The notes under the pieces: model-generated
The model's input: only the letters and a program-made list of their open reading frames with translations
Told to the model about the DNA's origin: nothing
Database searches by the model: none
Source of the DNA: Candidatus Doudnabacteria bacterium
Lineage (GTDB): Bacteria; Patescibacteriota; Doudnabacteria; UBA920; O2-02-FULL-48-8
Assembly: GCA_016182875.1 (NCBI GenBank)
Contig: JACPFQ010000004.1
Location: forward strand, 99,203-163,202
Reading direction: 5' to 3'
Length of the DNA stretch: 64,000 nucleotides
Made by a program: the position numbers and the translations under genes
Part shown: positions 1-64,000 of the stretch, piece after piece
Layout: each line of letters opens with the position of its first letter
How positions within the stretch are numbered: the first letter of the stretch is position 1

Positions 1-260
1 GGAAGATAAGGGGAAACCAGAGTGACTTTGGACTCTATTTCTTTCAAAGCTTCCAGGATCAGCAGAAGTTCAAAAAAGGCCGTATTCTGATTGGGATACA
101 GCCGATGAAAAAGCGTGACTTCCTTGCCGGCATAAGCTTCGAGTTTGGGAATGCGGATATGCGTATTGCCGTCAGGGAAATTTCCAATTTCAATATTTGG
201 AGCAAATAAATCCGAAAAATTTGGCGAAACAAGTTTAAGCATATAACTTATGTTGAGCAT
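1..260 (-). CDS. Partial CDS (N-terminal part) resembling ribose-phosphate pyrophosphokinase / phosphoribosyltransferase; the gene continues beyond the window start
   Basis: Hand translation of the minus strand gives MLNISYMLKLVSPNFSDLFAPNIEIGNFPDGNTHIRIPK...VTLVSPYLP. The FPDG(E/N) and following segment resemble the PRPP synthetase N-domain. The start codon is ambiguous (260 or 242). Confidence 0.4.
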   Translation of the reverse strand, partial: MLNISYMLKLVSPNFSDLFAPNIEIGNFPDGNTHIRIPKLEAYAGKEVTLFHRLYPNQNTAFFELLLILEALKEIESKVTLVSPYL

Positions 261-269
261 ATCTTATCA

Positions 270-301
270 TTAACTAGAAGGTATGGAAAATCTGCTATAA
301 T
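270..301 (+). promoter_or_regulatory. Candidate sigma70-type promoter with extended -10 (TGcTATAAT) driving the structured leader and tRNA-Cys/tRNA-Leu
   Basis: tgcTATAAT at ~294-301 with a TTAACT -35-like hexamer 20 nt upstream; the expected transcript start is ~308. Confidence 0.3.
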
Positions 302-340
302 TCCTGTATACTAGTTTAGTTTCTTATCTTTGTATCTAAG

Positions 341-460
341 CGAGGCACAGCCGCAAAAAACTAGCTTTCGCAGGCCCGCCTTAGCGGGTCGAGAACCTTC
401 GAGACTTGCATCCCGATGTAACGTCGGGATGACAGCCGGTAGTTTTTGCGGCTCGTGCCG
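341..460 (+). ncRNA. Structured RNA candidate of unknown class (long closing stem, two internal hairpins) in the leader of the tRNA operon
   Basis: GGCACAGCCGCAAAAAACTA (344-363) pairs with TAGTTTTTGCGGCTCGTGCC (441-460). Internal hairpins are CCCGC-CTTA-GCGGG and CATCCCGA-TGTAACG-TCGGGATG. I see no clear match to SRP, 6S or tmRNA motifs. Confidence 0.2.
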
Positions 461-468
461 AGCGATTT

Positions 469-544
469 GGCCACGTGGTGAAGTAGCTAACACTGCGGTC
501 TGCAAAACCGCCATACGCGGGTGCAACTCCCGCCGTGGCCTCCA
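469..544 (+). tRNA. tRNA-Cys (anticodon GCA), CCA encoded
   Basis: Acceptor GGCCACG/CGTGGCC, anticodon stem GCGGT/ACCGC with loop CTGCAAA (GCA), T-arm GCGGG-TGCAACT-CCCGC, discriminator T + CCA. Confidence 0.75.
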
Positions 545-548
545 ATAA

Positions 549-634
549 GCCCAGGTGGTGGAATGGTTTACACGCAGCACTTAAAATGCTGTGAGCGAAA
601 GCTCATGTGGGTTCGAGTCCCACCCTGGGCACCA
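549..634 (+). tRNA. tRNA-Leu (anticodon UAA), class II with long variable arm, CCA encoded
   Basis: Acceptor GCCCAGG/CCTGGGC, anticodon stem CAGCA/TGCTG with loop CTTAAAA (TAA), variable arm GAGC-GAAA-GCTC, T-arm GGGTTCGAGTCCCAC, discriminator A + CCA. Confidence 0.85.
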
Positions 635-664
635 AAATCTGACTTTCGGAAATTTTCCCAACAC

Positions 665-1729
665 ATGGAAAATGAATTGTATTCACTAGAGCAAGCCCAA
701 AGAGAGGCGGAGATACTTCAGAAGAAAATTAAATCTGGGGAAGCTTCGAGTTATGCTGAAGCAGAAAGACAGCTGGAATCTACAAGGGTTGATACTGAAC
801 TCGGAAAAGACAAGAATAGAAGAGAACTGGTCGCGGAGCGCATTGAATCTAAGCTGAAAAGATTGCGTGAGTTAATGAAAAGACCAAGTGGCCAAAGATT
901 CTTACATTTTACAATTACCTACGCAGACAAAACAGATGCTTTTTCTGAAAAGTTCAGTGACGACCTAGCTAACATTGTCCAGTATGGGATTTTAAGCCAG
1001 GAAGAATTAATCAGACGCAGTATTAGAGTTCGAGAAAGCGCATCTTTTCAAAGCTCTGATGTAGTATGTACATTTCGGGATAATCAAGATAGTTATAATC
1101 CAAACGTTCATTTTACTGAAGTAGTGGGCACTTTTGTTATAGACCCCGATGCAGTGGAAGATCGTCTGGCTGCGCGGGATACAGGAGGCGGGCTTGATGA
1201 GGTCAATATCTATGGAGTTCCGAAAGAAGCTATCCTTGGAGTTATTCTTCCTGACAGCGGGATTTTCCAGAAGGCATATAAAGATTTTACCGAACATCCT
1301 GAAAGGGTCGCAGAATTTAATAAGGTTATGGATACAATAAGGCAGTTTGATGAACTACAATATTTAGATCAACCCGAGGCATTAAATGAAAAAAATCAGC
1401 AGAATCCATTGCTTCGTAATAACGCATTAAAATTATTTATGATGGGAGAGCCTGCTGATTTCGATTTCAAAATTAGGCTCTTTTTACTGATGCAGGAATC
1501 TGATCCGAGCTATAGCTCAGTTAGAAATTTTTATGAGCGTACCCGTGATTATAATCCAGGGTGGGGGTTGGGATGGAATGATATTCACTATATAGCTCTT
1601 GCTCACAAGTTTGCGGAAAATCCAAATTTTACCATCCCTGTTTTTAAGGGCAGTTCAGTTCAAACATATTCGGGTTTTGAATGGGAAGAAGGTAAATTTG
1701 AAGATAAATTGGTAAGTTACAACACTTAA
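665..1729 (+). CDS. Hypothetical protein (~354 aa), AT-richer than neighbours, immediately downstream of the tRNA pair
   Basis: Long ORF with its first ATG (MENELYS) at 665 just after tRNA-Leu; the upstream part of track ORF 521..1729 overlaps the tRNAs and is not coding. I recognise no family. Confidence 0.55.
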   Translation: MENELYSLEQAQREAEILQKKIKSGEASSYAEAERQLESTRVDTELGKDKNRRELVAERIESKLKRLRELMKRPSGQRFLHFTITYADKTDAFSEKFSDDLANIVQYGILSQEELIRRSIRVRESASFQSSDVVCTFRDNQDSYNPNVHFTEVVGTFVIDPDAVEDRLAARDTGGGLDEVNIYGVPKEAILGVILPDSGIFQKAYKDFTEHPERVAEFNKVMDTIRQFDELQYLDQPEALNEKNQQNPLLRNNALKLFMMGEPADFDFKIRLFLLMQESDPSYSSVRNFYERTRDYNPGWGLGWNDIHYIALAHKFAENPNFTIPVFKGSSVQTYSGFEWEEGKFEDKLVSYNT

Positions 1730-1801
1730 ACCGGAGTCCTAAACATTTCCACACCCCGTGATTGACCACCCAAAAAATTTTTGGTACGATTGGGACCTAT
1801 T

Positions 1802-2467
1802 ATGGATGTCCTCCAAATAATCAGGCCCAAAATAAAGCCGCTGAAAGCTTCCTACGATAAATTGTCCCAATGGCATAAATTGACTATTCTCTTAATTATC
1901 ACAAGCCTCGTCAGTTTAACTCTCCCTCACCAAACTTTGGCCCAAGAAAAGACCGGCTCGAAAAACGGTCTTGTTTTTGTGACAGGCAACCACGACGATT
2001 TCATGAAGCAGATTTCACTGGAAGCAAGGCAGAAGTTCGCGGAAGAACAGCTCAGACAGGAACTCGAGCGAAAAAACCGTTTGATTGAAAAATTAGAACA
2101 GTATCTAAATTCGCACCGATCGCCTCTGGCAGAAGTAGTACCGACTTTGATTAATCTTAAAAACTGGAAAAAAATTGTCGCTCTTTCAGCCGCGGAAAGT
2201 TCCTACTGCCGGAAGTACCCTATAGGCACAGCGAACTGCTGGGGCGTAGGCGGAGCCGAAATCTGGGATTTCGGCTCCAATCTGCACGAAGGCGTAATAT
2301 CCATGAATAAATTCCTGGAAACTCATCCAAAACGCTCAAAAGTTAAATATTCTCAGATGAGCTTTGAACAAATGAATGGGCTTTACAAGCAGCCCGCCGC
2401 CGAGCACTGGCTTATAAATAACCAGGTGGTTTACAACGACTTGGTAAACCTGGAAAGAGAATTATAA
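1802..2467 (+). CDS. Hypothetical membrane-anchored protein (N-terminal TM, coiled coil, Cys/Trp-containing C-terminal domain)
   Basis: ORF 1781..2467 (TTG) with an in-frame ATG at 1802; a hydrophobic segment LTILLIITSLVSLTL; ends at a rho-independent terminator. Confidence 0.5.
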   Translation: MDVLQIIRPKIKPLKASYDKLSQWHKLTILLIITSLVSLTLPHQTLAQEKTGSKNGLVFVTGNHDDFMKQISLEARQKFAEEQLRQELERKNRLIEKLEQYLNSHRSPLAEVVPTLINLKNWKKIVALSAAESSYCRKYPIGTANCWGVGGAEIWDFGSNLHEGVISMNKFLETHPKRSKVKYSQMSFEQMNGLYKQPAAEHWLINNQVVYNDLVNLEREL

Positions 2468-2498
2468 AAAATGCCCCGGCTCGCCGGGGCATTTTTTA
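2465..2498. terminator. Bidirectional rho-independent terminator between convergent genes
   Basis: A-run, hairpin GCCCCGGC-tcg-GCCGGGGC, then T-run (aaaaaatgccccggctcgccggggcatttttt). Confidence 0.7.
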
Positions 2499-3572
2499 AC
2501 TTTGTTTCACCGCACGAAGAGACAGCCCCAACCTGTGTTCGCCCGGTTCAATGGAAATAATCTTAAAATCTTTCATCTCATCTACCTTAACAACTTCCGA
2601 AGGGTCCCCGACTTCCTCATTTGATAACTCGACTGAATGAACCAGGCCGAAAATATTTGGTTCCACTTCCACAAAAGCCCCAAACGGCATAAGCCGGACG
2701 ATTTTGCCCTTAACAATTTGGCCGACCTGATACTTTTTTATCAAATCAAGCCAAGGATCGGCTTCGAGGCGCTTGATGGACAGTGAAACCCGATCTCTTT
2801 CTATAGAAATAATTTGAGCTTTTACCTTTTGGCCGACTTTGTAATGGTCTTTGGGGTGATCAATTCGATTCCAGGCCAGTTCGGAAATATGAACCAACCC
2901 CTCAAGGCCCTCGCCAAACTTCATAAAGATTCCGAAATCAACAATGCCCGTAACTTCACCCTCGACAATATTGCCGATCTTAAGCTTGCCGATCTTTTCC
3001 CTCAGCACGTCTTCATGGACAGCTTTCTCCGACACAATCAGCTTCTCGTCTTCCTGGGCGGCGGTGATTATTTGCACGTCAAATATCTGCCCGACATAAT
3101 CCTTAAGAATCTCCAGGATTTTATTCTTGTCGCCCTCTTCGACGCGGGGATAGTGCTCGGTGGAAAGCTGTGACACTGGCAAAAAGCCTATCACGCCGTT
3201 TACTTCAACCATCAAGCCGCCTTTATTGGCATCGAGAATCTTGGTCTTTATGACTTCCTTGCTTCTCATTCGATCCGTCAAAGTCTGCCAAACTCGTTCC
3301 TGTCCCGCCTGTCTGAAAGACAACTCAATATTGCCTTCTTTGTTTTCCGGGTCCACGACCGAGGCAAAAACTTTATCACCGGCCTTAAGTGTTGCGAGCC
3401 GCACCGATTCGTCATACAGCTCCCGACCGCGGACAACGCCCAGCCCTATGCCTTCAATGTCAATGTAGACCTCGTTTTTGCCCGCAGAGTAATCTGTTGT
3501 TTGAATCTGATTCATAAGCCTTAAGATTATAGGCTTATTGGAGGAAAAAATCAAGCCCTTTTGGCCTTTCAA
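2496..3572 (-). CDS. rpsA: 30S ribosomal protein S1 (four S1 domains)
   Basis: Repeated S1-domain pattern (GxV.G.V..I..fGaFV.l..g..GLvHiSe); 358 aa; a possible alternative start at M20 (~3515). Confidence 0.8.
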   Translation of the reverse strand: MKGQKGLIFSSNKPIILRLMNQIQTTDYSAGKNEVYIDIEGIGLGVVRGRELYDESVRLATLKAGDKVFASVVDPENKEGNIELSFRQAGQERVWQTLTDRMRSKEVIKTKILDANKGGLMVEVNGVIGFLPVSQLSTEHYPRVEEGDKNKILEILKDYVGQIFDVQIITAAQEDEKLIVSEKAVHEDVLREKIGKLKIGNIVEGEVTGIVDFGIFMKFGEGLEGLVHISELAWNRIDHPKDHYKVGQKVKAQIISIERDRVSLSIKRLEADPWLDLIKKYQVGQIVKGKIVRLMPFGAFVEVEPNIFGLVHSVELSNEEVGDPSEVVKVDEMKDFKIISIEPGEHRLGLSLRAVKQS

Positions 3573-3604
3573 ATCGGGTCAAAATTTGGTAGAATAAATA
3601 GGCA

Positions 3605-3681
3605 TTAAAACACGTAACACGTAGCATGGAACACGTAACAAACGGTTGCTTCCTGATACGTGATACATGATACGTGATACA
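3605..3681. repeat. Short tandem/dispersed ACGT-core repeats in the rpsA / MBL-hydrolase divergent promoter region
   Basis: ACACGTAACA x2 (plus the ACGTAGCA variant) and GATACGTGATACAT x2; the second tandem copy ends in the ATG of the 3681 gene. Confidence 0.5.
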
Positions 3682-4304
3682 TGACAATATCCTGGTTTGG
3701 CCTTTCAAGTTTCAAAATCGTAAGCAAAGACACGACCATTATCACTGACCCGTTTGGCGCGACTAGCGGACTTGCCCCGGTGCGGGGGGTAGCCGATATA
3801 ATTATTTGCAGCGACCCGCAAAACAATTTAAGCAATAATTTCTCCTCAATTTCGGGAAGCCCCTTCCTCATCGCCGGCCCTGGTGAATACGAACTAAAAG
3901 GGGTTTTTATAATGGGGCAGCGCGCCAGCAATGGAAGCAACAGCACCATTTACAGCCTGGAAATTGATGAGATCAGGGTTGCGTTCTTTGGACAGGTCAA
4001 ACAGGCAGTGCTCGATGACAAGCAGAAAGAAATTCTGGAAGGAGCAGATATAGTTTTGATTGGGGTGGGCAATGACGGGGTATTAAATTCCGAACAAGCA
4101 GCCAAAATCGCGACACAGCTTGAACCGTTCCTAATCATTCCCCACAGCTTCAATATCCCGGGAGTCAAACCCCATTTAGATAAAGTTGAAAAATTTATTA
4201 GAGAGATGGGCGGAGAAACCCGCAAGGAAGAAAAAATAACAATAAAGAAAAAAGACTTGGTGGGTGATGTCACGCAAGTTCTAATTCTTACACCGCAAAG
4301 ATGA
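3681..4304 (+). CDS. MBL-fold metal-dependent hydrolase (UPF0173-like)
   Basis: N-terminus MTISWFGLSSFKI... and conserved D/H positions typical of UPF0173 Zn-dependent hydrolases of the beta-lactamase fold. Confidence 0.75.
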   Translation: MTISWFGLSSFKIVSKDTTIITDPFGATSGLAPVRGVADIIICSDPQNNLSNNFSSISGSPFLIAGPGEYELKGVFIMGQRASNGSNSTIYSLEIDEIRVAFFGQVKQAVLDDKQKEILEGADIVLIGVGNDGVLNSEQAAKIATQLEPFLIIPHSFNIPGVKPHLDKVEKFIREMGGETRKEEKITIKKKDLVGDVTQVLILTPQR

Positions 4305-4861
4305 ACTCGATAGCAAACCTAATCGCGAAAATCCAGCAAAAGCCCTACAAAGTTCGGATGAGAATGCTCTGGGGGGCTACCGCGGCTGTGGCTTTGATTT
4401 TAATGGTAATTTGGTTTTTTTCCGTAAAAAAAGCCGTCACCAACATTGACAGCCAAGACCTTCTAAATATCAACCGGAACGAGATCCCGGTTCAAGAGGC
4501 GAAGTACGTAAAAGTTGAACGAATTGAAGAAAGCAACAACAGCCTAAAAATATTTTTCAGCGTCAATAATCCCGAAACCGATATCCTTAGCTTTTCAAGC
4601 AGCACGGAAGTCGAATTGACCACTAATAAACTGACTCTCAATCCGGTTCAAATTCAAGATCGACAAAACAAAATGTTCGTGCAGAAGATTTTGTCAAAAA
4701 CTGAAAACTTTGGAATCTTGGTTTTTTCTAAGGTCGACTCTGATTCGATCAAGCTAGTTTTTAAAGACCTTTATTTCGAAAGCCGCCCGGACAAGATTTT
4801 TTCCGAATCAATCAGCCTAAATGTCGATGAACTGAAAATGAAGCAAGAATTAAGAAAATAA
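4301..4861 (+). CDS. Hypothetical membrane-anchored protein
   Basis: ATGA start/stop overlap with the upstream gene; N-terminal TM segment ([18 protein letters not shown]). Confidence 0.5.
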
Positions 4862-4862
4862 C

Positions 4863-7319
4863 ATGCCGAAGGAAATTGAAAATAGCCAAGCCATAGGCCA
4901 AATCAACCAAAGGCCCATTGAGCGGGAAATGGAAGAGTCTTACCTAGACTATGCCATGAGTGTGATTGTCATGCGGGCCCTTCCCGACGTCCGAGACGGC
5001 TTAAAGCCGGTGCACAGAAGAATACTCTATGCCATGTCGGAGCTGGGGTTGCGTTCCAGCGCCAAATTTAGGAAATCGGCCGCAGTGGTGGGAGAAGTTT
5101 TGGCCAAATACCATCCGCACGGCGACGTGGCGGTTTATGACTCACTCGTCCGGCTCGCGCAGGATTTCGCGATGCGCTATCCGCTCGTCGACGGGCAGGG
5201 CAATTTTGGTTCCATGGATGGAGACGCTCCCGCCGCCATGCGCTATACCGAAGCGCGGATAACCCGGCTGGCAGAGGAAATGCTCGTTGATTTGGAAAAA
5301 GAAACGGTTGACTGGATGGACAATTACGACGCTACCCGGAAAGAACCGAAGGTTATGCCGGCCAAACTGCCCCAGCTTTTGCTAAACGGCACTCTGGGAA
5401 TCGCGGTGGGCATGGCCACCGATATTCCCCCCCATAACTTGGGCGAAATCGCGGATGCCGCCGTCAAACTCATCGACGACCCCAAGGCGACCACCGAAGA
5501 TTTATTGGAACATGTCAAAGGCCCTGACTTTCCAACCGGCGGCTTCATATATGACTGGAACGGGATCAAACAAATTTACGCCACTGGCAAGGGGCCTATT
5601 GTCATGCGCGGCCGGACAGAAATAATCGAAGAGAAGGGCCAGCATAAAATCATCATCAATGAAATTCCCTACCGCGTGAACAAAGCCACGCTTTTGGAGC
5701 AGTTTGCGGGATTAGTTAAGGAGAAAAAAGTGGAGGGCATAAAAGATTTGCGGGACGAATCGGATAAAGACGGGGTAAGAATAGTAATCGAATTGAAAAA
5801 AGAAGCCTTGCCCAACAAAATTCTAAACCAGCTTTTTAAATACTCGAGCCTCCAGGAAACATTTCACGTCAACATGCTCGCGCTCGTCGACGGCATTGAG
5901 CCGCGGGTGCTTAACTTAAAAAACATTTTGGAGTATTACATCATCCACCGCCTGGAAGTCGTGCGCAGGCGGTCAGAATTCGACTTGGCCCGGGCGCGGG
6001 ACCGCGCGCACATCCTGGAGGGTTTAAAAAAGGCTTTAGACCATATCGACGCCGTAATCACGACAATCAAGAAGTCCAACACCACCGAAGAGGCGCATGC
6101 GGCGTTGATGAGCAGATTTAAATTAAGCGACAAGCAAGCTACGGCCATCCTTTTGATGCAGCTGCGGGCCCTGGCCGGACTCGAGCGGAAAAAAATCGAT
6201 GACGAACTAAAGGAAAAAAAGCAGCAAATCGAAGAGCTGCTAAGCCTGCTTGGCTCCGAGAAAAAGATGCGGGCTGTGATTAAGAACGAACTTAGCGAGC
6301 TGAAGACAAAATACGGAAACGACCGCAAAACGACCTTGATAAAAACACCCATCGGTGAATTCAAGGTCGAGGACCTTATTCCCGAAGAACAAACCATCGT
6401 GATTATCACCAAATCCGGATACGTTAAGCGCGTCCCGCCGCAAACATATAAAACCCAAGGCCGGGGAGGCAAGGGTGTAATCGGCATGACCACGAAAGAA
6501 GAAGACGTGGTCGAGTGGCTGATTACGACCAACACTCACGACGATATTCTGTTCTTCACGAACAAGGGCCGTGTGTTCCAAACCAAAGTCTATGAACTGC
6601 CGGAAGCGTCGAGAGTAGCGCGCGGACAGGCTTTGGTCAATTTCCTGGAGCTTCCCACGGACGAAACTGTCCGCAGTGTGCTGACCATTTCCAAAAAAAC
6701 TCCTCTGAAGTTTCTGGTCTTGGCGACCAGGCAAGGCCTAATCAAAAAAACCCCGATTGAAGAATTTGCAAAAGTCCGACGGTCAGGCTTAATTGCGATC
6801 AAATTAAAAGCCGGGGACGAACTGCGATTCGTCAAATATTCCACTGGCGTTGACGAAATCATCCTTTCGACCATCAACGGCCAAGCCATTCGCTTCGACG
6901 AAAAGGACGTGCGGAGCATGGGCCGGGCGACTTCGGGCGTGCGCGGCATCAGGCTCCGAAAGGGAGACGAGCTAATCAGCCTCGACCTCATTTCCAAAAA
7001 AGATGAGCCGAAAAACCTGCAACTTTTGATAGTCACGGAAAATGGCTTGGGCAAAAAAACCGACTTGTCACTGTACAAAAAACAGCGGCGGGGAGGTTCG
7101 GGAATCAAGACTTTGAAGGTCACGCCCAAAACCGGCAAGATCGAGTCCATGCATGTCGTCAATAAAACCGAAGAGCACGACCTCGTGGTCTTGTCCAAAA
7201 ATGGACAGGCGCTTCGCACTCCAATTGCCAAAATCTCAACGTTAGGCCGCGCCACGCAAGGTGTGCGCATCATGACCTTGGAAGACAAAGATAAGGTTGC
7301 TTCAACAACGCTGATATAA
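4863..7319 (+). CDS. gyrA: DNA gyrase subunit A
   Basis: [27 protein letters not shown] and the downstream topoisomerase IIA motifs; 818 aa. Confidence 0.95.
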
Positions 7320-7326
7320 AAAGAAA

Positions 7327-7360
7327 GACCCCGGACCAAGTCCGGGGTGGCTTTATTTTT
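7327..7360 (+). terminator. Rho-independent terminator after gyrA
   Basis: CCCCGGAC-caag-TCCGGGG followed by a T-rich tract. Confidence 0.65.
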
Positions 7361-7404
7361 GCGAAAAAAATGAAGCAGTTTTAAGACTTGCTTAGGTCTG
7401 TAGC

Positions 7405-7671
7405 TCAGACGATAACCTTGTCCCAAGAGATCAGAACGGCTCGGATGAGAATCAGCATGAGGCGAGCGTCTGGAAGTTCGTCCGCGGTCACGCTGTTAGC
7501 CACTTCATCTAAATCTTCGTTTACCATCTGAATCGCGCAGTCAGTCCTGCCAGCCTCCAGTTCGTCTGCCACCTTGTCATACATTGCGGAATGGTGAGCG
7601 AACACCATGTTCTTGGCTTTTCTTCTAAAATAGGCAACGACTTGATCGTGAGCCATCAGCTCTTTTACCAT
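7405..7671 (-). CDS. Hypothetical small protein (88 aa)
   Basis: Good SD (AAGGAGGG) 3-4 nt upstream of the ATG on the minus strand; no recognisable family. Confidence 0.45.
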   Translation of the reverse strand: MVKELMAHDQVVAYFRRKAKNMVFAHHSAMYDKVADELEAGRTDCAIQMVNEDLDEVANSVTADELPDARLMLILIRAVLISWDKVIV

Positions 7672-7752
7672 AGACCCTCCTTAATTGTTGACCTGAAAGT
7701 ATATCCTAAAATTGCCCAATTGTCTATACTTTAATGACAGAAATAGCCTAGA

Positions 7753-7781
7753 TTGACTGAATTACTAGGATTTGCTAGAAT
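7753..7781 (+). promoter_or_regulatory. Candidate sigma70 promoter TTGACT-17-TAGAAT for the TrmB-family regulator gene
   Basis: TTGACT (7753-7758), a 17-nt spacer, then TAGAAT (7776-7781); the ATG is at 7794. Confidence 0.35.
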
Positions 7782-7793
7782 AATTGTCAGGAA

Positions 7794-8588
7794 ATGACTT
7801 ACAACTTTATGCATAAAATTGACCAAATCCTTAAAACTCTCGGCCTTAGCGAGAATGAAACCAAGGTCTTTTTGGGTGCTCTTAAAACTGGCCAGGCCAC
7901 TGTGAGCAGAATCGCTTATGAGGCTGGGATTGCTAGAACCTACGCTTATGAACTTGTAGAACAACTGAAAACCAAAGGGCTGCTTGCTGAAGTGGAAGAG
8001 AAGGGAAAAAAGAAATTAGAGGCTTTGGATTTTGAAGGATTAATGGCATACATTGCAAGAAAGAAACGCGAAACTGAAAAATTGGAAAAAGAACTCGAAA
8101 GAGCTACTTCAGAGTTCCATGCCTTACGCACATATATACCGCAAAAAACTAAGGTCAGATTTTTTGAAGGCGTAGCGGGAATCAAAAGCATCAATTCGGA
8201 AATACGAAAAGACTTGGAAAAACTTTCAAAACCTTACCAATTCTACGTCGTGTTCTCTGCAGACCGGATGGAAGAAGTTTTGCCGGGTTGGATCGAACAC
8301 AACGAGCACATTTATTACGAACCGCATATGAAAAAATTCGCCATTATCAGCGAAACGCCGATGCTTCCTAAATTCTTAGGTCAAGTTGAAAAGCATCAGC
8401 AGATAAATTTCAGATTCAAGATTTGGCCAAAAGAAAAAAATGAGTTTCCAACTGACACGCTTTGCTGGCAAAACAAAATTGCTATATTGGACATGAAAGG
8501 GCATCCATCTGGTATAATCATCGAGAATAAAGCAGTAGTCGAAACATTCATTATGTGGTTTAGTCAGATGTGGGATAGCCTAAAATAA
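7794..8588 (+). CDS. TrmB-family HTH transcriptional regulator
   Basis: N-terminal wHTH (LGLSENETKVFLGALKTGQATVSRIAYEAGIARTYAYELVEQLKTKGLL) characteristic of the TrmB family. Confidence 0.7.
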   Translation: MTYNFMHKIDQILKTLGLSENETKVFLGALKTGQATVSRIAYEAGIARTYAYELVEQLKTKGLLAEVEEKGKKKLEALDFEGLMAYIARKKRETEKLEKELERATSEFHALRTYIPQKTKVRFFEGVAGIKSINSEIRKDLEKLSKPYQFYVVFSADRMEEVLPGWIEHNEHIYYEPHMKKFAIISETPMLPKFLGQVEKHQQINFRFKIWPKEKNEFPTDTLCWQNKIAILDMKGHPSGIIIENKAVVETFIMWFSQMWDSLK

Positions 8589-8595
8589 TAGAATC

Positions 8596-9261
8596 ATGCT
8601 TTACATTGTCGCCACGCCAATTGGAAATCTATCGGATATAACTCTTCGGGCAATAGAAGTTCTCAAGAGTTCCGATTTTATTATTGCCGAAAATCCTGCG
8701 CATAGCGCCAAGCTTCTGCAACATTATGCGATTCCAAAAAAGAAAACCATCCAATTCGCCGAGCATAATGAAAAAAAGGTTCTTTCAACCTTAATCCCAC
8801 AACTTAAATCCTTAAACGGTGCTCTAGTCACAGATGCTGGCACCCCGGGAATCTCTGACCCTGGCTTCCGGCTGGTGCGGGCTTGCGTGGAAGCGGGAAT
8901 CAAAGTAGCACCCATACCGGGCCCATCCGCCGCAATGGCGGCACTTAGCGCTTCGGGACTGCCCACTGACCGCTTTTTATTTGTCGGATTTTTGCCCCGC
9001 AAGGAAACGGCGCTAATAAAAATGGCCTCATTGGCAAAACAAACCGAAAGCACCCTCATCGGATATGACTCCCCGTTTCGAATTGTTAAAACCGTAGAAC
9101 TCCTCGCCAAGCGCTTCCCGCAATCCAATATGGTGATTGCGAGGGAGCTGACAAAAATCCATGAAGAATTTTTGAGAGGCCGTGCAACTGACGTATTGGC
9201 AGAACTGAAAAGCAAAGCTAGTATAAAGGGCGAAATAACCTTGCTTATCTCGTTTAAATAA
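8596..9261 (+). CDS. rsmI: 16S rRNA (cytidine1402-2'-O)-methyltransferase
   Basis: LYIVATPIGNLSDITLRA...GTPGISDPG tetrapyrrole-methylase fold typical of RsmI. Confidence 0.85.
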   Translation: MLYIVATPIGNLSDITLRAIEVLKSSDFIIAENPAHSAKLLQHYAIPKKKTIQFAEHNEKKVLSTLIPQLKSLNGALVTDAGTPGISDPGFRLVRACVEAGIKVAPIPGPSAAMAALSASGLPTDRFLFVGFLPRKETALIKMASLAKQTESTLIGYDSPFRIVKTVELLAKRFPQSNMVIARELTKIHEEFLRGRATDVLAELKSKASIKGEITLLISFK

Positions 9262-10002
9262 ATGAGCGGGCACAGCAAATGGGCGCAAATCAAACGGCAA
9301 AAAGCAGTCACCGACGCCAAACGCGGCTCGCTGTTTACGAAGCTGGCCAAGAACATCACGGTGGCTGTGCGCGAAGGCGGGGGAACGGACCCTTCATTCA
9401 ACTTTAAGTTGCGCATGGCCATTGAGCAGGCGCGCGACGCCGCCATGCCCAACGAAAACATTGACCGCGCCGTCAAACGCGGCAGTGGAGAAGGAAAAGA
9501 GGCGATTGAGCAAGTGGCTTACGAAGGCTATGGGCCAGGAGGGTCGGCATTTATCGTGGAGGCGGTCACAGACAACAAAAACCGAACGACTGCCAATGTC
9601 CGAAGTATTTTTGACAAGCATGGCGGACGATTAGGCGAACAAGGATCCGTTGGTTGGATGTTCGAATCCAAAGGGCAGATCCTGATTGAAAACTCCGCCT
9701 TCGCTAAAGCTTCGGCGGACAAGCAGCCTGGCAATCTCGCACTCGAGCTGATTGACCAAGGGGTCGAGGACGTAAAAGAAACTGAAAACGGCTTGGAAGT
9801 TTATACGCTTCCCCTTGACTTGGAAAAAACCAAGAAATTCATTGAGGACAAAAAAATCAAAATCTTAAGCTCTGAGCTAATCATGCGCCCGGCGCAAAAC
9901 CTGGAAGTCGCAGAACAGGATAAGAAAAAAGTCCAGAATCTAATCAATGCCCTGCAAGACGATGATGACGTAGTAAACGTCCATAGCAACGTTAATTTGT
10001 AA
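9262..10002 (+). CDS. yebC: YebC/PmpR-family probable transcriptional regulator
   Basis: MSGHSKWAQIKRQK...GGTDPSFNFKLR signature. Confidence 0.9.
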   Translation: MSGHSKWAQIKRQKAVTDAKRGSLFTKLAKNITVAVREGGGTDPSFNFKLRMAIEQARDAAMPNENIDRAVKRGSGEGKEAIEQVAYEGYGPGGSAFIVEAVTDNKNRTTANVRSIFDKHGGRLGEQGSVGWMFESKGQILIENSAFAKASADKQPGNLALELIDQGVEDVKETENGLEVYTLPLDLEKTKKFIEDKKIKILSSELIMRPAQNLEVAEQDKKKVQNLINALQDDDDVVNVHSNVNL

Positions 10003-10086
10003 TTTTAAATTATCAATTTTAAATATAATTTTTATTATTTAAATATTTTATTTAAAATTTAAAACTATAAATTTAAAATTTTTCTC
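10003..10086. other. Almost pure A+T spacer (~84 bp) with TTTAAA/AAATTTAAAA repeats between yebC and ruvC
   Basis: Only three non-A/T bases across the tract; repeated ttaaat/aatttaaaa units. Confidence 0.5.
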
Positions 10087-10563
10087 ATGATTATTCTAGG
10101 AATTGACCCGGGCATTGGCCGCACCGGCTACGCCTTCCTGCAAAAAACAGGCGTAAAAATTACGCTGCTTGAAAGCGGCTGCATCACTACCAAGCCCGGC
10201 GGGCAGGAAGCCCACCGCCTGGCTGAAATAAAAAAAGACCTGGGGGCCTTAATCAGAAAACGGAAGCCTGATGCTCTGGCGGTTGAGTCTTTGTTTTTTG
10301 CTGCGAACACCAAAACAGCCATGAGCGTTGGGCAAGCCAAGGGAGTAATATTGCTTGCCGCGGCTGAGTCTAAACTGAAAATAGTGGAACTGACCCCCTT
10401 GCAGGTCAAAATGTCGGCCACCGGCTACGGCAAAGCTGACAAAACCCAGGTTCAGCGCATGGTGGCGAAACTTTTGAACCTAAAAAAAATTCCCAAGCCA
10501 GACGACGCCGCAGATGCGTGCGCCATAGCTTGGGCGGGGATAGGCCAGCGGACTACTGGCTGA
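10087..10563 (+). CDS. ruvC: Holliday junction resolvase RuvC
   Basis: MIILGIDPGIGRTGYAF...; RuvC fold and acidic catalytic residues. Confidence 0.9.
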   Translation: MIILGIDPGIGRTGYAFLQKTGVKITLLESGCITTKPGGQEAHRLAEIKKDLGALIRKRKPDALAVESLFFAANTKTAMSVGQAKGVILLAAAESKLKIVELTPLQVKMSATGYGKADKTQVQRMVAKLLNLKKIPKPDDAADACAIAWAGIGQRTTG

Positions 10564-10577
10564 AGTCGCGTAGTCCT

Positions 10578-10826
10578 TCAAGGTTCGCGGCGCGCATGAA
10601 CAGAAAAGTCCTGGGGCCTCTCCGCTACTTCGCGCACTGCCGCAGGAGAAGGCTCAATGCCGCCATGCGGCATCACCAGTCCAGTCCTGTCCCGTTCACT
10701 CGCTTCGTAATCGGCAAACGCCGAGTCGATTCGCCCTTTGAGGCTGAGCTTGTATGCGCCGACTAGATGGCCGGGCAGATCATCCACTGCCTGCAACACT
10801 CTCTGCTTGAGTTCCTCGTAGTTCAT
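10578..10826 (-). CDS. Hypothetical small protein (82 aa) in a GC-rich islet; second gene of a translationally coupled pair
   Basis: ATGA overlap with the upstream gene; SD GAGGAGGG 3 nt before the ATG; local G+C clearly above flanks. Confidence 0.4.
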   Translation of the reverse strand: MNYEELKQRVLQAVDDLPGHLVGAYKLSLKGRIDSAFADYEASERDRTGLVMPHGGIEPSPAAVREVAERPQDFSVHARREP

Positions 10827-11059
10827 ATACCCTCCTCACTTTTTCCTAATGAGCCGGCTGCGGGCGGAGCGGCTTCGGCGCCACACGCCTCGTCGATGAT
10901 CTGCCTGGCATCGTCGCGCTCGTTGAGCATGAACCTCATCCCGCGCAGCGTCAAACCCCCGTCCTTTCCGCGGGATCCCTTGACGAACTCCGCAATCACC
11001 TCTTCCGGGACCTTGCGCCGCTGCAGAGCCGCCGTGAACCGCCCAATGCTGGGATTCAT
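10823..11059 (-). CDS. Hypothetical small basic protein (78 aa from MNPSIG); first gene of the coupled pair
   Basis: SD AAGGAGGAA 4 nt upstream of ATG at 11059; the track ORF extends to 11134 without an RBS. Confidence 0.4.
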   Translation of the reverse strand: MNPSIGRFTAALQRRKVPEEVIAEFVKGSRGKDGGLTLRGMRFMLNERDDARQIIDEACGAEAAPPAAGSLGKSEEGI

Positions 11060-11144
11060 CGCTTCCTCCTTCGCCACTGTGCGTGCCGGCAAACGCGCCG
11101 GCAAACAAGCATATAAAGATACCATTAAGCACATAATAAAGCAA

Positions 11145-11162
11145 CCCTGACGAAAGTCAGGG
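11145..11162 (-). terminator. Hairpin (CCCTGAC-GAAA-GTCAGGG) downstream of tyrS on the minus strand
   Basis: Perfect 7-bp stem with a GNRA-type loop; on the minus strand it is followed by a T-rich tract. Confidence 0.4.
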
Positions 11163-11251
11163 GTCTGTGTTTGTAGCGTGCCGATTCATCGGCTCGAGCT
11201 GATAAATCAGCGCGCTACATGAGATGCTGAATCAAGTTCAGCGTTACGGAT

Positions 11252-12415
11252 CTATATAATCTTTATGAATTTTCTTTTGCCGACCTGAATCAGAGCGCCT
11301 GACTCAACTTTTGTTTCTTCAGAAGCCACCTCATCATTCACTCTAACACCTTTTTGATCGAGCAGCCTTTTGGCTTCACTTTTACTCGGGGCCAATTTCG
11401 TTTCGACCAAGACATCAACTATATTTTCTGACTTAACTTTAACTTCCTCGATCTCGCTCGGTTTTTCCTTATTGCTAAAAATCTTTTCCCATTCTTTGGA
11501 GGCTTGTGCCGCTGCTTGCCGGCCATGGTAAAGCGTAACAATTTCTTCGGCCAGCCGTTTCTTAATGTCGCGGGGGTTTGCTCCGGCTGCCAGCTCCTGC
11601 TCAAGCGCTTTCACCTCATCCATGGGCACGCTCGTTGCCAGCTCAAAGTACTCAAGTATCAATGAATCTTCAATCGTCATGGCCTTGCTCAGCATCTCAA
11701 ACGGCTCTTCCTCAATCGCAATAAAGTTGTTCAGGGTCTTGCCCATCTTCTGCCCGTCTGTGCCGACGAGGTATTTGGCCAGCAGGATGTCCTGAGGCTC
11801 AAGATCATGAGACCGCATCAACTCACGGCCGGTCAGCAAATTGAATTTCTGGTCCAGCCCCCCGAGCTCCACATCGGCCTTTATGGCCACCGAATCGTAC
11901 GCTTGCACCATTGGGTAAAGAAGCTCGTGCAGAGCCAATGGCCGGCCCTCTTTCAAACGATTCCTGAACGTCTCGTGGGACGTAATCCACCCGGCGGAAA
12001 GTTTTGACGCTTCTTTGATAACATCGCCAAGTCCAAATTTACCAAACCACTCGGACTGCCGGCGGATTTCCAAACGCTTGCCGTCAAGCACCTTTGATGC
12101 CTGCTGCTCATATGTAGCGAAGTTCTTCTCAATTTCGTTGCTTGTCAACTGAGGACGGGTTTCACTTTTGCCTGACGGGTCGCCGATTGATGCCGTTGTG
12201 TCCCCGATAATTAAAACAGCGGTATGCCCCAAGTCCTGAAAGCGCCGCAAAATTCGAAGCACCACGGCATGTCCTAAATGAAGCTTGGCACCGGTCGGGT
12301 CGATTCCAAGCTTTACTCGCAATTCCTTGCCGCTGTCGAGCTGCTGTTCCAAATGCTTCCGGTCAATAACTTCCGCCACACCGCGCGCAAGCAACTCTTG
12401 AATTTGTTTATTCAT
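11252..12415 (-). CDS. tyrS: Tyrosyl-tRNA synthetase
   Basis: HIGH motif (HLGH), KMSKS-like KMGKT, C-terminal S4-like domain. Confidence 0.92.
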   Translation of the reverse strand: MNKQIQELLARGVAEVIDRKHLEQQLDSGKELRVKLGIDPTGAKLHLGHAVVLRILRRFQDLGHTAVLIIGDTTASIGDPSGKSETRPQLTSNEIEKNFATYEQQASKVLDGKRLEIRRQSEWFGKFGLGDVIKEASKLSAGWITSHETFRNRLKEGRPLALHELLYPMVQAYDSVAIKADVELGGLDQKFNLLTGRELMRSHDLEPQDILLAKYLVGTDGQKMGKTLNNFIAIEEEPFEMLSKAMTIEDSLILEYFELATSVPMDEVKALEQELAAGANPRDIKKRLAEEIVTLYHGRQAAAQASKEWEKIFSNKEKPSEIEEVKVKSENIVDVLVETKLAPSKSEAKRLLDQKGVRVNDEVASEETKVESGALIQVGKRKFIKII

Positions 12416-12468
12416 ATCATCGCCATTATATCAATTTTTTGATACAATAGGAAAACGAAAAACGACAA

Positions 12469-15030
12469 ATGCAATACTTTCACTCCAACTGGAACAAGCA
12501 TTACCGGAAAAATCGGGTTGAAAAAATCCTCTGGCAAGTTTTGGGGTTGCCTGTCTTTTTCCTGAAACAAATTAGGTCAGAAAAAAAACTGCGCCGAAAA
12601 CTCTTGCGCATTGCGATCTACGCAGCCTCGCTTTTTCTTATTGCCGGCAGCCTGACTTTTGCCGCGGTTTCACTTTCGCTGCCTGATCCAAACAAAATCA
12701 ACGCCCGGATCGTGCCGGAGTCGACAAAAATCTATGCGCGCGACGGGACAACCTTGCTTTATGAAATCCACGGCGAAGCCAAACGAACTCTGGTCAATCT
12801 TTCCGACATTCCTGACTATGCCAAACAGGCGACCATTGCCATCGAGGATAAAAATTTCTATCGCAACAAAGGCGTGGACTGGAAAGGTATACTTAGGGCG
12901 GCTATCCGAAACGTAAGTTCCGGCAACCTCACGGGGCAGGGAGGGTCCACGATTACCCAGCAGTTTGTGCGAAACGCCATTTTGACCCGCGAGAAAACAT
13001 TCACGCGCAAAATCAAAGAGGCGGTGCTGGCGATCGAAATGGAGCAAAGGTTCACCAAAGACGAAATTCTCAAGCTCTACCTCAATGAAATCCCATACGG
13101 CCAAAACGCCTACGGCATTGAGGCGGCGGCACAAACCTATTTTGCCAAACACGCCAAAGATTTGACCCTGGCTGAGGCGGCCTACCTCGCCGCCTTGCCT
13201 CAGGCTCCAACCTATTATTCTCCCAATGGCGCCAACCGCGACAAGCTTGATAACCGGAAAAACCTGGTGCTTAAAGCCATGAAAGAGGAGGGTTACATTA
13301 CAGACCAGCAGTACTTGCAGGCTTCGCAAGAAAAAGTCGTCTTTGGCAAAATCAAGGACGCCATCCTCGCCCCGCACTTTGTGCTTTATGTCCAAAGCCT
13401 GCTGGCGGAAAGATATGGCGAAAAAACTTTGGAGGAAGGCGGACTTAAGGTCATCACCACGCTTGATTACAACCTGCAGCAAATCGCCGAAAAAGCTGTC
13501 AGAGAGGGAGTGCAAAAAGATGAAAAATATAATAAGGCCAGCAATGCCGCCCTGGCAGCAATTGACCCTAAAACCGGGCAGATTCTGGCAATGGTCGGGT
13601 CTCGTGATTTTTTTGACGAAGAGCATGACGGGCAGGTCAACGTCGCTCTCCGAGAACGTCAGCCAGGCTCCTCAATCAAACCTTATATTTATGCCGCGGC
13701 GTTCAAAAAAGGCATGGGTCCGGCGACCATGTTAATCGACGTCAAAACCGTTTTTGGAACGTTCGGCGACAAAGAATACGCGCCGTCAAATTACGACGGC
13801 AGCAGCCACGGAATTGTTTCGATGCGCAAGGCTCTGGCCGGATCTTTGAATATCCCGGCAGTCAAAACATTGGCTCTAACCGGAGTGCAGGATGCCATTG
13901 ATACGGCCAAAGATTTAGGGATCACTTCTGACATCAACGCTGACCGCTGCGGGCTGGCCCTGGTCTTAGGCGGATGTGAAATCAAGCTCCTTGACCATGT
14001 AGCAAGCATGGGCGTATTTGCTGCCAGCGGCATTAAGCATGAAAAAACACCGATTCTAAAAATCACAGACAGCAGGGGGCGGTTGCTTGAAGAATATCAG
14101 GAAGGCCGCGGAGAAGAGATGATTGATCCGCAAATCGCCTACCAATTAACCAACATCATGTCGGATAACGACGCCCGGGCCTTTATCTTCGGCGCCAAAT
14201 CTCCGTTGGTTCTTCCGGATAGAGTCGTGGCGGCCAAAACCGGGACAACTCAGCAGTGGAAAGACGGATGGACCGTCGGATTTACCCCGTCACTGGCGGC
14301 GGGAGTATGGCGGGGGAATAATGATTCAACTCCCATGAGGGCCGGAGCCGACGGCGTGATTGTCGCGGCCCCGATTTGGAATCAATTCATGCGGGAGGCA
14401 CTAAAGGGCACTCCACCCGAACAGTTCCTCGAACCAGAAGGAATCCAGCATATTTTGGTAGACAGCATTTCGGGCAAACTTCCCACGGAATATACGCCTT
14501 CAACCAAAACTGAAATTTTTACTAGTTTCAGCCTGCCTAAAGACTATGACGATGTGCACACCGCCGTTAAGGTCAACCGCTTAAACGGCAAGCGCACTAA
14601 TGAACTAACACCTCCCGAGCTGGTTGAGACCCGAGTTTATACCACAATCCACTCGGAATTGCCCCACAATCCCAACTGGGAAGAGCCGGTCAGGGCCTGG
14701 GCCGCAAACGCGGGTTATGGCAACCCTCCCAGCGAGTATGACGACGGTTCGGTCAACCCCAATTTGGGCTACATCCGGTTTACCAGCCCAGTCAATGACC
14801 AAACCATAATCCAGCTTCCGTTTATAGTCGAAGTCGATGTCGGCAGTCTGCCGGTAATCTTAATGGATTTGAGCTTGGAAGGGGAATACGTTGGAACAAA
14901 AACCTCGATCCCCTATGCGTTTCAAATTAACACCGCCCGAAAAGGCTGGCAGACGCTGACTGCCACAGCGCAACTTACAAACGGCGACTTGATACAAAAC
15001 AGCATTCGAATTAACGTCGTATTCGAATGA
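12469..15030 (+). CDS. Penicillin-binding protein 1A family (GT51 transglycosylase + transpeptidase)
   Basis: GT51 motifs (IAIEDKNFYRNKGVD, GGSTITQQ) and transpeptidase SxxK/SxN/KTGT motifs (SSIK, KTGTT). Confidence 0.9.
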   Translation: MQYFHSNWNKHYRKNRVEKILWQVLGLPVFFLKQIRSEKKLRRKLLRIAIYAASLFLIAGSLTFAAVSLSLPDPNKINARIVPESTKIYARDGTTLLYEIHGEAKRTLVNLSDIPDYAKQATIAIEDKNFYRNKGVDWKGILRAAIRNVSSGNLTGQGGSTITQQFVRNAILTREKTFTRKIKEAVLAIEMEQRFTKDEILKLYLNEIPYGQNAYGIEAAAQTYFAKHAKDLTLAEAAYLAALPQAPTYYSPNGANRDKLDNRKNLVLKAMKEEGYITDQQYLQASQEKVVFGKIKDAILAPHFVLYVQSLLAERYGEKTLEEGGLKVITTLDYNLQQIAEKAVREGVQKDEKYNKASNAALAAIDPKTGQILAMVGSRDFFDEEHDGQVNVALRERQPGSSIKPYIYAAAFKKGMGPATMLIDVKTVFGTFGDKEYAPSNYDGSSHGIVSMRKALAGSLNIPAVKTLALTGVQDAIDTAKDLGITSDINADRCGLALVLGGCEIKLLDHVASMGVFAASGIKHEKTPILKITDSRGRLLEEYQEGRGEEMIDPQIAYQLTNIMSDNDARAFIFGAKSPLVLPDRVVAAKTGTTQQWKDGWTVGFTPSLAAGVWRGNNDSTPMRAGADGVIVAAPIWNQFMREALKGTPPEQFLEPEGIQHILVDSISGKLPTEYTPSTKTEIFTSFSLPKDYDDVHTAVKVNRLNGKRTNELTPPELVETRVYTTIHSELPHNPNWEEPVRAWAANAGYGNPPSEYDDGSVNPNLGYIRFTSPVNDQTIIQLPFIVEVDVGSLPVILMDLSLEGEYVGTKTSIPYAFQINTARKGWQTLTATAQLTNGDLIQNSIRINVVFE

Positions 15031-16166
15031 CAATTCTCTTAGGGTTAATCTTGGCCCTAGTCCCAAGTTACCTCTTGCGTTTTACAATCTTTGGCATCCC
15101 GACCACGGTTTTGGAAATTCTGCTCGTGGTGTTTTTGCTGTTGACGGTTGCAAGATTTAGGATTAAGGATTTAGGTAAACTGAAAAATCTTGGCAAACTC
15201 AACTATGCCATTGCCCTATTTGTTCTTGCTGGAATTGCTGCTGTCATCATCTCTCCGGAACCGCTCAAAGCCTTAGGCCAGCTCAAAGCCTTCATCATTG
15301 AGCCAGTGTTATTTTTTTACGCAATTCTGTTAACAGTCAAAGATCAACAGTCAATGGTCAGGGTTCTGCGCTGGCTGTTTGCAGGAGCAATAATCATAAG
15401 CATGTTTGGGCTTATTCAGTACCTTACCAACCTTGGTCTGCCGCTGCGCTTTTGGGGATCGGGCCTTGAGCCTAAGCGCCTTACTTCCTTTTTTGAATAT
15501 CCAAACGCTCTCGCCTTGTACTTAGGCCCGCTAGTTGTTTTCTTCTTCGCTTTGTTTCTCAAAAAATTCTACTTCATAAACAGGCACTCATTATTAGCAG
15601 GACTTGTAATTATAACAGCGGCGCTGATTTTGACTTATTCCCGCGGCGCTTGGATTGCGGTAATTTTAGCTGTCCTCATATTGTTGTTCAAAACCTACTC
15701 GGCAAAAAAAGCTGTATCGCTGGCAATCGTAATTGTCTTGGCTGGCCTGCTTTTAAGCCCCATAAGAAGCCGCTTAACCTTAACCGACGCCTCATCTCTG
15801 GCTCACAGGGATTTATGGCAGATTTCCATGGATAAAATTGTTCAAAGTCCGATTTTTGGCAATGGCTTATACGGCTTCCGTGATACCTTGCAAAAAGCCC
15901 ATTTTCAGGGTGAAATCCTAAATTACCCCCATAATATAATCTTAAATTTCTGGCTGGAAACGGGGTTATTGGGACTCTTGTCATTTTTTGCCGTTATCTA
16001 TTTAAGCCTTGCTCAATACAAAAAAAGCCCGGCGGCTTTGAAGCTCGGCGCGGCCTTGGCGCTAGTGGCAATTTTACTCCATGGACTAGTCGACGTGCCT
16101 TACTTTAAAAATGATCTGGCGGTGCTGTTTTGGTTTATCTTAAGCCTATTCTTTATTGAAAATTAA
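15027..16166 (+). CDS. O-antigen ligase (Wzy_C)-family polytopic membrane protein
   Basis: Multi-TM protein with the YSRGAWIA segment typical of the O-antigen ligase domain. Confidence 0.7.
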   Translation: MTILLGLILALVPSYLLRFTIFGIPTTVLEILLVVFLLLTVARFRIKDLGKLKNLGKLNYAIALFVLAGIAAVIISPEPLKALGQLKAFIIEPVLFFYAILLTVKDQQSMVRVLRWLFAGAIIISMFGLIQYLTNLGLPLRFWGSGLEPKRLTSFFEYPNALALYLGPLVVFFFALFLKKFYFINRHSLLAGLVIITAALILTYSRGAWIAVILAVLILLFKTYSAKKAVSLAIVIVLAGLLLSPIRSRLTLTDASSLAHRDLWQISMDKIVQSPIFGNGLYGFRDTLQKAHFQGEILNYPHNIILNFWLETGLLGLLSFFAVIYLSLAQYKKSPAALKLGAALALVAILLHGLVDVPYFKNDLAVLFWFILSLFFIEN

Positions 16167-16660
16167 GAATTCTCGATAAACTCAAAAGGATCTTCGGATT
16201 TGGACAGCTTGCTGTTTTTGATAATAACTCGGCGGCTCGGGCCTTCTCCCGTACTTTCCGAAATTAAATCTGAAAACAAAGAAAGATAATTATGGACAAT
16301 CTTTCTTTCATATCCGCTCATGGGGGGTAGGCCCACGCTTCTGCCGCTTGCTCGCGCTTGATGCGCGGCCTTTCTGGCAATTTCCTTGATATAAATTTCC
16401 CTTTTTTCTTTGTAGTCGTCAACGTCCAGGGCAAACGGCAAAGCCTCAAGTCCTTTGCGCTTAAGCAGCAAGTACGTGATGTACTGCAGCGCTTCAAGAT
16501 TCGCGCCCTGCTTGCCAATTAAAAGCTGGGCGTCTGCTGTTTTGATGTTCAAGATCGTCTGATTCTCCTGGCGGCGCTCAAAAACTTCAGCAGCAAAACC
16601 CATCTTGAAAAGAAGTTCAATCAAAGTATCCTTTGCTATTTCTATGTCGCTAAGCGGCAT
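16163..16660 (-). CDS. Jag/KhpB-family RNA-binding protein (KH + R3H)
   Basis: KH-like and R3H-like C-terminal region (RKIVHNYL); conserved position downstream of yidC. Confidence 0.8.
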   Translation of the reverse strand: MPLSDIEIAKDTLIELLFKMGFAAEVFERRQENQTILNIKTADAQLLIGKQGANLEALQYITYLLLKRKGLEALPFALDVDDYKEKREIYIKEIARKAAHQARASGRSVGLPPMSGYERKIVHNYLSLFSDLISESTGEGPSRRVIIKNSKLSKSEDPFEFIENS

Positions 16661-17345
16661 GGGTTTCTTTCCTTAAAATATAATACTGCTGCGCTATTCC
16701 AAACAAGGTCGTAACTATCCAATAAAGCGTCAAGCCTGCGGGAAACTGGAGGCCTATAAAAAAAGTGAAAATAGGAAACATATAAAGAGTCTGCATGCTC
16801 ATGATTTTGCTCATCTGATCGGTGCCCGCCACCTTCGGCAGGCTCAGGCGGCTTTGGAAATACTGCAGCGCCGCGGCCAGAGCAGGCATCCAAACGTTCC
16901 TGTCCTTAAGGTTAATTAGGCCAAGAAACATCGGGTCAATATGCTCCGGCCGCGGCACAAAACTATAAATGCCCTGCAAATTGGCGCCATTGAGGCTCTG
17001 GATAAACACCTGATACAAAGCAATCAGTATCGGCAGCTGGATTAAAAGCGGCAGGCAAGAGCTTAACGGATTAACTTTATGGGTGCTGTATAACTCCATC
17101 ATAGCCTTGGCCTGCTGTTCTTTATTGTCCTTATACTTCTCCTTGATTTCATTCATCTTTGGCTGCAGGTCGGAAAGCGCTTTCTGGTGTCTAAGCGACT
17201 TGTGGAAGGAAGGCAGCAGGGCCAGCCGCACCAGAACCGTAACCAAAATAATTACGGCGCCGATGTCAGGGATGAAATTGTAAAAAAACACCAACAAATT
17301 AAGCAGCGGATAAACCAAAATCTGGTTGAAAAAATCGCTTATCAT
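16650..17345 (-). CDS. yidC: Membrane protein insertase YidC (short form)
   Basis: YidC/Oxa1 core TM helices (LPLLIQLPILIALYQVF); synteny rpmH-rnpA-yidD-yidC-jag. Confidence 0.85.
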   Translation of the reverse strand: MISDFFNQILVYPLLNLLVFFYNFIPDIGAVIILVTVLVRLALLPSFHKSLRHQKALSDLQPKMNEIKEKYKDNKEQQAKAMMELYSTHKVNPLSSCLPLLIQLPILIALYQVFIQSLNGANLQGIYSFVPRPEHIDPMFLGLINLKDRNVWMPALAAALQYFQSRLSLPKVAGTDQMSKIMSMQTLYMFPIFTFFIGLQFPAGLTLYWIVTTLFGIAQQYYILRKETHAA

Positions 17346-17602
17346 GGCAAATCAACTCCACCTAAGCTTCTGGGATTGCAGGCCATAAGCCTTTTTATTA
17401 TTTTGGGCAGACCGGTTACCCCTTCAGCCTGTAAAACCTTTTTTGCGTACATCGAACACGAAGGATAAAATTTGCAATAACCGTAAGGATAAAAAATTCT
17501 TAACAGTCCGTGGTCCGGCGAAATCGTCTTTTGGTAAATCAAAAGCAGCAAAACCAATGGTAAAGCAATTATGCGATTAGTGCTTGTTAAAATTTTTTCC
17601 AT
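17342..17602 (-). CDS. yidD: Membrane protein insertion efficiency factor YidD
   Basis: YPSCSMYAKKVLQAEG...RCNP motif typical of YidD. Confidence 0.85.
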   Translation of the reverse strand: MEKILTSTNRIIALPLVLLLLIYQKTISPDHGLLRIFYPYGYCKFYPSCSMYAKKVLQAEGVTGLPKIIKRLMACNPRSLGGVDLP

Positions 17603-17934
17603 AAATATGCTTGTTTAAAAAGATTCAACAACTCCTGCTCTAGATCCCTGTATCGTTTCCCGCCAGCTTCGTTCTTCACCGTAAGGAGGATGTCCGCTGG
17701 TTTAGTATTTGATAAATTGAGCTGGACAATCCGCTTAAGCCGCCGCTTAACCTGGTTGCGCTTGGTGACTTTGGGAAAAATTTTCTTTGAAACAATAAAA
17801 CCAAAACGCGGATTGTTTTGGTTGGGACGAGAGGTAAAACGCAATCTAAACGAATTTGAGTGAAAAGTCCTGCTGTGTCTGAATTGATTGAACTCCTGCT
17901 CGGTTTTAAGGGTCGTCAATTGGGACTTTCTCAT
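17587..17934 (-). CDS. rnpA: Ribonuclease P protein component
   Basis: Basic 115-aa protein with the RNR-like motif (KRNQVKRRLKRI); between rpmH and yidD. Confidence 0.85.
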   Translation of the reverse strand: MRKSQLTTLKTEQEFNQFRHSRTFHSNSFRLRFTSRPNQNNPRFGFIVSKKIFPKVTKRNQVKRRLKRIVQLNLSNTKPADILLTVKNEAGGKRYRDLEQELLNLFKQAYLWKKF

Positions 17935-18068
17935 TAAACTGTCAGTTTCCGCCTGCCCTTAGCGCGACGACGAGCCAAAACGTTGCGGCCGTTTCGGCTT
18001 TTCATCCTGCTGCGAAAGCCGTGAACTCTCTTTCTTCTTAATTTTTTAGGTCGATAGGTGGGCTGCAT
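17934..18068 (-). CDS. rpmH: 50S ribosomal protein L34 (not in the supplied ORF track; below its length cutoff)
   Basis: Hand translation gives [44 protein letters not shown] (44 aa); the stop TAA overlaps the rnpA ATG (TAATG). Confidence 0.85.
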
Positions 18069-18262
18069 AAGCTTTCTTACTATACCAACTTTGCCTTAGT
18101 TTGTCACGGGTATTAAACAGTAACAAAGTTTCAACCTCTATTCCACATCATATTAACAGTCATGCAAATTTTTGGCTAAAGTTAGCCAAAAATTTAGGAT
18201 TTACATGTTGATAACTTATCTGTTACAATACCGGAGTTAAAATCATTTTTGAAATCAAACTT
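18069..18262. other. Candidate oriC / dnaA promoter region (rpmH-dnaA intergenic)
   Basis: AT-rich; contains a near-DnaA-box TGTTGATAA (1 mismatch to TGTGGATAA) and TATTCCACA; conserved rpmH/dnaA divergent arrangement. Confidence 0.3.
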
Positions 18263-19597
18263 ATGACCAACCAACAGCTTTGGCAGGCAATTCTTGGCAA
18301 CTTGGAACTGACCCTCAGCAAGGCAAATTTTACGACCTGGTTTAAAAACACTTCGATCATCGAAAAAAGTGAGAATTCCATTGTAGTCGGAGTACCCAAT
18401 GGCTTCACCAAGGAGTGGCTGCAGAACAAATACCATCAGGAGATTCTGAAAGCCCTCAAAACAATTTCGCCGGAAATCAAGGAAATCAAATACCAAATAG
18501 TCAGCCCGACTTATACTCAACCGCAGATTGCGAAGGAAGTGGTCCGGCCGCAGCAAGTCAAAAGAGCTGATAATCAGAACTTGAACCCAAAATATACTTT
18601 TACCAGCTTCATTGTCGGGGCCAACAACCAATTGGCGCACGCGGCCAGCCTGGCGGTAAGCAAAAAACCGGGCCAGGTTTATAATCCGCTCTTCATCTAC
18701 GGCGGGGTGGGATTGGGAAAAACTCACCTCATGCAGGCCGTGGGCAGCGAAGTCCTCAAAAAATCCGCGAATGTCAAGGTTTTATATGTGACGTCCGAAA
18801 AATTTACCAATGAATTTGTCTCCGCAGTTTCTGCGGGAAAAACCGAGTCATTTAAATCTTTATACCGCAGCGTCGACGTTCTGCTGGTCGATGATATTCA
18901 ATTCTTGGCGGGAAGAGAAGGCACCCAGGAAGAATTTTTCCATACCTTCAATGCCCTGCATCAAAACAACAAGCAGGTCGTAATGACTTCCGACCGGCTG
19001 CCCAAAGAAATTCCTGCGATCGAAGAGCGCTTGGTTTCGCGCTTTGAATGGGGAATGATTGCCGACATTCAAGCGCCCGATTTGGAAACCCGCCTGGCGA
19101 TTCTTAAGACCAAAGCCCGGGAAAAAAATTACAACATCGAACCGGAGATTTTAACTTACATTGCGGAAACCATCCAAAGCAATATCAGGGAATTGGAAGG
19201 GGCCTTAAACCGGCTTATGGTCTACTGCCAGCTCAACAACACCCGCCCGACCATTGACCAGGTGAAGAATATCCTCGTCAACGTCATAACTCCCCCAAAA
19301 AGGCGTGGCGTCTCTGCCAAAAAAATCATTGAAGTCGTGGCTGACTTTTATAACGTTTCAATTGAGGACCTTCTCAAACAATCGAGAAAAAAAGAATACG
19401 TCAATCCGCGGCAAATCGCCATGTTCATCATCCGCCGGGAGCTAGAAACTTCCCTCCCATCGATCGGCGAGTTCTTTGGGGGCCGGGACCACACCACTGT
19501 AATCCATGCCATCGACAAAATCGATCGCCAAATCAAAGAACGCAACGGCTTAAAACAAGAGATAGATTTGATTAAGGATAGACTGTATATGCCGTGA
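18263..19597 (+). CDS. dnaA: Chromosomal replication initiator DnaA
   Basis: AAA+ Walker A (GGVGLGKTHL), DnaA signature, C-terminal DNA-binding domain. Confidence 0.95.
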   Translation: MTNQQLWQAILGNLELTLSKANFTTWFKNTSIIEKSENSIVVGVPNGFTKEWLQNKYHQEILKALKTISPEIKEIKYQIVSPTYTQPQIAKEVVRPQQVKRADNQNLNPKYTFTSFIVGANNQLAHAASLAVSKKPGQVYNPLFIYGGVGLGKTHLMQAVGSEVLKKSANVKVLYVTSEKFTNEFVSAVSAGKTESFKSLYRSVDVLLVDDIQFLAGREGTQEEFFHTFNALHQNNKQVVMTSDRLPKEIPAIEERLVSRFEWGMIADIQAPDLETRLAILKTKAREKNYNIEPEILTYIAETIQSNIRELEGALNRLMVYCQLNNTRPTIDQVKNILVNVITPPKRRGVSAKKIIEVVADFYNVSIEDLLKQSRKKEYVNPRQIAMFIIRRELETSLPSIGEFFGGRDHTTVIHAIDKIDRQIKERNGLKQEIDLIKDRLYMP

Positions 19598-19767
19598 GGG
19601 TAAACTGTTAATTAAAAATTACGGATTACGGGTTACGGATTTTTATACCGACGTTCCCCACAAGCTAAAAACAACAAGTTAAATAATCTAATTCGATAAT
19701 CCGCAATCCGTAATTAATAATTCCAACAAATACACAAACCCACAGTTTCTATTACCACTATTATTTT
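19598..19767. other. dnaA-dnaN intergenic region with inverted TTACGGAT-type repeats flanking an AT-rich core; alternative oriC candidate
   Basis: ttacggattacgggttacggatt ... aatccgcaatccgtaat (imperfect inverted repeats); TTCCCCACA and AACCCACAG as weak DnaA-box-like 9-mers. Confidence 0.3.
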
Positions 19768-20874
19768 TTGAAGACCATTATGAAAGTAGTATGCACCAAA
19801 GATAACTTAAGAAGAGGCCTGTTTGCCGTAAGCCGGGTGGTCGGGAGCGGAAACCCGTTGCAGGTTTTGAATAACATTTTGGTCAAAACCGACCAGGGGC
19901 GGGTCAAGCTATCTTCCACCAATCTTGAAATTGGAGTCAACACCTGGATTGGCGGAAAGATAGAAGAGGAGGGGGCGCTGACCGTGCCGGCCAGGCTGAT
20001 GAATGAATATATAAATAACCTGCCGGCTGACAAGGTTCTCATTACGGTTAAGGACACGGTTCTAAGCTTGGAGTCAGAGAATTATCACACGAATATCAAG
20101 GGGCTTTCGTCAGAAGATTTCCCCCTAATTCCACAGGTACTGGACGAGCCATACACCAAAGTTGACTCCGATGAGCTTAAATCAGCGCTTGCTGAAACAG
20201 TTTGGGCTGCGGCCAACAACGAGACCCAACCCGAGATTTCGGGGATATTTGTCGCTTTCGAGGATAACAAATTAAGGATTGCCGCCACTGACCGGTACCG
20301 CCTGGCAGAAAGAGTCGTGCCGCTTGCTGCTGCGGTCGCCACAAATAAAGAAGCTATAATTCCATCAAGGACAATCGGCGAGCTTTATAAAATACTTAGC
20401 CTGGGCAAGGGTGGGGTAGAAATTTACTTTTCGGAATCCCAGGTCTTGTTTAAGTTCGACGAGACCGAAATCATCTCACGCCTCATAGACGGCAACTATC
20501 CTGACTACCGCCAGATTATTCCGAAGACCTTTAAGACCGAAGCCGAGGTCGGGAAGTCAGAACTGCTTCACGCGCTCAAGGCAGCAAGCTTGTTTGCTCC
20601 TGACTCAAATAACGTCCAGGTGGAAGCGGGCAAGACCGAGCTGACAGTCGCCGCTTCGTCCGCCGCTGCCGGCGAAAACGTCACCAAGGTCGCAGCAGCA
20701 GTCAAGGGAGATAGCAACAGCGCAGTGTTCAACTTTCGATATCTCATCGATTGCCTCAACGCCTTGCCGGAAGAAAAAGTAATTCTTAAGATGATTAATG
20801 ACGCTTCGCCGGCCATGCTGCTGCCAGCCGGCCGCGATAATTATTTATACATCGTAATGCCAATTAAGCTGTAA
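19768..20874 (+). CDS. dnaN: DNA polymerase III beta sliding clamp
   Basis: MKVVCTKDNL... three-domain clamp architecture; 368 aa. Confidence 0.9.
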   Translation: MKTIMKVVCTKDNLRRGLFAVSRVVGSGNPLQVLNNILVKTDQGRVKLSSTNLEIGVNTWIGGKIEEEGALTVPARLMNEYINNLPADKVLITVKDTVLSLESENYHTNIKGLSSEDFPLIPQVLDEPYTKVDSDELKSALAETVWAAANNETQPEISGIFVAFEDNKLRIAATDRYRLAERVVPLAAAVATNKEAIIPSRTIGELYKILSLGKGGVEIYFSESQVLFKFDETEIISRLIDGNYPDYRQIIPKTFKTEAEVGKSELLHALKAASLFAPDSNNVQVEAGKTELTVAASSAAAGENVTKVAAAVKGDSNSAVFNFRYLIDCLNALPEEKVILKMINDASPAMLLPAGRDNYLYIVMPIKL

Positions 20875-22013
20875 TGAAGCTGGAAAGCATTGCTTTAGAA
20901 AATTTCCGCAACTACTCAAAAATCGAGGTCAATATAAATTCCGACCTCGTTTTGATTTTGGGGGCGAACGCCTCCGGCAAGACCAATTTTTTGGAAAGCA
21001 TTTATTTTTTGTCCCGTTTGAAGTCGTTCCGCAGCCCAGACCAGTTTCTTGTTAAAATCGGAGAGAACTATTTTAAGCTGGCGGCAAATGTCATTGCGAG
21101 GCCGGACTTGATCCGGCCGAAGCAATCTCATGGAGAGATCGCCGCGTCGTCCCGCCAAGGCGGGACTCCTCGCGATGACCAAGAAAAAGACCTAGAAGTT
21201 ATAGTCCAAGTCACCCCTATTTTAAAGCGCAGCTTTAAACTTAACGGCCAGAAAATCAAGCGCGGGCTTTGGCAAAGTTTTGCCGCGGTGCTGTTCATTC
21301 CCACTGACCTGAATTTGTTTTCTTTGGGTCCGTTATTGAGGCGAAGATACCTAGATGACACTTTATCCCAAGTCAGCAAAAATTATGCTTTTGATTTAGT
21401 TTCTTTGGACCATGTACTTGGTCAGCGCAAGGCCTTGCTGGAAAAAATAGCACTTCAGCAAGCCCAGCGTGAGGAGCTAAGCTTCTGGAACGAGCAGCTG
21501 ATTACTTTGACTTTAAGCATCGGCCAGGAGCGGAAATGTTTTTTGGATTTTTTAAACGAGCGGTTGAACTCGGTCTATTCGCAGTTGTCCGGTTTCAAAA
21601 ATAAATTCGCGGTTGAATACAAAACTGATGCTCAGGGCGACCTGCATAAACTGATCAAAGAGCATGAGGGGGCGGAGGTTAGGTCCGGCCAAAACCTCAT
21701 AGGACCGCATCGGGAAGACTTTGTCCTTAACAAAGACGGATTGTTGAATGTTTATAATTCATCCCGCGGCGAGCTCCGCTCCCAAATCTTGGCGATTAAG
21801 TTTTTACAAGCTGAGTACCTGAACAGCCACGACTTCAAGCCAATTATCTTTTTGGACGATGTTTTTTCCGAGCTCGACGAGGAGCGCCGGATTAAATTAC
21901 TGGAGAATCTTTCTGGCCACCAGATTTTTATCACGACCACCGAAGAGCACCACTTACCGGAAATAAAACAAGCGCAAAAGTTAAAAGTCGAGAATGGACA
22001 GTTCCTCCCCTGA
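20874..22013 (+). CDS. recF: DNA replication/repair protein RecF
   Basis: Walker A (LGANASGKTNFLESI) and a signature/Walker B region near the C-terminus. Confidence 0.9.
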   Translation: MKLESIALENFRNYSKIEVNINSDLVLILGANASGKTNFLESIYFLSRLKSFRSPDQFLVKIGENYFKLAANVIARPDLIRPKQSHGEIAASSRQGGTPRDDQEKDLEVIVQVTPILKRSFKLNGQKIKRGLWQSFAAVLFIPTDLNLFSLGPLLRRRYLDDTLSQVSKNYAFDLVSLDHVLGQRKALLEKIALQQAQREELSFWNEQLITLTLSIGQERKCFLDFLNERLNSVYSQLSGFKNKFAVEYKTDAQGDLHKLIKEHEGAEVRSGQNLIGPHREDFVLNKDGLLNVYNSSRGELRSQILAIKFLQAEYLNSHDFKPIIFLDDVFSELDEERRIKLLENLSGHQIFITTTEEHHLPEIKQAQKLKVENGQFLP

Positions 22014-22046
22014 TACCCCCTCTAACTCCCCCTTCCAGGGGGAGAA
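22013..22046 (+). terminator. recF terminator hairpin that is also a minimal copy of the palindromic-element terminal repeats (TAACTCCCCC-ttcca-GGGGGAGaaTTA)
   Basis: CCCCC-TTCCA-GGGGG stem-loop followed by aattatttttct; its ends match those of the elements inside uvrB and valS. Confidence 0.55.
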
Positions 22047-22141
22047 TTATTTTTCTAAAAATTAGACAAATCAAAAGAGCGAGGCCGACCCATACGGGGT
22101 CAAACCTCGCCCTCTCGTCCGGTCGAATGACCGGAACGTGT

Positions 22142-23884
22142 CTATCTGTCTTCCTCCTCCCTTTCGTTATCGAGCTCCATGTGAAGGCCTTGTGAGACCC
22201 TCAACATGAATTCGCGGCGCTCGTTCGGCTTGCCGCCGAAGAACTTAAACCTTCTCTCGACCTTCTTGGGTTCGTGGGCCACCACGTGATCCGCGGTCAT
22301 CATATTGATGACCTTCTGTTCCGCCTCAAGCCCGTCGACATGCTGAGCGAGCGCGGTTACCGCACTGCGGGCTTCACCCGTGACCCGCTCGACGGCAGCG
22401 ATGCGGTCCATCATGGACTGCCGCAGCTCGGCACCGTACTTGGTAACGACTTCCGTGGCCTGCGCCCGCGCCGCTGTAGTGACCCGCGCCTCGAGCCCGT
22501 CGAGCCCACTGTACTGGATCCTCAGGGCAGCGAGCTGCTGGCCCTGCGCCTGAACTTGCCGACGGAGCGCGGTGATGTCAGCGCTTGGCTGCGGCTGGGT
22601 GACCTGCTTCTGCACCGCCTCGATGCGCTGCTGCAGTCGGTAACCCATGGCGTTGGTCTGGTTATCCATGACTGTCACGTATTTGTCGGAGACGATTGTT
22701 CGGCCGTCCTGGCAGGTGACACCGACCTTGGTAGCTACCTTCCGAGCGTTGACCGGGTCGATGTTGACCGTGCCCACCACTTGCGTGGGTGAAGCGCTCG
22801 TCACGGTCATGCTGACACCGCGCGTGATATTCACCGCCGTCGGGTTTCCGGTGCAGAGGTTGCTGCCCGACAGGGTCAGCATCTGCGGTACCGGGTGGTC
22901 CACGACGATGGTGTCCGGTGATATCGAGGTGATCTGTCCGGCGGCCTGTGCGAACGCTGCGTTCGCGTAGCCGCCAAACAGCAGCGCCAGGATGATCACG
23001 GGAACCACAGGAGCCGGAGCCGCGGGAACGGCGGGCTGAGCCGAGACTTCCGCCGAGTTCGGTCCCTCGCCAGACCCGTAGTACGCGCTCACGACGTAGA
23101 AGTATTGGGTGCCGTTCGTGAGCCCCGCTGCGTCGGTGTAGGTCGTCGCATTGGCCGTGCCGACGATTGTGTACGGGCCGCCGGCAGTCGTGGCGCGTTT
23201 GACCGTGTAGAACACAGCGCCTGTGATTGCCGCCCAGTTGAGGACGACCTGAGCGTTCCCTGGCGTTGCCGCAAGCCCTGTGGGAGCAGCAGGTCTGTGT
23301 GCTTCCTGAGCGCGCCGACGGACTTCGGCGTCGCGGTCCTCCGGTTGTGCAGGACCGCGCCGCCGTAAGAACCAGACGGCAATGATGAGCACGAGCAGTC
23401 CCACACCAGCCCAGACGAACGGGGCCAAGTTGATGGCCGCTGGCGGACAGCCGGTGGTCAGAACGGGCGTTCCCTGCGGGGTGTCCTTGCACTGGTCGAC
23501 GTTGTCCGCGACCTTGTCGCCGTCCGAGTCAGTGGCGGCCGGCGGCGGTTCCTGCGCCTTGTCTGCCGCCTGCTGCTGTTCTTGCGAACAGCCGTTGCGG
23601 AAGATGGGCACGCCTTGCGGGGTGTTGGCGCACTGGTCGTCGCTGTTCGGGATGCCGTCGCGGTCTGCATCCGCCACCGGGGTTGCCGGTTGCGGAGTTG
23701 GCGTTGGCGCGGGAGCCGCGGGCTGGCCCTGAGTGGCCGGTGGTGCCTGCGGCGCGGGCGCGGGTTGCGGAGTCGGCGGTTGCGCAGTCGCAGCCTCGGG
23801 CTCCTGTGGCACGACCGGAATCTGCGCGAACGCGCTGGCGCTGAGCGCCAGCATTGCGAGCACGAAAACGAACATTCTTATCAT
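22142..23884 (-). CDS. High-GC secreted/membrane surface protein. Order: signal peptide, Pro-rich linker, two TSP3-like Ca-binding repeats, TM helix, FN3-like domain, second signal-peptide-like segment, Cys-containing beta domain, long coiled coil
   Basis: I prefer ATG at 23884 (MIRMFVFVLAMLALSASAFAQ) with SD AGGAGGG 3 nt upstream over the track start at 24106. Repeats DADRDGIPNSDDQC and DSDGDKVADNVDQC. FN3-like segment NAQVVLNWAAITGAVFYTVKR...GTQYFYVVSAYY. Confidence 0.55.
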   Translation of the reverse strand: MIRMFVFVLAMLALSASAFAQIPVVPQEPEAATAQPPTPQPAPAPQAPPATQGQPAAPAPTPTPQPATPVADADRDGIPNSDDQCANTPQGVPIFRNGCSQEQQQAADKAQEPPPAATDSDGDKVADNVDQCKDTPQGTPVLTTGCPPAAINLAPFVWAGVGLLVLIIAVWFLRRRGPAQPEDRDAEVRRRAQEAHRPAAPTGLAATPGNAQVVLNWAAITGAVFYTVKRATTAGGPYTIVGTANATTYTDAAGLTNGTQYFYVVSAYYGSGEGPNSAEVSAQPAVPAAPAPVVPVIILALLFGGYANAAFAQAAGQITSISPDTIVVDHPVPQMLTLSGSNLCTGNPTAVNITRGVSMTVTSASPTQVVGTVNIDPVNARKVATKVGVTCQDGRTIVSDKYVTVMDNQTNAMGYRLQQRIEAVQKQVTQPQPSADITALRRQVQAQGQQLAALRIQYSGLDGLEARVTTAARAQATEVVTKYGAELRQSMMDRIAAVERVTGEARSAVTALAQHVDGLEAEQKVINMMTADHVVAHEPKKVERRFKFFGGKPNERREFMLRVSQGLHMELDNEREEEDR

Positions 23885-24133
23885 CACACCCTCCTGTGAG
23901 ATGTGAAAGTTGGCCTCGCGGCCAGTTGAAACGAAACGCTCTGACGGCGTTTGGCCGCGAGCCAGTGCGTGAACTCTAGTAGCACTGCTTTTATGTCTGA
24001 AATTTATCCTGATGTAAATCAGGATCAGGCACAAAAGTAATCCTACTAAAATGGGGAGGAGCGAGGCAGTCTTGGTAGACCAGCCTCGCCCCACTCCTTC
24101 TTGCATCTCAGCGCTTGCGCGCTGAGTTTCCTC

Positions 24134-25960
24134 CTATCTGTTGTCTTCCTCCGGTCCGCCGTTGGGTGGCGCACCGTTCCGGGTCTCGCACGGGGTGGCC
24201 AGACCGAGCGCCTCGGCGACTGCTTGCGACGCCGTCTTGCGCTGGTTGGGCTGTCCGCGTCTGAGGAACCTGCCGCCAACGCGGTCAGGCTCGTCGTACA
24301 CGACATGCTGCATCGCAATGCAGGTGCCGGTCTCGACGTTGCCCATCCTGCCTTGCAGGTTGTTGACGTACCCGGCCTGGGTTGTCAGGGTCTTCGCGAG
24401 CTCCCCGGCGTAGCTAAGCGTCTGGTCAGCAACGCTGCGCGTCGCCTTGCCTGCCTCTTCGGCTGCGGCAATGCGCGACACCATGCGCTCCTCGAGGGTC
24501 TGGAGGTCGCTGAGGACATCCGCACGCCGCGCGAAGGGAGCCCATGATGCCTGGAGAAGCTCGCCAGCTTTCGCGTGCGTCGGCTGGGCGGAGTAGTCCA
24601 GGTAGCGCTTGTTCCCCTCTTCCCGCCCGTAGACCTGCTGGAACTTCTCCTGCAGGTAGTGTGAGAAACGCGGGTCGCGTCCGAACCGCTCGGCCGTGAT
24701 GTCGAGCACGGTCGCCGATTCCTGGCTGATGATGCGGACGACCGAGTTGCCCGACGCGATGTCGCCTGCGTCGGTGTTCACCACGAACGCCGTGGTCCCC
24801 GGCATGGCAGTCGCGTCTGCCTGGAGCTTGCTGATGATGGTGTTGCCCTTCATCACAATCTCCGTAGTGGTGGCCACACCGGTGCCGGCGTTGATGCCCG
24901 TGACCTTGCCGAGCTTGGCGTTGCGCGGGCAGGCCATGGTGATGGTCACGTCCGCGGCGTTGCCGCCCTGCACCAGGTATCCGTTCTGCACACTGACAGA
25001 ACGGACGGTGCACGTCGGAACTGCAGGGGCCGCGGGAGCGGCGGGCTGACCCTGAGCAGGCACCTGTGCGGCTGCCGGCTGCGGCGCTGCCGGCGGGGCC
25101 GGGGCAGCCGCACCGGGAGCGGCCGGCGCCGTGGTGACGGGTGGGGTCGGCTGCTGGGCGAGGGCGCTGTTGGCGCCGAGCCCGAGCAGGATGGCGATGA
25201 CGATGCTTCTCATGACAGTTCCTCCGAGTTTCCGGTTGATGTTGATGCCGAACCCGATGACGAGTCCGACGAGAATCACGAACCCGACGGCCCCGCCGAT
25301 GACGATGTACCGCAGCTTCTGATCGGTCCGCCGCGTGTCCTGGCGGGCGAGTAGCGCGTTGTTGGACGCCTTGATCGAGTACTGCCGGTCCATCCACGAG
25401 TTGTCCGCCGACGAGGCGATTGCCTTCTCGATTCGTCCGATGAGCGAGGCTTCGACGTCGTTCAGGCGGTGCTCGACGTCAGTAGGCGACGCGTTGTACG
25501 GCGCGACCTTGGCGATGTAGGTTCGGGTCGCTTCGAGAGGCGGTTGCGACGAGTCGGTGACCTTGACCGTGACCGTGTAGTCATCGCCTGGGATTTCTTC
25601 GCCACGCGATGAATACAGGTAGGCCTGACTCTTGCTCGGCAACCAGACATCGAGAATGTCTCCGTTCTTGATCTCGTCGACGATCTCCCACTTGTAGGGC
25701 TCGGTCCCGCCGCGCGCCGCCAGGTTGAACTCCTTGTAGCGGCCGGATTCGAACGCGATGGTCGTGGGTTCGACGATTGTCAACGAACCGGTTGCTGTCG
25801 CGGGCGGCTGCTGGGTCGAACCCGTCGCGGGCGGCGCCTGCTGAGTCGAAGTACCGGGCTGGCGAATCGTCGCGGTCTGCGCGCCGAGCGGCACCAGGTT
25901 CAAGAGGAACCCGAGCAGCAAAATCGCTGCGCAGATGAGGTACTGAGTCAACTTCTTCAT
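24134..25960 (-). CDS. High-GC surface protein, paralogous architecture to 22142..23884. Order: signal peptide, Thr/Pro-rich linker, Ig-like domain, TM helix, second signal peptide (with internal RBS + ATG at 25213), Pro-rich linker, Cys-containing beta domain, coiled coil
   Basis: SD AAGGGAGAG before ATG at 25960. GGTEPYKWEIV...DDYTVTVKVTD resembles bacterial putative-Ig domains. Internal GGAGGA-6nt-ATG (M250, MRSIVIAILLGLGANSALAQQ) is in frame. Confidence 0.55.
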   Translation of the reverse strand: MKKLTQYLICAAILLLGFLLNLVPLGAQTATIRQPGTSTQQAPPATGSTQQPPATATGSLTIVEPTTIAFESGRYKEFNLAARGGTEPYKWEIVDEIKNGDILDVWLPSKSQAYLYSSRGEEIPGDDYTVTVKVTDSSQPPLEATRTYIAKVAPYNASPTDVEHRLNDVEASLIGRIEKAIASSADNSWMDRQYSIKASNNALLARQDTRRTDQKLRYIVIGGAVGFVILVGLVIGFGININRKLGGTVMRSIVIAILLGLGANSALAQQPTPPVTTAPAAPGAAAPAPPAAPQPAAAQVPAQGQPAAPAAPAVPTCTVRSVSVQNGYLVQGGNAADVTITMACPRNAKLGKVTGINAGTGVATTTEIVMKGNTIISKLQADATAMPGTTAFVVNTDAGDIASGNSVVRIISQESATVLDITAERFGRDPRFSHYLQEKFQQVYGREEGNKRYLDYSAQPTHAKAGELLQASWAPFARRADVLSDLQTLEERMVSRIAAAEEAGKATRSVADQTLSYAGELAKTLTTQAGYVNNLQGRMGNVETGTCIAMQHVVYDEPDRVGGRFLRRGQPNQRKTASQAVAEALGLATPCETRNGAPPNGGPEEDNR

Positions 25961-25989
25961 GACTTGCTCTCCCTTTTGCTAACGAGCGG

Positions 25990-26226
25990 TTATGGTTCAA
26001 CGACAGTCACGTTGACTGCCATCAGTACTGCGTCGAGGTCGAACGTGGCCTGCTTGCCGCGGATTCGTCCGCGCGGCACGTGGTCGTCCCGAATCTCGAA
26101 CTTGTCTCCGACGTGGTCGGGGCCCGTGAGGACTCTCACCTTCCAGACCATCCTGCTAGGGTTGGTTGGGGAAGGATTGAAGCCCACGACATAGCCGGTA
26201 TACGCCGGTGACCCTCTGATCGTCAA
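25990..26226 (-). CDS. Small hypothetical protein (78 aa, TTG start) leading the high-GC minus-strand operon
   Basis: SD-like AGAGAGG upstream of TTG; same high G+C; 30 nt upstream of the next gene. Confidence 0.35.
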   Translation of the reverse strand: MTIRGSPAYTGYVVGFNPSPTNPSRMVWKVRVLTGPDHVGDKFEIRDDHVPRGRIRGKQATFDLDAVLMAVNVTVVEP

Positions 26227-26551
26227 AACGCACCTCTCTTTCTGAACAAATGCTGGTTGCGCCGCCGATACTTCCTAATTTTTAAGGCTTAAGAAACACG
26301 GGCGGCGCAACCAAAACTGAAACAAAATACACTATGGGATTTTAAAGAACGAACCGAATATGATAGCAAATTTTGGCACTTTTGTCAACCCCGACGCGCA
26401 AGCGGTCGGGGCTCCGACCGTAGCGTCGGAGTGCTCATGGTATTTTAGGCTAATTTTAGCCAAAAGCTGGCGCTAGGCTTGATTTTTTGCTTTAATACTA
26501 GTACAATTTAGCGTTCGTAAACCGCACTTTTAATTTTCCCAGGAGGGAGAA

Positions 26552-28138
26552 ATGATGTTTGCACAGATTTTTGTCGTCGTGGCGATTCTGGCTTCGGCCG
26601 GCGTCGCTTCCGCGCAAACGGTCTTTACTCCTTCCCTAAGAATTCCTGGGATTGGAGTAGAGCGAAAGAACATCAGCGGCGCGGTCCTGGACGATCGCAT
26701 CCGCAAGATAATTCTTTCACGGCAGTTCTGGCTCTTGCGGCAGGAATGCGCCAAGGATGCACCCAAGCGGCTGTTCGACAACTATTGGCGAATCATTGAG
26801 CCGGTGGCGGCGATTGAGCCCAGGCTTGATCCGTACATCATCGGAGCGCTGATTACTCTCGAAAGCTGCGTCGTTGAGAAAGCCGACAACGGGTTTGGTC
26901 CAGTTGGACTTTGCCAGATCGATATCGCGTCGGGCAAGGACCTCGGCATGAAGGTTCATGTTGAGCGGCGGTTCCGGTTGGTGCCGAGAAAAAATAGCCG
27001 CGGACAGATCCTCAAGGACAGGCGTGGAAGAGCGCTCGCTCGGCGCGTGTACTACTGGTATACCTATCCTGACGACGAGCGATGGGATCCAGCGAAGTGC
27101 ATCATGGGCATGCGCAATCGTCTGCTGCGCAGCTACAACGCCTACGGTTCGATGGATGCAACGCTCGCCGAGTACCACATGGGGCCAACGCGCATGAATC
27201 GTCTACTCTCGCTCTATACGGGTCAAAACGTGGTCAGGAATCCGACCAAAAAGGGCGAGGTCGCGGCCAAAGAAGTCATCGCGAAGCGGCAATTGCGCTA
27301 CGCGAAGATCTTCTTCGACAACACTCCGAGCTGGCGGCGCAGCGTCTGGCTTTACCTCAAGCGACTGCCTGACGACTCGGAAACGTACTACTTCAAAGAA
27401 GCCATGTGGGAAGGACTGCTTCGGTTTTACCATGACCCGCGGTACGGCGGCGGACCCGCGGCGTACGAACGACTGCAAGCCCGATACAGCGGGGCCTCTA
27501 GCCCAATGTGGTCGTTCTTCACGGAGGAGGAGCGTCAGCAGTATATGATCATGACCGTTGAGGCACTGGCCAAGGCGTACGATCCGCCCAGGCCTGGCGA
27601 GGGCGCGCGGCTCGTCCCGTTGCCTCAAGACCCGGCGTTCTTTGGGTTCAGGCCGAGACTTGAGGGGTCATCGCCGATTGGGGCGAAAGCGCTGAAACCG
27701 CAAGACAGACCATACTACATCGGGTCTGAAGCTTCAACGCTCGGCGCGCTCGTCTACATTTCTTACGAGCTTAGGCGGCTGACGGGGGCTGGGTTTCGGA
27801 TTTTGGAGACCAACTCGCTCGTCCGAGACAACGATTATCAGTTGCGTTTAAGAACTGATAACGTGAATGCGCGCACCAGCCTGCCCACGCACGTGATGGC
27901 CAAGGCCTTCGATCTTCCCTACAACTGGATGAGTCCGCAACTGCGGGAGAACTTGGAGTTCCTCCTGCAGGACCTGGCGTATGACGGCAAGCTGACATTC
28001 AGCCCCGAGTCAGGGAGCCAGCATACCGACCATGTCGTTCCTCATCCCGACGCGGAAGAGTTCTTCGACAAGGTCTACGCTGGAGCCGAACGTCAGCTGG
28101 CGGCGCGAAATGCCGCTCGTCGTGCAAACACCCAATAA
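26552..28138 (+). CDS. Secreted putative peptidoglycan hydrolase: signal peptide + lytic-transglycosylase (SLT)-like domain + C-terminal domain with an H-x6-D ... HxxH metal-site-like pattern (peptidase-like)
   Basis: Signal peptide MMFAQIFVVVAILASAGVASAQ. ITLESCVV...GFGPVGLCQI matches the SLT ES...GLMQ pattern. C-terminal SLPTHVMAKAFD and HTDHVVPH. SD AGGAGGGAG before the ATG. Confidence 0.5.
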   Translation: MMFAQIFVVVAILASAGVASAQTVFTPSLRIPGIGVERKNISGAVLDDRIRKIILSRQFWLLRQECAKDAPKRLFDNYWRIIEPVAAIEPRLDPYIIGALITLESCVVEKADNGFGPVGLCQIDIASGKDLGMKVHVERRFRLVPRKNSRGQILKDRRGRALARRVYYWYTYPDDERWDPAKCIMGMRNRLLRSYNAYGSMDATLAEYHMGPTRMNRLLSLYTGQNVVRNPTKKGEVAAKEVIAKRQLRYAKIFFDNTPSWRRSVWLYLKRLPDDSETYYFKEAMWEGLLRFYHDPRYGGGPAAYERLQARYSGASSPMWSFFTEEERQQYMIMTVEALAKAYDPPRPGEGARLVPLPQDPAFFGFRPRLEGSSPIGAKALKPQDRPYYIGSEASTLGALVYISYELRRLTGAGFRILETNSLVRDNDYQLRLRTDNVNARTSLPTHVMAKAFDLPYNWMSPQLRENLEFLLQDLAYDGKLTFSPESGSQHTDHVVPHPDAEEFFDKVYAGAERQLAARNAARRANTQ

Positions 28139-28162
28139 AAAAACCGCCCCGGAGGAGGCGGT
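28133..28162 (-). terminator. Rho-independent terminator for the minus-strand membrane-protein gene (hairpin CCGCC-ccggagga-GGCGG followed by a T-run on the minus strand)
   Basis: aaaaaaaaccgccccggaggaggcgg on the plus strand. Confidence 0.55.
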
Positions 28163-28215
28163 GAGTGCGGGGCCCGGGAATTGAAACGTTTAATGTTTCT
28201 GCCCGGGTCCTGTTT

Positions 28216-28791
28216 TTATTCCCTCAGCCCGGGTGCTTTGGCTTCGGGCGGGAGCTTGTCGTACAAATCAGAAATCAATTTGGAGACCGCGGTCGGGTTT
28301 GGGATGCGCGAGAACACGAACCGCTCGACTTCGCCGGCGGTTTGGATGTGGACATTGCCGTAATTTAAAAACGTCGGGAAAAAACCCTTAACCTCGGCCG
28401 TGACATCCTGCATGCGCGAGAGATAAACTTCGGAAATTTTGTGATGAATCAGGGAGTGCTGGTCAATGTCGACCACGCGCTCGTTGGTGACAATCTGGAC
28501 GTTGAGATAGTAAATCACCCAAAGCATGAGCAGGCCCAGGATCAGAAACAGCAGGTAGATGCTTTTGAGCAAAGCGTAAATTTCTTGGTAGGGAGAGACA
28601 AAGATAAAGGATGCGTAGTGGGGAAGGTATTGGTCAGCCAAAACCAGAATGGCCACGAACAGTAGCCAAAGTGCGAATCTGAGGGCAAATACAAACCAGT
28701 GCTGGCGGATGACGAGGTAAACTTCCTCGTTTTCCTGCTGGCCGGGGAACAGATTTTGCTTGAAGTGTTGTTTGAGGGTTGGCCAGTACAT
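28216..28791 (-). CDS. Hypothetical membrane protein (two TM helices plus a cytoplasmic domain)
   Basis: I prefer the start at M14 (MYWPTLKQ), where the repeated leader cassette ends exactly at the ATG; the track start is 28830. Confidence 0.5.
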   Translation of the reverse strand: MYWPTLKQHFKQNLFPGQQENEEVYLVIRQHWFVFALRFALWLLFVAILVLADQYLPHYASFIFVSPYQEIYALLKSIYLLFLILGLLMLWVIYYLNVQIVTNERVVDIDQHSLIHHKISEVYLSRMQDVTAEVKGFFPTFLNYGNVHIQTAGEVERFVFSRIPNPTAVSKLISDLYDKLPPEAKAPGLRE

Positions 28792-28796
28792 GATAG

Positions 28797-28868
28797 AATT
28801 TTGAATGATTAATTTTGAATTTTGATTCAAATTCGAATTTCAGAAATTAGAATATTCATTCGAAATTC
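28797..28868 (-). repeat. Copy 1 of a ~75-90-bp AT-rich promoter/leader cassette ending at the ATG of the downstream gene
   Basis: aattttgaatgattaattttgaattttgattcaaattcgaatttcagaaattagaatattcattcgaaatt; near-identical to copies 2 and 3. Confidence 0.6.
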
Positions 28869-28903
28869 CCGCCGGAGGCGAGGCTCGCCCAAGGCGGCAA
28901 AAC

Positions 28904-29128
28904 TCAAAATTTAATGCTGTTCAAATCGGTTTGGGCGGCGGCGAATAAGCTTGCGGCAATGATGATGTAAAGCAAAGACACGCTCGCGGAAACCAGTTTG
29001 GAGCGTCCGAAGCGGTTGAGGGCGTAGAGCGCCAGAAAGCTATAAAGCGCAAACCCGGCCATGAGGACATAGAAAACCAGCGCGATTATTGTGTGAATGA
29101 GATTTGTTGGTTCGTAGACAGTGAGCAT
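28904..29128 (-). CDS. Small hypothetical membrane protein (74 aa, 2 TM)
   Basis: The ATG coincides with the end of cassette copy 2; two hydrophobic helices. Confidence 0.5.
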   Translation of the reverse strand: MLTVYEPTNLIHTIIALVFYVLMAGFALYSFLALYALNRFGRSKLVSASVSLLYIIIAASLFAAAQTDLNSIKF

Positions 29129-29219
29129 GAATTTTGAATGATTAATTTTGAATTTTGATTCAAATTCGAATTTCAGAAATTAGAATATTCATTCGAAATT
29201 CTAAAATCGAAATTCAAAA
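29129..29219 (-). repeat. Copy 2 of the AT-rich promoter/leader cassette (between the ruvB stop and the small membrane-protein gene)
   Basis: gaattttgaatgattaattttgaattttgattcaaattcgaatttcagaaattagaatattcattcgaaattctaaaatcgaaatt... Confidence 0.6.
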
Positions 29220-30257
29220 TTATAATAAAGTCTCTCCTTTGGTTTCTTTTGCCGTAACTTTCAAATGCTCATAGGCCGCTGGCGTGGCTACGCGTCCTTT
29301 GGGTGTGCGGGCGATGAAGCCGAGCCTTAAGAGGTAAGGCTCGTAAACATCTTCCAAGGTTTCGGCTTCTTCCGAGGTCGCGGCGGCCAAGGATGTAATC
29401 CCCACCGGCCCGCCGCCGAATTTTTCGATAATGGTCAGAAGCATGCGCCGGTCGTTGGCGTCCAGTCCCAGGCTGTCGACCTCCAGCATGTCCAAAGCTT
29501 CCTGCGCCACCGAATCGATGATTCGCCCGGCGGCTTTGACCTGGGCGTAGTCGCGCACGCGCTTGAGCAGTCGATTGGCGATTCTGGGAGTTCTCCTCGC
29601 CCTGCGGGCGATTTCTTTCCGCCCGCCTTCGTTTATCTTGATTTTCAAAATATTGGCCGCCCGCTCAATGATTTTTTCGATTTCATCTTCTTCGTAATAG
29701 TCAAGCCGCAGAGTGGAGCCAAACCGGTCGCGAAGCGGAGAAGAAATAAGTCCGATCCGGGTCGTGGCGCCGATCAATGTAAATTTGGGAAGGTCAAGAC
29801 GCAGCGCTTTTGCTCCGGCGCCTTTTCCCAGGACAATATCCAAGCAGTAGTCCTCCATAGCCGGGTAAAGAATTTCTTCGACGACCTTGTTTAGGCGGTG
29901 GACCTCGTCGATGAACAAAACGTCATTGGGTTCAAGGCTGGTTAGGAGAGAGGCGAGATCCCCGGTTTTTTCTATGGCCGGGCCAGAAGTGATTTTGATG
30001 GCCACCCCGATTTCGCGGGCGATGATGTGGGCGAGCGTGGTCTTGCCCAGTCCCGGCGGCCCGTAGAGCAGAATATGCTCCAGCGTTTCCTTTCTTTTTT
30101 TTGCGGCATCAATGAAGATTTTGAGGTTGTCCTTGATTTTGGTTTGCCCGACGTACTCATTCAAGCTTTGCGGCCTCAGCGTTGCCTCAAAAAACCCTTC
30201 ATCTTTGGTTTGTTCTGGGTTGATGATGTCTATTTCTTCAGTGTTGGTGTTAATCAT
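29220..30257 (-). CDS. ruvB: Holliday junction branch-migration helicase RuvB
   Basis: AAA+ Walker [19 protein letters not shown]; RuvB C-terminal winged helix. Confidence 0.95.
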
Positions 30258-30275
30258 GGGTTAATTATAACAGCA

Positions 30276-30365
30276 TGAATTTTGAATTACTAATTTTGAA
30301 TTTTGATTCAAATTCGAATTTCAGAAATTAGAATATTCATTCGAAATTCTAAAATCGAAATTATA
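30276..30365 (-). repeat. Copy 3 of the cassette (upstream of ruvB), here followed by a 3-codon mini-ORF (ATG CTG TTA TAA) before the ruvB ATG
   Basis: gaattttgaattactaattttgaattttgattcaaattcgaatttcagaaattagaatattcattcgaaattctaaaatcgaaatt. Confidence 0.55.
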
Positions 30366-31791
30366 AATTCTCAAGAAACTTGATTCCATGATACACTCCC
30401 CAGCCGGAAGCACCCGCCGGCATATGCGGCCTGCTTTTTACGGTCCACGCCGTGCCCGCGATGTCGAAGTGAATCCAGGGAGTCTTGTCCACGAAGCTTA
30501 ACAGAAACAGGCTGGCCGTGATTGCCCCGCCCAGGCCCTTGTCGCCGGTGTTTTTGAGGTCCGCAATTTGGCTTTTAAGCTGGTCCTGGTATTCGTTCGG
30601 CAGGGGCATGAGCCACAATTTCTCTCCGGTCGCTTTCGCAGCTTTTGTCAGCTGCTGGTTATATTTTTCGCTGTTTCCGAAAGCCCCGGTCAGCTCGTCG
30701 CCCAAAGCGATGATGATGGCGCCGGTTAAGGTCGCGTAGTCGAGGATAAGCTTTGGCTGATAATGTTTCTTGGCGTAAGTAATGGCATCGGCCAAAATCA
30801 GCCGTCCTTCGGCGTCGGTGTTGATGATCTCTACGGTTTTGCCTGACATGGAGGTTAGGATATCGCCCGGCTTGGTCGCTCTTCCCGAAAGCAAATTTTC
30901 CGCGGACGGGATTAATCCCACCAGAGAAGTTTTAAGCTTGAGTTGGGCGGCAGCCTCGATTATTCCAAGGACCGTGGCGCCTCCGCACATATCGTACTTC
31001 ATTTCCTCCATTCGCTCCGCCGGCTTGATGGATATGCCGCCGCTGTCAAAAGTCAGCCCCTTGCCAATGAGCACAATCGGGTTTTGGTTCGAGGATTTTT
31101 TAGGAAGATACTCAATCACGATGAATTTAGGCGGTTCGTCCGAGCCGCGCGACACTCCAAGCAGCAGGCCCATGTTCTCTTTCTTGATATCTTTGGCGTC
31201 CAAGACTTTGAGTTTGAGCCGGTATTTGTCCGCAATCAGTTTGGCATGCTGCGCCAGATGAGCAGGCGTTGCGATGTTCGCCGGATGGTTGGCCAAATCG
31301 CGCGCTTTGTTTGCAGCCGATGCAACCATTGAGCCTCGCGCTATCGCTTTTTCCATGGCCTTGGTAATTCGGGGAACGGCCAAATAGATGTTTTCGAGAT
31401 TTATTTTTTCCTTTTCCTGTTTGTAGTAGTTAAATGAGTAGGAAGCAAAAACCGCGGCAAAGGAAATAATCTCAACGGCATCCGGGCTTTGAAGCTCCCG
31501 CAGGTCCCTAAGCAGGATTTGCAGCGAGGATGTCTTAAATTTTTTGGAAGCAGAAACAGCGGTCTGAATGGCCGTTCTTAAGCTTGCTGGGTTGAAGTTT
31601 TTATTTTCTCCCAAGCCCAAAAGCATCATTCGTCCCAGATTCTCTGAGTAAACCACGTGGGTTTCATTGGCCTTGCCTGTAAAATCTTGCAAGCCTAAAA
31701 CTTTAAACTCCTCGGCCGGCTGTTTTTTGGCAAACAAGGGAATGATTGTCAGGTCAGATTTATTGAGTTGTTTGGTCAGGCGGAGTTTCAT
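30361..31791 (-). CDS. pepA: Leucyl aminopeptidase (peptidase M17)
   Basis: NTDAEGRL signature and the conserved M17 catalytic region. Confidence 0.9.
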   Translation of the reverse strand: MKLRLTKQLNKSDLTIIPLFAKKQPAEEFKVLGLQDFTGKANETHVVYSENLGRMMLLGLGENKNFNPASLRTAIQTAVSASKKFKTSSLQILLRDLRELQSPDAVEIISFAAVFASYSFNYYKQEKEKINLENIYLAVPRITKAMEKAIARGSMVASAANKARDLANHPANIATPAHLAQHAKLIADKYRLKLKVLDAKDIKKENMGLLLGVSRGSDEPPKFIVIEYLPKKSSNQNPIVLIGKGLTFDSGGISIKPAERMEEMKYDMCGGATVLGIIEAAAQLKLKTSLVGLIPSAENLLSGRATKPGDILTSMSGKTVEIINTDAEGRLILADAITYAKKHYQPKLILDYATLTGAIIIALGDELTGAFGNSEKYNQQLTKAAKATGEKLWLMPLPNEYQDQLKSQIADLKNTGDKGLGGAITASLFLLSFVDKTPWIHFDIAGTAWTVKSRPHMPAGASGWGVYHGIKFLENL

Positions 31792-32914
31792 TTACGTTTT
31801 GATTACTGGTGGGATTGGGGATGTTGGATTCGACTGTCGAGATTTTGGGAAACAGGGCCGGCGGGAGGTAAGTGCTTCGGAAGGTTTGTTTTTTCTCCTC
31901 GCCGGGGTAGGCCACCGTCCTGGTCCAGACGGCTTTCATGGACCCGTCTTCCTTTTTATCATATTGGTAGGGGCCGTCGAAGGTGACACTGCGTTCATCT
32001 TTCGTGCCATAGAAATCAAAGTATAACTTATTGCCGTCAATTCTCGTGGCAATCAATAAGTGGCTTGCCAAATCGTTGGTGAATTTAAAGTCTGTGGCTC
32101 CCGGGTAAATAGTGGCGTCCGTGCCTTGCGGGGCATAGTAGCGGACAGCAAAAGAATGATTGCGCCGCTCGGTTATGGGGAGGCCCGCATTCATGGCCGC
32201 CCGGAAGGTCGTGGAAGAAACCTGGCATAATCCTCCCCCAAATTCCGGCACCAGGCCGATTTTTTTGATTACCAGTTCGGGCAAAAAGCCGTTTTGTTCA
32301 TCAACATCTCCCAGGAACTTATTAAAGGAAAATTCTTCACCGGGCTTAAACATAATTCCGTTGAATTTTGCAGAACCGACTTTGATGTTGTGAATCCGGT
32401 TTTTGGGTGAGCCCGAGAAGTCCGACTCGCCCTCTGCCACCAATTCGTTGATGCCTAAATCATTGGTTTCCGAAAGCCTTACGGGAGGAAAGGCAATGAG
32501 CACGGGCAGCTGCTCGTCATCAGCAGACAAATCAGTCAGGGAACGGTAAAGAGCGAAGACATCCAGGATTTGACCGTTTTGCCCCGGGTCAAATTCCAAG
32601 ACTTTTTCACCATTCCAAATAAGCTTGGCGCTTCTGGCAGATTGGTTGATTTGACTGCTTAAGCTTTCGACTTCACCCAAAGTTTGGGAATCAAGTAAAC
32701 TCGTCCTTGGGGGTTCTAAGTTAAGCAGGGTCTGTTTAACGATGCTTTCGAGATTAGGCGCTCTGACGCCCAAGTCGGCCGCTGTTCCAGCGGTTGCCGG
32801 ATTAAATTCATAGGTTTTATTTTCAAAATTAAAAGTCTTGGCCTCTATCCGTTTAGAGCAGGCTAGAGACAAAAAAATGAAGAGGAACAGGCTAATTTTT
32901 GTATAGCGTGACAT
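31760..32914 (-). CDS. VanW-family protein
   Basis: GGGLCQVSSTTFRAA VanW motif; I prefer the start at M9 (MSRYTKISLFLFIFLSLAC, lipoprotein-like) over the track start at 32938. Confidence 0.75.
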   Translation of the reverse strand: MSRYTKISLFLFIFLSLACSKRIEAKTFNFENKTYEFNPATAGTAADLGVRAPNLESIVKQTLLNLEPPRTSLLDSQTLGEVESLSSQINQSARSAKLIWNGEKVLEFDPGQNGQILDVFALYRSLTDLSADDEQLPVLIAFPPVRLSETNDLGINELVAEGESDFSGSPKNRIHNIKVGSAKFNGIMFKPGEEFSFNKFLGDVDEQNGFLPELVIKKIGLVPEFGGGLCQVSSTTFRAAMNAGLPITERRNHSFAVRYYAPQGTDATIYPGATDFKFTNDLASHLLIATRIDGNKLYFDFYGTKDERSVTFDGPYQYDKKEDGSMKAVWTRTVAYPGEEKKQTFRSTYLPPALFPKISTVESNIPNPTSNQNVNETPPDQTTQ

Positions 32915-33320
32915 TTCGGCTGCCGGGTTGGCTGGCAAAAGATATCTTAATAATCAGCTCGCAGTATTTTTTCAGGCTTGGAAATTTATCGACCCATTCG
33001 ATTATCACGAAGTCGGATTTTTGCTTGAGGGTGGGAATGATCCCCAGCGGTTCCAGGTCAGAAGATTTGTCAAGACGATAAAGGTCGATATGATGGAGCT
33101 GCCTTTTGCCTGCGCTGTGGCTATCGATTATAGTAAAAGTGGGGCTTTTTATTTTTTTGACGCCCAAGCCCCGGGCGAAGTTTTTTACAAAGGTGGTTTT
33201 GCCAGCTCCCAAAGGCCCGATTAATCCAATCACGGCACCGCTGTGTGCGTACTTTTTGGCCAGCCTCGCCGCCAACCGTTTGAATTCCGATAAGGAAAGC
33301 CTAGGCAGCTTTTGAACCAT
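32892..33320 (-). CDS. tsaE: tRNA threonylcarbamoyladenosine biosynthesis protein TsaE
   Basis: P-loop LIGPLGAGKTTFVK, 142 aa. Confidence 0.85.
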   Translation of the reverse strand: MVQKLPRLSLSEFKRLAARLAKKYAHSGAVIGLIGPLGAGKTTFVKNFARGLGVKKIKSPTFTIIDSHSAGKRQLHHIDLYRLDKSSDLEPLGIIPTLKQKSDFVIIEWVDKFPSLKKYCELIIKISFASQPGSRNVTLYKN

Positions 33321-33398
33321 AAGCTATTTTAGCTCCGACGCTCGACCCTGTCGAGGTCGGAGTCCCGCACCGAAGCGTCGGGACAGTTTGACGCGACC
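33321..33398. repeat. GC-rich nested hairpins (CTCCGAC...GTCGGAG family) in the tsaE / DHH divergent intergenic region
   Basis: CTCCGAC-GCTCGAC-cct-GTCGAG-GTCGGAG followed by GTCCCG-caccgaagcgt-CGGGAC. Confidence 0.5.
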
Positions 33399-34568
33399 TT
33401 GTTAATGGGGTATATTAAACGGATTTACATTAGTAAATTTATGCAGCAAGCCGATTTTATAAGGATTGTAGACAGGCTCAACCAAGCCAGCAATATCCTG
33501 ATTCTAACCCCCCATACCGCGTCCGCGGATGACCTCGCGGCTTCCTTGGCGCTGCGCGGATTTCTTACCAAACTTGATAAAGAAACGACGCTGGTCAGCC
33601 CCGGGGCCTTGTCTGAAAAATATAATTTTTTGCCGCAATTCGAGCAGGTTAGAACCGACTTACAAGTGTCAAAAAATTTCATTATCGACGTTTCCACCAA
33701 GCGGGTAGCCATTGACGAGCTGTCCTATAAGAAGGAAGAAGACAAACTTTCGATTTTCATCAAGCCCAAAAATGACCAGTTCACCAAAGATGATGTCAGC
33801 GTCCGCACTTCTGACTTGCCCTTTGATTTGGTGATTCTAATCGGGGTTTCTTCCCTGGACAGTTTGGGGGAGTTTTACAGCAAGAATACCGAATTATTTT
33901 TCGAAGCGCCGGTGGTCAATATCGATTACAAGTCAACCAATGAAAATTATGGGCAGTTCAACCTCGTTGATTTGTCTGCGACTTCCAATTCCGAAATAAT
34001 TTTTGATCTCATCAATAGCTACGAAAGTTCGATGCTCGACGCCGAGATCGCCACCTCGCTTCTGACCGGCATCATCGCCGAGACCAACAGCTTTCAGCAT
34101 TCGCGCACCACTCCCAGTACTTTCCTTAAGGCGTCGCAGCTGGTCAGCCTGGGGGCGAACCAGCGCGAGATTATTGGCCGCCTCTTCAAAACCAAGACTT
34201 TAAGTTTTCTCAAGCTCTGGGGCCGCGTGCTGGCCCGCCTTAAGCAAGAGCCGGCCATGTCCTTGGTGTACTCCGTCGCCAACGCTTCGGATATCCAAAA
34301 ATCCGGGGCCGCCGCCGAAGACGTCAGGCAGATTATCAAGGAGATGTCGTTTCAGTTGTCTTTTGCCAAGATTTTTTTGTTTTTGGCGGAAACTTCCAAT
34401 CATCATATTGAAGTTTTTGCCTTCTCGACCGTGCCTTTGAATTTAAGCCAGGTCTTCGCTTCATTCAAACCGGAAGTAATAGGCAGCGTCGTCAGGTTTG
34501 AGGTCAATGCGGACCTAAACCAAGCCGAAATTGAAGTCTTAAACAAGCTCAAAGAAACTGTTTTGTAG
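33399..34568 (+). CDS. DHH-family phosphoesterase (NrnA-like, DHH + DHHA1)
   Basis: DHH and DHHA1 layout; the start may be the internal M at ~33441. Confidence 0.7.
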   Translation: MLMGYIKRIYISKFMQQADFIRIVDRLNQASNILILTPHTASADDLAASLALRGFLTKLDKETTLVSPGALSEKYNFLPQFEQVRTDLQVSKNFIIDVSTKRVAIDELSYKKEEDKLSIFIKPKNDQFTKDDVSVRTSDLPFDLVILIGVSSLDSLGEFYSKNTELFFEAPVVNIDYKSTNENYGQFNLVDLSATSNSEIIFDLINSYESSMLDAEIATSLLTGIIAETNSFQHSRTTPSTFLKASQLVSLGANQREIIGRLFKTKTLSFLKLWGRVLARLKQEPAMSLVYSVANASDIQKSGAAAEDVRQIIKEMSFQLSFAKIFLFLAETSNHHIEVFAFSTVPLNLSQVFASFKPEVIGSVVRFEVNADLNQAEIEVLNKLKETVL

Positions 34569-34595
34569 ACTCCTGGCCGGTGGTATAATGCTGGT

Positions 34596-36236
34596 ATGCT
34601 TACTCCAGGGGACCGCGGCGTAAAGCTGAAACAAATTTATTCAGAGTTGGATCGAAAGTACGAAGAAGAAGAAGCGGAACGGAACGCTCAGGCTTTTGAC
34701 TTGCCTTATGTCAACCTGCACAGCTTTCCGATTGACCACAATGTCCTGTCAATTGTTCCGCGGGAAGAGGCGGAGCGGCTGTTAGTTGTGCCGTTTTACC
34801 GCGAAGGGCGCAATCTCAAACTGGCCACGCCGCATCCGATCGAAGCGCTGGGGCAGCTGCTTGTGCGGCTTAAGGAAGAAAGCTATTTCCTCGAGCTTTA
34901 TTTTATTTCACAAAGCAGTTTTCAGAACGCGCTTAAGCTTTACGAAAAAGTTATTACCGTCAAACAGCGCTCCAAGGATATCAAGCTTTCAGAGAAAGAC
35001 TTCAAGCATGACATTAAGTCCTTGACTGACCTGGGTAATAAGCTTGTCACTGCCTCAGCCACTGAGATGATTGAAGTTTTGGTCGGCAACGCTCTAGCAT
35101 TGGACGCCTCGGACGTACACGTCGAACCGGTGGCCGAGGCGGTTAAGGTCCGGTTTCGCATGGATGGCGTCCTGCAGGACGTCTGCAAACTTCCCAAAGA
35201 GCTTAGCCATCAGCTGGTCTCGCGCGTCAAAATTTTGTCTCAGCTGAAGTTGAACGTCACTGCTGTTCCCCAGGACGGCAGTTTCAGCTTGAGTTTCAAC
35301 GACCAGCCTGTCGACGTCCGCGTTTCAGTCCTTCCTTCCGCCTTTGGGGAATCGATTGTGATGCGGATACTGCGTCAGGACAAAGGACTGCTCAAATTCG
35401 AACAGTTGGGCATCAGGGGTCTGGCTTACGAGCGTTTAAGCGAGGAGTTGCAAAAACCGAATGGCATGATTCTTACCACCGGCCCCACGGGCAGCGGCAA
35501 GACCACGACCCTCTACGCTATCCTCAGCAAGCTCAATGAACCGGGGGTCAAAATCATCACTTTGGAGGACCCGGTGGAGTACAAAATCCCAGGCATTACC
35601 CAAACACCCATTGATTCGGCGGCGGGCCTCACTTTTGCCAGCGGCTTGCGCGCGATTTTAAGGCAGGACCCTGACGTCGTCATGGTTGGTGAGATGCGCG
35701 ACTTGGAAACGGCCGAAGTAGCAAGCCAGGCGGCGCTGACCGGGCATATCGTCCTTTCCACGCTTCATACCAATGATGCCGCCGGCGCCATTCCGCGCAT
35801 GCTTGACTTGGGCGTGAAGCCGTTCGTGGTCGCGCCCGCGATTAATGCCATAATCGCCCAGCGCCTGGTGCGCAAAATTTGCGACAAGTGCAAGACAGAA
35901 TATAAGCCGGATTCTCATTTAGTTCAAAGGGCGCAAATGATTCTTTCGACTATTCCCAAGACCTCAAAGGTTACAGTGCCAACCAAGCTGAAGTTTTATC
36001 ACAGCCCGGGCTGTCCCGCCTGCAAGGGCCTGGGTTATAAGGACCGGATTGGCGTGTACGAAGTTTTTGTGATTAACGAAGCGATTGAAAAACTGGTTAA
36101 CAAATCGGCTTCCAACACGGAAATCAAAAGGCAGGCAGTGGCTGATGGCATGCTGACCATGGCCCAGGACGGCATTCTTAAAGCTTTGGACGGCCTGACT
36201 GATTTGGAAGAAGTCTTCCGCGTGACCGAGGAATAA
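34596..36236 (+). CDS. pilB: GspE/PilB-family type II secretion / type IV pilus assembly ATPase
   Basis: Walker A GPTGSGKTTTLYAIL, Asp/His boxes, tetracysteine motif CDKCK...CPACKGLGY. Confidence 0.85.
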   Translation: MLTPGDRGVKLKQIYSELDRKYEEEEAERNAQAFDLPYVNLHSFPIDHNVLSIVPREEAERLLVVPFYREGRNLKLATPHPIEALGQLLVRLKEESYFLELYFISQSSFQNALKLYEKVITVKQRSKDIKLSEKDFKHDIKSLTDLGNKLVTASATEMIEVLVGNALALDASDVHVEPVAEAVKVRFRMDGVLQDVCKLPKELSHQLVSRVKILSQLKLNVTAVPQDGSFSLSFNDQPVDVRVSVLPSAFGESIVMRILRQDKGLLKFEQLGIRGLAYERLSEELQKPNGMILTTGPTGSGKTTTLYAILSKLNEPGVKIITLEDPVEYKIPGITQTPIDSAAGLTFASGLRAILRQDPDVVMVGEMRDLETAEVASQAALTGHIVLSTLHTNDAAGAIPRMLDLGVKPFVVAPAINAIIAQRLVRKICDKCKTEYKPDSHLVQRAQMILSTIPKTSKVTVPTKLKFYHSPGCPACKGLGYKDRIGVYEVFVINEAIEKLVNKSASNTEIKRQAVADGMLTMAQDGILKALDGLTDLEEVFRVTEE

Positions 36237-36247
36237 ATTTAGAAATT

Positions 36248-36917
36248 ATGACCGAAGTGCGGCGCGGCGAGCTTTTTAGCATTACGGGGACTCTGCTCTG
36301 GAGTCTGTTTCCACTAATCACGATTCTTTCATTCAATCATCTTTCCCCATTCGTCTCACTGGCTTTCGGCACGCTTTTGGCCGCAGTTTTTTTCAGCCTA
36401 GTTTTGACCCTCAGGCGAAAATGGCCGGAAGTTAGAAATTCCGAGGCGCTTAAGGACATGATTATAGGAGCCTCGATTATCGGGGTAGTTTTTTATATAC
36501 TGTTCTTTTTTGGGCTTAAGTTTACCAGTGCCGGCAATGCCAGCATCATCGCCAAAACCGAAATCTTTTTCAGCTTTCTGTTTTTTCATGTTTGTCAGGT
36601 CGGCGGTCGCGGCAGTTGGATTGTTTGTTCTAATTGCTTTGCTTGGGGAACAAATCAACGCCGGAGATTTGCGGCAGTCGTGGCTTGTGCTCTTGATTAA
36701 TGGGCTGATCATGCTTGGCTTGTCCAAGATTTTTTGGCTGGAGGCCATTCACCGCATCAGTGTGGTCAAAGCCAATGCGCTCTCAAGCATGGGGCCGCTG
36801 GCAACCTTGTTTTTTGCCTGGATAATTTTGCGCGACGCGCCGACCTCGTGGCAGCTGCTTTCGATCGTCCCCATGATTTTTGGCGTGGTTCTTTTAGGCG
36901 AAGAAAAAAATACTTAA
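36248..36917 (+). pseudogene. EamA/DMT-family transporter split by a frameshift at a T6 homopolymer (~36581-36586); track ORFs 36248..36700 and 36510..36917 are the two halves
   Basis: Both halves are polytopic EamA-like; deleting one T from ctgttttttcatg joins ...FSFLFF to MFVRSAVAAVGLFV... in frame. Confidence 0.55.
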
Positions 36918-36949
36918 CACAGGTATAGTATTATTGTTATGATTGAGCC

Positions 36950-37924
36950 ATGGAATACGTTACTCTGAACACGGGTGTGAAAATACCGCGCATTGGTTTG
37001 GGCAATTCCAACCGCGGCAATAAAATCCCGCAAGTCGGCCTGGGCACTTGGAAGGCTCAGCCGAATCAGGTCGGTGAGGCCGTACGCTTTGCCTTGGAAG
37101 AAGCCGGGTACCGTCATCTGGATTGCGCGCCGATTTACTTTAACGAAAAGGAGATTGGGGAGGTTTTAGGGCAGATTTTTCGTGAGGGAAAAATCAAGCG
37201 CGAAGAAGTTTTTATAACGAGCAAACTTTGGAACAATGCTCACGCGGCAAAGGATGTCGAGCCGGCTTTAGGAAAAACACTCGATGATCTGCAAATCGAC
37301 TATCTCGATTTGTACTTAGTGCATTGGGGCGTGGCCATAAAAGGCAACATCGGAGAAGAACACCTGGACGCGACCGGTACGCTGATCAGCGCTCCGGTTT
37401 CGATTCAAGAAACCTGGGAAGCCATGGAAGCTCTGGTTGCAAAAGGCTTGGTCAAGGCCGTTGGGGTCTCGAACTTTACCGCACCCATGTTGCTAGACTT
37501 GCTGTCATATGCTGAAATTGCGCCAGTAGTAAACCAAATCGAACTGCACCCATATAATGCGCAGACCAGATTGGTCGAATTTTGCCATAACAAAAACATA
37601 GCTGTGATTGCTTACTCGCCGCTGGGGCGGCCCAGAAGTGTGATCAACTCTGGAAGCCGTTTGCCGGTTCTGATCCAGGATCCGGTCGTGATGAACATTG
37701 CCAAAGCTCATGGCAAATCCGAGGCGCAGATTTTGCTGCGATGGGCAGTGCAGAGAAACACGATTGTCATCCCTAAAAGCATGAATCCCGAAAATATGAA
37801 GAGCAACCTCCTAATTTTCGATTTTGAACTTACCGGGCAAGAAATGCAGGCTTTAACTAATTTAGACCGTAAACTCCGCTACGTGAATCCGTATGACTGG
37901 TGGAAGATTCCTTACTTCGACTAG
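36950..37924 (+). CDS. Aldo/keto reductase family oxidoreductase
   Basis: AKR catalytic tetrad context (D..Y..K..H), LDCAPIYFNEKEIGE, IPKS motif. Confidence 0.85.
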   Translation: MEYVTLNTGVKIPRIGLGNSNRGNKIPQVGLGTWKAQPNQVGEAVRFALEEAGYRHLDCAPIYFNEKEIGEVLGQIFREGKIKREEVFITSKLWNNAHAAKDVEPALGKTLDDLQIDYLDLYLVHWGVAIKGNIGEEHLDATGTLISAPVSIQETWEAMEALVAKGLVKAVGVSNFTAPMLLDLLSYAEIAPVVNQIELHPYNAQTRLVEFCHNKNIAVIAYSPLGRPRSVINSGSRLPVLIQDPVVMNIAKAHGKSEAQILLRWAVQRNTIVIPKSMNPENMKSNLLIFDFELTGQEMQALTNLDRKLRYVNPYDWWKIPYFD

Positions 37925-37945
37925 AGTATCGATGCTAATATACGA

Positions 37946-38341
37946 ATGAATACTAATTATACAAATAAATTAATTCATCCCGAGTTATCGTACACTTTAA
38001 CTGGCATCTGCTTTACGGTACATAACAATTTAGGAAGATTTTCGAGAGAGAAACAATATGCTGATGCTGTCGAAGGATTGCTGAAACAATCAAAGATTCC
38101 ATATAAACGTGAATTTAGAGTCACGGATACCGGAAATATTATCGATTTTCTTATTGACGATAAAATAGTTCTTGAAATAAAATCCAAACGGTTAATATTA
38201 AAAACTGATTTCTATCAAACTCAGCGCTATTTGCAATCGTCTAACAAAGATTTGGCCTTACTTGTTAATTTTCAGAACCGCTATCTTAAACCAATTAGGA
38301 TAGTACGCATTGAAACCGATGCTCGCAAAAAATTTATCTGA
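37946..38341 (+). CDS. GxxExxY-family protein (PD-(D/E)xK-like)
   Basis: 131 aa, conserved GxxExxY-type core (IDFLIDDKIVLEIK); AT-rich. Confidence 0.6.
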   Translation: MNTNYTNKLIHPELSYTLTGICFTVHNNLGRFSREKQYADAVEGLLKQSKIPYKREFRVTDTGNIIDFLIDDKIVLEIKSKRLILKTDFYQTQRYLQSSNKDLALLVNFQNRYLKPIRIVRIETDARKKFI

Positions 38342-38390
38342 GCGACAGCTATTAGTATCATTAGTAAATTAGTATATTCGCATCAATACC

Positions 38391-40733
38391 ATGGAATTTA
38401 AACATAAACTACTTTTGATTGACGGTCACGCGTTATTCCACCGCGCCTTTCATGCGCTGCCGGCAATGAGCGGGCCGCAGGGGTTTCCTACCGGCGCGAT
38501 TTTTGGTTTCTTGTCCATGCTGTTTAAAGCCTTCAACGACATCAAACCAACCCATGCTTTGGTGACTTTTGACGTGCCGGGGCCGACGTTTCGGGATAAA
38601 CTGGCAGCTGATTATAAGGCGACTAGGAAAGCACCACCCGATGATTTAACCATACAACTGCCCAAGCTCAAGGAAATTTTGACCGCCTTGGATATTCCTA
38701 TTTATGAAAAAGAAGGTTATGAGGCTGATGATCTTTTGGGCATTATCGCCCACAAGACCCCAAAGGATGTTTTGAACATTATCGTCACCGGCGATTTGGA
38801 TTTGCTGCAGTTGATAAACGGCCGCACCGAAGTTTACCGGTTCAAAATCGGCTTTTCCGACATCCAGATTTTTGATGAAAATAAAATGCTGGAAGTTTAC
38901 GGCCTGCGGCCATCGCAGTGGGTGGATTACAAAGCCATCCGCGGGGATGTTTCCGACAATATTCCCGGGGTGCCGGGCATTGGTGAGAAGGGCGCTTTGG
39001 AGCTGATTAAAAAATTTGGCTCCTTGGACGGTGTTTATAAGGCTGCTGAAGCGAAGGACAAAAACATCAAGCCCGGCACTTTGAAAAAGCTGGAAGAAGG
39101 CCGAGAAAAAGCATATTTGTCCAAAAAACTTGCTCATATTGACCAAATAGGTGAGTTGAGTTTGTCCGCCAAAGGCGGATCCGCCTCCGGCGGAAACTTT
39201 GATTTTGAGAAAACAAAGATCGGCGACTATGACCAGAATAAAGTCGTCGGGCTGCTTAAGGAGCTTGAGATTAAGGCCTTGATTAATAGGCTTCCGAAGG
39301 TTTCGGAAAAGTTTGCAGCCAAGGCGGAGCCGAAGCCAAAGGTTAAGGCTCGGCCGAACGAGCTGATTAAAACTTCGGAACAAGCGCAGTTGGCAGCTTA
39401 TCTTATTAATCCCGGCTTGCGAATTTACGAAGAGCGCGATTGGGATGGCCTGGCAGAAGAGCTGAAAGCAAAAAATCTGGCAAAGATTTTTACTGAAATC
39501 GAAGTGTTGCTTAGGGAAGTGCTTGATGACATGCAAAAACGGGGAATTAAACTTGATATTGGCTATTTGGCTAAGCTGTCGAAGGAAGCTGACAAGAAAA
39601 TCACGGAGCTAACCAGAAAGATTCATAAATTGGCTGGTGAAGAGTTTAACATTTCCTCCCCGATTCAGCTTCGTGAGGTTTTGTTTGATAAACTCAAAAT
39701 TTCTTTTGAAGGCTTGCGGAAAACCGGCAAGACCAAGGCTTTGTCCACGGCGGCCGAACAGCTCGAAAAACTGCGCGGACTGCATCCGATTGTCGAGCTG
39801 ATTTTTGAATACCGTGAATTGACCAAACTTAAGTCGACTTACCTCGATGCCCTGCCGAAGTTGGTGGCAAAAGACGGGCGGCTGCATACGCAGTACAGCC
39901 AGACTGTTGCCGCCACGGGCCGGATTTCTTCGTCTGAGCCGAATCTGCAGAACATTCCCATCCGGACTGAACTTGGCAACCAAATTCGCAAGGCGTTTGT
40001 GGCTGACTCGGGCTTTGTTTTGGCTTCGTTGGACTATTCTCAGATTGAATTGCGCATTGCCGCTTCACTTTCCAATGATCCCGAAATGATAAAAATTTTC
40101 CAAAATGGCATTGACTTTCATACGGCCACAGCCAGCAAGATTTTTAATGTTAAGCCCGAGGAAGTGACTCCCAGCCAGCGGCGAGACGCCAAAACCATTA
40201 ATTTTTCCGTGCTTTACGGAGTTTCCGGTTTTGGGCTTTCGGAAAGAAGCGAAATGAGCCGGGCAGAAGCGTTGGAATTCATCAAAAAATACTTTAACGT
40301 GTTTTCCAAGCTCAAAGAATACATTGATAAAAGCATTGAGCAAGCGCATAAAGAAGGATTTGCTGTAAATCCTTTGGGTCGAATCAGATATTTTCCCGAA
40401 ATCAATTCTTCAAATTTTGCCATTAGGTCGGCGGCTGAACGCGCAGCCGTGAATATGCCGATTCAATCCCTGGCCGCGGACATTTTGAAAATGGCCATGA
40501 TAGAAATAGAGACAAGAAACAAGGAACAAGAAACAAATTGCCGAATGCTTTTGACTGTCCATGACGAACTGGTCTTTGAAATTAAACCAGATAAAGTGGA
40601 TCAGTTTGTGCCAGAAATCAAAAAAATCATGGAATCTGTTTATAAACTAAAAGTGCCGATTGTGGTTGAGGCTAAAATCGGCCCGAACTGGATGGAAATG
40701 GAGAGATACGATGCTAATAACTATGACTATTAA
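38391..40733 (+). CDS. polA: DNA polymerase I (5'-3' exonuclease + polymerase; the 3'-5' exo region appears vestigial)
   Basis: FEN-like N-domain; pol A motifs (DYSQIELR, RRDAKTINF, LLTVHDELVFE). Confidence 0.92.
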   Translation: MEFKHKLLLIDGHALFHRAFHALPAMSGPQGFPTGAIFGFLSMLFKAFNDIKPTHALVTFDVPGPTFRDKLAADYKATRKAPPDDLTIQLPKLKEILTALDIPIYEKEGYEADDLLGIIAHKTPKDVLNIIVTGDLDLLQLINGRTEVYRFKIGFSDIQIFDENKMLEVYGLRPSQWVDYKAIRGDVSDNIPGVPGIGEKGALELIKKFGSLDGVYKAAEAKDKNIKPGTLKKLEEGREKAYLSKKLAHIDQIGELSLSAKGGSASGGNFDFEKTKIGDYDQNKVVGLLKELEIKALINRLPKVSEKFAAKAEPKPKVKARPNELIKTSEQAQLAAYLINPGLRIYEERDWDGLAEELKAKNLAKIFTEIEVLLREVLDDMQKRGIKLDIGYLAKLSKEADKKITELTRKIHKLAGEEFNISSPIQLREVLFDKLKISFEGLRKTGKTKALSTAAEQLEKLRGLHPIVELIFEYRELTKLKSTYLDALPKLVAKDGRLHTQYSQTVAATGRISSSEPNLQNIPIRTELGNQIRKAFVADSGFVLASLDYSQIELRIAASLSNDPEMIKIFQNGIDFHTATASKIFNVKPEEVTPSQRRDAKTINFSVLYGVSGFGLSERSEMSRAEALEFIKKYFNVFSKLKEYIDKSIEQAHKEGFAVNPLGRIRYFPEINSSNFAIRSAAERAAVNMPIQSLAADILKMAMIEIETRNKEQETNCRMLLTVHDELVFEIKPDKVDQFVPEIKKIMESVYKLKVPIVVEAKIGPNWMEMERYDANNYDY

Positions 40734-40749
40734 CTATTAACGATAACAA

Positions 40750-41469
40750 ATGTCCGAATTTGGAAGGGGAAATCCAGAGCAAAATCGAGAAATTAATACA
40801 AGATCTATCCAGATCGATAGCCCTGAGTTTGCTGAGTTTGAATCAGGGGATATGCGGGACTTGGTTAAGCGCTGGCGGCAAAATCACGCGGTTCTTTTGC
40901 CGATAATTAGGCGCGGAGACTTTCCATTTTTTGGCTTGCACGGCACAACCAGGTCCAATTTGGATAAAATGATACAAACGCAAGAAGCAAACGTTGAGAT
41001 GGCTACTTTCTACAAAAAAAATCGCTCAGAAAGGTTTTTGTACCAACTTTACGTAGCAGGACTTTATCCAGTTCCTTATGCCATGGGCCAAGCTGCTTAC
41101 CGCGAACAGAGTCCCGGAGGGATTATAGTTTTTAATCTAAATGACAAAGAAGGCAAAAATTTCACTTTTGAGTGGGAACACCTGCGTCCAGCTAGTTTTC
41201 CTGGATTAACATACGATACTGCTAAGGAGGGGCGCTTCATAGAATCTTTGGGACGTCGGGAAGGCTTATTATACAGGACAAAGCAGGATATTAAGGAATC
41301 GTTTGCTGAAAGATTTAAGGGGTATATAGATATGAATGATTTATCAAAGTATCACCAGGAAATATCTAAAGAAGATTTGACTGGTTTAGTCAGAGTAATT
41401 ATACGCCGTCGTTTTCTAGCCCAAGAAATTATAGCGCGAGCACTAGAACTGTTAGGCAAACAATCATGA
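40750..41469 (+). CDS. Hypothetical protein (239 aa) between polA and ppa
   Basis: ORF with ATGA overlap into ppa; no recognisable family. Confidence 0.5.
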   Translation: MSEFGRGNPEQNREINTRSIQIDSPEFAEFESGDMRDLVKRWRQNHAVLLPIIRRGDFPFFGLHGTTRSNLDKMIQTQEANVEMATFYKKNRSERFLYQLYVAGLYPVPYAMGQAAYREQSPGGIIVFNLNDKEGKNFTFEWEHLRPASFPGLTYDTAKEGRFIESLGRREGLLYRTKQDIKESFAERFKGYIDMNDLSKYHQEISKEDLTGLVRVIIRRRFLAQEIIARALELLGKQS

Positions 41470-41939
41470 AACTTAAAGATACTCCCTCAGGCAGTCCCGA
41501 GCAGTTTAACGTCGTAATTGAAATTCCCAAGGGGAGCAATTATAAGTATGAATATGATGAGACTACGGGCAAGATGAAGCTGGATTTTATCTTTAACAAC
41601 CTAGTTTATCCGTTTAACTACGGCTTTATTCCCAATACCAAAGCCGAGGACGGCGATACTTTGGACTGCGGGGTAATAAGCGACAAGATATTCCCGTCAG
41701 GGACGGTGGTGACTTGCCGGCCAATCGCGGTTATGAAGCAGCTTGATCGGGGGAAACAGGACGATAAAATCATGGCGGTCCCAGTTGATGAACCGGAGCG
41801 CGAATTGACTGACCAAGAAAAACGACGTTTCACGGATTTTTACGCCGAAGTTGCCAAGCAGAAACTGAAAGTGGTTACCGTGACTGGCTATGGCGACAAA
41901 TCGGAGGCGATTGCGACAATTACAAAAGCTATGGCTTAA
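41466..41939 (+). CDS. ppa: Inorganic pyrophosphatase (family I)
   Basis: FNVVIEIPKGSNYKYEYD...DGDTLD signature. Confidence 0.9.
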   Translation: MKLKDTPSGSPEQFNVVIEIPKGSNYKYEYDETTGKMKLDFIFNNLVYPFNYGFIPNTKAEDGDTLDCGVISDKIFPSGTVVTCRPIAVMKQLDRGKQDDKIMAVPVDEPERELTDQEKRRFTDFYAEVAKQKLKVVTVTGYGDKSEAIATITKAMA

Positions 41940-41992
41940 GAGAACATAAATTGTGCGGCCGTCCAAAATATGTTCTTACAAAAAACCGCCTG

Positions 41993-42262
41993 TTAGGCAG
42001 TTTTTACTTTGGAGATCAGCTTAGACAATCGGGACTTCAGGCGGGAAGCTTTGTTCTTGTGAATGATATGCTTTTTGGCGGCCTTGTCCAAAGACGCATA
42101 AGCGGCAGTCAAAGCTTTTTTGGCGTCTTCAACCTTGCCGGAAGAAGCAAGCTTCCTGACTTGCTTGACGGCCTTCTTGATTTTTTCCAAAGCGGCCAGG
42201 TTCAGAGCGTGGCGGCGGATATTCTGTCTAGCGGCTTTGATTGCGGACTTGGTGTTAGGCAT
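41993..42262 (-). CDS. rpsT: 30S ribosomal protein S20
   Basis: MPNTKSAIKAARQNIRRH... typical S20. Confidence 0.9.
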   Translation of the reverse strand: MPNTKSAIKAARQNIRRHALNLAALEKIKKAVKQVRKLASSGKVEDAKKALTAAYASLDKAAKKHIIHKNKASRLKSRLSKLISKVKTA

Positions 42263-42406
42263 AGCTTAGAGATGATAACAGAAATTTTGAGTTTAAGCAA
42301 TACTGTCCGCATTCGCGAGCGACCGAAGGTCGCGTGGCGATCTATTCTTAACGTGTCAGATTGCTTCGTCGCTAATCGCTCCTCGCAAATGCGAAGAATG
42401 TAGCAA

Positions 42407-44539
42407 TCACTTAAACTTATGCCTCTTCATTCTTGTCTTCTCTCGAATTGCCGAAATTTGGTCGCGCAAGGCTGCGGCTTTTTCGAAATCCAAATTCCTG
42501 GCCGCCAAATCCATCTGATCGCGCAGTTCTTCCACCAGGTATGCGATTTCTTGCCTGCTCATTTTCGTTAAATCAATCCCTGATTCCTGATTCTTGATTC
42601 CTGATTCTATCTTCATGCCTGCCAGCCGAGATTCCTTAACAGCTTTCTGGATGCTCGCCGGAATGATGCCGTGCTTCTTGTTATATTGTTCCTGGATTTT
42701 GCGGCGGCGGGCGACCTCATCCATGGCCCGCTTCATCGAGCCGGTAACCTGGTCTGCGTACATGATGACGCGGCCATCGATGTGCCGGGCCGCGCGGCCC
42801 ATGGTTTGGATGAGCGAAGTGTCCGAGCGCAGGAATCCTTCCTTATCCGCGTCCAAAATCGCGACCAATGACACTTCCGGCAAGTCCAATCCTTCCCGCA
42901 GTAAATTTATCCCCACGACCACGTCATAAACTCCCAAGCGTAAGTCTCTCAAAATTTCCAGTCTCTGCAGGGTTTCAATGTCAGCATGGAGGTAATGAAC
43001 CTTGACCCCGTATTCAGCCAAATAATTGGAAAGTTCTTCAGCCATGTTTTTGGTCAGAGTCGTAACCAAAACCCGCTGGCTATTTTTTACCCGATTTTGG
43101 ATTTCCTCCATAAGGTCGTCTATTTGATTTTTGGTCGGCCGAATTTCGATTTCCGGATCCAAGAGGCCGGTGGGCCGGATTAACTGCTCGGCGACCTGCT
43201 TGGAAGCTTTTATCTCGCGCTCTTTGGCGGGCGTGGCAGAGACAAAAATCGTTTGATCGGTTTTTTTTTCGAATTCTTCGAATTTCAGCGGCCGGTTGTC
43301 TAGGGCGCTCGGCAATCTGAAGCCGTAGTCGACCAGAGTTTGTTTGCGGGCTGAATCGCCTTCATACATGCCGTTTATTTGCGGCAGGGTGATGTGGGAT
43401 TCGTCGATGAACAGCAAGAAGTCATCCGGAAAATAATCGAGCAGGGTCGAGGGCGGCTCTCCGGGCTTGCGGAAGTCCAAGTGGCGGGAATAATTTTCGA
43501 TGCCGTTAACAAACCCGGTTTCAATCATCATTTCGATGTCAAAGTTGGTGCGCTGTTCGATTCTTTGGGCTTCTAGGAGTTTGTCTTGACTTTTGAAAAA
43601 TTTAACCTGCTCAGCAAGCTCTGCCCGAATGTTTTCGATGGCGGCAAGCATTTTTTCCCTCGGGGTCACGAAATGCTTGGCTGGGAAGATGGTGAGTTGG
43701 CTTAGAGACGGATCGTTTTTAGACCGTAACTCCCCCGCTTTGCCTAATGCCTTTGCTCCCCCTCTTATCCTAAGAGGGGGTTTGTTTTCAGTCTTATCCC
43801 CCCTTGGAACAAGGGGGGATAAAGGGGGGTTAGAAGCAGAGGCTAAATCCTCCCCGGTCAGCGGATCATGTAAACTAATTTTCTCAATCTCGTCCCCATA
43901 AAAATTAATGCGATAGACTTTGTCTTCAGATGCAGGGATTATTTCTACCACGTCTCCACGTACCCTGTAAGTTCCTCTTCGAAGTTCGACGTCATTGCGC
44001 ATGAACTGCAGGTCAGTCAGCCGGCGCAAAAACTTGTCGCGCTTGATTTTGGCCCCGACTTTGATGGGGACGGAAAGCTCCAGGTAGTCGCCTGGGTTGC
44101 CCAGGCCGTAGATGCAGGAGACCGACGCGACAATCAAGACGTCTTGGCGACTAAGCAAACTTTGCGTGGCGGCGTTGCGAAGTTTGTCGATTTCTTCGTT
44201 GATTTCCGTTTCTTTCTCGATATAGGTGTCGCTTCGCGGAATGTACGCTTCCGGCTGGTAGTAATCGTAGTAGGAAACGAAATAATGCACGGCGTTGTCC
44301 GGGAAAAAATCCTGGAATTCCGAAGCCAGCTGGGCGGCCAGAGTTTTGTTATGCGAGATTACGAGGGTCGGTTTTTGGACAAGTGCTACGATGTTGGCCA
44401 TGGTGAAAGTCTTGCCGCTGCCCGTGACCCCGAGCAAAGTTTGGTAGCGGTAATTTTTTTTGAGGCCCGCAGCTAGCTTTTCGATCGCCTGCGGCTGGTC
44501 GCCCGAAGGTTTGAATGGTGACTGAAGCTGGAATTTCAT
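42407..44539 (-). CDS. uvrB: Excinuclease ABC subunit B, carrying an in-frame ~40-aa insertion encoded by a palindromic element
   Basis: UvrB helicase motifs throughout; the inserted segment [46 protein letters not shown] sits between the conserved DPLTGE and [13 protein letters not shown]. Confidence 0.93.
43727..43832. mobile_element. MITE-like palindromic element inserted in frame inside uvrB
   Basis: Terminal repeats TAACTCCCCCGCTTTG ... GGGGGGTTA; internal perfect hairpins CCCCCTCTTA-tcc-TAAGAGGGGG and ATCCCCCCTTG-gaa-CAAGGGGGGAT. Confidence 0.55.
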
Positions 44540-44740
44540 CCAGGTACTAGAAATTTGACTTAATTGTTCGACCGCTTAAGGTCTTTCTTCTAGCCGGTCG
44601 AAAATTAATATCGCGATATGTTTTTGATTGAGCGTTCTTTGCCTGAAAAACATAATCGCGGTCAAAATTTCAGTACCTGGCATCGTAAATTTCATTGTAT
44701 CAAATTAGACTGCGCTATGCATAGCAGTTATAATAAGCTT

Positions 44741-45307
44741 ATGATTGGTTCAATTCGCGGGAAAGTTCAATACAAGTCCGGCAGTTACATCATCTTGGAT
44801 GCCAATGGAGTGGGCTACAAAATTTTTGTCATCCCGCCCCTGCTCCTTAGTCTCAAGCAAAATCAGGATTTGGCCCTGGTGATTCATACTTATGTGCGGG
44901 AAGACCAGATTTCTTTGTATGGGTTCGAATCGCTTCCGGAGTTGGAATTTTTTGAACTGCTCTTGACCGTTTCCGGCATCGGCCCCAAATCCGCTTTGGG
45001 AATCATGTCGCTTGCCGGCCTGGAGATGATTAAGTCAGCCATCGTCAGCGAAGACCCTTCGGTGTTCACCAAAGTTTCGGGCATCGGCCGCAAAACCGCA
45101 GAAAGGGTGATCGTCGAGCTGAAAGAGAAACTGCGCGACGAATCGGAAAAGGTTCCAGTGGCCAAAGAGCATTCGGATGCGGTTGACGCCCTGTTGGCTT
45201 TGGGCTATACCCAGCAGGAAGCCAGAGATGCATTGAAGCAAGTGCCCAAGGAAATAACCACCCTATCGGAGAAAGTTAAAATTGCGCTGAAGAGTTTGAG
45301 TAAATAG
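44741..45307 (+). CDS. ruvA: Holliday junction branch-migration protein RuvA
   Basis: MIGSIRGKVQYKSGSYIILDANGVGYKIFV...; the track ORF begins upstream at 44618 and I prefer the ATG at 44741, which has a TATAAT just upstream. Confidence 0.85.
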   Translation: MIGSIRGKVQYKSGSYIILDANGVGYKIFVIPPLLLSLKQNQDLALVIHTYVREDQISLYGFESLPELEFFELLLTVSGIGPKSALGIMSLAGLEMIKSAIVSEDPSVFTKVSGIGRKTAERVIVELKEKLRDESEKVPVAKEHSDAVDALLALGYTQQEARDALKQVPKEITTLSEKVKIALKSLSK

Positions 45308-45410
45308 TGTTAATTCCTCCCCTAGAATAGGGGAGGTTAGGAGGGGTAGAGTACGAGCTTGAACCGTACCTCCCCTAGCCCCTCCTATTCTAGGAGGGGA
45401 ATTAAAATAT
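45308..45410. repeat. ~100-bp palindromic element (terminal inverted repeats TTAATTCCTCCCCTAGAATAGG / CCTATTCTAGGAGGGGAATTAA) filling the ruvA-femAB intergenic region
   Basis: Near-perfect 22-bp terminal inverted repeats plus internal sub-palindromes (GTACG...CGTAC). Confidence 0.5.
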
Positions 45411-46356
45411 GCTTTCAAATCTCACTCAAGAAGCCTGGGATAAAAAAGTAATCGAGCTGGGAGGCTCGATTTTGCAATCTTGGGCTTGGGGGGGATTCCA
45501 GCAAGCGTTGGGCAATAAAATCTACCGCCTTTCCGGTGAAACGTTTATAACGCTGGCAGTCGAGTTGCCGCTCAAAGCCGGCAAAAAATATCTTTATTGC
45601 CCCCGCGGGCCGTTGGGAGCTGTGGAAGAAGCCTTGGCAGATCTTAAAAATTTATCGGAGCAAGATCATGGCATTGTCTTTGCCCGCCTTGAGCCGAATA
45701 CGGCCCTGGATTTGCCTTCTGCCGCCAAAGAGGTCCAGCCCAAGCATAACTGGATGCTTAATATGGAAGGAAAAACACCGGAGCAATTGTTGATGGAGAT
45801 GAAGCCCAAAACTCGCTACAACATCAACCTGGCCCAGCGCAAAGGGGTGACTGTCCGCGAGGGGAGAAAAGAAGACTTGCTGGAAGTCTGGAAATTATTT
45901 TTGGAGACTGCTACGCGAAACAAATTCAGCCTGCATCCGCAGAATTATTACTGGCAGATGCTTGAAAGCTTGCCACCCAAGCATCTCAAAATTTTGATCG
46001 CGGAATACAAAGGCCAGATGCTTGCGGCTATGCTTGTAACTTTGTTCAGCGATGCCGCAACTTATTTGCATGGCGGCTCGGGCAATCAAATGAAAGAAGC
46101 TATGGCGCCGTATCTTCTGCACTGGGAAGCCATCAATTTGGCCAAAGATTTAGGATACAAACTTTACGACTTCGGCGGGGTCGCCCCGGCCGAAAAACAG
46201 GACCATTCTTGGGCCGGCGTTTCGCGCTTCAAAAAAAGCTTTGGGGGATTCGGAGTCGATTATCCCGGCGCTTACGATTTAGTTTTCTCCCCGGTTTGGT
46301 ATAATGTTTATAAACAAGCTCGTTTAGTTCGCAGGTTAGTAATAAGTAATAAGTAA
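45409..46356 (+). CDS. FemAB-family aminoacyltransferase (peptidoglycan interpeptide bridge formation)
   Basis: FemAB/GNAT-like fold motifs across 315 aa. Confidence 0.7.
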   Translation: MLSNLTQEAWDKKVIELGGSILQSWAWGGFQQALGNKIYRLSGETFITLAVELPLKAGKKYLYCPRGPLGAVEEALADLKNLSEQDHGIVFARLEPNTALDLPSAAKEVQPKHNWMLNMEGKTPEQLLMEMKPKTRYNINLAQRKGVTVREGRKEDLLEVWKLFLETATRNKFSLHPQNYYWQMLESLPPKHLKILIAEYKGQMLAAMLVTLFSDAATYLHGGSGNQMKEAMAPYLLHWEAINLAKDLGYKLYDFGGVAPAEKQDHSWAGVSRFKKSFGGFGVDYPGAYDLVFSPVWYNVYKQARLVRRLVISNK

Positions 46357-46413
46357 TTAGTAATAAGCATTCGTATTCTAATTACTCCTTACTAACCTCT
46401 TATTACTATTCTC

Positions 46414-46989
46414 ATGCAGTACAAAATCGCGGTTTCTGGCTCGGCAGAAAACAACTGCGCGCCAGGAGCCTTCAAAAAAGCTTATGAAGTCGGCCGGCAG
46501 GTTGCTCTGCAGGGTGCCGTGCTTTTGACTGGGGCGACCATTGGCGTGCCTGCCTGGGCCACGAGGGGAGCCAAGTCCGTCGGGGGCATTTCGATTGGGC
46601 TTTCTCCGGCAGTCTCACGCAGTGCCCACGTTAACACTTATCATCTGCCGACAGCCTACATGGACCTGATTATCTACACCGGCTTTGATTATTCCGGGCG
46701 CAACATGCTCATGACCCGCGCGGCTGATGCCGTGATAGTTGTTTGTGGAAGAATCGGCACTATCAATGAATTTACCACTGCCTTTGAGGAAAAAAGAATA
46801 ATTGGGGTTTTGACTGGCACGGGTGGAACGGAAACGGAAATCGACGATATTTTGAAAGCCGCTAAACGAGGCCGAAGAAATATTGTCTTCGAAAGCGAGC
46901 CCAAGAAGCTTGTACAAAAAGTTCTTAAGCTGGTTAGATTGCACGACCGCCACAAAAAGGAAGTCGAGCGGCACAAAGAGGTGGCCTAG
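46414..46989 (+). CDS. TIGR00725/LOG-like Rossmann-fold protein
   Basis: YKIAVSGSA...GAVLLTGATIGVP...VVCGRIGTINEF pattern typical of the LOG/SLOG family. Confidence 0.55.
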   Translation: MQYKIAVSGSAENNCAPGAFKKAYEVGRQVALQGAVLLTGATIGVPAWATRGAKSVGGISIGLSPAVSRSAHVNTYHLPTAYMDLIIYTGFDYSGRNMLMTRAADAVIVVCGRIGTINEFTTAFEEKRIIGVLTGTGGTETEIDDILKAAKRGRRNIVFESEPKKLVQKVLKLVRLHDRHKKEVERHKEVA

Positions 46990-47019
46990 CAGAAAAAGGT
47001 TATACTCAGATATAGCATA

Positions 47020-47043
47020 AATCGCCCTTCGGGCGGTTTTTTG
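47020..47043 (+). terminator. Rho-independent terminator (CGCCC-ttcg-GGGCG + T-run)
   Basis: aaatcgcccttcgggcggttttttgg. Confidence 0.7.
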
Positions 47044-47061
47044 GTATCATGACTTAGCAAT

Positions 47062-48360
47062 ATGTGGCTGAAGAATATCGCTAAGAAAATCGTTGGGAAA
47101 AAACTGGTGTCGATTTATCACTTCCATCTCGCCAGGTTGGCGGCTTTGGTTTACGGTTTCCCGTCACGGAAACTGATTGTTGTCGGCGTCACCGGGACCA
47201 ATGGCAAAAGCACCACGGCTAATTTGCTTGCCAAAATTCTGGAGGAAGCGGGCAATAAAGTGGCAGTGACCTCAACCATTAACTTCAAAATCGGGGAGAA
47301 AGACAAGCTCAATGACCAAAAAATGACCATGCCAGGAAGATTTTTTCTTCAGCGATTTTTGCGGCAGGCGGTTCAGGCCGGCTGTCAATACGCCATAATC
47401 GAAACGTCGTCCGAAGGAGTTGCCCAGCATCGGCACATCGGTATTCATTATGACGCGTTGGTATTTACCAATTTGACTCCGGAGCATTTGGAAGCGCATG
47501 GCGGATTTGAAAATTACAAAGCGGCCAAACTGACATTGTTTGAGTACTTAGAAAAACTGCCGTATAAAATGTTAAATGGCCAGCAGGTAGAAAAAGTCAT
47601 CGTTGCCAATGCCGACGATCCATATTTTCCCGAATTCGTGAATTTCAAGGTTGACCGTATAGTCAGCTTTGGCAAAAATTCCAGCGCTCAGGTACAAGGC
47701 AGTAATTTGACGATTGAACCCAAGGGGATTTCCTTTGAGGTCGACAATCTTTCGTTCCGATTGCAGCTCAAAGGCCAGTTCGATTTTTACAATGCGCTGG
47801 TTGCAATCGCCGCAGCCGAGGCATTTGGTGTGGGTTTAGACACATGCAAAAAAGCTTTGGAAAAAATTCCCAATGTTCCGGGACGCATGGAGGTTATCCA
47901 ATCCCAACCCTTTACAATTGTAGTTGATTATGCCTACGAACCAGAAGAGATGCGGCAGGTGTACGAAACGATTAGCAGATGGAAGCCAGACAGAGTGATT
48001 CAGGTTCTCGGCCCAAGCGGCGGCGGACGTGACAAGGCCCGCATTTCGATATTGGGCGAGATGGCCGGCAAATTTGCGGCAGTGGTCTTTATTACAACCG
48101 ATGACCCCTATGACGACGACCCCGCAGTAATCGGCAGGCAAATGTTCGAAGGGGCTTCGAAAAGCGGCAAGCAGGCCAACATGAATTTATTTCTGGAGTT
48201 GGACCGCAGGGAAGCGATTGCTTTGGCTCTCAAGCGGGCGCAACCGGGCGACCTGGTCCTAATCACCGGCAAGGGCTCTGACCAAAAAATGGCAGTGAAA
48301 GGCGGCTATGTCCCTTGGGATGACCGGCAGGTAGTTAGGGAACAATTAGCGAAATTATGA
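47062..48360 (+). CDS. murE: Mur ligase family protein (MurE-like)
   Basis: VVGVTGTNGKSTT P-loop and Mur ligase middle/C-terminal domains. Confidence 0.75.
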   Translation: MWLKNIAKKIVGKKLVSIYHFHLARLAALVYGFPSRKLIVVGVTGTNGKSTTANLLAKILEEAGNKVAVTSTINFKIGEKDKLNDQKMTMPGRFFLQRFLRQAVQAGCQYAIIETSSEGVAQHRHIGIHYDALVFTNLTPEHLEAHGGFENYKAAKLTLFEYLEKLPYKMLNGQQVEKVIVANADDPYFPEFVNFKVDRIVSFGKNSSAQVQGSNLTIEPKGISFEVDNLSFRLQLKGQFDFYNALVAIAAAEAFGVGLDTCKKALEKIPNVPGRMEVIQSQPFTIVVDYAYEPEEMRQVYETISRWKPDRVIQVLGPSGGGRDKARISILGEMAGKFAAVVFITTDDPYDDDPAVIGRQMFEGASKSGKQANMNLFLELDRREAIALALKRAQPGDLVLITGKGSDQKMAVKGGYVPWDDRQVVREQLAKL

Positions 48361-48743
48361 TTCTTTTTATTGATACAACTGATAATGATTTCGTGAGAAT
48401 CGGATTGGTCAGGAATAGTAAGTTTATTACCAAACAATGGCAAACCAGAAAGTTGTCAGAAACTTTGATGCTAGAAATTAAAAAATTTTTGTCTCGGCAA
48501 AAAGTTAATTTCCAGGATATAAAAAGGATTGTGGTGGTAGTCGGGCCTGGATTTTTCAGCCGGACCAGAACCGGGGTCGCTACGGCCAACGCCTTGGCTT
48601 TTGCTCTCGCCATTCCGGTCGCGGGTATCAAGCAGAACCAAATTCCAAAGGACCCTTTGAAGTTCAACCGTTTGAAATACAAAAACTCAGTCCTTCCGTA
48701 TTACGAAAAAGCTCCCAATATAACCAAGCCAAAACGCCGATGA
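48357..48743 (+). CDS. tsaB: tRNA threonylcarbamoyladenosine biosynthesis protein TsaB (short form)
   Basis: ILFIDTT...VVVGPGFFSRTRTGVATANALAFAL, the YeaZ/TsaB N-domain. Confidence 0.7.
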   Translation: MILFIDTTDNDFVRIGLVRNSKFITKQWQTRKLSETLMLEIKKFLSRQKVNFQDIKRIVVVVGPGFFSRTRTGVATANALAFALAIPVAGIKQNQIPKDPLKFNRLKYKNSVLPYYEKAPNITKPKRR

Positions 48744-49969
48744 CGTTGACTGTTTATTTGTCGGTTTTAAAAAATACCAACTTCACCAAACTTTGGGTCT
48801 CTCAAGTCTGCTCCCAGCTGACTAATTTTTTGTTAAGCTTCGCGATACTGATTAAAGCCTTCCGCTTGACCGAATCTTCAGCTTCGGTTTCGATTATTTT
48901 GGTTGCGTTCGGCCTGGCAACCTTGCTTTTCGGCGCTTTTGCCGGAGTTTATGCTGATCGCTTTGATCGAAAATGGATTTTGACCATCATCAATTTTTCG
49001 CAGGCAATAATCGTGCTGGTTTTTTTGTTTTATGAAAATAACTTTTGGGCTTTGGCTTTGCTGACTTTCGTGTATTCAGCGCTTAATCAATTTTATTTGC
49101 CAGCCGAAGCGCCCTCAATCCCCGATTTGGTTTCAAAAGACGAGCTATTGGTGGCCAACGGCTACTTTGCCTTTACCACACACGCCTCGATGCTCTTGGG
49201 TTTTGCTCTGGCCGGCCCCATGGTGGCGTTCGGCGGATTCAAAGCCCCGTTCATCGTCGGTTTCGTACTTCTGCTCATAGCGGGGACCGCGACCTTGCTT
49301 CTGCCTTCATTGAAGCCGAAAAGTTCTCATCCCGGTTTTCTGAAAAACGTTTGGCCGGACTTCCGGGACGGGCTGAGATATTTTACGGGCCACAAAGTTT
49401 TGCATTTCCCTCTGGTCGCTTTGATTTTTGCGCAAATAATAAATGGTATGCTTATCACGCTGGCCCCGGCCTTGGTCGACAAGCTGCTTGGCATCAACCT
49501 TGAAAAAGGGACGTTCTTCGCGATTGCGCCGCTGGGTTTGGGAGTAATTACCGGAGCATTAATTCTTGGCTACGAATCAAGAATACTTGACCGCCATAAC
49601 ATGATTATTACAGGTTTCATCGGCAAGGGGTTGGCCCTAGCCTCGCTTGCTGCAATTGCATTTTTCCCCAGCCGTTTGACTTTTTACGTAGTTGCCGCTT
49701 TCGTCGCCGGCATTTTTAACGCCCATATTTTTTCTCCAGCCCATTCAATCATGCAGTCCGAAGCCGTAGACTCTCACCGCGGGCGGGTTTATGCCGCCCT
49801 TTACGTTTTACTGCAAGCGGCCGCCACTCTTCCCAGTTTTATTGCAGGAATCATGGCCGACAGTTTCAGCCTGCAAGTCGTCTTCTTGGGCATGGGATTG
49901 ATGCTGCTTTTTGCCGCAGCCCTCTTGACAAAGTTTTGGGGATGGTTAAGATATAAACGTGGTATATAA
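48740..49969 (+). CDS. MFS transporter
   Basis: 12 predicted TM helices; MFS-like repeat structure. Confidence 0.8.
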   Translation: MTLTVYLSVLKNTNFTKLWVSQVCSQLTNFLLSFAILIKAFRLTESSASVSIILVAFGLATLLFGAFAGVYADRFDRKWILTIINFSQAIIVLVFLFYENNFWALALLTFVYSALNQFYLPAEAPSIPDLVSKDELLVANGYFAFTTHASMLLGFALAGPMVAFGGFKAPFIVGFVLLLIAGTATLLLPSLKPKSSHPGFLKNVWPDFRDGLRYFTGHKVLHFPLVALIFAQIINGMLITLAPALVDKLLGINLEKGTFFAIAPLGLGVITGALILGYESRILDRHNMIITGFIGKGLALASLAAIAFFPSRLTFYVVAAFVAGIFNAHIFSPAHSIMQSEAVDSHRGRVYAALYVLLQAAATLPSFIAGIMADSFSLQVVFLGMGLMLLFAAALLTKFWGWLRYKRGI

Positions 49970-50002
49970 TTTAATAAATTAACCGGAAGGACGGCGCTCT
50001 TT

Positions 50003-53000
50003 TTGTCTATGCAAAAAGAGAATGTTTTTATGTCCCCAAAAGCGAAAAGCCCCAATTTAAGCCTTGATTTTAGCAGGAAGCAGACCAAGGTCAGCAAACG
50101 GACTTCATTCACCCCTTTTCACGAAGTCATGGAGATGCCCAACCTTATCGAAGTCCAACTGGCTTCTTATCAGTGGTTTTTGCAACAAGGGCTCGCCGAG
50201 CTCTTTTCCGAAATCAACCCAATTAAAGATTTCACCGGTAAGAATTTTGAACTAGTCTTTGGCAATTATTTTTTGGATAAGCCCAAGTATGACGAAAAAA
50301 CCGCCAAGGAGCGTAACACTACTTTCGAAGCCCCTTTGTACGTTTCAGCCAAACTGATAAACAAGGCGACCGGAAAAACCAAGACTCAAGATGTTTATAT
50401 CGGCGACTTTCCCCTCATGACGCCTCGCGGGACTTTTGTGATTAATGGTGTGGAACGAGTAGTCGTTTCTCAGCTAGTGAAATCCCCAGGCGTATTTTTT
50501 ATGGCCGAAACCGCGCGCGGCCGCAACTGGTATGGAGCAAAAATTATTCCCAACCGCGGCGCTTGGCTGGAAATTGAAACCGACATCAACGGCGTCATCA
50601 GCGTAAAAATCGACCGCAAGCGAAGAATTCCGGTAACCGCCCTGTTTCGAGTTTTTGGTTTTACCTCCGACGAAGAAATTCTTTCCGCTTTTACGGAAGT
50701 CGATACCAACCCCGATCTCCGCTACATTCAAAATACGCTTGATAAAGACCCGTCCAAGAACGCCGACGAGGGCTTTAAGGAAGTTTATAAGCGCATCCGT
50801 CCGGGGGATTTGGCGACCGCCGATAATGCCCGCTCCCTGATTGAGGCCATGTTTTTTCATGCCGATCGTTATGACCTTTCGGAGGTCGGCCGGTATAAAT
50901 TAAATCAGCGCCTCAACATCAAGGACCGGCAGGACCGGATTTTGACCAAAGAAGATTTGGCGCAAATCATCAGTGAGGTCGTCCGGCTCAACAACAGCCA
51001 AGGCCCTTGGGACGACATCGACCACCTTTCCAACCGCAGGGTTCGCGCGGTCGGGGAACTGATTCAGGGCAAATTCCGCGTTGGGCTGGCCCGCATGGCG
51101 CGCATCGTCAAAGACCGCATGAGTTTGGCTGACGTCGAAACCGTCACTCCGGCCCAGCTCATCCACGTTCGCCCGATTGTCGCAGTCATCCAAGAGTTTT
51201 TTTCATCTTCCCAGCTGTCCCAGTTTATGGATCAGACCAACCCGCTGGCTGAATTGGAGCATAAGCGAAGACTTAGCGCCATGGGCCCTGGGGGACTGTC
51301 CCGCGAGCGGGCCGGTTTTGAAGTCCGGGACGTGCACCGCAGTCACTACGGCCGGCTTTGCCCCATCACCACACCAGAGGGTCCGAACATAGGCTTGGTG
51401 GCGCATTTGGCTTCCTATGCCCGCTTAAACGACTATGGATTTATCGAAACGCCTTACCGCAAAGTGGTGAAAGATGAATCAGGGCGGCGGCGGGTGACCA
51501 ACCAAATCGAATATCTTGACGCTTACGAAGAAGAGCATGTTATCATCGCTCAGGCCACCACAGCGTTCGATAAAGACGGCTACTTTTTGGAAGAGCGAGC
51601 CTCAGTCCGGGTGCACGCCGAACCTTCCATTGCCGCAACAAAGGACATTGATTACATGGAGGTTTCTCCAAAGCAGATTATTTCCGTGACCACTTCTTTA
51701 ATTCCTTTTTTGGAGCACGATGACGCAAACCGCGCGTTGATGGGTTCCAACATGCAGCGGCAGGCCGTGTCCTGCATTAAGCCTGAATCTCCGGTGGTCG
51801 GCACGGGAGTCGAGGCCAAAGCCGCTTATGATTCCGGCCAGGTCGCGATTGCGGAGACTGGCGGCGTTGTAACTTCGGTCAGCGGCGAAAAAATCGTGAT
51901 TGCGGACAATAACAACAAGAAGAAAGAATATTTGCTTCAGAAATTCATCCGGTCCAACACTTCCACGTCGATTAACCAGCATCCGATTGTCCGCAAGGGC
52001 CAGATTGTAAAGGCAGGAGAGGTTCTGGCCGACGGGGCGGCGATTGAAAACGGAGAGTTGGCTTTGGGCCAAAATTTGCTGGTCGGTTTTATGTCCTGGG
52101 AGGGCGGCAACTACGAAGATGCGATTTTGATTTCGTCCCGGGTGGTGGAAGAGGACCGCTATTCTTCCATTCACATTGAAGATTTTAAAGTTGACGTCCG
52201 CGATACCAAATTGGGGCCGGAAATTATCACCCGCGACATTCCCAACGTTGGGGAAGAAAAGCTGAAGGACCTGGACGAAAATGGAATAATCAGGATTGGC
52301 GCCCAGGTCAAAGCCGGCGACATTTTGGTCGGGAAAATCACTCCCAAAGGGGAAACCGATTTAACGGCGGAAGAAAAGTTGCTGCGAGTCATTTTCGGCG
52401 AAAAATCCCGCGACGTCAAAGACACTTCCCTAACCCTGCCTCATGGCGAATACGGCAAAGTCGTCCATATCCGGGAATTTTCGAGAGAGCAGGGGGACAA
52501 GCTTCCTTCGGGGGTCATTCGGTCAATCCAGGTTTCGATCGCGGTTTTGCGCAAAATCCAGGTTGGCGACAAGATGGCCGGCCGCCACGGCAACAAAGGA
52601 GTCATTTCGCAGGTAATTCCAGTGGAAGACATGCCGTTCGATGCCTCCGGCACGCCGGTAGACATCATTCTCAACCCCCTGGGCGTTGCAAGCCGCATGA
52701 ACATTGGGCAGATTCTTGAAACTCATTTAGGCTTGGCCGCGAAAAAGTTGGGATACAAAGTCGCTTCTCCGGCCCTGGACGGGGTGCCCGAAAATGTGAT
52801 TAAGCAAGAGCTTAAGAAAGCCGGCTTTCCTGAAGACGGAAAGTTGGTGCTGTATGACGGCAAGAGCGGCGAACCGTTTGCCGAGAAAGTTACAGTCGGG
52901 ATTATTTACATGCTGAAGCTTCACCATTTGGTGGACGACAAGATGCACGCGCGCTCCACCGGCCCTTATTCCTTGATTACCCAGCAGCCCTTGGGCGGCA

Positions 53001-53368
53001 AGGCTCAATTTGGCGGCCAGCGATTTGGAGAAATGGAAGTCTGGGCCTTGGAAGGGTACGGCGCGGCCCACACCCTCCAGGAAATGTTGACCATTAAATC
53101 CGACGATGTGGTCGGCAGGGCTAAAACCTATGAATCGATAGTTAAGGGCGAGCCGATTAAAAAGCCGAATGTCCCCGAATCGTTCCGCGTCTTGGTCAAA
53201 GAACTGCAGTCGCTGTGTTTGAATGTCGAACTGATTGGGGAAAAAGTAGCTGAAGCCGCTGAAGATAAAGCTGGAGAAATCAGGGAGCTCGTTACCAGCG
53301 ACAGGCCGGAGCCGGAGAAAATTGCGGTAGCTGAAGACAAAGGCAAGAAGAGAAAAAACAAGAGATAA
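50003..53368 (+). CDS. rpoB: DNA-directed RNA polymerase subunit beta
   Basis: Conserved beta-subunit blocks throughout; 1121 aa; the start may be at 50030 (MSPKAK). Confidence 0.95.
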
Positions 53369-53370
53369 CT

Positions 53371-57261
<3,891 letters not shown>

Positions 57262-57267
57262 GTGCTC

Positions 57268-57396
57268 GGGCTAGGTCGCAAATCAGAGCCGACGGGTCCT
57301 GCCGCGATTTACCCCACCAGTGCTCACTGTCGTTGCGCGCTGTCGGGGTCCCCAAATCGCGTCACCCGTCGGCAGCCAGTCTTTGCGACTAGCCCT
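57268..57396. repeat. GC-rich nested-palindrome element (~130 bp) between rpoC and the next gene
   Basis: GGGCTAGGTCGCAAA ... TTTGCGACTAGCCC encloses GCCGACGGGT ... ACCCGTCGGC, which encloses GCGATTT ... AAATCGC; G+C well above the flanking genes. Confidence 0.5.
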
Positions 57397-57413
57397 CGCT
57401 GAGGAAAAATAAT

Positions 57414-57851
57414 ATGAAATCCTGGATTAAGACAATAGTCATATTAGTGGCAGTTGTAGTAGGCGTTGCTGGCTACCTGCTGCTGGCCAACCGCACCCAA
57501 GACAACGGACAAACACCCTCAGAGCAGACTCAAGCCGAAGTAGTAATCGAAACGCCTCAGCGCGGCGATTTGGTCAAAAGTCCCCTTGCTGTCAAAGGCA
57601 AAGCCAAGGGCATTTGGTTTTTTGAAGCCAATCTTCCGGTAACGCTTAAGGACCAGAATGGGAAAATTCTGGCGCAAAAGGGATTTCAGGCCAAAGGTGA
57701 GTGGATGACCGAAGATTATGTTGAGTTTGAAGACACTTTGACCTTTGCCGCTCCCACGACCGAGTTCGGAGTGTTGGTTATCGAGAATGATAATCCTTCT
57801 GGGCTTAAAGAATTTGAAAAATCATTCGCCGTGCCTGTGAGGTTTAAGTGA
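57414..57851 (+). CDS. Membrane-anchored Gmad2-like Ig-domain protein
   Basis: N-terminal TM helix, then a beta-rich domain (LVKSPLAVKGKAKGIWFFEANLPVTLKDQNGKIL) resembling Gmad2 Ig-like domains. Confidence 0.5.
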   Translation: MKSWIKTIVILVAVVVGVAGYLLLANRTQDNGQTPSEQTQAEVVIETPQRGDLVKSPLAVKGKAKGIWFFEANLPVTLKDQNGKILAQKGFQAKGEWMTEDYVEFEDTLTFAAPTTEFGVLVIENDNPSGLKEFEKSFAVPVRFK

Positions 57852-57885
57852 CTGTTGACATTTAAATACAGTAGACATACAATCA

Positions 57886-58155
57886 TTGTATATGAAAACG
57901 CGGGCTTTTAATATTGCCTTGCCTCAAGAACTGGTGCAAAAGATAGATGAGGCCGCTCGAAAAGAATATCGCAATCGCAGCGAATTTATCCGCGAGGCGG
58001 TTTTGTTTCGTTTACAAGATTTGAAAAGTTGGGAAAGAATTTTTCAAGCGGGGAAACAGGCTGGAAAAAAGCTGAGGATTAAAAGCGAAGCGGATGTTGA
58101 CAAGATAGTATACGCATATCGCCATGGCCGAAAATCCAAAAAAGGTCGTAATTGA
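57886..58155 (+). CDS. Ribbon-helix-helix (CopG-like) antitoxin
   Basis: FNIALPQELVQKIDEAARKEYRNRSEFIREAV RHH pattern; overlaps the downstream PIN gene by 32 nt. Confidence 0.6.
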   Translation: MYMKTRAFNIALPQELVQKIDEAARKEYRNRSEFIREAVLFRLQDLKSWERIFQAGKQAGKKLRIKSEADVDKIVYAYRHGRKSKKGRN

Positions 58156-58552
58156 TACCAATGTTCTGGTGTCGGCGATCGTCTATGGCGGCAATCCAAG
58201 GAAGATTTTATCCCAGCTTTCAGCGAGAGAAATTTCGGCCGTAACCTCTGCCATTCTTTTGGCTGAATTGACCGATGTTTTGGCAAAGAAATTCAACTTT
58301 AACCGTGATGACATCCTGCTTATCGAAAGGCAAATCAAAAGACATTTTATTTTAGTTTATCCGCAGAAAACTGTTGATGTTTTGCCGGATAATAACCCAG
58401 ACAATCGTGTTTTAGAAGTTGCCTCCGAAGGAGATTGTGACTATATTATTACCGGAGACAAGGAACTGTTGCGGCTGAAGTTTTGGAATAGTATTGAAAT
58501 TTTAACTGCGTCAGAATTCTATGAAAAATTGTACATGGAGAAAAATAATTGA
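58124..58552 (+). CDS. vapC: PIN-domain toxin (VapC-like)
   Basis: VVIDTNVLVSAI...D...ITGD; PIN acidic residues. Confidence 0.75.
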   Translation: MAENPKKVVIDTNVLVSAIVYGGNPRKILSQLSAREISAVTSAILLAELTDVLAKKFNFNRDDILLIERQIKRHFILVYPQKTVDVLPDNNPDNRVLEVASEGDCDYIITGDKELLRLKFWNSIEILTASEFYEKLYMEKNN

Positions 58553-58714
58553 TTTCAAAGAGATTAAACAAGGCGGCGTTGATATAAGAACCTGCTTGTC
58601 TAACAAATGGTGTAATTACACCAAAAGTTAGAATAGGCCCTTATGCGCCGCATCCAGACTTTCCAGATGAAGAAAAATAAAAGAGACGCGTTAGCGGCTC
58701 TTTTTAAATTTTAT

Positions 58715-59716
58715 CTAGGCAGCCAATCCTAATTCCTCTTCCGGCGGCTGGGCAGCTTGAATGCGCGCTTCGATTCTTCGCCGAAGCATGGGGTCGACCG
58801 AAGTTAAATTCAATTCTTTGAGCAGCGGCAGAGCTTGCAGAGGTTTATTTGGGTCAGAGACCTCGGTTCTGAGCTGCTCCAAAAATTTCTCGGAAAAAAA
58901 TTGTCGCGCCAGCTCCTGGAAATCGGAGCGTGCTAGATCTTCGCCCTCCAATTTGCCACGCAACATTGCCTGCCAAACCGTCTGAGGCGAAACCCCAGTC
59001 TCTCGTGACAAATGGTCAATCATGATCTCAACCAAACTTATTTCCAAGTCATAAACTTTGTGGCGATGATCATCCGCGAACAGTGCTTTGAGCTTTTCTG
59101 TATTCGCCCGGTCTACAAAATCAGGATGGGCCTGCAGATATTCCAGCACGATTACACGCGACCGTTTCTCATTCAGTCCTTCCTCGAGTATGTCATAAGT
59201 GTCGTATTCCTCCGATACATCCTCATCGTTTGCATGATACAAGCTATAGCCGCGGCGGAGCAGATAATTTGGACTGTCACCTTCCTCGCCAAACATTCCG
59301 GTACAGTCACTTTTGGAAACGGCGTGCCCTTCTTCGTGGACCACAAACCACAGCCATAACAGTTCAGCTGGGAGTTGCCATCGTTTGGCGTGATTACGCA
59401 GTACGTCGGGATTCGCAAGTATGTGGTTGTCAGTGACCGAATAAAGTCCCTGGTGATCCAAAGTGCGGTCAACTGTAAACATCTCGGCGGGAATAAAATT
59501 CAAACTGTTTGGGTCAATATCAGTATGGATTAGGTCTCTGCCAAATCGATGCTTGAGCCATTCGAAATCAATTTTTGCCAGTACCTGCTCCATTTCCGGG
59601 TCACGCTCAGATTCGTGGATTTCTTTACGGACTTTTGACTCGCGTGCCGCTATTATCCCAGGGTCATCAGGCAAGCCTTGTAAATTGTAATATTCTCGAC
59701 TCCGTCTCATGGCCAT
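58715..59716 (-). CDS. Hypothetical protein with an HExxH zinc-metallopeptidase-like motif (VVHEEGHAV), co-oriented with and overlapping the valS stop
   Basis: HEEGH motif; 10-nt overlap with valS suggests co-transcription. Confidence 0.5.
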   Translation of the reverse strand: MAMRRSREYYNLQGLPDDPGIIAARESKVRKEIHESERDPEMEQVLAKIDFEWLKHRFGRDLIHTDIDPNSLNFIPAEMFTVDRTLDHQGLYSVTDNHILANPDVLRNHAKRWQLPAELLWLWFVVHEEGHAVSKSDCTGMFGEEGDSPNYLLRRGYSLYHANDEDVSEEYDTYDILEEGLNEKRSRVIVLEYLQAHPDFVDRANTEKLKALFADDHRHKVYDLEISLVEIMIDHLSRETGVSPQTVWQAMLRGKLEGEDLARSDFQELARQFFSEKFLEQLRTEVSDPNKPLQALPLLKELNLTSVDPMLRRRIEARIQAAQPPEEELGLAA

Positions 59717-61896
59717 TTTTGTATCATCAGTAAATCTTCATGCGTCAACTGCCAGACGGTTTCGGTCACGAAGGGCATGAACGGATGTAGAAGTTTTAAT
59801 TGGGTTTCCAGCGCAGTTTTAAGCATAAGTTGGGCTGACGCTCTGGTTTTTTCGTCAGCCAGTTTGGACTTGGATTCTTCGATGATTTTGTCGGCAAAGG
59901 TATGCCAGAAGTAATGGTAGAGGTCTTCGGCCGCATGGGCAAAGTCGAATTTTTCGAGCTGTTTCGTGATGCTTTTAACGAGAGAATCAAGCTCTTCGAG
60001 AATTTTTTTATCCGCAGGCAATAACGCCCCCGCTTTGGGTTGGGCTTTTTTACCCAGCCCCCGGCGGCTGGTGAGGGAGGAAGTTTCTCTTAATTTAAGA
60101 GGGGGTTGGGGGGAGTTATAATCCTCGGTGTTTTGCAGCACAAACCTTGCCGCATTCCAAATTTTGTTGGCAAAATTGCGATAACCCTTGACTTTCATTT
60201 CATCATACTTACTGTCATTGCCAGGGCCCACGCCGACAACGAGAGCCATACGCAATGCATCTGCTCCATATTTTTGGATGACTTCTACGGGGTCAATGCC
60301 GGTACCCTGCGATTTGCTGAATTTTTTGCCTTCAATGTTGCGAACCATGCCGTGCAAATAAACGACTTGAAAAGGAACTTCTCCCAGAAGAAACGTGCTC
60401 ATTAGAATCATTCTAGCCACCCAGAAGAACAGGATTTCATACCCCGGCGCCATGACGGAGGTGGGGTGGAAGGTTTTCAAATCTTGTATTTCTTTGGGCC
60501 ATCCCAAAGTAGAGAAAGTCCAAAGCGCAGATGAAAACCAGGTGTCGAGCGTATCTTCGTCTTGCGTCCAGCCATCTTCTTTTGGAGGTTCGATATCGCA
60601 ATAGATTGTAGTACCTTTATACCAAACTGGAATTCGATGACCGTACCAAAGCTGGCGGCTGATGTTCCAGTCGCGCAGATTGTCTATCCAGTTAAAATAA
60701 ACTTTTTCAAAGCGTTCGGGCAGGATCTTAACCCCACCGCTTCTTACGGCATTGTGCATTAACTGCTTCAGGCTTGTCTTTTTGCCATTTCTTTCGAATT
60801 CTTTGTTGACATCCACGAACCATTGCAGCTTGGGCAGAGGTTCGATAACCCCGCTGCTTCTCTCGGCTGTCGCGATGTTCATATCTATGTCTTCGGTTTT
60901 TTCCAGCAGGCCATTTTCTTTCAGCCAGCTGACTATTATCTCGCGCGCTTCTTTGGTTTTTTTCCCGGCCACCAGCGCGCCTGCCGCTTCAATCATGCGG
61001 GCATATTCATTGATGACCTGAACAGGCTTAAGATTTTGCCTAAGTGCTATTTCATAGTCGGTAATGCTGTGGGCTGGAGTCACGCCCACAGCGCCTGTGC
61101 CGAATTCCGGGTCGACTGTATCGTCAGCCACGATTTTTATGTTCAATTTGGTTCCGGCGAATTCGACTTCATATTCTTTGCCGATGAATTTTTTGTACCG
61201 TTTGTCCTTTGGGTTGACAGCCACGGCCACGTCGCCGACCTTGGTTTCGGGTCTGGTGGTGGCAATGGCAATCGGGAAATCTTTGGAATATTTGAAGGTA
61301 TAAAGTTGGCCTTTTTCGGTTTTATGCACGACCTCGTCGTCGGAAACGGATGTTTGGCCTTTCGGGTCCCAGTTGATAACGCGGGTGCCGCGGTAGATAA
61401 GCCCTTCATCGTACATTTTTTTAAACGCCGTGCGCACCGCCAGATTGCGCGGCTCGTCAAAAGTGAACGCCTCGCGCGACCAATCCGCCGAAGCGCCTAT
61501 GGTCCTGAGCTGCTTTTGGATAGTGCCCCGACTTGCGTCCACGAACTCCTCGACTTTTTTGACAAAAGCTTCGCGACCGATATCATGCCGATTTTTACCT
61601 TCTTCTTTGATCAGAATTTTTTCTACTTTGGTATTGGTCGCAATTGCGGCATGGTCCGTTCCCGGGAGCCAAAGGGTCTTATCTCCCTTCATCCGATGAT
61701 AGCGTGTCAAAATATCCTGGATCGAGGTCTCAAATGCATGACCGATATGAAGCGTGCCCGTGGCATTGGGGGGAGGCATCATAATCGTGAACGGCTCGCC
61801 TTCGAGATTGTCCGGGTTGAAATATCCCGATGATTCCCACAGTTTGTACACATTTGGCTCGCCGGCTTGATTATAGTGCTTAGGGATGTTTTGCAT
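59707..61896 (-). CDS. valS: Valyl-tRNA synthetase (short form lacking a C-terminal coiled coil), carrying an in-frame palindromic-element insertion
   Basis: HIGH (TGTLHIGHA), KMSKS-like (KKFSKSQG), ValRS editing-domain blocks; the inserted segment is SPQPPLKLRETSSLTSRRGLGKKAQPKAG. Confidence 0.88.
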   Translation of the reverse strand: MQNIPKHYNQAGEPNVYKLWESSGYFNPDNLEGEPFTIMMPPPNATGTLHIGHAFETSIQDILTRYHRMKGDKTLWLPGTDHAAIATNTKVEKILIKEEGKNRHDIGREAFVKKVEEFVDASRGTIQKQLRTIGASADWSREAFTFDEPRNLAVRTAFKKMYDEGLIYRGTRVINWDPKGQTSVSDDEVVHKTEKGQLYTFKYSKDFPIAIATTRPETKVGDVAVAVNPKDKRYKKFIGKEYEVEFAGTKLNIKIVADDTVDPEFGTGAVGVTPAHSITDYEIALRQNLKPVQVINEYARMIEAAGALVAGKKTKEAREIIVSWLKENGLLEKTEDIDMNIATAERSSGVIEPLPKLQWFVDVNKEFERNGKKTSLKQLMHNAVRSGGVKILPERFEKVYFNWIDNLRDWNISRQLWYGHRIPVWYKGTTIYCDIEPPKEDGWTQDEDTLDTWFSSALWTFSTLGWPKEIQDLKTFHPTSVMAPGYEILFFWVARMILMSTFLLGEVPFQVVYLHGMVRNIEGKKFSKSQGTGIDPVEVIQKYGADALRMALVVGVGPGNDSKYDEMKVKGYRNFANKIWNAARFVLQNTEDYNSPQPPLKLRETSSLTSRRGLGKKAQPKAGALLPADKKILEELDSLVKSITKQLEKFDFAHAAEDLYHYFWHTFADKIIEESKSKLADEKTRASAQLMLKTALETQLKLLHPFMPFVTETVWQLTHEDLLMIQKWP
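60022..60118. mobile_element. Second copy of the MITE-like palindromic element, in frame inside valS
   Basis: TAACGCCCCCGCTTTG ... GGGGGGAGTTA termini; internal CCCCCTCTTAAATTAAGAG palindrome; same family as the uvrB copy. Confidence 0.5.
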
Positions 61897-61931
61897 AGTA
61901 AATTAGTAACAAGAAACAAGAAATAAGATTG

Positions 61932-62285
61932 CTAATTCTTTTTATTTTGTATCAGCTTTGAGAGCATTTTTTGAACTTCAGTCAATAAACTTATCGCTTT
62001 TGTGTAGTCGATTTTGGGATACCTGTCGCGGCAAATGATTAATTGTGTTTCTAACTCGCAACTGGAAGCATAAGCGATTTCTAAAAAGCGAATAAATTCC
62101 ATTTTTCTATTTCGAGACCAGCCCTCAGCGATGTTCGAGGGAATTGAAATAGCACAGCGAAGCATTTGAGCTAAAAGAATAAACTGCTCTTGTTTAGGCA
62201 GTAAGTCCCCAATATCATAAATTAACTTTACCAGCTCAATCGATTTTCGCCAAACAATCAAATCTTTATACCCTGCGTAAGCCAT
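61932..62285 (-). CDS. Four-helix-bundle protein (23S rRNA intervening-sequence protein family)
   Basis: KDLIVWRKSIELVKLIY...IPSNIAEGWSR, typical of TIGR02436. Confidence 0.75.
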   Translation of the reverse strand: MAYAGYKDLIVWRKSIELVKLIYDIGDLLPKQEQFILLAQMLRCAISIPSNIAEGWSRNRKMEFIRFLEIAYASSCELETQLIICRDRYPKIDYTKAISLLTEVQKMLSKLIQNKKN

Positions 62286-62329
62286 AGTTTGTTCTAATTA
62301 CTTGTCTCTATTTTCTAATTACTAATAGC

Positions 62330-63760
62330 TCACCACAGGACCGGCTGCAATGCCGTAGTTTTGCTATCGTAGTATTTATAATTATTACCGCCTTCTTGTT
62401 TGGCCTGGTACAAAGCGTCATCGGCGTTGTTGAGCAGCACGTTGGCCGTGGCCCCGTCTTTGGGAAAGGTGCTGATGCCAATGGAAAAGGTCAGATACAA
62501 TTCAAATTTATTGGACAGCTTGAACGGGTCTTGGAAAGTTGCTTGAATGCGCTCAATGACCTGGTCAACTTGTTTGAAGGATACCAGGCTCGTCAACAAA
62601 ACCACGAATTCGTCCCCGCCAAAGCGCGAAACCGTGTCGCTGCGCTTGATATTTTTTTTGAGCCTTTGCGCGACCTGTTTGAGCAGCTGGTCACCCATCA
62701 AATGCCCCAAAGCGTCATTTATCAATTTGAAGCGGTCAAGGTCCATGAATAAAACAGCAAATTTTTTATGTTCTTTCTGGCCGCTCCTGATGGAAGCGTT
62801 TAATTTCTTGGTAAAAAGAGGCCGGTTGGGAAGTCCTGTGAGGCTGTCATGGAACGCCGCATGCCTGATTTTCTTCTCGCCTTTTTTTATTTCCCTCAAA
62901 TCACGGAAGATGGCCAAAAGATGCGGACTTTGTCCGGGCAGGTTGACGTACTGCAGCGACATTTCAGCGGGGATTTTCCGGTTGGCCGGCGAAGTTAAGG
63001 TGACTTCAAAAATCGAAGAAGGTATTTTTTGGCTGACAATGCGGTTAAGCCGTTTTTGGAAAATTTTTTGAAACGAAGAGTGAATGATTTTGTTGATTTG
63101 AGCATTTGTCAGTTGGGATTTTTTGAGACCTGTCTGGTCCAGCAAGCTTTTATTCAAATAAGATACTCGCCGGGAAATAGGGTCAAAAATCAACAGGGGT
63201 TCGGGCGTGTTATCAAGCGTATGTTTAATATCACGCAGATTGTGGTGCAGTCGGCTTAGAGCTATAGCCTGAGCTGTGGCGTTGCCCAGGGCTGCGCTGA
63301 GACTTTTTTCTTCTTGAGTAAAGTTGTGATTTTTTTTAAAACAAAGAATAATGTTGCCGTAGGTATGCGTTCTATAGGAAATTGGAAGAATCACGTAGCT
63401 CTTAACATAAGGCTGAATCGGACTTCCGGGCCTTCTCAGACGTGCTGCAAAAAAAGGAGCCTTGGTCCGAAGGACTTTGTAGTTTAATCCTTCTTTATTA
63501 GGGGAGGGCGGCTGGTAGGGCAGCCCTTTCGTTTTATAGGCCAATTTAAATTTACTCCCAGTGTTTGATTTAAACCAAGCAAACCCAAAGTCCGCATTTA
63601 GGATTCTAAGTCCTGTATTGGTAAATTTTTTAATTATTCTCGCTTCGTCTTTAATGCCTAAAGATTCAAGAGTAGTCAGATTTATAAGCGCAATTTTGTC
63701 TAAAATGGATGGCTTTGAAATTTTCATATTATGTAAGAAAACTGCAGGCAGGAAGAACAA
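62330..63760 (-). CDS. Diguanylate cyclase (GGDEF) with N-terminal sensory (GAF/PAS-like) domains
   Basis: RFGGDEFVVLL GGDEF motif, DSLTGLPNR; the start codon is uncertain (TTG at the track start, or ATG at M12). Confidence 0.85.
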   Translation of the reverse strand: MFFLPAVFLHNMKISKPSILDKIALINLTTLESLGIKDEARIIKKFTNTGLRILNADFGFAWFKSNTGSKFKLAYKTKGLPYQPPSPNKEGLNYKVLRTKAPFFAARLRRPGSPIQPYVKSYVILPISYRTHTYGNIILCFKKNHNFTQEEKSLSAALGNATAQAIALSRLHHNLRDIKHTLDNTPEPLLIFDPISRRVSYLNKSLLDQTGLKKSQLTNAQINKIIHSSFQKIFQKRLNRIVSQKIPSSIFEVTLTSPANRKIPAEMSLQYVNLPGQSPHLLAIFRDLREIKKGEKKIRHAAFHDSLTGLPNRPLFTKKLNASIRSGQKEHKKFAVLFMDLDRFKLINDALGHLMGDQLLKQVAQRLKKNIKRSDTVSRFGGDEFVVLLTSLVSFKQVDQVIERIQATFQDPFKLSNKFELYLTFSIGISTFPKDGATANVLLNNADDALYQAKQEGGNNYKYYDSKTTALQPVLW

Positions 63761-63774
63761 GGCTTCCCGCCTGG

Positions 63775-64000
63775 TTAAACGGCACTGAAGGTCCAGGCTG
63801 CGATGGTCTTGTAACCATCGTAGTAGGAGTGTGTCGCCCGGTTGTGCGCTTTGATTTTGCGTCCAGCGCCCCGGGAGAGATTGACCACGACCTGGCGGAC
63901 CGTCACTGGCTGGCTGTGAACTCGGCTGGCGCTTGGGTTGTCGTCCGCAAACGCCTGGATGACGATGACCTCACACTGCTTGTTTGGATCGGCTTCTGCC
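63775..64000 (-). CDS. C-terminal fragment of a GC-rich gene running off the window (…VIVIQAFADDNPSASRVHSQPVTVRQVVVNLSRGAGRKIKAHNRATHSYYDGYKTIAAWTFSAV*)
   Basis: Hand translation of the minus strand; G+C clearly higher than the adjacent GGDEF gene; the stop is at ~63775. Confidence 0.35.
   Translation of the reverse strand, partial: AEADPNKQCEVIVIQAFADDNPSASRVHSQPVTVRQVVVNLSRGAGRKIKAHNRATHSYYDGYKTIAAWTFSAV

Follow-up and report, generated by a model that had tools for sequence, protein, structure and literature searches.

A 325-bp spacer at 26227-26551 of the window (the whole 64-kb stretch of DNA analysed here) separates two divergently oriented genes, running from the TTG start of a 78-aa open reading frame (26226, minus strand) to the ATG of a gene for an SLT-like protein (26552, plus strand). 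Its G+C content is 44.6%. The spacer lies within a 6.2-kb segment (22014-28215) between recF and a bPH_2 gene, and rnpA, dnaA, dnaN and recF are encoded directly to the left, so the locus adjoins the replication origin. The leftward operon of the segment encodes a 78-aa, a 608-aa and a 654-aa fn3 protein, and the rightward gene encodes the 528-aa SLT-like protein, listed at NCBI under a Candidatus Doudnabacteria MAG as a hypothetical protein. The four genes have GC3 values of 0.70-0.83, as against ~0.5-0.65 in nearly all backbone genes of the window. Their products are predicted to be secreted or membrane proteins, with signal-peptide-like N-termini, Pro/Ala-rich linkers, an fn3 domain and an SLT domain, and no DNA-binding protein is recognisable among them.

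Gene order was compared with that of 80 metagenomic loci anchored on DnaA (53-86% identity), none of which encodes any of the four island proteins. The bPH_2 gene adjoins recF in 12 of these loci and the island is missing from all 12; the gap between the two genes is 53-112 nt in three (L144, L146 and L149), while unrelated DNA of 0.4-4.5 kb fills it in the remaining nine. The absence of the island from relatives, together with the varied gaps, indicates that 22014-28215 is a lineage-specific island in a variable junction. A preliminary description of this DNA had placed the spacer within a GC-rich island, which is borne out by the GC3 of the flanking genes and by relatives in which recF stands directly beside bPH_2. 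In 5.8 billion proteins, the SLT-like protein has just two further homologue clusters, and the contigs of these clusters, L011 and L008/L009, provide the only two homologous spacers available. Length variants of the 654-aa gene between contigs were considered and rejected as gene-calling differences, since L001 and L002 align with the window at 99.97% identity and without gaps. A tRNA/tmRNA scan of the window returned two tRNAs only, at 469-634. Rfam likewise yielded just two tRNAs across the window and no match at gathering score in the spacer.

Divergent promoters and three palindromes

Two divergent sigma-70-type promoters are predicted from the spacer sequence and backed by conservation, in line with the promoter search that the preliminary description had proposed. 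The leftward promoter (26360-26388, minus strand) consists of TTGACA (26388-26383), a 17-nt spacer and an extended -10, TG-n-TATCAT, ending at 26360, and in a consensus scan it is strong, matching 11 of the 12 consensus positions. Its counterparts are TTGACA-17-TAACAT in L011 and TTGACT-17-TAATAT in L008/L009. The predicted rightward promoter (TTGATT-17-TACAAT, 26479-26507, plus strand) is followed by a 5'UTR of ~40 nt with a GGAGGGAG ribosome-binding site, and promoter and 5'UTR are nearly identical in L011 (TTGACT-17-TAGAAT). The divergent layout and both promoters are retained in both homologous spacers.

The three palindromes first noted in the spacer are all present where they were reported. 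They are three different things, with no single control system. We therefore describe the spacer as the back-to-back promoter region of a horizontally acquired island in a genome of Candidatus Doudnabacteria (CPR/Patescibacteria), with three palindromes of three separate origins, a reading to which we assign a probability of roughly 70%. In the homologous spacers, a comparison suggested in the preliminary description, palindrome 3, the GGCTAA dyad, is conserved in part, and neither the tandem hairpins nor palindrome 1 is conserved.

Palindrome 1 is a unique long hairpin (26254-26313, minus strand) with a stem of 13 + 11 bp and a 10-nt loop. Its perfect arms, GGTTGCGCCGCC (26255-26266) and GGCGGCGCAACC (26301-26312), are 12 bp long and enclose 34 nt; the initial account had the loop right and the arms too short, at 10 bp. 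Extended to 25 nt (26254-26278 and 26289-26313), the arms show 80% complementarity. The hairpin sits between the predicted transcription start (~26353) and the ribosome-binding site (~26240) of the 78-aa reading frame, and the predicted 142-nt leftward 5'UTR folds with a minimum free energy of -44.1 kcal/mol (z = -3.8). A weak U-rich tract, GCAUUUGUUC, comes after it on the transcribed strand. No further copy occurs in the window or in 1.9 Mb of CPR loci, and palindrome 1 has no conserved equivalent in L011 or L008, the former folding differently at this place and not significantly. We take palindrome 1 to be a lineage-specific structure of the predicted leftward 5'UTR; very tentatively, it could be a stem that stabilises or attenuates the mRNA.

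A dyad common to the island and the dnaA promoter

The third palindrome is an operator-like dyad at 26444-26465, TTTAGGCTAA-TT-TTAGCCAAAA, with its core GGCTAATTTTAGCC at 26448-26461 and half-sites TTTTTGGCTAA-NN-TTAGCCAAAAA. Its centre lies ~60 nt before the predicted start of rightward transcription, and it is partly retained at the same position in L011 (AACTAATATAAGCC) and L008 (GGCTAATATTAGGC). The pattern GGCTAAnnTTAGCC has two matches in the window, where 0.12 are expected, and 2 of 100 shuffles reach that number. The second match is a 30-nt perfect palindrome, AAATTTTTGGCTAAAGTTAGCCAAAAATTT, at 18166-18195, 21 nt upstream of the -35 of dnaA.

The dnaA promoter itself is very conserved, and at least nine related loci carry a dyad of the form TTTTTGGCTWA-NN-TWAGCCAAAAA at the same position upstream of it. 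Some relatives show symmetric substitutions such as GGCTTATATAAGCC, and the dyad also precedes dnaA in the more distant loci L162 and L193/L194. Over 1.08 Mb there are 55 occurrences, as against 8-15 in shuffled sequence (~four-fold). The distance from dyad to -35 varies (13, 17 or 21 nt), with no helical phasing. To our knowledge, the dyad fits none of the common bacterial operator consensus sequences.

We regard the GGCTAA dyad as a credible operator-like site, found lineage-wide; conservation suggests that GGCTAA-NN-TTAGCC is the putative binding site of a dimeric host DNA-binding protein. The preliminary description proposed operators for a regulator acquired together with the island. The operator-like character stands; joint acquisition of the regulator does not, since the dyad occurs at the dnaA promoter of relatives that lack the island, and the protein that binds it would be encoded by the host, not co-acquired. 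Its presence upstream of dnaA throughout the lineage suggests that the rightward gene of the island has been wired into a host circuit. If so, the dyad shows a foreign island plugged into dnaA-linked control, and it offers a handle on replication-linked regulation in organisms that are not culturable alone.

A two-hairpin repeat scattered through the Patescibacteria

The second palindrome comprises two adjacent hairpins at 26389-26431, CCCCGAC-N9-GTCGGGG (26389-26411) and CTCCGAC-N6-GTCGGAG (26412-26431). The minus strand of the element reads CTCCGAC-GCTACG-GTCGGAG followed by CCCCGAC-CGCTTGCGC-GTCGGGG and then directly by TTGACA, so that it abuts the -35 of the leftward promoter. The CTCCGAC hairpin had been reported to recur at 33336-33365. 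It does recur, and as part of a second copy of the whole two-hairpin unit, at 33333-33383 (plus strand) in the divergent spacer between tsaE and a type-IV-pilus operon, where a promoter, TTGACG-17-TATATT, begins 4 nt downstream. A covariance model built from 30 copies in other genomes scores 57.7 bits (E = 1e-12) for the copy in the island spacer and 41.1 bits for that at 33333-33383. With E values of up to 10 allowed in Rfam, F6 scores highest over the hairpins, at 14.9 bits (gathering score, 46). Neither hairpin has a T-run after it on either strand.

The 43-nt element is missing from the spacers of L011 and L008/L009, which keep the promoters, and the copy at 33333-33383 is missing from the syntenic spacer of L121. 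At the island spacer the comparison yields a filled and an empty site: AGCA, element, TTGACA in the window and AGCA joined to TTGACA in L011, with no duplication. By this empty-site comparison, the element landed exactly between the leftward -35 and the DNA upstream of it, leaving the promoter intact.

How widespread is the element? One genome per GTDB species was scanned for the exact pattern CTCCGAC-N(4-20)-GTCGGAG-YCCCG, which makes no demand on closure of the second hairpin, and at least 120 loci were recovered. Among the matches listed, those of low GC are mostly from Patescibacteria, including Doudna-, Sacchari-, Berkel-, Wolfe-, Nomura-, Taylor-, Kaiser-, Yanofsky-, Kuenen-, Uhr-, Nealson- and Brennerbacteria as well as Paceibacteria, and a few element-bearing contigs are MAGs of Omnitrophota or Planctomycetes. 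The second hairpin (GTCGGGR) is closed in 87 of the 97 low-GC matches listed and in only 2 of the 32 high-GC ones, which marks the latter as chance matches. The same holds for 2.9 million viral contigs, where the pattern has four matches, all of high GC and without the second hairpin, giving no sign of carriage by phage. More than 85 full copies occur across the Patescibacteria. The suggestion of a REP-like repeat family, and the proposed search for further copies of the hairpin, were thus well founded as regards the tandem hairpins, and the family is broader than proposed, extending over many classes. We found no published description of the element in the literature on REPs, MITEs and palindromic elements in Patescibacteria, CPR or Saccharibacteria, or under its stem sequences. 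It is apparently an undescribed repeat of ~40 nt, scattered through the Patescibacteria.

Copies are 36-81 nt long, with a mode of 40-45 nt. The outermost pair of hairpin 2 covaries (C-G 45, T-A 31, T.G 2, C.A 1, as raw counts that ignore kinship), and copies found by the covariance model alone carry compensated stems: AGCCGAC/GTCGGCT, TCCCGAC/GTCGGGA and TTCCGAC/GTCGGAA. The sole invariant part of the stems is the CGAC/GTCG core, a constancy that the search pattern partly imposes. The unit can be written NNNCGAC-G..loop..G-GTCGNNN, followed by its own reverse complement: hairpin 2 is the reverse complement of hairpin 1, including a conserved G.G / C.C mismatch beside the stem, which makes the element an inverted doublet of one unit. 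In copies of the Taylorbacteria type, the loops too are reverse-complementary (GCTTCG and CGAAGC). Although ViennaRNA prefers a nested fold of outer and inner arms when the element is folded as DNA, the Y..R covariation supports two side-by-side hairpins, and the nested fold was discarded as a candidate for the conserved structure. Loop length varies from 4 to more than 40 nt among copies, a range that excludes a duplex operator of fixed spacing and points to a folded single strand.

Probable spread of the element and its insertion into genes

Several patterns suggest that the element moves. One Taylorbacteria MAG contains at least 13 copies, among them nine identical 40-mers, amid a mosaic of ATACGAAT motifs, and copies are nested within the loops of other copies at five loci (L020, L054, L056, L072 and L081), which suggests a single-stranded target. 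Many relatives have few copies or none. Across 1.02 Mb of related origin regions, an unbiased sample, the covariance model finds a single copy, as against two in this 64 kb. The window copy and L048 have in common the CGCTTGCGC loop and a TTGA flank.

The element also enters genes. Among 89 examined copies, 41 lie inside open reading frames of 100 aa or more that continue for 60 nt or more on each side of the copy; both orientations occur, and the length of 30 of these 41 is a multiple of 3. With a cruder call of reading frames, lengths divisible by 3 are found in 32 of 44 intragenic copies, as against 10 of 38 intergenic ones. In UvrB, an 18-aa insert present in a Saccharibacteria MAG and a Paceibacterota MAG corresponds exactly to the element, and a 14-aa insert (TPTSEVGAPTASVG) in a PilB-like ATPase of Kaiserbacteria is likewise the element; the homologues of both proteins in the window lack the insert. 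Because the element is nearly self-complementary, the peptides it encodes are alike in either orientation (xPTxxxVGxPTxxxVG-like). Among the intergenic copies, many are found between convergent genes or 5-30 nt past a stop codon.

The flank profiles have a weak C-A-R preference 5' of the element and a weak T-T-G-A preference 3' of it, and the flanks of the copies reveal no clear target-site duplication and no conserved target motif. The uvrB genes of L071 and L105 have a possible, decayed duplication of GAGCAG. The idea of TTGA as a strict target, or as a -35 carried by the element, was dropped, the flank preferences being weak. Around the 13 Taylorbacteria copies, the best 25 of 74 Pfam families in 64 open reading frames are housekeeping families, and none of these 25 is a transposase or other mobilising enzyme.

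From these sequence comparisons we read the tandem hairpins as non-autonomous mobile DNA, similar to REPINs and Rickettsia palindromic elements (RPEs), that inserted beside a -35, and as neither an operator of the island nor a terminator. By analogy with REP/REPIN and IS200/IS605 elements, the element most likely spreads as folded single-stranded DNA. As for its effect in the spacer, we consider it most likely a passenger that may, at the very most, modulate the leftward promoter, whose upstream region it would have replaced with cruciform-prone DNA. A wider proposal, which we hold only tentatively and rate as less probable than not, is that the two-hairpin unit represents a Patescibacteria-wide and hitherto undescribed class of ultra-small mobile DNA. 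A conserved enzyme would move it as folded single strands, and it would repeatedly remodel essential proteins in-frame and land beside promoters. The CGAC/GTCG core is unusually constant over very deep lineages for a selfish REP, which counts against mobility; a conserved mobilising enzyme, if real, would account for it.

Selection by the host would also account for the constant core across classes. The hairpins would then be a signal: one possibility is a structure read by a conserved protein of Patescibacteria, such as a factor of the nucleoid, of replication, of uptake or of RNA processing; another is a hairpin in RNA by which transcripts are protected or terminated. The invariant core and the compensated stems in many classes fit this explanation, as do the intergenic copies just past stop codons or between convergent genes, which recall mRNA-stabilising REPs, and the housekeeping character of the best 25 of 74 Pfam families nearby, with no transposase. 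However, the spread is extremely patchy, with one copy in 1.02 Mb of related loci as against bursts of identical copies in a single genome, and about half of the copies lie inside reading frames in either orientation. Each of the two window copies precedes a promoter in a divergent spacer and lacks a U-tract, the spacer copy is absent from orthologous spacers, and two copies per 64 kb is far below the density of known uptake sequences. A host signal is thus, in our view, unlikely.

More doubtful still is an origin of the copies through repeated local processes, such as template switching, palindrome amplification or gene conversion, and not through enzyme-mediated transposition. Such processes could generate the hairpins nested in loops and the mosaic flanks of ATACGAAT motifs in Taylorbacteria, and they agree with the lack of a target-site duplication at 26389-26431 and with the failure to find a transposase among those best 25 of 74 families. 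Yet they would hardly place identical 40-mers at unlinked loci or identical loops in distant genomes (the CGCTTGCGC loop with TTGA, in the window and L048), and insertions in unrelated genes are in-frame and independent. Nor would de novo origin recreate the same 14 stem bases across classes.

The preliminary description had offered the palindromes jointly as operators for a regulator borne by the island, or as bidirectional terminators or insulators between its operons, and although all three lie between or beside the two promoters and dyad symmetry is typical of operators, we consider this very improbable: the island encodes no recognisable DNA-binding protein, loops of 4 to more than 40 nt are incompatible with a fixed-spacing duplex operator, both homologous spacers have the promoters without the element, which also occurs outside the island, in distant lineages and within coding genes, the GGCTAA dyad stands at dnaA promoters of relatives without the island, and no U-tract follows either hairpin of an element that lies upstream of promoters in divergent spacers.

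The genomes of CPR/Patescibacteria are tiny and gene-dense and are considered poor in mobile DNA. If the wider proposal is right, the CPR would have in this element their first REP/RPE-type system, with a sequence common to class-level lineages. A short palindromic element present in many Patescibacteria classes would add a marker of genome and protein evolution in this radiation, and a driver of it. The family would also point to an enzyme that recognises hairpins. For annotation, the consequence is that hairpins of this kind should not be called operators or terminators.

Comparison with known systems

The three palindromes invite comparison with several established kinds of regulatory site and repeat. 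Like dyad operators upstream of dnaA, the GGCTAA dyad is a perfect or near-perfect dyad of 14-24 bp at a conserved position upstream of the -35; it differs from them in that its spacing to the -35 changes in 4-nt steps, and it is not a DnaA box. Intrinsic terminators differ from the tandem hairpins in having a U-tract, which the element lacks, and each window copy precedes a promoter in a divergent spacer.

Among mobile repeats, the element resembles PATEs and MITEs derived from IS200/IS605 in being non-autonomous and hairpin-based, and it resembles IS200/IS605 in leaving no target duplication at the one clean pair of filled and empty sites (AGCA joined to TTGACA when empty). In contrast to PATEs and MITEs, it is much shorter, its terminal inverted repeats are not distinct from its hairpins, it has no conserved target tetra- or pentanucleotide, and no TnpA is among the best 25 of 74 Pfam families around the 13 Taylorbacteria copies.

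The palindromic elements of Rickettsia enter unrelated housekeeping genes without loss of frame, and the gene products thereby gain a short peptide (PMC10969869). The element described here is similarly a palindromic repeat in a host-dependent lineage with reduced genomes, and it too is found in-frame in unrelated genes (18 aa in UvrB, 14 aa in the PilB-like ATPase). The two differ in size and range, RPEs being ~100-150 bp long and restricted to a genus, whereas the element is ~40 nt long (36-81 nt) and found across the superphylum; the comparison is one of architecture, and similarity in sequence would not be expected.

The closest parallels are with REPs, REPINs and BIMEs, which are mobilised by RAYTs (TnpA-REP transposases of the Y1 HUH kind), each normally encoded by a single-copy gene with REPs on its flanks. 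Like these, the element is a short, imperfect palindrome that can occur in many copies per genome. A REPIN is an inverted doublet of REPs (PMC3116915), and the element is likewise an inverted doublet able to fold in single-stranded DNA or RNA. Near-identical bursts, mosaic-embedded copies in one genome and frequent placement just after genes are further points of likeness. The differences are as clear. Recognition of REPs involves a RAYT and a GTAG (PMC6006769), but the 5' guide tetranucleotide, GTAG or GT[AG]G, is absent from the flanks of the element, and no RAYT is among the best 25 of 74 Pfam families in the 64 reading frames around the 13 Taylorbacteria copies. Separately, a literature survey of HUH enzymes made no mention of Patescibacteria lineages. 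With 41 of 89 copies inside reading frames, about half of the family is intragenic, so the element is not 'extragenic' in the sense of a REP. Finally, and again in contrast to REPs, the core of the element is common to many classes of a superphylum and not confined to one genus.

Variants and possible wider distribution of the two-hairpin element

Composite copies of the ~40-nt two-hairpin palindromic element occur in five of the loci from other genomes (L056, 5714-5794; L072, 2735-2814; also L020, L054 and L081). Here the pair AGCCGAC..GTCGGCT and CTCCGA..TCGGAG sits between the ..CCCGA and the C.. of an outer hairpin, and a perfect hairpin is regained once the inserted pair is taken out. Such composites represent nested insertions, all at a single preferred position, or else a cloverleaf-like variant of the element. 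Full two-hairpin copies were also found in L022, L027, L036, L038 and L106, on contigs binned into Omnitrophota, Planctomycetes and ‘Gammaproteobacteria’ metagenome-assembled genomes, reflecting either spread beyond Patescibacteria or mis-binned CPR contigs.

Within the window, the second element copy (33333-33383) overlaps a promoter-like sequence for tsaE, TCGACA-17-TAAAAT (33326-33354, minus strand). Its -35 falls within the enlarged loop of the element and its -10 lies 5 nt ahead of the ATG, so the tsaE mRNA, given this predicted promoter, would be leaderless and partly element-driven. Two lone hairpins look like a single element unit: CATCCCGA-tgtaacg-TCGGGATG (409-431), ~40 nt upstream of tRNA-Cys, and CTCCGAC-gtg-GTCGGGG (26106-26126), within the 78-aa ORF of the island. 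Both score weakly against the element covariance model (12-15 bits) and so could be decayed singlets or chance matches.

Other palindromic and repeated sequences

The window uvrB (minus strand) carries an in-frame insertion of ~44 aa (43700-43830) that other UvrBs are without. The insertion consists of a pair of C-rich hairpins, one TATCCCCCCTTG-ttc-CAAGGGGGGATA and the other CCCCCTCTTA-gga-TAAGAGGGGG. Hairpins of a similar CCCC..GGGG type are found between genes nearby (45316-45336, 45379-45399 and 22026-22044), which suggests that this Doudnabacteria genome has a second family of palindromic insertions.

An AT-rich repeat of 75-98 nt is present in three copies that are 76-100% identical (28791-28888, 29124-29221 and 30272-30369), and includes two hairpins, one TTTGAAT..ATTCAAA and the other TTCGAAT..ATTCGAA. 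Copies one and two begin exactly at the ATG of successive minus-strand genes, namely the bPH_2 gene and an ORF of 74 aa; the ruvB ATG lies ~15 nt downstream of the third copy. The repeat looks like a repeated promoter/5′UTR cassette or a second repeat family. A 150-nt spacer (57262-57413) separates rpoC from a Gmad2-domain gene. It is GC-rich (61%), is predicted to fold into a single imperfect hairpin that is very long (-71.9 kcal/mol, z -5.6), and has no Rfam match.

Conservation and variability near the origin

The dnaA promoter TTTACATGTTGATAACTTATCTGTTAnAAT (18200-18240) recurs at the origin-region loci of relatives (L136-L157), where it is near-invariant down to ~60% DnaA identity and far more conserved than the DNA around it. 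The origin-adjacent junction between recF and the bPH_2 gene (22014-22141 / 28139-28215) is a variable hotspot, as seen in the window and in seven loci of relatives (L137, L140, L143, L147, L150, L156 and L187). Some relatives have only 53-112 nt at this junction and are effectively empty, and others hold differing DNA of 0.4-4.5 kb, whereas the window carries the 6.2-kb high-GC3 island.

Follow-up and report, generated by a model that had tools for sequence, protein, structure and literature searches.

Two-domain proteins that pair a glycan-strand cutter with a peptide or amide cutter are described from bacterial secretion systems. TraG/PrgK, which are VirB1-like components of T4SS, carry an SLT and a CHAP domain in a single polypeptide (PMC12102498), and the T6SS effectors Tse4 and Tae17 combine a lytic transglycosylase (LT) with an endopeptidase and an amidase, respectively (PMC11796386). 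In this class the second domain is of the CHAP/NlpC or amidase type, the domains are arranged as beads on linkers, and delivery depends on a machine. Two further groups are relevant to the individual domains: family-1 LTs (MltE, MltC and Slt70 of E. coli, MltD and MltF of P. aeruginosa) and proteins of the LAS or MEROPS M15 type (VanX, VanY/LdcB, MepA, Ply500, the Streptomyces albus DD-peptidase and Shh-N).

CPR/Patescibacteria have tiny genomes with few recognisable wall-remodelling enzymes, and both their division and the interface of episymbionts with host walls are poorly understood. The gene described here lies in a stretch of 64,000 nucleotides from a Candidatus Doudnabacteria bacterium (the window), and its product is very probably a secreted two-domain peptidoglycan hydrolase candidate that consists of an SLT and a LAS-fold domain.

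Like TraG/PrgK, Tse4 and Tae17, the protein appears to carry a glycan-strand cutter and a peptide or amide cutter on one polypeptide. In contrast to that class, the second domain has the LAS fold, the model packs the two domains against each other, the protein carries a predicted Sec leader, and no secretion-machine cluster surrounds the gene. From the family-1 LTs it differs by a sequence identity of only 13-20%, a 42-residue basic beta-hairpin insertion, the family-specific invariant residues D175, R177 and Y279, the absence of a lipobox or LysM modules and, according to the structure model, the rigid fusion of its SLT domain to a peptidase-type domain. No solved protein of the LAS and M15 type gives a significant sequence match, and the C-terminal domain probably corresponds, unlike theirs, to a Pfam family without described function (DUF5715). 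The literature searched contains no description of an architecture like the one modelled here, in which a glycan cutter is rigidly paired with a Hedgehog-fold zinc domain. Table 1 lists the features of the locus.

Table 1. Features of the hydrolase locus and of the divergent gene unit, in window coordinates.
Feature	Position	Strand	Evidence or remark
654-aa predicted surface protein	22142..24106	-	weak TSP3-type repeat and Fn3 matches
608-aa predicted surface protein	24134..25960	-	signal peptide, TM segment, second signal-like segment
78-aa ORF, first in divergent unit	25990..26226	-	no known family
Promoter-like site TTGACA-17-(TG)TATCAT, divergent unit	26360..26388	-	11/12 match
Promoter-like site TTGATT-17-TACAAT, hydrolase side	26479..26507	+	consensus match only
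Shine-Dalgarno AGGAGG	26541..26546	+	5 nt ahead of hydrolase ATG
Hydrolase gene	26552..28138	+	528 aa plus stop; ORF list and NCBI match
Predicted Sec signal peptide, residues 1-21	26552..26614	+	hydrophobic core, ASA-Q; inferred from sequence and homologue leaders
Family-specific N-terminal segment, residues 25-60	26624..26731	+	motif R-I-x-G-x-G-x-(D/E)-R
Lysozyme-like SLT (family-1-type LT) domain, residues ~62-225	26735..27226	+	profile, conservation, model
Glu104 codon, predicted catalytic acid/base	26861..26863	+	kept 55/55
Basic beta-hairpin insertion in SLT domain, residues 133-174	26948..27073	+	13 K/R, 3 D/E
Helical middle region joining catalytic domains, residues 226-375	27227..27676	+	Y279 invariant; model
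Probable DUF5715 domain, Hedgehog/DD-peptidase (LAS, M15-like) fold, residues 376-512	27677..28087	+	profile, model, motifs
H447...D454 codons (HVMAKAFD), first two predicted zinc ligands	27890..27913	+	each 54/55
His494 codon, predicted third zinc ligand	28031..28033	+	51/55
GC-rich hairpin between convergent hydrolase and bPH_2 genes	28143..28162	.	terminator search

Gene, family and homologues

The ORF is a real gene. A protein search shows its product to be identical to the NCBI entry 'hypothetical protein HYV13_02295' of a Candidatus Doudnabacteria bacterium, which derives from a MAG. Judged from sequence, the architecture is that of an uncharacterised family, whose members carry no annotation beyond 'hypothetical' or 'SLT domain-containing'. 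With a limit of E<1e-30 they fall into 81 or more clusters at 50% identity, and the family has roughly 650 representatives. A word-indexed protein search returned only 2 homologues, even when seeded with alignments of 3 and of 55 sequences; an exhaustive HMM search gave the wider homologue set, and residue conservation is counted on 55 full-length homologues. Most members with a name come from Patescibacteria, and a distant branch lies in Actinomycetota; a contig profile search gave a single extra locus, and the taxonomic breadth thus rests on few source names. PADLOC and NCBIfam gave no match for the hydrolase.

Domain architecture

The predicted Sec-like N-terminus agrees with the signal peptide of the original prediction, and the leaders of the homologues are of the typical MKKLL... 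type. In the family-specific segment that follows, G35 is kept in 47/55 and R38 in 45/55 of the full-length homologues.

The lytic-transglycosylase pattern first read from the sequence, E-S...G-L-x-Q, holds in the family; this pattern and the C-domain motifs go beyond a chance match. Pfam SLT (PF01464) matches residues 89-150 of the hydrolase with 24.7 bits (cut-off 21.3) and is matched at E<=0.01 by 54 of the 55 homologues. The catalytic-Glu candidate E104 is invariant and stands, in the structure model, at the end of helix 94-105; S105 (E104-S105 encoded at 26861-26866) is kept in 54/55. The motif G119-L-C-Q122 (26906-26917) retains G119 in all homologues and Q122 in 53, and the motif AEYHMG (residues 206-211) retains Y208 in 46, H209, at the Asn position, in 53 and G211 in 52. 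S105, Q122, H209 and G211 are therefore each kept in at least 94% of homologues, and D175 and R177 are invariant among the 55. The motifs G-L-M-Q and A-Y-N-x-G are signatures of family 1 in the classification of Blackburn and Clarke. Structure model and fold search both match the domain to the lysozyme-like fold. The insertion, with strands 137-145 and 163-171, is found in the homologues but is variable.

The C-terminal domain had been proposed to resemble zinc peptidases of the D-Ala-D-Ala/L-Ala-D-Glu type, and profiles, residues and modelled fold all point to a LAS/M15-like domain. Its motifs are S422-L-V-R425...Q430, H447-x-x-(G/A)-x-A-x-D454, E486 and H494; R425 is kept in 44/55 and E486 in 45/55 full-length homologues. 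Of the two patterns originally noted, H-x6-D stands as H447 and D454 (Table 1), while HTDHVVPH stands in part: within HTDHVVPHP (residues 491-499), H494 alone is conserved among the histidines of the pattern, H491 being without conservation and position 498 being His in 14/55. The Pfam model DUF5715 (PF18979, cut-off 26.8 bits) scores the hydrolase at 20.9 bits and the isolated domain at 24.5 bits, both below the cut-off, and scores a 54% identical homologue (P0002) above it (29.5 bits, 34.2 for the isolated domain); 26 of the 55 homologues match at E<=0.01. Peptidase_M15_3 is matched directly by 3/55 homologues (best E 5e-4), and the hydrolase itself significantly matches neither the Pfam models for M15 nor any M15 enzyme of solved structure. 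PDB sequence searches with the full protein and with the C-domain profile gave no match, so that the relation to LAS peptidases is drawn from the fold and from matches to motifs and Pfam models. When the C-domain profile is compared by hhalign with sequences of VanX and Shh-N, only the H-x6-D motif aligns, with H447 and D454 set on the zinc-ligand motif of both proteins at a score that is not significant alone (P 0.04-0.2).

In model and fold matches the domain shares with VanX, MepA and Shh-N a fold of helices and a central antiparallel sheet. The zinc ligands of this class, an H-x(3-6)-D pair and a more distant His, would be supplied by H447-x6-D454 and H494. The general base that adjoins the last His in the M15 subfamilies (ExxH, HxH or DxxH) is missing, and positions 491 and 492 are variable among the 55 homologues. 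In its stead the conserved E486 lies 8 residues ahead of H494, which is closer to the Hedgehog arrangement. Hedgehog has a similar Glu-His spacing, and its peptidase activity is debated. The literature search returned no paper on DUF5715 and no biochemical data on any family member.

The AF2 model calculated from the 55-sequence alignment (pLDDT 95.2, pTM 0.90) replaced an earlier one from 3 sequences (pLDDT 43.5). Both domains and the middle region are modelled as one compact body, and the lysozyme-like and the peptidase fold are both matched. The two outcomes named beforehand as refuting the original prediction, a lack of similarity to these folds and a catalytic Glu absent from homologues, are thus both contradicted. 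The middle region packs the domains into a rigid body, which could let the enzyme cleave glycan and peptide at a single place in the wall.

Genomic context

The hydrolase locus lies between recF and ruvB, with dnaA and dnaN also among the neighbours, and synteny extends to a second Doudnabacteria genome. In three other contigs a homologue adjoins groEL. An rRNA operon suspected upstream of a further homologue (L012) was rejected. The window also encodes a class A PBP, a FemAB-family protein and a Mur ligase; with these peptidoglycan synthesis genes, a substrate in the cell's own wall exists.

As originally described, the gene is divergently paired with genes for surface proteins. The spacer (26227-26551, 325 bp) is AT-rich and has promoter-like sites on both strands, and in this lineage the hydrolase may be co-regulated with the neighbouring surface proteins through this shared region. 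The 78-aa ORF is kept at the same place in the second Doudnabacteria genome (47% over 66 aa). The 608-aa protein further contains a Pro/Ala-rich stretch, a beta domain and a coiled coil; the 654-aa protein has internal hydrophobic segments and a coiled-coil C-terminus. Divergent pairing of the hydrolase with a secreted or surface protein occurs in three lineages, namely here and in two others. Surface-protein neighbours are absent beside the homologue in four other genomic contexts, and the suggested dedication to surface-protein export is therefore not supported as a general rule. BLAST and MAFFT showed no cross-genome homology of the neighbouring surface proteins; only their general architecture recurs.

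The further suggestion of a partnership with an envelope-spanning machine is not supported by the surroundings: no T4SS, T3SS or T6SS genes occur within about 15 kb of the hydrolase, and the nearest machine-like gene is a lone PilB-type ATPase, 6.5 kb away behind the unrelated genes for bPH_2, ruvB, an aminopeptidase-like ORF (named by eye), a VanW-like protein and unknown products.

The region 22,000-28,140 has a GC content of 0.58-0.66, compared to about 0.47-0.50 nearby. GC3 of the hydrolase gene is raised in every genome examined, and that of the neighbouring surface-protein genes is higher still. Between the two Doudnabacteria the hydrolases are 38% identical, whereas the flanking genes reach 54-90% (DnaA, DnaN and RuvB 77-90%); the other Doudnabacteria hydrolase is 52% identical to a copy from a different context, and the similarities are hence incongruent. 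The 'foreign island' of the original prediction is ambiguous and only partly borne out: the locus is shared in order with the second genome, yet the hydrolase there has the low identity given above. Raised GC3 and incongruent similarities would be compatible with cassette exchange.

Proposed function and alternatives

We infer the enzymatic activity and the biological role of the hydrolase, as well as the bond that its peptidase would cut. Taken as a whole, we lean towards a Sec-exported bifunctional peptidoglycan hydrolase made by the Doudnabacteria (CPR/Patescibacteria) cell and acting on the wall of that cell. Glu104 would serve as the single acid/base that cuts the MurNAc-beta-1,4-GlcNAc bond and yields 1,6-anhydroMurNAc. 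In a LAS-type zinc peptidase domain the metal ligands would be His447, Asp454 and His494, while Arg425 and Glu486 are likely to serve in substrate binding and as general base; the bond cleaved by this domain would lie in a stem peptide or a cross-link. The predicted second, peptidase-type active site gives DUF5715 a fold and a testable function. The favoured role is that of a housekeeping 'space-making' autolysin, for which the existing wall substrate and the location among housekeeping genes speak. This role is challenged by the fast divergence and the raised GC3, both of which would sooner be expected in genes that are exchanged or take part in host interaction.

Ranked second, though rather unlikely, is the use of the same enzyme at a host interface, where a CPR episymbiont would breach or remodel the wall of a host bacterium and deploy the hydrolase alongside the rapidly evolving surface proteins encoded next to it. 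The low identity of the hydrolases relative to DnaA, DnaN and RuvB, the incongruent similarities, the elevated GC3 and the divergent pairing in three lineages are consistent with such a role, as is the family branch in Actinomycetota, a phylum that includes known CPR hosts. To our knowledge no host is known for Doudnabacteria, and the gene stands alone among housekeeping genes in four other contexts. Antibacterial effectors that combine an LT with a peptidase or amidase do exist (Tse4 and Tae17, PMC11796386). The hydrolase gene is accompanied neither by a delivery system nor by neighbours that resemble immunity or toxin genes.

It is quite unlikely that only the LT is catalytic and that the Hedgehog-like domain is a metal-binding, non-proteolytic module, which would bind stem peptides or a partner protein and so target or regulate the N-terminal domain. 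The absent canonical base beside the last His, the failure of the domain profile to find a PDB peptidase by sequence, and the loss of R425 in 11/55 and of E486 in 10/55 homologues argue in this direction. Against it stand the H-x6-D...H triad, kept in 51-54/55, the M15-like motifs S-x-x-R...Q and H-x-x-G-x-A-x-D, and the three members that match Peptidase_M15_3; a catalytic site would be expected to show such conservation, but a zinc site with a structural role could account for it as well.

A more far-reaching extension of the host-interface role, which we consider improbable, combines hydrolase, 78-aa protein and surface proteins into an exchangeable cassette. CPR bacteria would exchange the unit by lateral transfer, always at set positions in the chromosome such as the one between recF and ruvB, its persistently GC3-rich codons would mark a separate history, possibly from high-GC Actinomycetota, and the LT-plus-Hedgehog-like enzyme would open the host wall at the attachment site. 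If true, the enzyme would help to set the host range of ultra-small episymbionts, and a bacterial Hedgehog-like DUF would obtain its first function. Raised GC3 and non-vertical similarity are hints that genes are exchanged at a surface locus, a point that would weigh more if confirmed.

The original suggestion of an endolysin remnant, that is, a lysis gene (endolysin or virion-associated lysin) from a decayed prophage or foreign island, is largely refuted and highly improbable: the GC content of the island, the frequency of SLT domains in phage tail and internal proteins and a weak PHROGs endolysin match (E 7e-5, within a 1946-position profile) are set against the lack of any match in 50,697 phage records (INPHARED, tblastn) or relative in IMG/VR, weak BFVD fold matches (best E 5e-4, query TM-score <=0.24; the named ones being lytic-transglycosylase or lysin proteins), the absence of integrase, terminase, capsid and tail genes or a flanking tRNA near the hydrolase, the homologue that lies between the same neighbours at the corresponding locus of the other Doudnabacteria genome, and the spread of the family over Patescibacteria chromosomes beside groEL and similar genes.

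The practical value is modest; the protein is a candidate for expression and zymography and possibly a lytic enzyme.

Rfam gave no match in 21,800-29,300. The GC-rich hairpin downstream of the hydrolase gene was scored as a minus-strand terminator; its plus-strand copy comes after an A-run.

Domain architecture of the hydrolase

The product of the ORF, identical to GenBank 'hypothetical protein HYV13_02295 [Candidatus Doudnabacteria bacterium]', had been proposed from the sequence alone to be a secreted enzyme combining an SLT-like and a peptidase-like domain. This identity places the window in a genome of the CPR/Patescibacteria. The original prediction located the ORF exactly, and an AGGAGG sequence precedes its ATG start by 5 bases. 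Direct translation recovers the quoted motifs: E104-S105, G119-L-C-Q122 and A-E-Y-H-M-G (206-211) in the N-terminal domain, H447-VMAKAF-D454 and HTDHVVPHP (491-499) in the C-terminal domain. The N-terminus (MMFAQIFVVVAILASAGVASA, followed by Q) resembles a Sec signal peptide, and hence the protein would be exported; a lipobox cysteine is absent from it, and homologues carry leaders of the classic MKKLL... type. Behind the leader comes a segment with the conserved pattern R-I-x-G-x-G-x-(D/E)-R, then the hairpin-bearing SLT domain; residues 226-375 form a helical middle region, which leads into the C-terminal domain. In an AlphaFold2 model based on an alignment of 55 full-length homologues (mean pLDDT 95.2, pTM 0.90), all parts form a single compact body; an earlier model from three sequences only (pLDDT 43.5) was useless. 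All conservation counts refer to the 55-sequence alignment.

Features discussed in the text
Feature	Sequence	Position	Strand	Size
Hydrolase ORF	window	26552..28138	+	528 codons
78-aa ORF	window	25990-26226	-	78 aa
Surface protein	window	24134-25960	-	608 aa
Surface protein	window	22142-24106	-	654 aa
tRNA-Cys(GCA), tRNA-Leu(TAA)	window	469-634		
Class A PBP	window	12469-15030		
VanW-like	window	31760-32938		
PilB/T2SSE-type ATPase	window	34596-36236	+	
FemAB-family	window	45409-46356		
Mur ligase	window	47062-48360		
GC-rich island	window	22,000-28,140		
Compared flanks of island	window	18263-22013, 28216-30257		
78-aa ORF homologue	L005	7601-7798	-	
Surface-protein modules	L002	2739-3680, 3734-4672	-	
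Fused hydrolase ORF	L010	2415-3788		
Stretch upstream of hydrolase	L012	2900-6900		4 kb

The N-terminal domain matches Pfam SLT with 24.7 bits, above the curated cut-off of 21.3, and 54 of the 55 homologues reach E<=0.01 with this profile. E104, G119, D175, R177 and Y279 are invariant (55/55), with S105 (54), Q122 (53), H209 (53) and G211 (52) close behind. The listed Foldseek matches against the PDB are SLT-type lytic transglycosylases of family 1 (MltE, MltC, Slt70, MltD, MltF). The SLT profile, the invariant E104 as predicted catalytic Glu and the lysozyme-like fold matches thus bear out the proposed transglycosylase domain, and all features tested for SLT membership are present. Compared to the family-1 enzymes, the domain has a 42-residue beta-hairpin insertion (residues 133-174), which is strongly basic (13 K/R versus 3 D/E), and an invariant D175-x-R177 directly after it.

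The C-terminal domain has, in the model, the LAS or 'Hedgehog/DD-peptidase' fold, with the highest match scores for the Sonic hedgehog N-domain (9.6) and Drosophila Hedgehog (8.9), followed by MepA (7.6), VanX and LdcB (both 6.8), VanXYc (6.7), the Ply500 L-Ala-D-Glu peptidase (6.5), VanYB (5.8) and a Streptomyces zinc DD-peptidase (5.2). The predicted metal ligands are conserved: H447 and D454 (54/55 each), as the H-x6-D pattern had indicated, and H494 (51/55), the only residue of the proposed HTDHVVPH motif that matters. The M15 signatures S-x-H-x-x-G-x-A-x-D and S-G-Y-R-S-x-x-x-Q are mirrored by the consensus P-x-H-x-x-G-x-A-F-D around the metal motif and S-L-V-R...Q upstream of it. No general base is present 2-3 residues ahead of the last His, where it normally lies; E486 (45/55), 8 residues upstream of H494, is the conserved acidic residue, an arrangement closer to Hedgehog. 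Pfam DUF5715, mentioned nowhere in the literature searched, is matched below its cut-off in the hydrolase (20.9 bits with the whole protein, 24.5 with the domain alone) and above it in a 54%-identical homologue (29.5 and 34.2 bits, respectively); it reaches E<=0.01 in 26 of the 55 homologues, and three of the 55 also match Peptidase_M15_3. No PDB sequence was found with the domain profile, and hhalign against sequences of VanX and Shh aligned the metal motif alone, non-significantly. Since fold and metal ligands agree, the adjacent general base is missing and a significant sequence link to solved LAS members is lacking, we file the domain as 'LAS-fold, DUF5715', rather than under a named M15 subfamily.

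Family membership and known systems

A word-indexed protein search returned only two relatives (54% and 34% identity); an exhaustive profile search of cluster representatives returned 651 (E<=1e-3), 372 (E<=1e-10) and 81 (E<=1e-30). Many members are about 500 aa long and span the whole query, and a separate group of about 300 aa matches the C-terminal domain only. Source-named members, labelled 'transglycosylase SLT domain-containing' or 'hypothetical', stem from several Doudnabacteria MAGs and one 'Patescibacteria group bacterium'; a distant branch is annotated as Thermoleophilaceae (Actinomycetota). The hydrolase belongs to a mostly CPR family, as yet uncharacterised, of putative secreted hydrolases that combine an SLT with a Hedgehog-fold domain. 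On one metagenome contig (L010), the C-terminal two thirds of a hydrolase of the type found in a second Doudnabacteria genome (L005) are joined in-frame to an unrelated N-terminus, followed by bPH_2 and ruvB as in L005; this fusion is probably an assembly chimera.

The architecture resembles a fusion of a family-1 lytic transglycosylase with a LAS/M15-type peptidase. The nearest functional precedents are bifunctional, for example TraG/PrgK of type IV secretion systems (SLT and CHAP; PMC12102498) and the T6SS effectors Tse4 (LT and endopeptidase) and Tae17 (LT and amidase; PMC11796386). In these enzymes the second domain is a different one, and they are tied to secretion machines.

Genomic neighbourhood

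On one side of the hydrolase gene is a divergent minus-strand unit, consisting of the 78-aa ORF and the genes of the 608-aa and 654-aa predicted surface proteins, and on the other side are convergent bPH_2 and ruvB genes; further upstream are yidC, a jag-like gene (KH and R3H domains), dnaA, dnaN and recF. Both strands of the 325-bp spacer carry promoter-like sequences, one with an 11/12 match. In L005 (MFEL01000018) the order is the same, namely dnaA, dnaN, recF, the surface/hydrolase block, bPH_2 and ruvB, the block comprising a secreted coiled-coil protein (-), a homologue of the 78-aa ORF and the hydrolase (+). The 78-aa ORF matches no family in Pfam or PADLOC. It heads its unit in the same position in both genomes (E 3e-14, with 47% identity over 66 aa) and is probably a genuine small gene, transcribed together with the surface-protein genes.

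The pairing with surface proteins is real and recurs beyond L005: in a more distant lineage (L001/L002) two minus-strand genes are likewise divergent from the hydrolase, one encoding an Fn3 and TM protein, the other a protein with signal peptide, Pro-rich stretch, beta domain and coiled coil. It is not a family-wide property, since four other contexts lack it: on three contigs the hydrolase is convergent with groEL and large surface-protein genes are absent, and in the fourth context its neighbours are genes of translation and housekeeping.

In the middle of both surface proteins there is a TM segment, after which a second stretch resembles a signal peptide, and in L002 the matching modules are encoded by two genes; the ORFs in the window may have arisen by gene fusion or contain internal starts. 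The true start of the 654-aa ORF may be further downstream, because a better signal peptide (MIRMFVFVLAMLALSASAFA) follows its first 76 residues. Upstream of the L012 hydrolase, a locally GC-richer stretch holds small ORFs only (53-135 aa), several with a single TM; an rRNA operon is ruled out there, with no Rfam match.

Role of the hydrolase

The most economical mechanism would be a secreted enzyme that cuts peptidoglycan twice, at the glycan strand and at a peptide bond. The two-domain assignment is a sound and testable gain in annotation; of the original prediction the enzyme identity stands, while the ideas on origin and dedicated role are wrong or unproven. The organism makes its own peptidoglycan, as class A PBP, VanW-like, FemAB-family and Mur ligase genes occur in the window, the FemAB-family protein suggesting interpeptide bridges; these scattered genes are relevant to the choice of bond that the peptidase domain might cleave. 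The sole machine-like gene in the surroundings encodes a PilB-type ATPase with an MshEN domain (E 2.5e-122), 6.5 kb away with unrelated genes between; it follows a 389-aa ORF without Pfam family and may serve a type IV pilus system.

We lean towards an autolysin acting on the cell's own wall, possibly co-regulated with the adjacent surface proteins. An enzyme directed against a host is possible but rather unlikely, and a non-catalytic C-terminal domain appears improbable. A phage origin, suggested earlier as an 'endolysin remnant', is scarcely credible and is rejected: no relative turned up by tblastn among 50,697 phage records or in an IMG/VR scan, the BFVD fold search gave weak matches only (query TM-score at most 0.24, best E 5e-4), of which those with a name are lytic-transglycosylase or lysin proteins, and the locus is in chromosomal synteny with L005. 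Around the locus, no phage genes, defence-system matches or RNA families were found.

Composition and divergence of the island

The island had been called foreign, and it is indeed GC-rich (0.58-0.66 versus about 0.47-0.50 nearby); the gene order shared with L005 speaks against its having been inserted recently. It directly follows dnaA-dnaN-recF, presumably near the replication origin. Identity between window and L005 is 90% for DnaA, 82% for RuvB, 77% for DnaN, 72% for bPH_2 and 54% for RecF, but 38% for the hydrolase, and the L005 hydrolase is closer to a groEL-linked homologue (52%) than to that of the window. The content of the island also differs, with three genes as compared to two in L005; its position is fixed and the locus variable. 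The back-to-back tRNA-Cys and tRNA-Leu genes are far from it and therefore provide no integration site.

The GC3 of the hydrolase gene exceeds that of most or all flanking genes in all six contexts examined: 0.70 versus 0.57-0.65 in the window, 0.75 versus 0.59-0.71 in L005, 0.71 versus 0.49-0.58 in L002, 0.72 versus 0.47-0.48 in L006, 0.68 versus 0.42 in L012 and 0.62 versus 0.44 in L009. This holds despite a mutual identity of just 33-54% among the six hydrolases; in the adjoining surface-protein genes GC3 rises to 0.75-0.89. A cassette replaced at a fixed site would fit this pattern, and fast evolution with a gene-specific compositional bias would fit it equally. Beyond this pattern of composition and phylogeny, nothing in the findings is surprising.

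Follow-up and report, generated by a model that had tools for sequence, protein, structure and literature searches.

A heptamer-built, IVS-like repeat that probably spread among three consecutive junctions of a Doudnabacteria pepA–ruvB gene cluster

A repeat in three consecutive gene junctions

We analysed a 64-kb stretch of DNA from Candidatus Doudnabacteria (CPR), hereafter the window, which carries a minus-strand cluster of four genes: pepA, ruvB, a gene for a 74-aa two-transmembrane (2-TM) protein and a gene for a 191-aa bPH_2-like membrane protein (Table 1). Copies of a single repeat, hereafter the cassette, fill the three consecutive junctions pepA|ruvB|74-aa gene|191-aa gene. An earlier note on this DNA had reported such a repeat, and we confirm three direct copies on the minus strand with a 73-nt core that is 97–100% identical. 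Copies 1 and 2 agree at 73 of 73 positions, and copy 3 differs from both by two substitutions. A 32-mer from the core occurs three times in the window, against 0.00 occurrences expected from 100 shuffles. All three copies lie inside 1.6 kb, and searches with blastn-short and nhmmer found no further copy within the 64 kb.

Copies 2 and 3 are longer: left-arm extensions carry them as far as the stop codon of the preceding gene, and these extensions are one heptamer or two substitutions apart. At copy 3, the extension takes in the 3' end of pepA, namely its final two codons and its TAA stop; the pepA product ends ...LENL* here and ...LK* in relatives. At the opposite end, every copy had been described as running precisely into an ATG. 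Copy 2 is indeed flush with its start codon, while the ATG of copy 1 lies 4 nt past the repeat; copy 3 reads ...AGTAATTC, which corrects the ...AATCATTC given before. Between the stop codon of the 74-aa gene and copy 1 sits a GC-rich hairpin, and this junction folds at −34.9 kcal/mol.

Table 1. Features of the 64-kb window discussed in the text
Feature	Position	Strand	Remarks
Terminator-like site	28143-28162		
Host cluster	28216..31791	−	pepA, ruvB, 74-aa gene, 191-aa gene
191-aa gene	28216-28791	−	bPH_2-like membrane protein
Copy 1 core	28796..28868	−	73 nt, then TATC, then ATG of 191-aa gene
GC-rich hairpin	28869..28898	−	GCCGCC..GGGCGAG CCT CGCC..GGCGG; separate from the repeat
74-aa gene	28904-29128	−	2-TM protein
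Copy 2 core	29129..29201	−	73 nt, flush with ATG of 74-aa gene
Copy 2 left-arm extension	29202..29222	−	TAATTTT GAATTTC GATTTTA; first letters are the ruvB stop TAA
ruvB	29220-30257	−	
ruvB extended −10 promoter	30264..30272	−	TGTTATAAT, 6 nt, then ruvB ATG
Copy 3 core	30277..30349	−	73 nt (GAATTTCGAATGA...TAATTCAAAATTC), between pepA and ruvB promoter
Copy 3 left-arm extension	30350..30370	−	GAATTTA TAATTTC GATTTTA, 7-nt register
pepA	30361-31791	−	
GxxExxY / PDDEXK_3 element	37925..38390	+	ORF 37946-38341 inside closing stem; TIGR04256
Four-helix-bundle element	61897..62329	−	Heptamer-periodic inverted arms enclose ORF

The gene order of the cluster is kept in relatives (L001–L007), whose RuvB proteins are 82–91% identical. 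The earlier note had suggested looking there for the copy upstream of ruvB; the cassette is absent from all five order-sharing relatives, at that position as at the others. Junctions in these genomes measure 0–23 nt or are occupied by unrelated hairpins. The tightest relative has an operon-like arrangement, with genes that overlap or are separated by 1–9 nt (9, −1 and 1 nt in L003), and the pepA|ruvB junction spans 22–23 nt in L001 and L002. Hairpins in neighbouring junctions of L002 and L007 are related to each other and unrelated to the cassette. When every spacer of the window and the five relatives was compared with every other, the cassette was the sole strong repeat family. Close loci sought through the 191-aa protein numbered just one, on the same contig as L002, and the exact RuvB and 74-aa proteins had no match on record. 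Because five relatives with the same gene order have no cassette, the copies are lineage-specific insertions, in this Doudnabacteria lineage, into junctions that were ancestrally tight (~0–1 nt). Insertion into junctions of that length also accounts for repeat ends that touch stop and start codons.

The junction upstream of ruvB holds a second feature. The motif TGnTAnnnT, placed 4–12 nt before an ATG, is 4-fold enriched upstream of start codons in this genome, and such an extended −10 box is likely its promoter type. ruvB has one, and relatives L001, L004 and L007 carry the homologous box TGCTATACT followed by 6 nt and the ATG, with 12 nt after the box in L002. Judged from this comparison, the ATG that follows copy 3 is part of ruvB's ancestral extended −10 promoter, and the ruvB mRNA would be of leaderless type, starting from its own promoter downstream of the cassette. 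The same ATG opens a mini-ORF (ATG CTG TTA TAA, 30276-30265) that overlaps the box and ends 7 nt before the ruvB ATG, a gap previously put at 10 nt. The mini-ORF had been taken for a possible leader peptide. Its ATG belongs to the (A/T)TGCTATACT box conserved in relatives, where no mini-ORF is conserved, and that reading is not supported.

Heptamer arms, related elements and a wider family

The boundaries of the core match 13-nt inverted termini, GAATTTCGAATGA and TCATTCAAAATTC, which are complementary at 12 of 13 positions. In copy 2, the extension and the right end form a 34-nt imperfect inverted repeat (74% complementary), and the centroid structure of this copy shows a weak closing stem. 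The strongest self-match falls at a lag of 7 (identity 0.60, z 5.4), and lags of 14 and 21 show harmonics. Toward the start codon, five in-register heptamers, TTGAATC AAAATTC AAAATTA ATCATTC AAAATTC, end 0 nt (copy 2) or 4 nt (copy 1) before the ATG. The sense strand is predicted to fold with modest strength, at −19 to −21 kcal/mol (z about −2.6), and the antisense strand slightly better; the last ~21 nt are unpaired in predicted folds. No Shine-Dalgarno (SD) sequence lies within the repeat, and stop codons in all three sense frames leave it without an ORF. TTATAATT flanks copy 3 only, in positions shared with the stop codon and the −10 box; copies 1 and 2 have nothing comparable. Searched against Rfam, the cassette had no family match beyond noise at E<=10, and domain searches of the ~57 ORFs of the window identified no transposase or other mobility factor.

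Two larger elements of the window share the cassette's layout, in which a stem begins at a stop codon and closes at a start codon. The element at 61897-62329 has a ~30-bp closing stem whose two ends lie 8 nt past the preceding stop codon and 2 nt short of the following ATG, and it encloses an ORF (61932-62285) for a four-helix-bundle protein of the 23S rRNA intervening-sequence type (PF05635, E 1.5e-31; TIGR02436). With its heptamer-periodic inverted arms, it is an ORF-bearing member of the cassette's class. The stem of the element at 37925-38390 (z −3.5) begins 1 nt past the stop of an aldo-keto-reductase gene and closes 4 nt short of the polA ATG. Its GxxExxY ORF belongs to a family found at other junctions in L001 and L002. 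A literature search for elements that flank GxxExxY or four-helix-bundle ORFs returned nothing.

Searching metagenome contigs with a pattern built from the cassette termini revealed a wider family. At least 120 contigs match, with 109 distinct elements of 66–118 nt, all bearing GAATnnn/nnnATTC heptamer arms. The commonest words of the family are exactly those of the cassette termini, a resemblance that is partly by construction, since the search used those very termini. In L098, similarity runs past the search pattern, with 14 nt (TAATTTTGAATTTC) in common with the cassette. Most family contigs are of high GC and from soil; the two hosts checked are an acidobacterium (L030, Acidobacteriota) and a member of Moranbacteria (L082). 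Viral contigs gave 0 matches to the terminus pattern, acidobacterial and CPR family members had no match in Rfam, and heptamer strings sought in the literature had no bacterial matches. Within the family the cassette is degenerate: it has only two canonical GAAT words, both at the left terminus, and its register is degenerate in the AT-rich (not GC-rich) centre. Taken together, these comparisons place the cassette in what appears to be a widespread family of intergenic hairpins with heptamer arms, and, along with its absence from the five relatives, they bear out the earlier view of a self-contained, portable unit and its local spread.

The family also bears on how such elements are used. Among 43 members between co-oriented genes, sense and antisense folding showed no asymmetry (16 vs 26, p 0.26), so selection on RNA structure is without support. 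Start codons are not enriched at the ends of family elements by a crude control with noisy ORF calls in high-GC DNA, and elements also occur in divergent and convergent spacers. None of the fetched loci has arms separated by an ORF. A single 23S rRNA gene contains two near-identical members, L021 and L033, as insertions 1.1 kb from each other; each sits in the apical loop of a 23S helix, at model positions of about 1215 and about 165.

Known repeats compared

In 23S rRNA, intervening sequences (IVSs) occupy the apical loops of helices 9, 25 and 45 and often enclose a four-helix-bundle ORF (S23p, PF05635). Like this class, family members with the cassette's termini (L021, L033) reside in 23S helices, and a hairpin of this kind in the window, albeit a separate element, encloses the ORF of an IVS-type four-helix-bundle protein. 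The IVS in helix 45 of Coxiella burnetii carries tandem heptamers and is cut by RNase III; like the cassette, it is a hairpin closed by terminal inverted repeats with heptamers, variable in number, next to a start codon (PMC4990558). Unlike 23S IVSs, the cassette lies between protein-coding genes rather than in an rRNA apical loop, contains no ORF and has a weak, AU-rich stem.

Outside rRNA, heptamers also form intergenic repeats, and the cyanobacterial STRR heptamers are a further parallel. The TAACTGA repeats of Beggiatoaceae, Cyanobacteria and Bacteroidetes sit flush with SD-less start codons (PMC4679880). The cassette shares their 7-nt periodicity with indels in 7-nt steps, arrays that end 0–4 nt before SD-less start codons, close relatives with shorter spacers and no repeats, and a cross-phylum distribution with no known mechanism (PMC4679880). 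It differs in its word, GAATnnn/nnnATTC (here AAAATTC, ATCATTC and GAATTTC), in the pairing of heptamer arrays as inverted hairpin arms, and in its three clustered copies.

Among intergenic elements of other design, MIRUs, in the passages of PMC3184786 that describe them (citing Supply 1997), are likewise 40–100 bp long, lie in intercistronic junctions of operons, are transcribed with them, have ends that touch the flanking stop and start codons, and leave empty sites in relatives. As portrayed in those passages, however, MIRUs are GC-rich, often tandem and accompanied by 4-nt direct repeats, and a small ORF runs through each unit and into both of these codons; every frame of the cassette, in contrast, is interrupted by stops. 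Correia elements and Neisseria REP2 resemble the cassette as small, intergenic elements with inverted termini just upstream of genes, and REP2 ends with an RBS and ATG (PMC3184786). Unlike either, the cassette has no RBS or host-type promoter box, only weak generic hexamer matches, and it shows no clear target-site duplication and no parent transposase in the window; its copies are clustered within the 64 kb. Terminal inverted repeats recall MITEs, which come as many dispersed copies with a related autonomous element; the 64 kb has three clustered copies and no transposase domain. REPs are ~35-bp GC-rich units linked to RAYT transposases. With the REP/BIME elements of enterobacteria the cassette shares intra-operon hairpins able to shape mRNA stability or processing, as opposed to promoters; unlike them, its units are 73–98 nt, AT-rich and built of heptamers, and the window contains no RAYT.

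We also considered two array types. TIGR (Tas-associated guide RNA) arrays combine alternating edge and loop repeats, UG...CCA boxes, 9-nt spacers, a 36-nt period and an adjacent Nop-domain Tas gene (PMC12045711). The cassette contains no CCA and has a period of 7 rather than 36, and no window ORF has a Nop domain. Nor is it an integron attC or gene cassette array, in which repeats bound inserted promoterless genes beside an integrase: the genes between the repeats stand in ancestral order in repeat-less relatives, and the window has no integrase.

Competing explanations and a proposed origin

The earlier note had read the repeats as a portable promoter/5'-UTR cassette in which each copy drives its downstream gene, a behaviour for which Neisseria REP2 and Correia elements offer precedents (PMC3184786). 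AT-richness and several −10/−35-like hexamers speak for this view, every copy stands upstream of genes in one orientation, and sense-strand matches exist in copy 3 (TTGAGA-17-TAGAAT, sigma-70-like, 10/12) and copy 1 (TTCAAA-18-TATCAT). However, the copy 3 match draws its −35 from pepA coding sequence outside the repeat, the copy 1 match has a −10 that runs into the ATG, and the best repeated match, TTCAAA-16-TAGAAT, is antisense. TGnTAnnnT, the box enriched before this genome's genes, is also absent from the sense strand, ruvB retains its ancestral promoter downstream of the cassette, and the same genes are expressed in relatives from junctions of 0–23 nt, operon-like in the tightest. The repeats are probably not a promoter cassette, and we regard it as quite improbable that they drive their downstream genes; the tempting claim of a mobile promoter driving a DNA-repair gene is thereby removed as unsupported. 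A shared operator, with the palindromes GAAATTCGAATTT, GAATATTC and TTTGAATCAAA binding one regulator of three genes, would account for identical palindromic sequence before all three, but it is missing in every relative with the same genes and has no further copies in 64 kb. The palindromes, moreover, are a by-product of GAATTT/AAATTC words, which also occur in a 23S rRNA gene and in distant phyla, and an operator has hardly any chance of being correct.

Could the heptamers instead act in translation, by binding a single-strand RNA-binding protein (S1, Csp or similar) that sets translation of the downstream gene? A binding-protein role had been proposed for TAACTGA repeats, a parallel case (PMC4679880), and five in-register heptamers stopping 0 or 4 nt before an ATG, with no SD and an unpaired end, would suit it. 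Such a role would be compatible with the explanation we prefer. It seems unlikely nonetheless: start codons show no enrichment at the ends of family elements, these elements occupy divergent and convergent spacers too, copy 3 adjoins a promoter rather than a start codon, and relatives translate the same genes with no cassette. A purely local triplication of neutral spacer, with no relatives elsewhere, could explain why there are only three copies, all within 1.6 kb, and why an exact 25-mer from the cassette centre has 0 matches in two large collections, of genome contigs and of metagenome contigs. Against it, the termini and adjacent words recur with the same architecture in at least 120 contigs, and the genes between the copies are unduplicated and in ancestral order, which makes it very improbable.

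We think the repeat is probably an ORF-less, IVS-like junction element built of heptamers that spread locally in the pepA–ruvB–74-aa–191-aa cluster. Its left arm is GAATnnn-like and its right arm nnnATTC-like, bounded by the 13-nt inverted termini. Spread inside one transcription unit may have proceeded through a mobility mechanism or by gene conversion, and the copies would be co-transcribed with the flanking genes. In the transcript, the 5' two-thirds of the cassette may fold into a hairpin and possible RNase III substrate, as in rRNA IVSs, while the unpaired, AU-rich, SD-less last ~21 nt would serve as the initiation region of the next cistron. Expression as a whole is probably little altered, or else the cistrons are uncoupled.

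In place of a mobile promoter, these results offer a link between the IVSs of rRNA, heptamer repeats in intergenic spacers, and the multi-copy ORFs of the four-helix-bundle and GxxExxY kinds, three poorly understood phenomena that meet in a single small CPR genome and share its stop-stem...stem-start layout. On a broader reading, IVSs would be only the rRNA-resident subset of a much larger, cross-phylum class of heptamer hairpins that combines boundary insertion, removal by RNase III and a trans-acting factor. Taken jointly, these propositions are tentative and rather doubtful. If the link is true, hundreds of datable insertions in protein-gene junctions would be available for studying where IVSs come from and how they move, questions open since 1990, and the elements would show how leaderless or SD-poor genomes tolerate inserts in coupled operons. 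Insertion may favour the boundaries of functional RNAs, at rRNA helix tips and operon stop|start junctions, and spread may be preferential within one transcription unit, as in the three copies per 1.6 kb here and the two copies 1.1 kb apart in a 23S gene. RNase III cutting may turn a translationally coupled operon into separately processed, near-leaderless mRNAs. Conservation of the GAAT heptamer in Acidobacteriota and CPR, finally, may point to a conserved trans-acting factor for mobility or binding.

A heptamer-built repeat at the junctions of the ruvB cluster

The cassette is a real feature. The AT-rich repeat that the earlier note had described is confirmed, as a 73-nt core present three times on one strand at 97–100% identity. 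Copy 3 departs from copies 1 and 2 at two adjacent-word positions, reading AGTAATTC for AATCATTC. A 32-mer of the cassette occurs three times against 0.00 expected. No further copy was found in the 64-kb window by blastn-short or nhmmer; their only extra hits come from the palindromic nature of the cassette, which matches its own reverse. In copies 2 and 3 the repeat is longer, reaching from the upstream stop codon (TTA TAA ...) to ...AAAATTC ATGCT. Copy 1 is the core alone, with a GC-rich hairpin before it and TATC, then ATG, after it.

Coordinates of the repeat, its host genes and the ORF-bearing elements of the window
Feature	Position	Strand	Remark
Copy 1, 73-nt core	28796-28868	minus	identical to copy 2
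Copy 2, 73-nt core	29129-29201	minus	identical to copy 1
Copy 3, 73-nt core	30277-30349	minus	two differences from copies 1 and 2
74-aa gene product		minus	two-TM protein
191-aa gene product		minus	bPH_2-like membrane protein
Four-helix-bundle / 23S-rRNA-IVS protein ORF	61932-62285		PF05635 E 1.5e-31; TIGR02436
GxxExxY / PDDEXK_3 ORF	37946-38341		enclosed by stem

The limits of the core coincide exactly with 13-nt inverted termini, GAATTTCGAATGA ... TCATTCAAAATTC (12/13), and the long form is a 34-nt imperfect inverted repeat. Both arms fall into a 7-nt register, the left as (TAATTTT) GAATTTC GATTTTA GAATTTC GAATGAA and the right as TTGAATC AAAATTC AAAATTA ATCATTC AAAATTC. Lag-7 identity is 0.60 (z 5.4), the top value among lags 1–21; its harmonics appear at lags 14 and 21. 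The TAA stop codon in copies 2 and 3 supplies the first letters of a heptamer word, and these two copies align with a single indel of one heptamer. In the predicted sense-strand folds a hairpin lies in the 5' two-thirds, and the final ~21 nt before the AUG stay unpaired; the energies are modest, at -19 to -21 kcal/mol (z about -2.6).

The copies occupy all three junctions of a cluster comprising pepA (M17 peptidase), ruvB and the 74-aa and 191-aa genes, all four on the minus strand, with a terminator-like site after the last gene. RuvB is 100% identical to a Candidatus Doudnabacteria MAG protein and 82–91% identical to other Doudnabacteria. The order tsaE-vanW-peptidase-ruvB-74aa-191aa is kept in five relatives. 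None of the five carries the cassette, including the ruvB-upstream copy that the earlier note had proposed to look for. Among the relatives' loci (L001–L007), the cluster junctions of L003 measure 9, -1 and 1 nt, the last junction of L004 is 1 nt, and pepA and ruvB are separated by 22–23 nt in L001 and L002. Longer junctions in relatives are filled by sequences other than the cassette, each a long hairpin (mono-shuffle z -1.7 to -5.1) that begins 0–4 nt past the stop codon and finishes 0–17 nt short of the start codon. L002 and L007 share one such hairpin family, at different junctions. In L001 a GxxExxY gene, with inverted word-repeat arms on its two sides, fills the 74aa/191aa junction.

This tight packing, together with the unlike hairpins of the longer junctions, argues for an ancestral cluster that was tightly packed and probably translationally coupled, and at whose junctions separate lineages later gained separate hairpin fillers. 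Insertion into a 0–1-nt junction is the simplest explanation of a repeat that touches both stop and start codons, since so short a target leaves the two in contact with it.

Elsewhere in these loci, the RIFCSP Doudnabacteria L004–L006 carry a diversity-generating retroelement (RVT_1 + bAvd, 5672-7060) between vanW and the peptidase gene, which is M29 in place of M17. The aldo-keto-reductase gene of L002 has 43-nt inverted repeats on either side (2507-2549 / 3509-3551, 91% complementary), another single sequence at both junctions of one gene.

The ruvB promoter and promoter-like matches in the cassette

Upstream of ruvB, (A/T)TGCTATACT occurs in all relatives, 6 nt from the ATG in L001, L004 and L007 and 12 nt in L002. 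It is an extended -10 box, placed for a leaderless or near-leaderless ruvB mRNA. The homologous site in the window (30272-30255) reads TGTTATAAT, then TAACCC, then the ruvB ATG. The mini-ORF that the earlier note took for a possible leader peptide, ATG CTG TTA TAA, is simply this box, and no mini-ORF before ruvB is conserved in the relatives. Over the 60 nt that precede window genes, the motif TGnTAnnnT has a density of 3.0 per kb, versus 0.72 per kb overall, and it lies 4–12 nt from the ATG in seven instances. Its density and placement point to it as the likely promoter type of this genome.

The same note had also read the cassette itself as a promoter cassette. The sense strand of the cassette has no TGnTAnnnT box. 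A generic sigma-70 scan gave a single good sense-strand match in copy 3, with its -35 within the pepA coding sequence, and one match in copy 1, with its -10 overlapping the ATG; the one match that every copy has lies antisense. With no sense-strand box and sigma-70 matches placed in this way, promoter activity is not supported, though some may exist in sequence that is 78% A+T.

A wider family in spacers and a 23S rRNA gene, and the ORF-bearing elements

The central 25-mer of the cassette had no match in two large collections. A pattern consisting only of the two 12-nt termini, 40–65 nt apart, matched at least 120 metagenome contigs. The matches listed contain 109 distinct elements of 66–118 nt (median 92) with a single architecture: tandem GAATnnn heptamers, a variable and often GC-rich centre, then complementary nnnATTC heptamers. 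The arms mostly extend past the search pattern. Among these matches, 92 elements are in contigs with 55% G+C or more, where a host that was checked is Acidobacteriota, and 17 in low-GC contigs, where a host that was checked is Candidatus Moranbacteria, another CPR lineage. The cassette and low-GC members share words outside the pattern, such as TAATTTTGAATTTC in L098, and L021, L082 and L108 contain AAAATTC runs. Spacers among the matches listed are co-oriented (43), divergent (18) or convergent (13). About half of the listed elements are flush with both neighbouring ORFs by crude ORF calls, and start codons are not enriched at the ends of listed elements. Some of the contigs carry a pair: the copies of L030 are separated by 3.9 kb, and those of L110 form a tandem duplicate. 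Rfam has no family matching these elements.

In L110, a high-GC soil contig, the tandemly duplicated unit (3100-3406) consists of a heptamer hairpin and a 14-codon ORF; the hairpin starts inside a stop codon (GAA TGA ATTTCG) and ends ...GAAATTC ATG. Two low-GC members, in L108 (2194-2848) and L034 (2-552), lie within ~80–170 nt of a tmRNA gene.

Two near-identical members interrupt one 23S rRNA gene. L021 is a 23S rRNA fragment in which the GAAT-word hairpin forms a ~125-nt insertion in the apical loop of a helix, at model position ~1215. An exact 55-nt overlap identifies L033 as the 5' part of the same 23S gene. The L021 element recurs in L033 with a single mismatch; there it is an insertion of 127 nt in a helix loop at ~position 165, and downstream of it lies a further insertion of AAATCCT heptamers. 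The L021 and L033 insertions match, by position, the classical IVS regions at helices 9 and 45. The published IVS of Coxiella is similarly built, with terminal inverted repeats that form a stem (PMC4990558). Immediately before the S23p start codon it carries tandem heptamers, two or three and one degenerate word, in a number that differs among strains, and RNase III cleaves it (PMC4990558). The AAATCCT insertion (L033 ~1-100, model positions ~275-340) is the third in this 23S gene, after two GAAT-word IVSs, and like both of them is preceded by a CCAGUGCUUCGCACUGG stem.

The window also holds ORF-bearing elements. Both spacers flanking the IVS-protein ORF are heptamer-periodic, and they pair in a ~30-bp closing stem that begins 8 nt past the stop codon upstream and ends 2 nt short of the ATG downstream. 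The stem around the GxxExxY ORF runs from 1 nt past the aldo-keto-reductase stop to 4 nt before the polA ATG. GxxExxY genes sit at other junctions in L001 and L002, which indicates that they move. The best reading of the cassette is as a member of this class that lacks an ORF.

Origin of the copies and comparison with known elements

Local spread inside one transcription unit, by a mobility mechanism or gene conversion, is the most likely origin of the three copies. It has parallels in the two copies within a single 23S gene and in the related hairpins at adjacent junctions of L002 and L007. No transposase, RAYT, integrase or Nop-domain protein was found among ~57 window ORFs scanned, and the cassette copies show no convincing target duplication. 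In the transcript RNase III might act on the hairpin, and the AU-rich tail could serve as an SD-less initiation region, in agreement with the role proposed for TAACTGA heptamer repeats (PMC4679880). When sense and antisense folds were compared for 43 family members among the matches listed, the test for RNA-level selection was negative, which leaves an RNA role as an analogy.

In how it works, the cassette comes closest to a transcribed hairpin of the IVS or REP type and to the heptamer repeats that precede start codons. We rejected a MIRU, as the cassette has no through-ORF, and a REP2 or Correia promoter cassette, as it has no promoter box or RBS. A MITE is not supported either, with no convincing TSD and no dispersed copies seen in the 64-kb window, and a TIGR array and an integron cassette were likewise rejected. 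The main interest is that the cassette would tie operon-junction inserts, heptamer repeats and rRNA IVSs into one class; we found no description in the searchable literature of that three-way connection or of the GAAT-word family.

Long palindromes fill junctions beside all three Holliday-junction genes. An AT-rich palindrome of 87 nt (9994-10080) ends 6 nt before ruvC (10087-10563), a 96-nt palindrome (45310-45405; 48-nt arms, 77%) begins 2 nt past ruvA (44618-45307), and ruvB has the cassette on either side (28796-30370). Cruciform-forming DNA there is curious, and may be chance, because many window spacers are palindromic. The divergent spacer between the S1 protein and metallo-beta-lactamase-fold genes (3573-3680) is strongly 7-periodic (lag 7 z 4.9, lag 14 z 4.6), with an array GATACGT GATACAT GATACGT GATAC flush with the ATG at 3681 and CACGTAA-type words on the opposite side. 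The dnaA-dnaN spacer (19598-19767) has inverted arms with ATTACGG/CCGTAAT heptamers (lag 7 z 3.6). This spacer is conserved where others are not, at 79% over 168 nt with L004, and may belong to oriC; similar TACGGAT words lie on either side of the L001 GxxExxY gene.

A GC-rich island at 22142-26226 (61–66% G+C versus ~47% elsewhere) lies between recF and an SLT/DUF5715 gene, where relatives have a different insert or none, and was likely acquired horizontally. Its ORFs, of 654 aa (weak fn3/TSP3 hits), 608 aa (no Pfam hit) and 78 aa, are all preceded by Shine-Dalgarno-like GGAGG/GGGAG, unlike most window genes. At 57886-58552, an RHH (CopG/HicB-like) antitoxin and a PIN-domain toxin are encoded in overlapping reading frames, with a TTGACA-type promoter upstream.

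Follow-up and report, generated by a model that had tools for sequence, protein, structure and literature searches.

The 106-bp segment found at positions 43727-43832 of the window (the whole stretch of DNA analysed here, 64 kb from a Candidatus Doudnabacteria bacterium) is very probably, with a likelihood of about 0.85, a palindrome from a dispersed repeat family that landed in UvrB and is translated as a tolerated disordered loop. This segment belongs to a repeat family, is absent from the orthologues, leaves the reading frame intact and corresponds to a low-confidence loop in the modelled protein, and the family displays a recent presence/absence polymorphism. An earlier note on this DNA had interpreted it as a palindromic element surviving inside an open reading frame in the manner of the Rickettsia palindromic elements (RPEs), and this interpretation proved largely right. 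The case extends the concept of protein-coding palindromes (RPEs and intragenic REPs) to the Candidate Phyla Radiation (CPR), a group with small genomes that are supposed to be streamlined, and it means that an annotated "insertion" in a CPR housekeeping protein need not be an adaptation and can represent selfish DNA.

The uvrB gene and its extra coding segment

The host gene, uvrB, is an intact ORF of 710 codons located at positions 42407-44539 on the minus strand and identified with the ORF list, the PDB and Pfam. Its product is assigned to UvrB by full-length similarity to solved UvrB structures, which match with an E-value of 2.5e-263 over two separate stretches (query residues 2-232 and 280-701), by its helicase motifs, its UvrA-interaction domain and its C-terminal UVR domain. 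The Pfam domains detected are UvrB_inter, Helicase_C, UvrB and UVR. All the columns that are invariant in 119 UvrB sequences are kept by this protein, and its nearest homologues belong to Candidatus Doudnabacteria (81-86% identity).

The alignment of orthologues proposed in the earlier note delimits the insertion clearly: the motifs HDPLTG and TIFPAKHF are separated by 53 residues in the window UvrB versus a turn of exactly 9 residues in 116 of the 119 UvrB sequences. Relative to 118 orthologues, the net extra coding segment amounts to 44 codons or 132 nt (residues 236-279, about 43703-43834, minus strand, from the alignments and the codon map), and the palindromic element accounts for 106 nt of these. 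The segment of about 106 bp with inverted termini announced between DPLTGE and the next conserved motif is present, and the predicted gain of about 40 residues in frame was close to the 44 counted here. The ORF translation and the codon map place the insert in frame on the minus strand, and uvrB stays open, the net length gained being divisible by three and containing no stop codon. The corresponding DNA site is nearly empty in a relative (locus L002). The boundaries of the insertion and its target sequence in uvrB are approximate.

The source being a metagenome-assembled genome (MAG), and the exact UvrB protein being absent from the protein collection in which the ValRS is present, an assembly artefact in the form of a repeat-induced chimera has to be considered. 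Such an artefact is hardly credible, as both flanks are contiguous uvrB sequence in frame, the synteny ruvA-uvrB-rpsT-ppa-polA is conserved with the relatives, and similar in-frame copies are found in many independent assemblies, Csx14 alone carrying them on 65 contigs.

Anatomy of the palindromic element

The element is a full-length doublet (L-form) copy of a TAAC-C5...G5-GTTA palindromic family, as seen by nhmmer, by its nested fold and by alignment. The left terminal inverted repeat, TAACTCCCCC (43727-43736), which in its longer form TAACTCCCCCGCTTTG spans 43727-43742, pairs in both folds (DNA and RNA), as well as in the consensus structure of the family, with positions 43824-43832, where the DNA fold locates the right terminal inverted repeat GGGGGGTTA. 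The two perfect hairpins that had been described between these termini are both present, the second one being longer than claimed. Hairpin 1, CCCCCTCTTA-tcc-TAAGAGGGGG (43758-43780), has a perfect 10-bp stem and is the core hairpin of the family, conserved across 131 metagenome matches. Hairpin 2, TTATCCCCCCTTG-gaa-CAAGGGGGGATAA (43794-43822), has a perfect 13-bp stem and corresponds to the second hairpin of the family. When the window was shuffled 100 times with its dinucleotides preserved, neither sequence appeared. Perfect hairpins with a stem of at least 9 bp number roughly ten in the 64 kb, two of them being those of the uvrB segment. This segment folds as RNA with an energy of -55.9 kcal/mol (z = -3.95 versus shuffles) and as DNA with a z-score of -4.67 versus shuffles, the termini pairing as an outer stem.

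A repeat family dispersed across phyla

A profile built from 19 independent metagenome copies matches positions 43728-43832 over model positions 2-82 with an nhmmer E-value of 6.5e-12, and the core motif is found in at least 120 metagenome stretches where, on a rough estimate, about 7 would be expected. The architecture of the family consists of TAAC-N-C5, the core hairpin CCCCCTCTTA/TAAGAGGGGG, an optional second hairpin and G5-N-GTTA, and the termini read TAAC[T/G]CCCCC ... GGGGG[A/C]GTTA in every copy inspected. A short form (S, 41-50 nt) and a doublet form (L, 78-102 nt) are distinguished. The consensus structure comprises 28 pairs, 5 of which display compensatory double changes. Four of these lie in hairpin 2, which has 10 pairs and was left free by the search pattern. 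Across the family, the pairing of hairpin 2 is maintained through compensatory substitutions. A pattern with both window-specific ends, TAACNCCCCCGCTTTG N55-85 GGGGGG, had no match in the GTDB species representatives.

The family is mostly intergenic, 99 of the 131 matches lying outside open frames of at least 450 nt and about a quarter in long open frames, and it is not specific to the Doudnabacteria lineage. Its hosts include Doudnabacteria, Parcubacteria, Nitrospirae, Desulfomicrobium and Kapaibacterium, and a core of roughly 40 nt is nearly identical across several phyla. Copies in frame were found in SecA, DnaG, a MiaB-like enzyme, RluA-type pseudouridine synthases, ValRS and Csx14; the genes confirmed by Pfam are those of SecA, DnaG, the MiaB-like enzyme, a pseudouridine synthase and UDP-glucose dehydrogenase. 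Within other Doudnabacteria, copies occur in the ValRS of GCA_036278915.1 and in a hypothetical protein of MFEL01000014.1. The linker of ValRS was entered at the same position in three non-sister lineages.

A second in-frame copy is provided by the window itself. The valS gene (59707-61896, minus strand), whose product is identical to the Candidatus Doudnabacteria bacterium protein MBI2356040.1 at the NCBI, contains at positions 60022-60118 a copy recognised by its termini (TAACGCCCCCGCTTTG ... GGGGGGAGTTA), by comparison with orthologues and by HMM, and read in frame as the peptide NSPQPPLKLRETSSLTSRRGLGKKAQPKAGAL. This copy sits between the catalytic and the anticodon-binding domains, at a place where the orthologues lack about 26 residues, and its positions 60087-60118 match the S-form profile (E = 3.6e-9) and the L-form profile (E = 8.7e-6). 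Its fold is no better than that of shuffles (z = -0.55), which means that its palindromes have decayed. The copies carried by ORFs of the 64-kb window are therefore one intact (uvrB) and one decayed (valS). Together with the ORFs of other Doudnabacteria, the metagenome stretches and the profile match, the valS copy supplies the other copies that the earlier note had called for.

The empty sites sought at the same time were found for members of the family. In Nitrospirae, csx14 alleles sharing 95-96% DNA identity are empty, short-filled or long-filled, and this degree of identity implies that the gain or loss was recent.

These data largely refute the reading in which the segment is an ancestral, lineage-specific UvrB linker, palindromic by chance. 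The closest three UvrBs (that of the window, P0001 and P0002) do all possess an expanded loop and cluster together, and the loop tails are alike among the expanded UvrBs, QHPASDSL being one of them. Against this stand the fixed turn of the other UvrBs, the end-to-end match to a profile made from unrelated metagenomes, the recurrence of the termini and core hairpin in valS, in other genomes and in other genes, and the lack of detectable DNA similarity of the P0001 insert to the window element. An ancestral linker is accordingly very improbable.

The expanded-loop UvrBs form one clade in an unbootstrapped NJ tree, which suggests that the insertion may be old. The P0001 protein has 37 extra residues at the same site and no palindromes, and its insert has no other copy in 0.87 Mb of compared DNA. 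It may be an orthologous copy that has decayed, or else an insert with no relation to the element. The perfect hairpins of the window, if the insertion is indeed old, would have to be explained by selection on structure, by gene conversion or by a renewed insertion.

Removal of the segment after transcription or translation, in the manner of an intron or an intein, would leave a UvrB protein devoid of the insert. The rRNA genes of CPR genomes are known for intervening sequences, and the segment is a compact and very stable RNA structure. Yet the insertion is stop-free and a multiple of three in uvrB and in about a dozen conserved genes, and 9 of the 14 copies flanked on both sides by open frames of at least 120 codons are read straight through. 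Rfam returned nothing at the gathering score, with chance-level matches only (17 bits versus a threshold of 37), and a low-complexity peptide of 44 residues without intein motifs is too small for an intein. There is thus only a very slight chance that the segment is removed.

A search of the 43-residue insert peptide with phmmer against 1.84 billion representative proteins gave a sole match, P0241, which is a translated CRISPR array. It was rejected as a relative, its DNA (CRISPR repeat GTAACAACCCGCCTCTGCGGATTAGGGGTTCTGCAAC) being unrelated to the element. Short repeat-encoded peptides are unable to reach significance in such searches. The palindromic repeats of the family can also give rise to spurious ORFs and to false "homologies" between proteins.

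Position of the loop in the UvrB protein

The insert lies inside the UvrA-interaction domain (UvrB domain 2), in the turn at its end. The alignment with solved UvrB structures runs to residue 235 and starts again at residue 239, the insert replacing a turn of 3 residues, and the Pfam UvrB_inter match ends at residue 237, which corresponds to profile position 82 of 91. The AlphaFold model retained was built with 119 sequences (mean pLDDT 76.7), the one obtained with 20 sequences (50.7) having been set aside. Residues 234-277 are modelled as coil with block-mean pLDDT values of 23-42, versus 76-96 for the flanking segments. The insert is thus predicted to be a disordered surface loop compatible with the fold, and the surface position anticipated in the earlier note is borne out by the gap in solved structures and, as far as a model can tell, by the low-confidence coil.

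The most probable scenario is that a copy of the element inserted into the turn ending UvrB domain 2, where it would be transcribed and translated as a disordered surface loop of roughly 44 residues, rich in P/G/K/R and tolerated by UvrB. Selfish or neutral DNA would persist in this way inside an essential-type gene, like the Rickettsia RPEs and the intragenic REPs. Translation of the insert, as opposed to its removal, and its neutrality are presumed in this scenario.

Neutrality would not apply if the insert had been exapted, either as a loop modulating the interaction between UvrA and UvrB or as mRNA hairpins regulating the translation or the stability of uvrB, which would keep the palindromes perfect. 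The location within the UvrA-interaction domain, the RNA fold energy, the perfection of the hairpins although the insertion may be old and the compensatory evolution of the family hairpins all point in this direction. However, the same DNA is found in every reading frame, within a large number of proteins that are not related to one another, and for the most part in intergenic positions, a distribution that implies no conserved function at the protein level; the valS copy has decayed; and the UvrB loop is predicted to be disordered. Exaptation is considered unlikely.

Comparison with known palindromic repeats

The tolerated palindrome favoured here represents a known kind of event, in a new repeat family and a new host group. 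The RPEs (Ogata et al. 2000, 2002, as presented in PMC10969869) are palindromic repeats found in frame in unrelated housekeeping genes. The present elements resemble them as palindromes of about 100-150 bp, in frame in unrelated housekeeping genes and absent from orthologues, and both are also intergenic. The RPEs are translated as an extra peptide at fold-compatible positions, as the present elements would be. Repeated palindromic DNA was found here in frame in ORFs whose orthologues lack the insert (UvrB and ValRS), and the insert occupies a predicted surface or loop position. The hosts differ, CPR and several free-living phyla being concerned instead of an obligate intracellular alphaproteobacterium, and the nested palindrome has a consensus with C5/G5 runs that also sets the family apart. 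Long open frames contain only about a quarter of the sampled copies, the family extends over several phyla, and a candidate partner gene, DUF559, can be proposed, whereas none is named in the RPE summary of PMC10969869. Homology with RPE-1 to RPE-10 is unlikely in view of the phylum of the host and of the C5/G5 consensus, and the family is best regarded as an analogue of the RPEs, not a member.

Intragenic REPs hit excinuclease ABC subunits, tRNA synthetases and pseudouridine synthases in other phyla (Di Nocera et al. 2013, PMC3733652), and the same gene classes are entered here (UvrB, ValRS, RluA-type). REPINs and RAYTs comprise singlets and inverted doublets, with a cognate gene bracketed by repeats and called a 'REPtron' (PMC8049555). 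Both systems consist of short imperfect palindromes, as singlets and as inverted doublets folding into larger hairpins, mostly intergenic and sometimes intragenic, and both have a gene bracketed by repeats. REP units are imperfect palindromes of 20-40 nt, mostly extragenic, and the S forms and doublet L forms found here agree with this pattern. They differ in that the family ends in TAAC...GTTA and lacks the GTAG/CGTC tag (PMC3733652). No cognate repeat-flanked RAYT was found near the copies, only two RAYT-like ORFs, and the bracketed gene encodes a DUF559 PD-(D/E)XK endonuclease in place of the RAYT tyrosine transposase of the REPtron. REP families are also usually specific to a species or genus, whereas this core is near-identical across phyla.

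MITEs are likewise known to fuse with ORFs, as does QMITE1 of Coxiella (PMC5896051), and intragenic ERIC and Correia/NEMIS elements have been reviewed (PMC10969869). The elements described here share with MITEs their small size (<300 bp), terminal inverted repeats, absence of coding capacity, many copies and occasional in-frame fusions adding basic peptides. They are shorter (41-106 nt) and essentially all hairpin. They show no target-site duplication in the csx14 and valS comparisons, no IS with matching ends was found, and no DDE or Y1 transposase is recurrent near the copies, the only recurrent bracketed gene being DUF559. The description of the uvrB segment as MITE-like holds for its inverted termini, size and copy number; since neither a target-site duplication nor a transposase was found, it is not a demonstrated MITE.

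The author of the same note was not aware of a description of this phenomenon for such genomes. No paper describing an in-frame palindromic-element insertion was found in the literature on CPR/Patescibacteria, and searches by element sequence string, or by CPR plus MITE or palindromic element, returned nothing relevant. In-frame REP and RPE insertions have been reported in other phyla (PMC3733652), which makes the phenomenon less novel than first assumed. The family is nevertheless unusual by its core of about 40 nt shared across phyla, by the same ValRS position entered in unrelated lineages and by its pointer to DUF559.

A candidate partner gene for mobilisation

DUF559 genes, which encode a Vsr-like PD-(D/E)XK endonuclease, are bracketed by family elements at loci L015, L042, L087, L011 and L027, and again at L135 and L137, which were picked by protein similarity alone. 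DUF559 is the top recurrent family among 920 clustered ORFs neighbouring the copies and the only protein-coding gene repeatedly bracketed by family elements; it does not count among the known transposases. Among these 920 ORFs, no transposase family, DDE or Y1, is recurrent. The 64-kb window has no DUF559, RAYT or IS/transposase gene, no transposase, RAYT or DUF559 is present in the Doudnabacteria loci examined, and no Doudnabacteria name appears among the best 120 DUF559 matches. Mobility in Doudnabacteria is therefore deduced from other lineages.

Target-site duplications were absent from the two comparisons of filled and empty sites. In csx14, at 95-96% DNA identity, 12 host nucleotides are replaced in the filled allele and AAATGG is common to host and element, with no direct repeat. 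In valS, none was seen between the filled sites (window, L003 and L107) and the empty site L132. A TA duplication model was rejected, as it would throw the valS insert out of frame, and so was the reading of the TAA/TTA ends as a duplication, these being inverted and not direct repeats. The TA or TAA at both ends is inseparable from the inverted repeat.

The hairpins are probably the substrate recognised for movement. Since DUF559 is the sole gene repeatedly bracketed, a copying process triggered by a nuclease and templated by repair can be put forward as a tentative guess, in preference to a transposase of the classical cut-and-paste type. A broader proposal, also speculative, sees in the uvrB insert a non-autonomous representative of an undescribed, cross-phylum class of mobile elements. 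The autonomous form would be a nuclease-based 'REPtron', a small DUF559 gene within the same nested palindromes; spread would proceed by copying induced by the nuclease and templated by microhomology or repair, without producing a target-site duplication; and essential proteins would be invaded time and again at the same permissive loops, such as the ValRS linker. DUF559 is a very common family of unknown function that could be a repeat-associated nuclease. This link, if true, would provide a function for DUF559 and a new route generating REP-like repeats. The papers found to mention DUF559 make no connection with repeats in their titles or abstracts.

A conventional transposase acting in trans (of the RAYT/IS200-IS605 Y1 type, or of the IS630/IS5 type), and not DUF559, is a possible but uncertain alternative for the movement of these elements. 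The elements are laid out as REPINs and MITEs typically are: they end in inverted repeats, consist of hairpins present singly or as inverted doublets, and mostly stand between genes. The missing target-site duplication agrees with the chemistry of IS200/IS605-type enzymes, and a RAYT-like ORF was found 51 nt from a copy in L052 and another 1.3 kb from a copy in L075. However, the L052 ORF is bounded on its far side by another kind of hairpin and had no Pfam match at 1e-5, the GTAG/CGTC tag of the two REP superfamilies (Di Nocera et al., PMC3733652) is missing, and DUF559, not a transposase family, is the top recurrent neighbour. The RAYT hypothesis is weakly supported.

Many of the DUF559 matches lie on contigs of 0.5-2 kb, which indicates that the repeats probably break metagenome assemblies.

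Other palindromes between genes of the window

A related nested palindrome occupies the interval between ruvA and femAB (45310-45406), with hairpins TTAATTCCTCCCCTA-gaa-TAGGGGAGG ... CCCCTCCTA-ttc-TAGGAGGGGAATTAA, a DNA fold z-score of -5.83 and weak matches to the family HMM (E = 7e-4 and 6.5e-3). The same junction has no spacer in the relative L002. A short hairpin, TAACTCCCCC-ttcca-GGGGGAG, is found after recF (22023-22045; fold z = -2.75, marginal HMM E = 0.16) and is possibly a minimal or relic unit of the family, or a mere terminator.

A palindromic repeat lying in frame within uvrB

The window belongs to a Candidatus Doudnabacteria (CPR/Patescibacteria) genome. Its uvrB gene (42407-44539, minus strand) is an intact open reading frame of 710 codons, and the closest homologues of its product are Doudnabacteria proteins with 81-86% identity. 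The termini and the two perfect hairpins that the earlier note had described in this gene were all found at their positions: the left terminus TAACTCCCCCGCTTTG at 43727-43742, the right terminus GGGGGGTTA at 43824-43832, hairpin 1 at 43758-43780 (10-bp stem, 3-nt loop) and hairpin 2 at 43794-43822. The second hairpin is perfect as claimed but slightly longer than reported, with a 13-bp stem and a 3-nt loop. Neither hairpin occurred in shuffled versions of the window. The segment folds as RNA at -55.9 kcal/mol (z = -3.95 against shuffles) and as DNA with z = -4.67, the termini pairing as an outer stem that encloses both hairpins.

The alignment to orthologues bears out that this segment is an insertion, delimiting 44 extra residues. 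The spacing between HDPLTG and TIFPAKHF is exactly 9 residues in 116 of the 119 aligned UvrB sequences, the exceptions being the window protein (53 residues) and two relatives, P0001 (46) and P0002 (14). The net gain amounts to 132 nt (about 43703-43834), of which the palindrome occupies 106 nt. Residues 2-232 and 280-701 of the window protein align to solved UvrB structures; where chain 9gy7_E has a turn of three residues (236-238), the window protein carries the insert. The Pfam match to UvrB_inter, the profile of UvrA-interaction domain 2, covers residues 158-237 and ends at profile position 82 of 91. In an AlphaFold model computed from 119 sequences (mean pLDDT 76.7, pTM 0.71), used in place of a model from 20 sequences that was too poor, residues 234-277 are coil with pLDDT < 50 (block means 23-42) between flanking segments at 76-96. 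At the level of prediction, the structure alignment and the modelled coil agree with the surface loop that had been expected.

A profile of the doublet or L form of the repeat, built from 19 metagenome copies only, aligns over its model positions 2-82 with the whole of 43728-43832 (E = 6.5e-12). Orthologue alignment, profile match and predicted loop together support the overall interpretation of a palindromic repeat translated in frame inside uvrB: what lies in uvrB is one copy of a widespread nested-palindrome repeat, complete in length and in structure, and it would be translated as a loop, predicted to be disordered, in the UvrA-interaction domain.

Exactly the same UvrB loop carries a different, non-palindromic insert of 37 residues in the sister UvrB, P0001 (L001:10715-10850, ENA ERZ27254845), with no second copy within the 0.87 Mb of sequence compared, and 5 extra residues in P0002 (locus L002). 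Since the three expanded-loop proteins cluster in a tree calculated without bootstrap, their sequences suggest that the loop expansion may be an old event. If so, one would hardly expect perfect hairpins in the window alongside a P0001 insert that lacks palindromes and has no second copy; structural selection, re-insertion, or gene conversion by copies elsewhere might each account for this.

A nested-palindrome family found in several phyla

Other copies of the uvrB element exist, in valS, in other Doudnabacteria ORFs and in metagenomes. The valS gene (59707-61896, minus strand), whose product is identical to MBI2356040.1 of a Doudnabacteria MAG at NCBI, hosts an in-frame copy at 60022-60118 (TAACGCCCCCGCTTTG ... 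CTCTTAatTTAAGAGGGGGTTGGGGGGAGTTA, peptide NSPQPPLKLRETSSLTSRRGLGKKAQPKAGAL). About 26 residues without counterpart in orthologues are added there, in the linker preceding the anticodon-binding domain. The palindromes of this copy are lost (fold z = -0.55); it is matched by the profile of the S form, or singlet, with E = 3.6e-9 and partially by the L-form profile with E = 8.7e-6. A 97-nt nested palindrome (45310-45406, z = -5.83) fills the ruvA-femAB spacer and is weakly matched by the L-form profile (45312-45406, E = 7e-4), and the match to a hairpin after recF (22015-22049) is marginal only. At the ruvA-femAB junction of relatives, L002 has no spacer and L001 has an unrelated one of 108 nt.

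GCA_036278915.1 (locus L003) has a homologous in-frame copy in its ValRS, at the position occupied in the window, and Doudnabacteria MFEL01000014.1 has one in a hypothetical protein (L008, peptide NSPQPPLYQRGGGTASGKAGEL). The pattern AACNCCCCCNAACCCCCTCTT, with 19 specified bases shared, was found in at least 120 metagenome stretches, where chance alone would give roughly 7 by a rough estimate, and the 131 matches within these stretches were used to define the forms of the family. The S form (41-50 nt) reads TAAC-N-CCCCC-(C/T)AA-CCCCCTCTTA-loop-TAAGAGGGGG-spacer-GGGGGAGTTA; the L form (78-102 nt) is extended by a further hairpin, CCTCCCCTTAAG-N-TAAGGGGAGG, with GGGAGGGGTTA as its end. The consensus structure of 21 aligned L-form copies comprises 28 pairs, in the terminal outer stem and the two hairpins. 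Compensatory double changes affect 5 of these pairs, four of them in hairpin 2, which lies outside the constraint of the search pattern. An Rfam search returned no matching entry for the family.

On an operational definition of a long open frame (at least 450 nt open across the core), 32 of the 131 matches fall inside one, with all six frames represented, and the other 99 count as intergenic. Where each flank is open for 120 codons or more, the frame continues through the element in 9 of 14 copies. Among the host genes, Pfam confirmed those for SecA, DnaG, an RluA-type pseudouridine synthase, UDP-glucose dehydrogenase and, with two copies, a MiaB-like radical-SAM enzyme. The MiaB-like ORF at L061:1066-2638 contains two adjacent family units, as well as P/G-rich segments (SPSPCKGEGRGEV) and a C-terminal tail SPPYEGGASRRREGV, which suggests several repeat insertions in one gene. 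One candidate was rejected: an 85-aa "protein" at L005:43-304 (JGI Ga0117908_1047163) is a CRISPR array with a 37-nt repeat GTAACAACCCGCCTCTGCGGATTAGGGGTTCTGCAAC, whose peptide NNPPLRIRGSAT mimics that of the uvrB insert, a false protein-level homology arising from translated repeats.

The named taxa are Doudnabacteria together with one Patescibacteria MAG, Parcubacteria (via a SecA cluster with KKU72755.1), Nitrospirae (via Csx14 PIV43358.1), Desulfomicrobium (via MDY0276158.1) and Candidatus Kapaibacterium. The family therefore crosses phylum boundaries, a spread that is unusual among REP-like repeats.

In-frame repeat insertion is in itself a known kind of event. Rickettsia palindromic elements serve as an analogue, and a still closer likeness is seen in the REPs within genes that Di Nocera et al. 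(PMC3733652) reported. Their REPs decorate excinuclease ABC proteins, UvrD, PolA, tRNA synthetases and a pseudouridine synthase of Opitutus, Thauera, Xanthomonas and other bacteria, and these classes of gene are hit again in the present family. The family elements have neither a GTAG or CGTC tag nor a RAYT (REP-associated tyrosine transposase), and so do not belong to the REP superfamily. Neither a target-site duplication nor a parent IS was found for the family, which is therefore not a demonstrated MITE. In the literature searched, CPR/Patescibacteria do not figure as hosts of MITE, REP or palindromic elements.

Gain, loss and site preference

CRISPR-associated Csx14 proteins of Nitrospirae that fall in a single 90%-identity cluster have alleles with 95-96% DNA identity that differ by the element only, which is evidence for its recent gain or loss. 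The empty allele (L133:1501-2640, P0291) reads ...KKDRVLKKNGKELH..., the short-filled allele (L134:1307-2479) reads ...VLTPLNPPLCKGGNGGLKPLH... with a 46-nt S form, and the long-filled allele (L015:1203-2405) holds a longer form. Comparison of TAACCCCCCTTAATCCCCCCTTAtgtTAAGGGGGGAAATGGGGGGTTA in the filled allele with AAAAAAAATGGC in the empty one indicates that 12 host nucleotides were replaced, AAATGG being common to host and element. This comparison revealed no direct repeat and no target-site duplication, and the junctions differ from those that a classical MITE with target-site duplication leaves.

The ValRS linker is occupied at the same position in the window, in L003 (11792-11857) and in L107 (about 8788-8845). 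These insert-bearing proteins (window, P0143 and L107) are non-sister in an NJ tree and one belongs to a very distant CPR lineage; the site was either hit independently or emptied by many losses. This distribution points to a site preference or to a strongly permissive site. Another Doudnabacteria ValRS (P0139; L004:10001-12175, GCA_040960095.1) bears a different in-frame palindromic insert at another site, residues about 372-390 (GTCATTCCCGCGAAAGCGGGAATCCAG...ATCCCGGATCAAGTCCGGGATGAC, peptide SVIPAKAGIQSSGSRIK), so that more than one palindromic family colonises ORFs in this Doudnabacteria lineage. Short lineage-specific inserts are also seen in the ValRS orthologues P0123, P0130 and P0141.

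Mobilisation and DUF559

No transposase, RAYT or DUF559 gene was found in the window. When the 920 ORFs within 2 kb of metagenome copies were clustered, DUF559 (PF04480, a Vsr-like PD-(D/E)XK endonuclease) was the most recurrent family. Small DUF559 genes have family elements on both sides, mostly no more than 50 nt away or reaching into the 3' end of the gene, at L015:591-1125, L042:9695-10262, L087:1-448, L011:5823-6344 (Kapaibacterium) and L027:897-1393. Two loci picked by protein similarity alone, L135:9851-10427 and L137:3004-3437, are bracketed as well; on L135, a 3.58-Mb contig, the flanking elements score E = 1e-21 and 3e-19. Many DUF559 homologues lie on contigs of 0.5-2 kb, as expected with assembly-breaking repeats. 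The layout is that of the REPtron, a RAYT gene between repeats, with the nuclease in RAYT's place.

The best available guess, itself a doubtful one, is that the element would be moved by DUF559-driven, repair-templated copying. Action in trans by a conventional transposase is just as much of a candidate, at which two RAYT-like ORFs near copies faintly hint. Papers of the searchable library that mention DUF559, judged by title or abstract, make no link to repeats, and this association is the part most worth following. As far as checked, novelty lies in the family itself, in its host phylum and its spread across phyla, and in both the recurrent ValRS site and the DUF559 bracket.

Other features of the window

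Two neighbouring tRNA genes (469-631; Rfam tRNA, 58 and 62 bits) are overlapped by ORF 521-1729, the true start of which therefore lies further downstream. No Pfam match at E <= 1e-4 was obtained for this ORF, for ORFs 1781-2467, 4301-4861, 28216-28830, 33399-34568 and 40750-41469, or for two large adjacent minus-strand ORFs at 22142-24106 (654 aa) and 24134-25960 (608 aa). A replication-origin-type cluster at 16163-22013 comprises yidC, a gene for a jag-like KH/R3H protein, a gap, dnaA, dnaN and recF; the non-coding gap before dnaA (17346-18262, roughly 0.9 kb) probably contains oriC.
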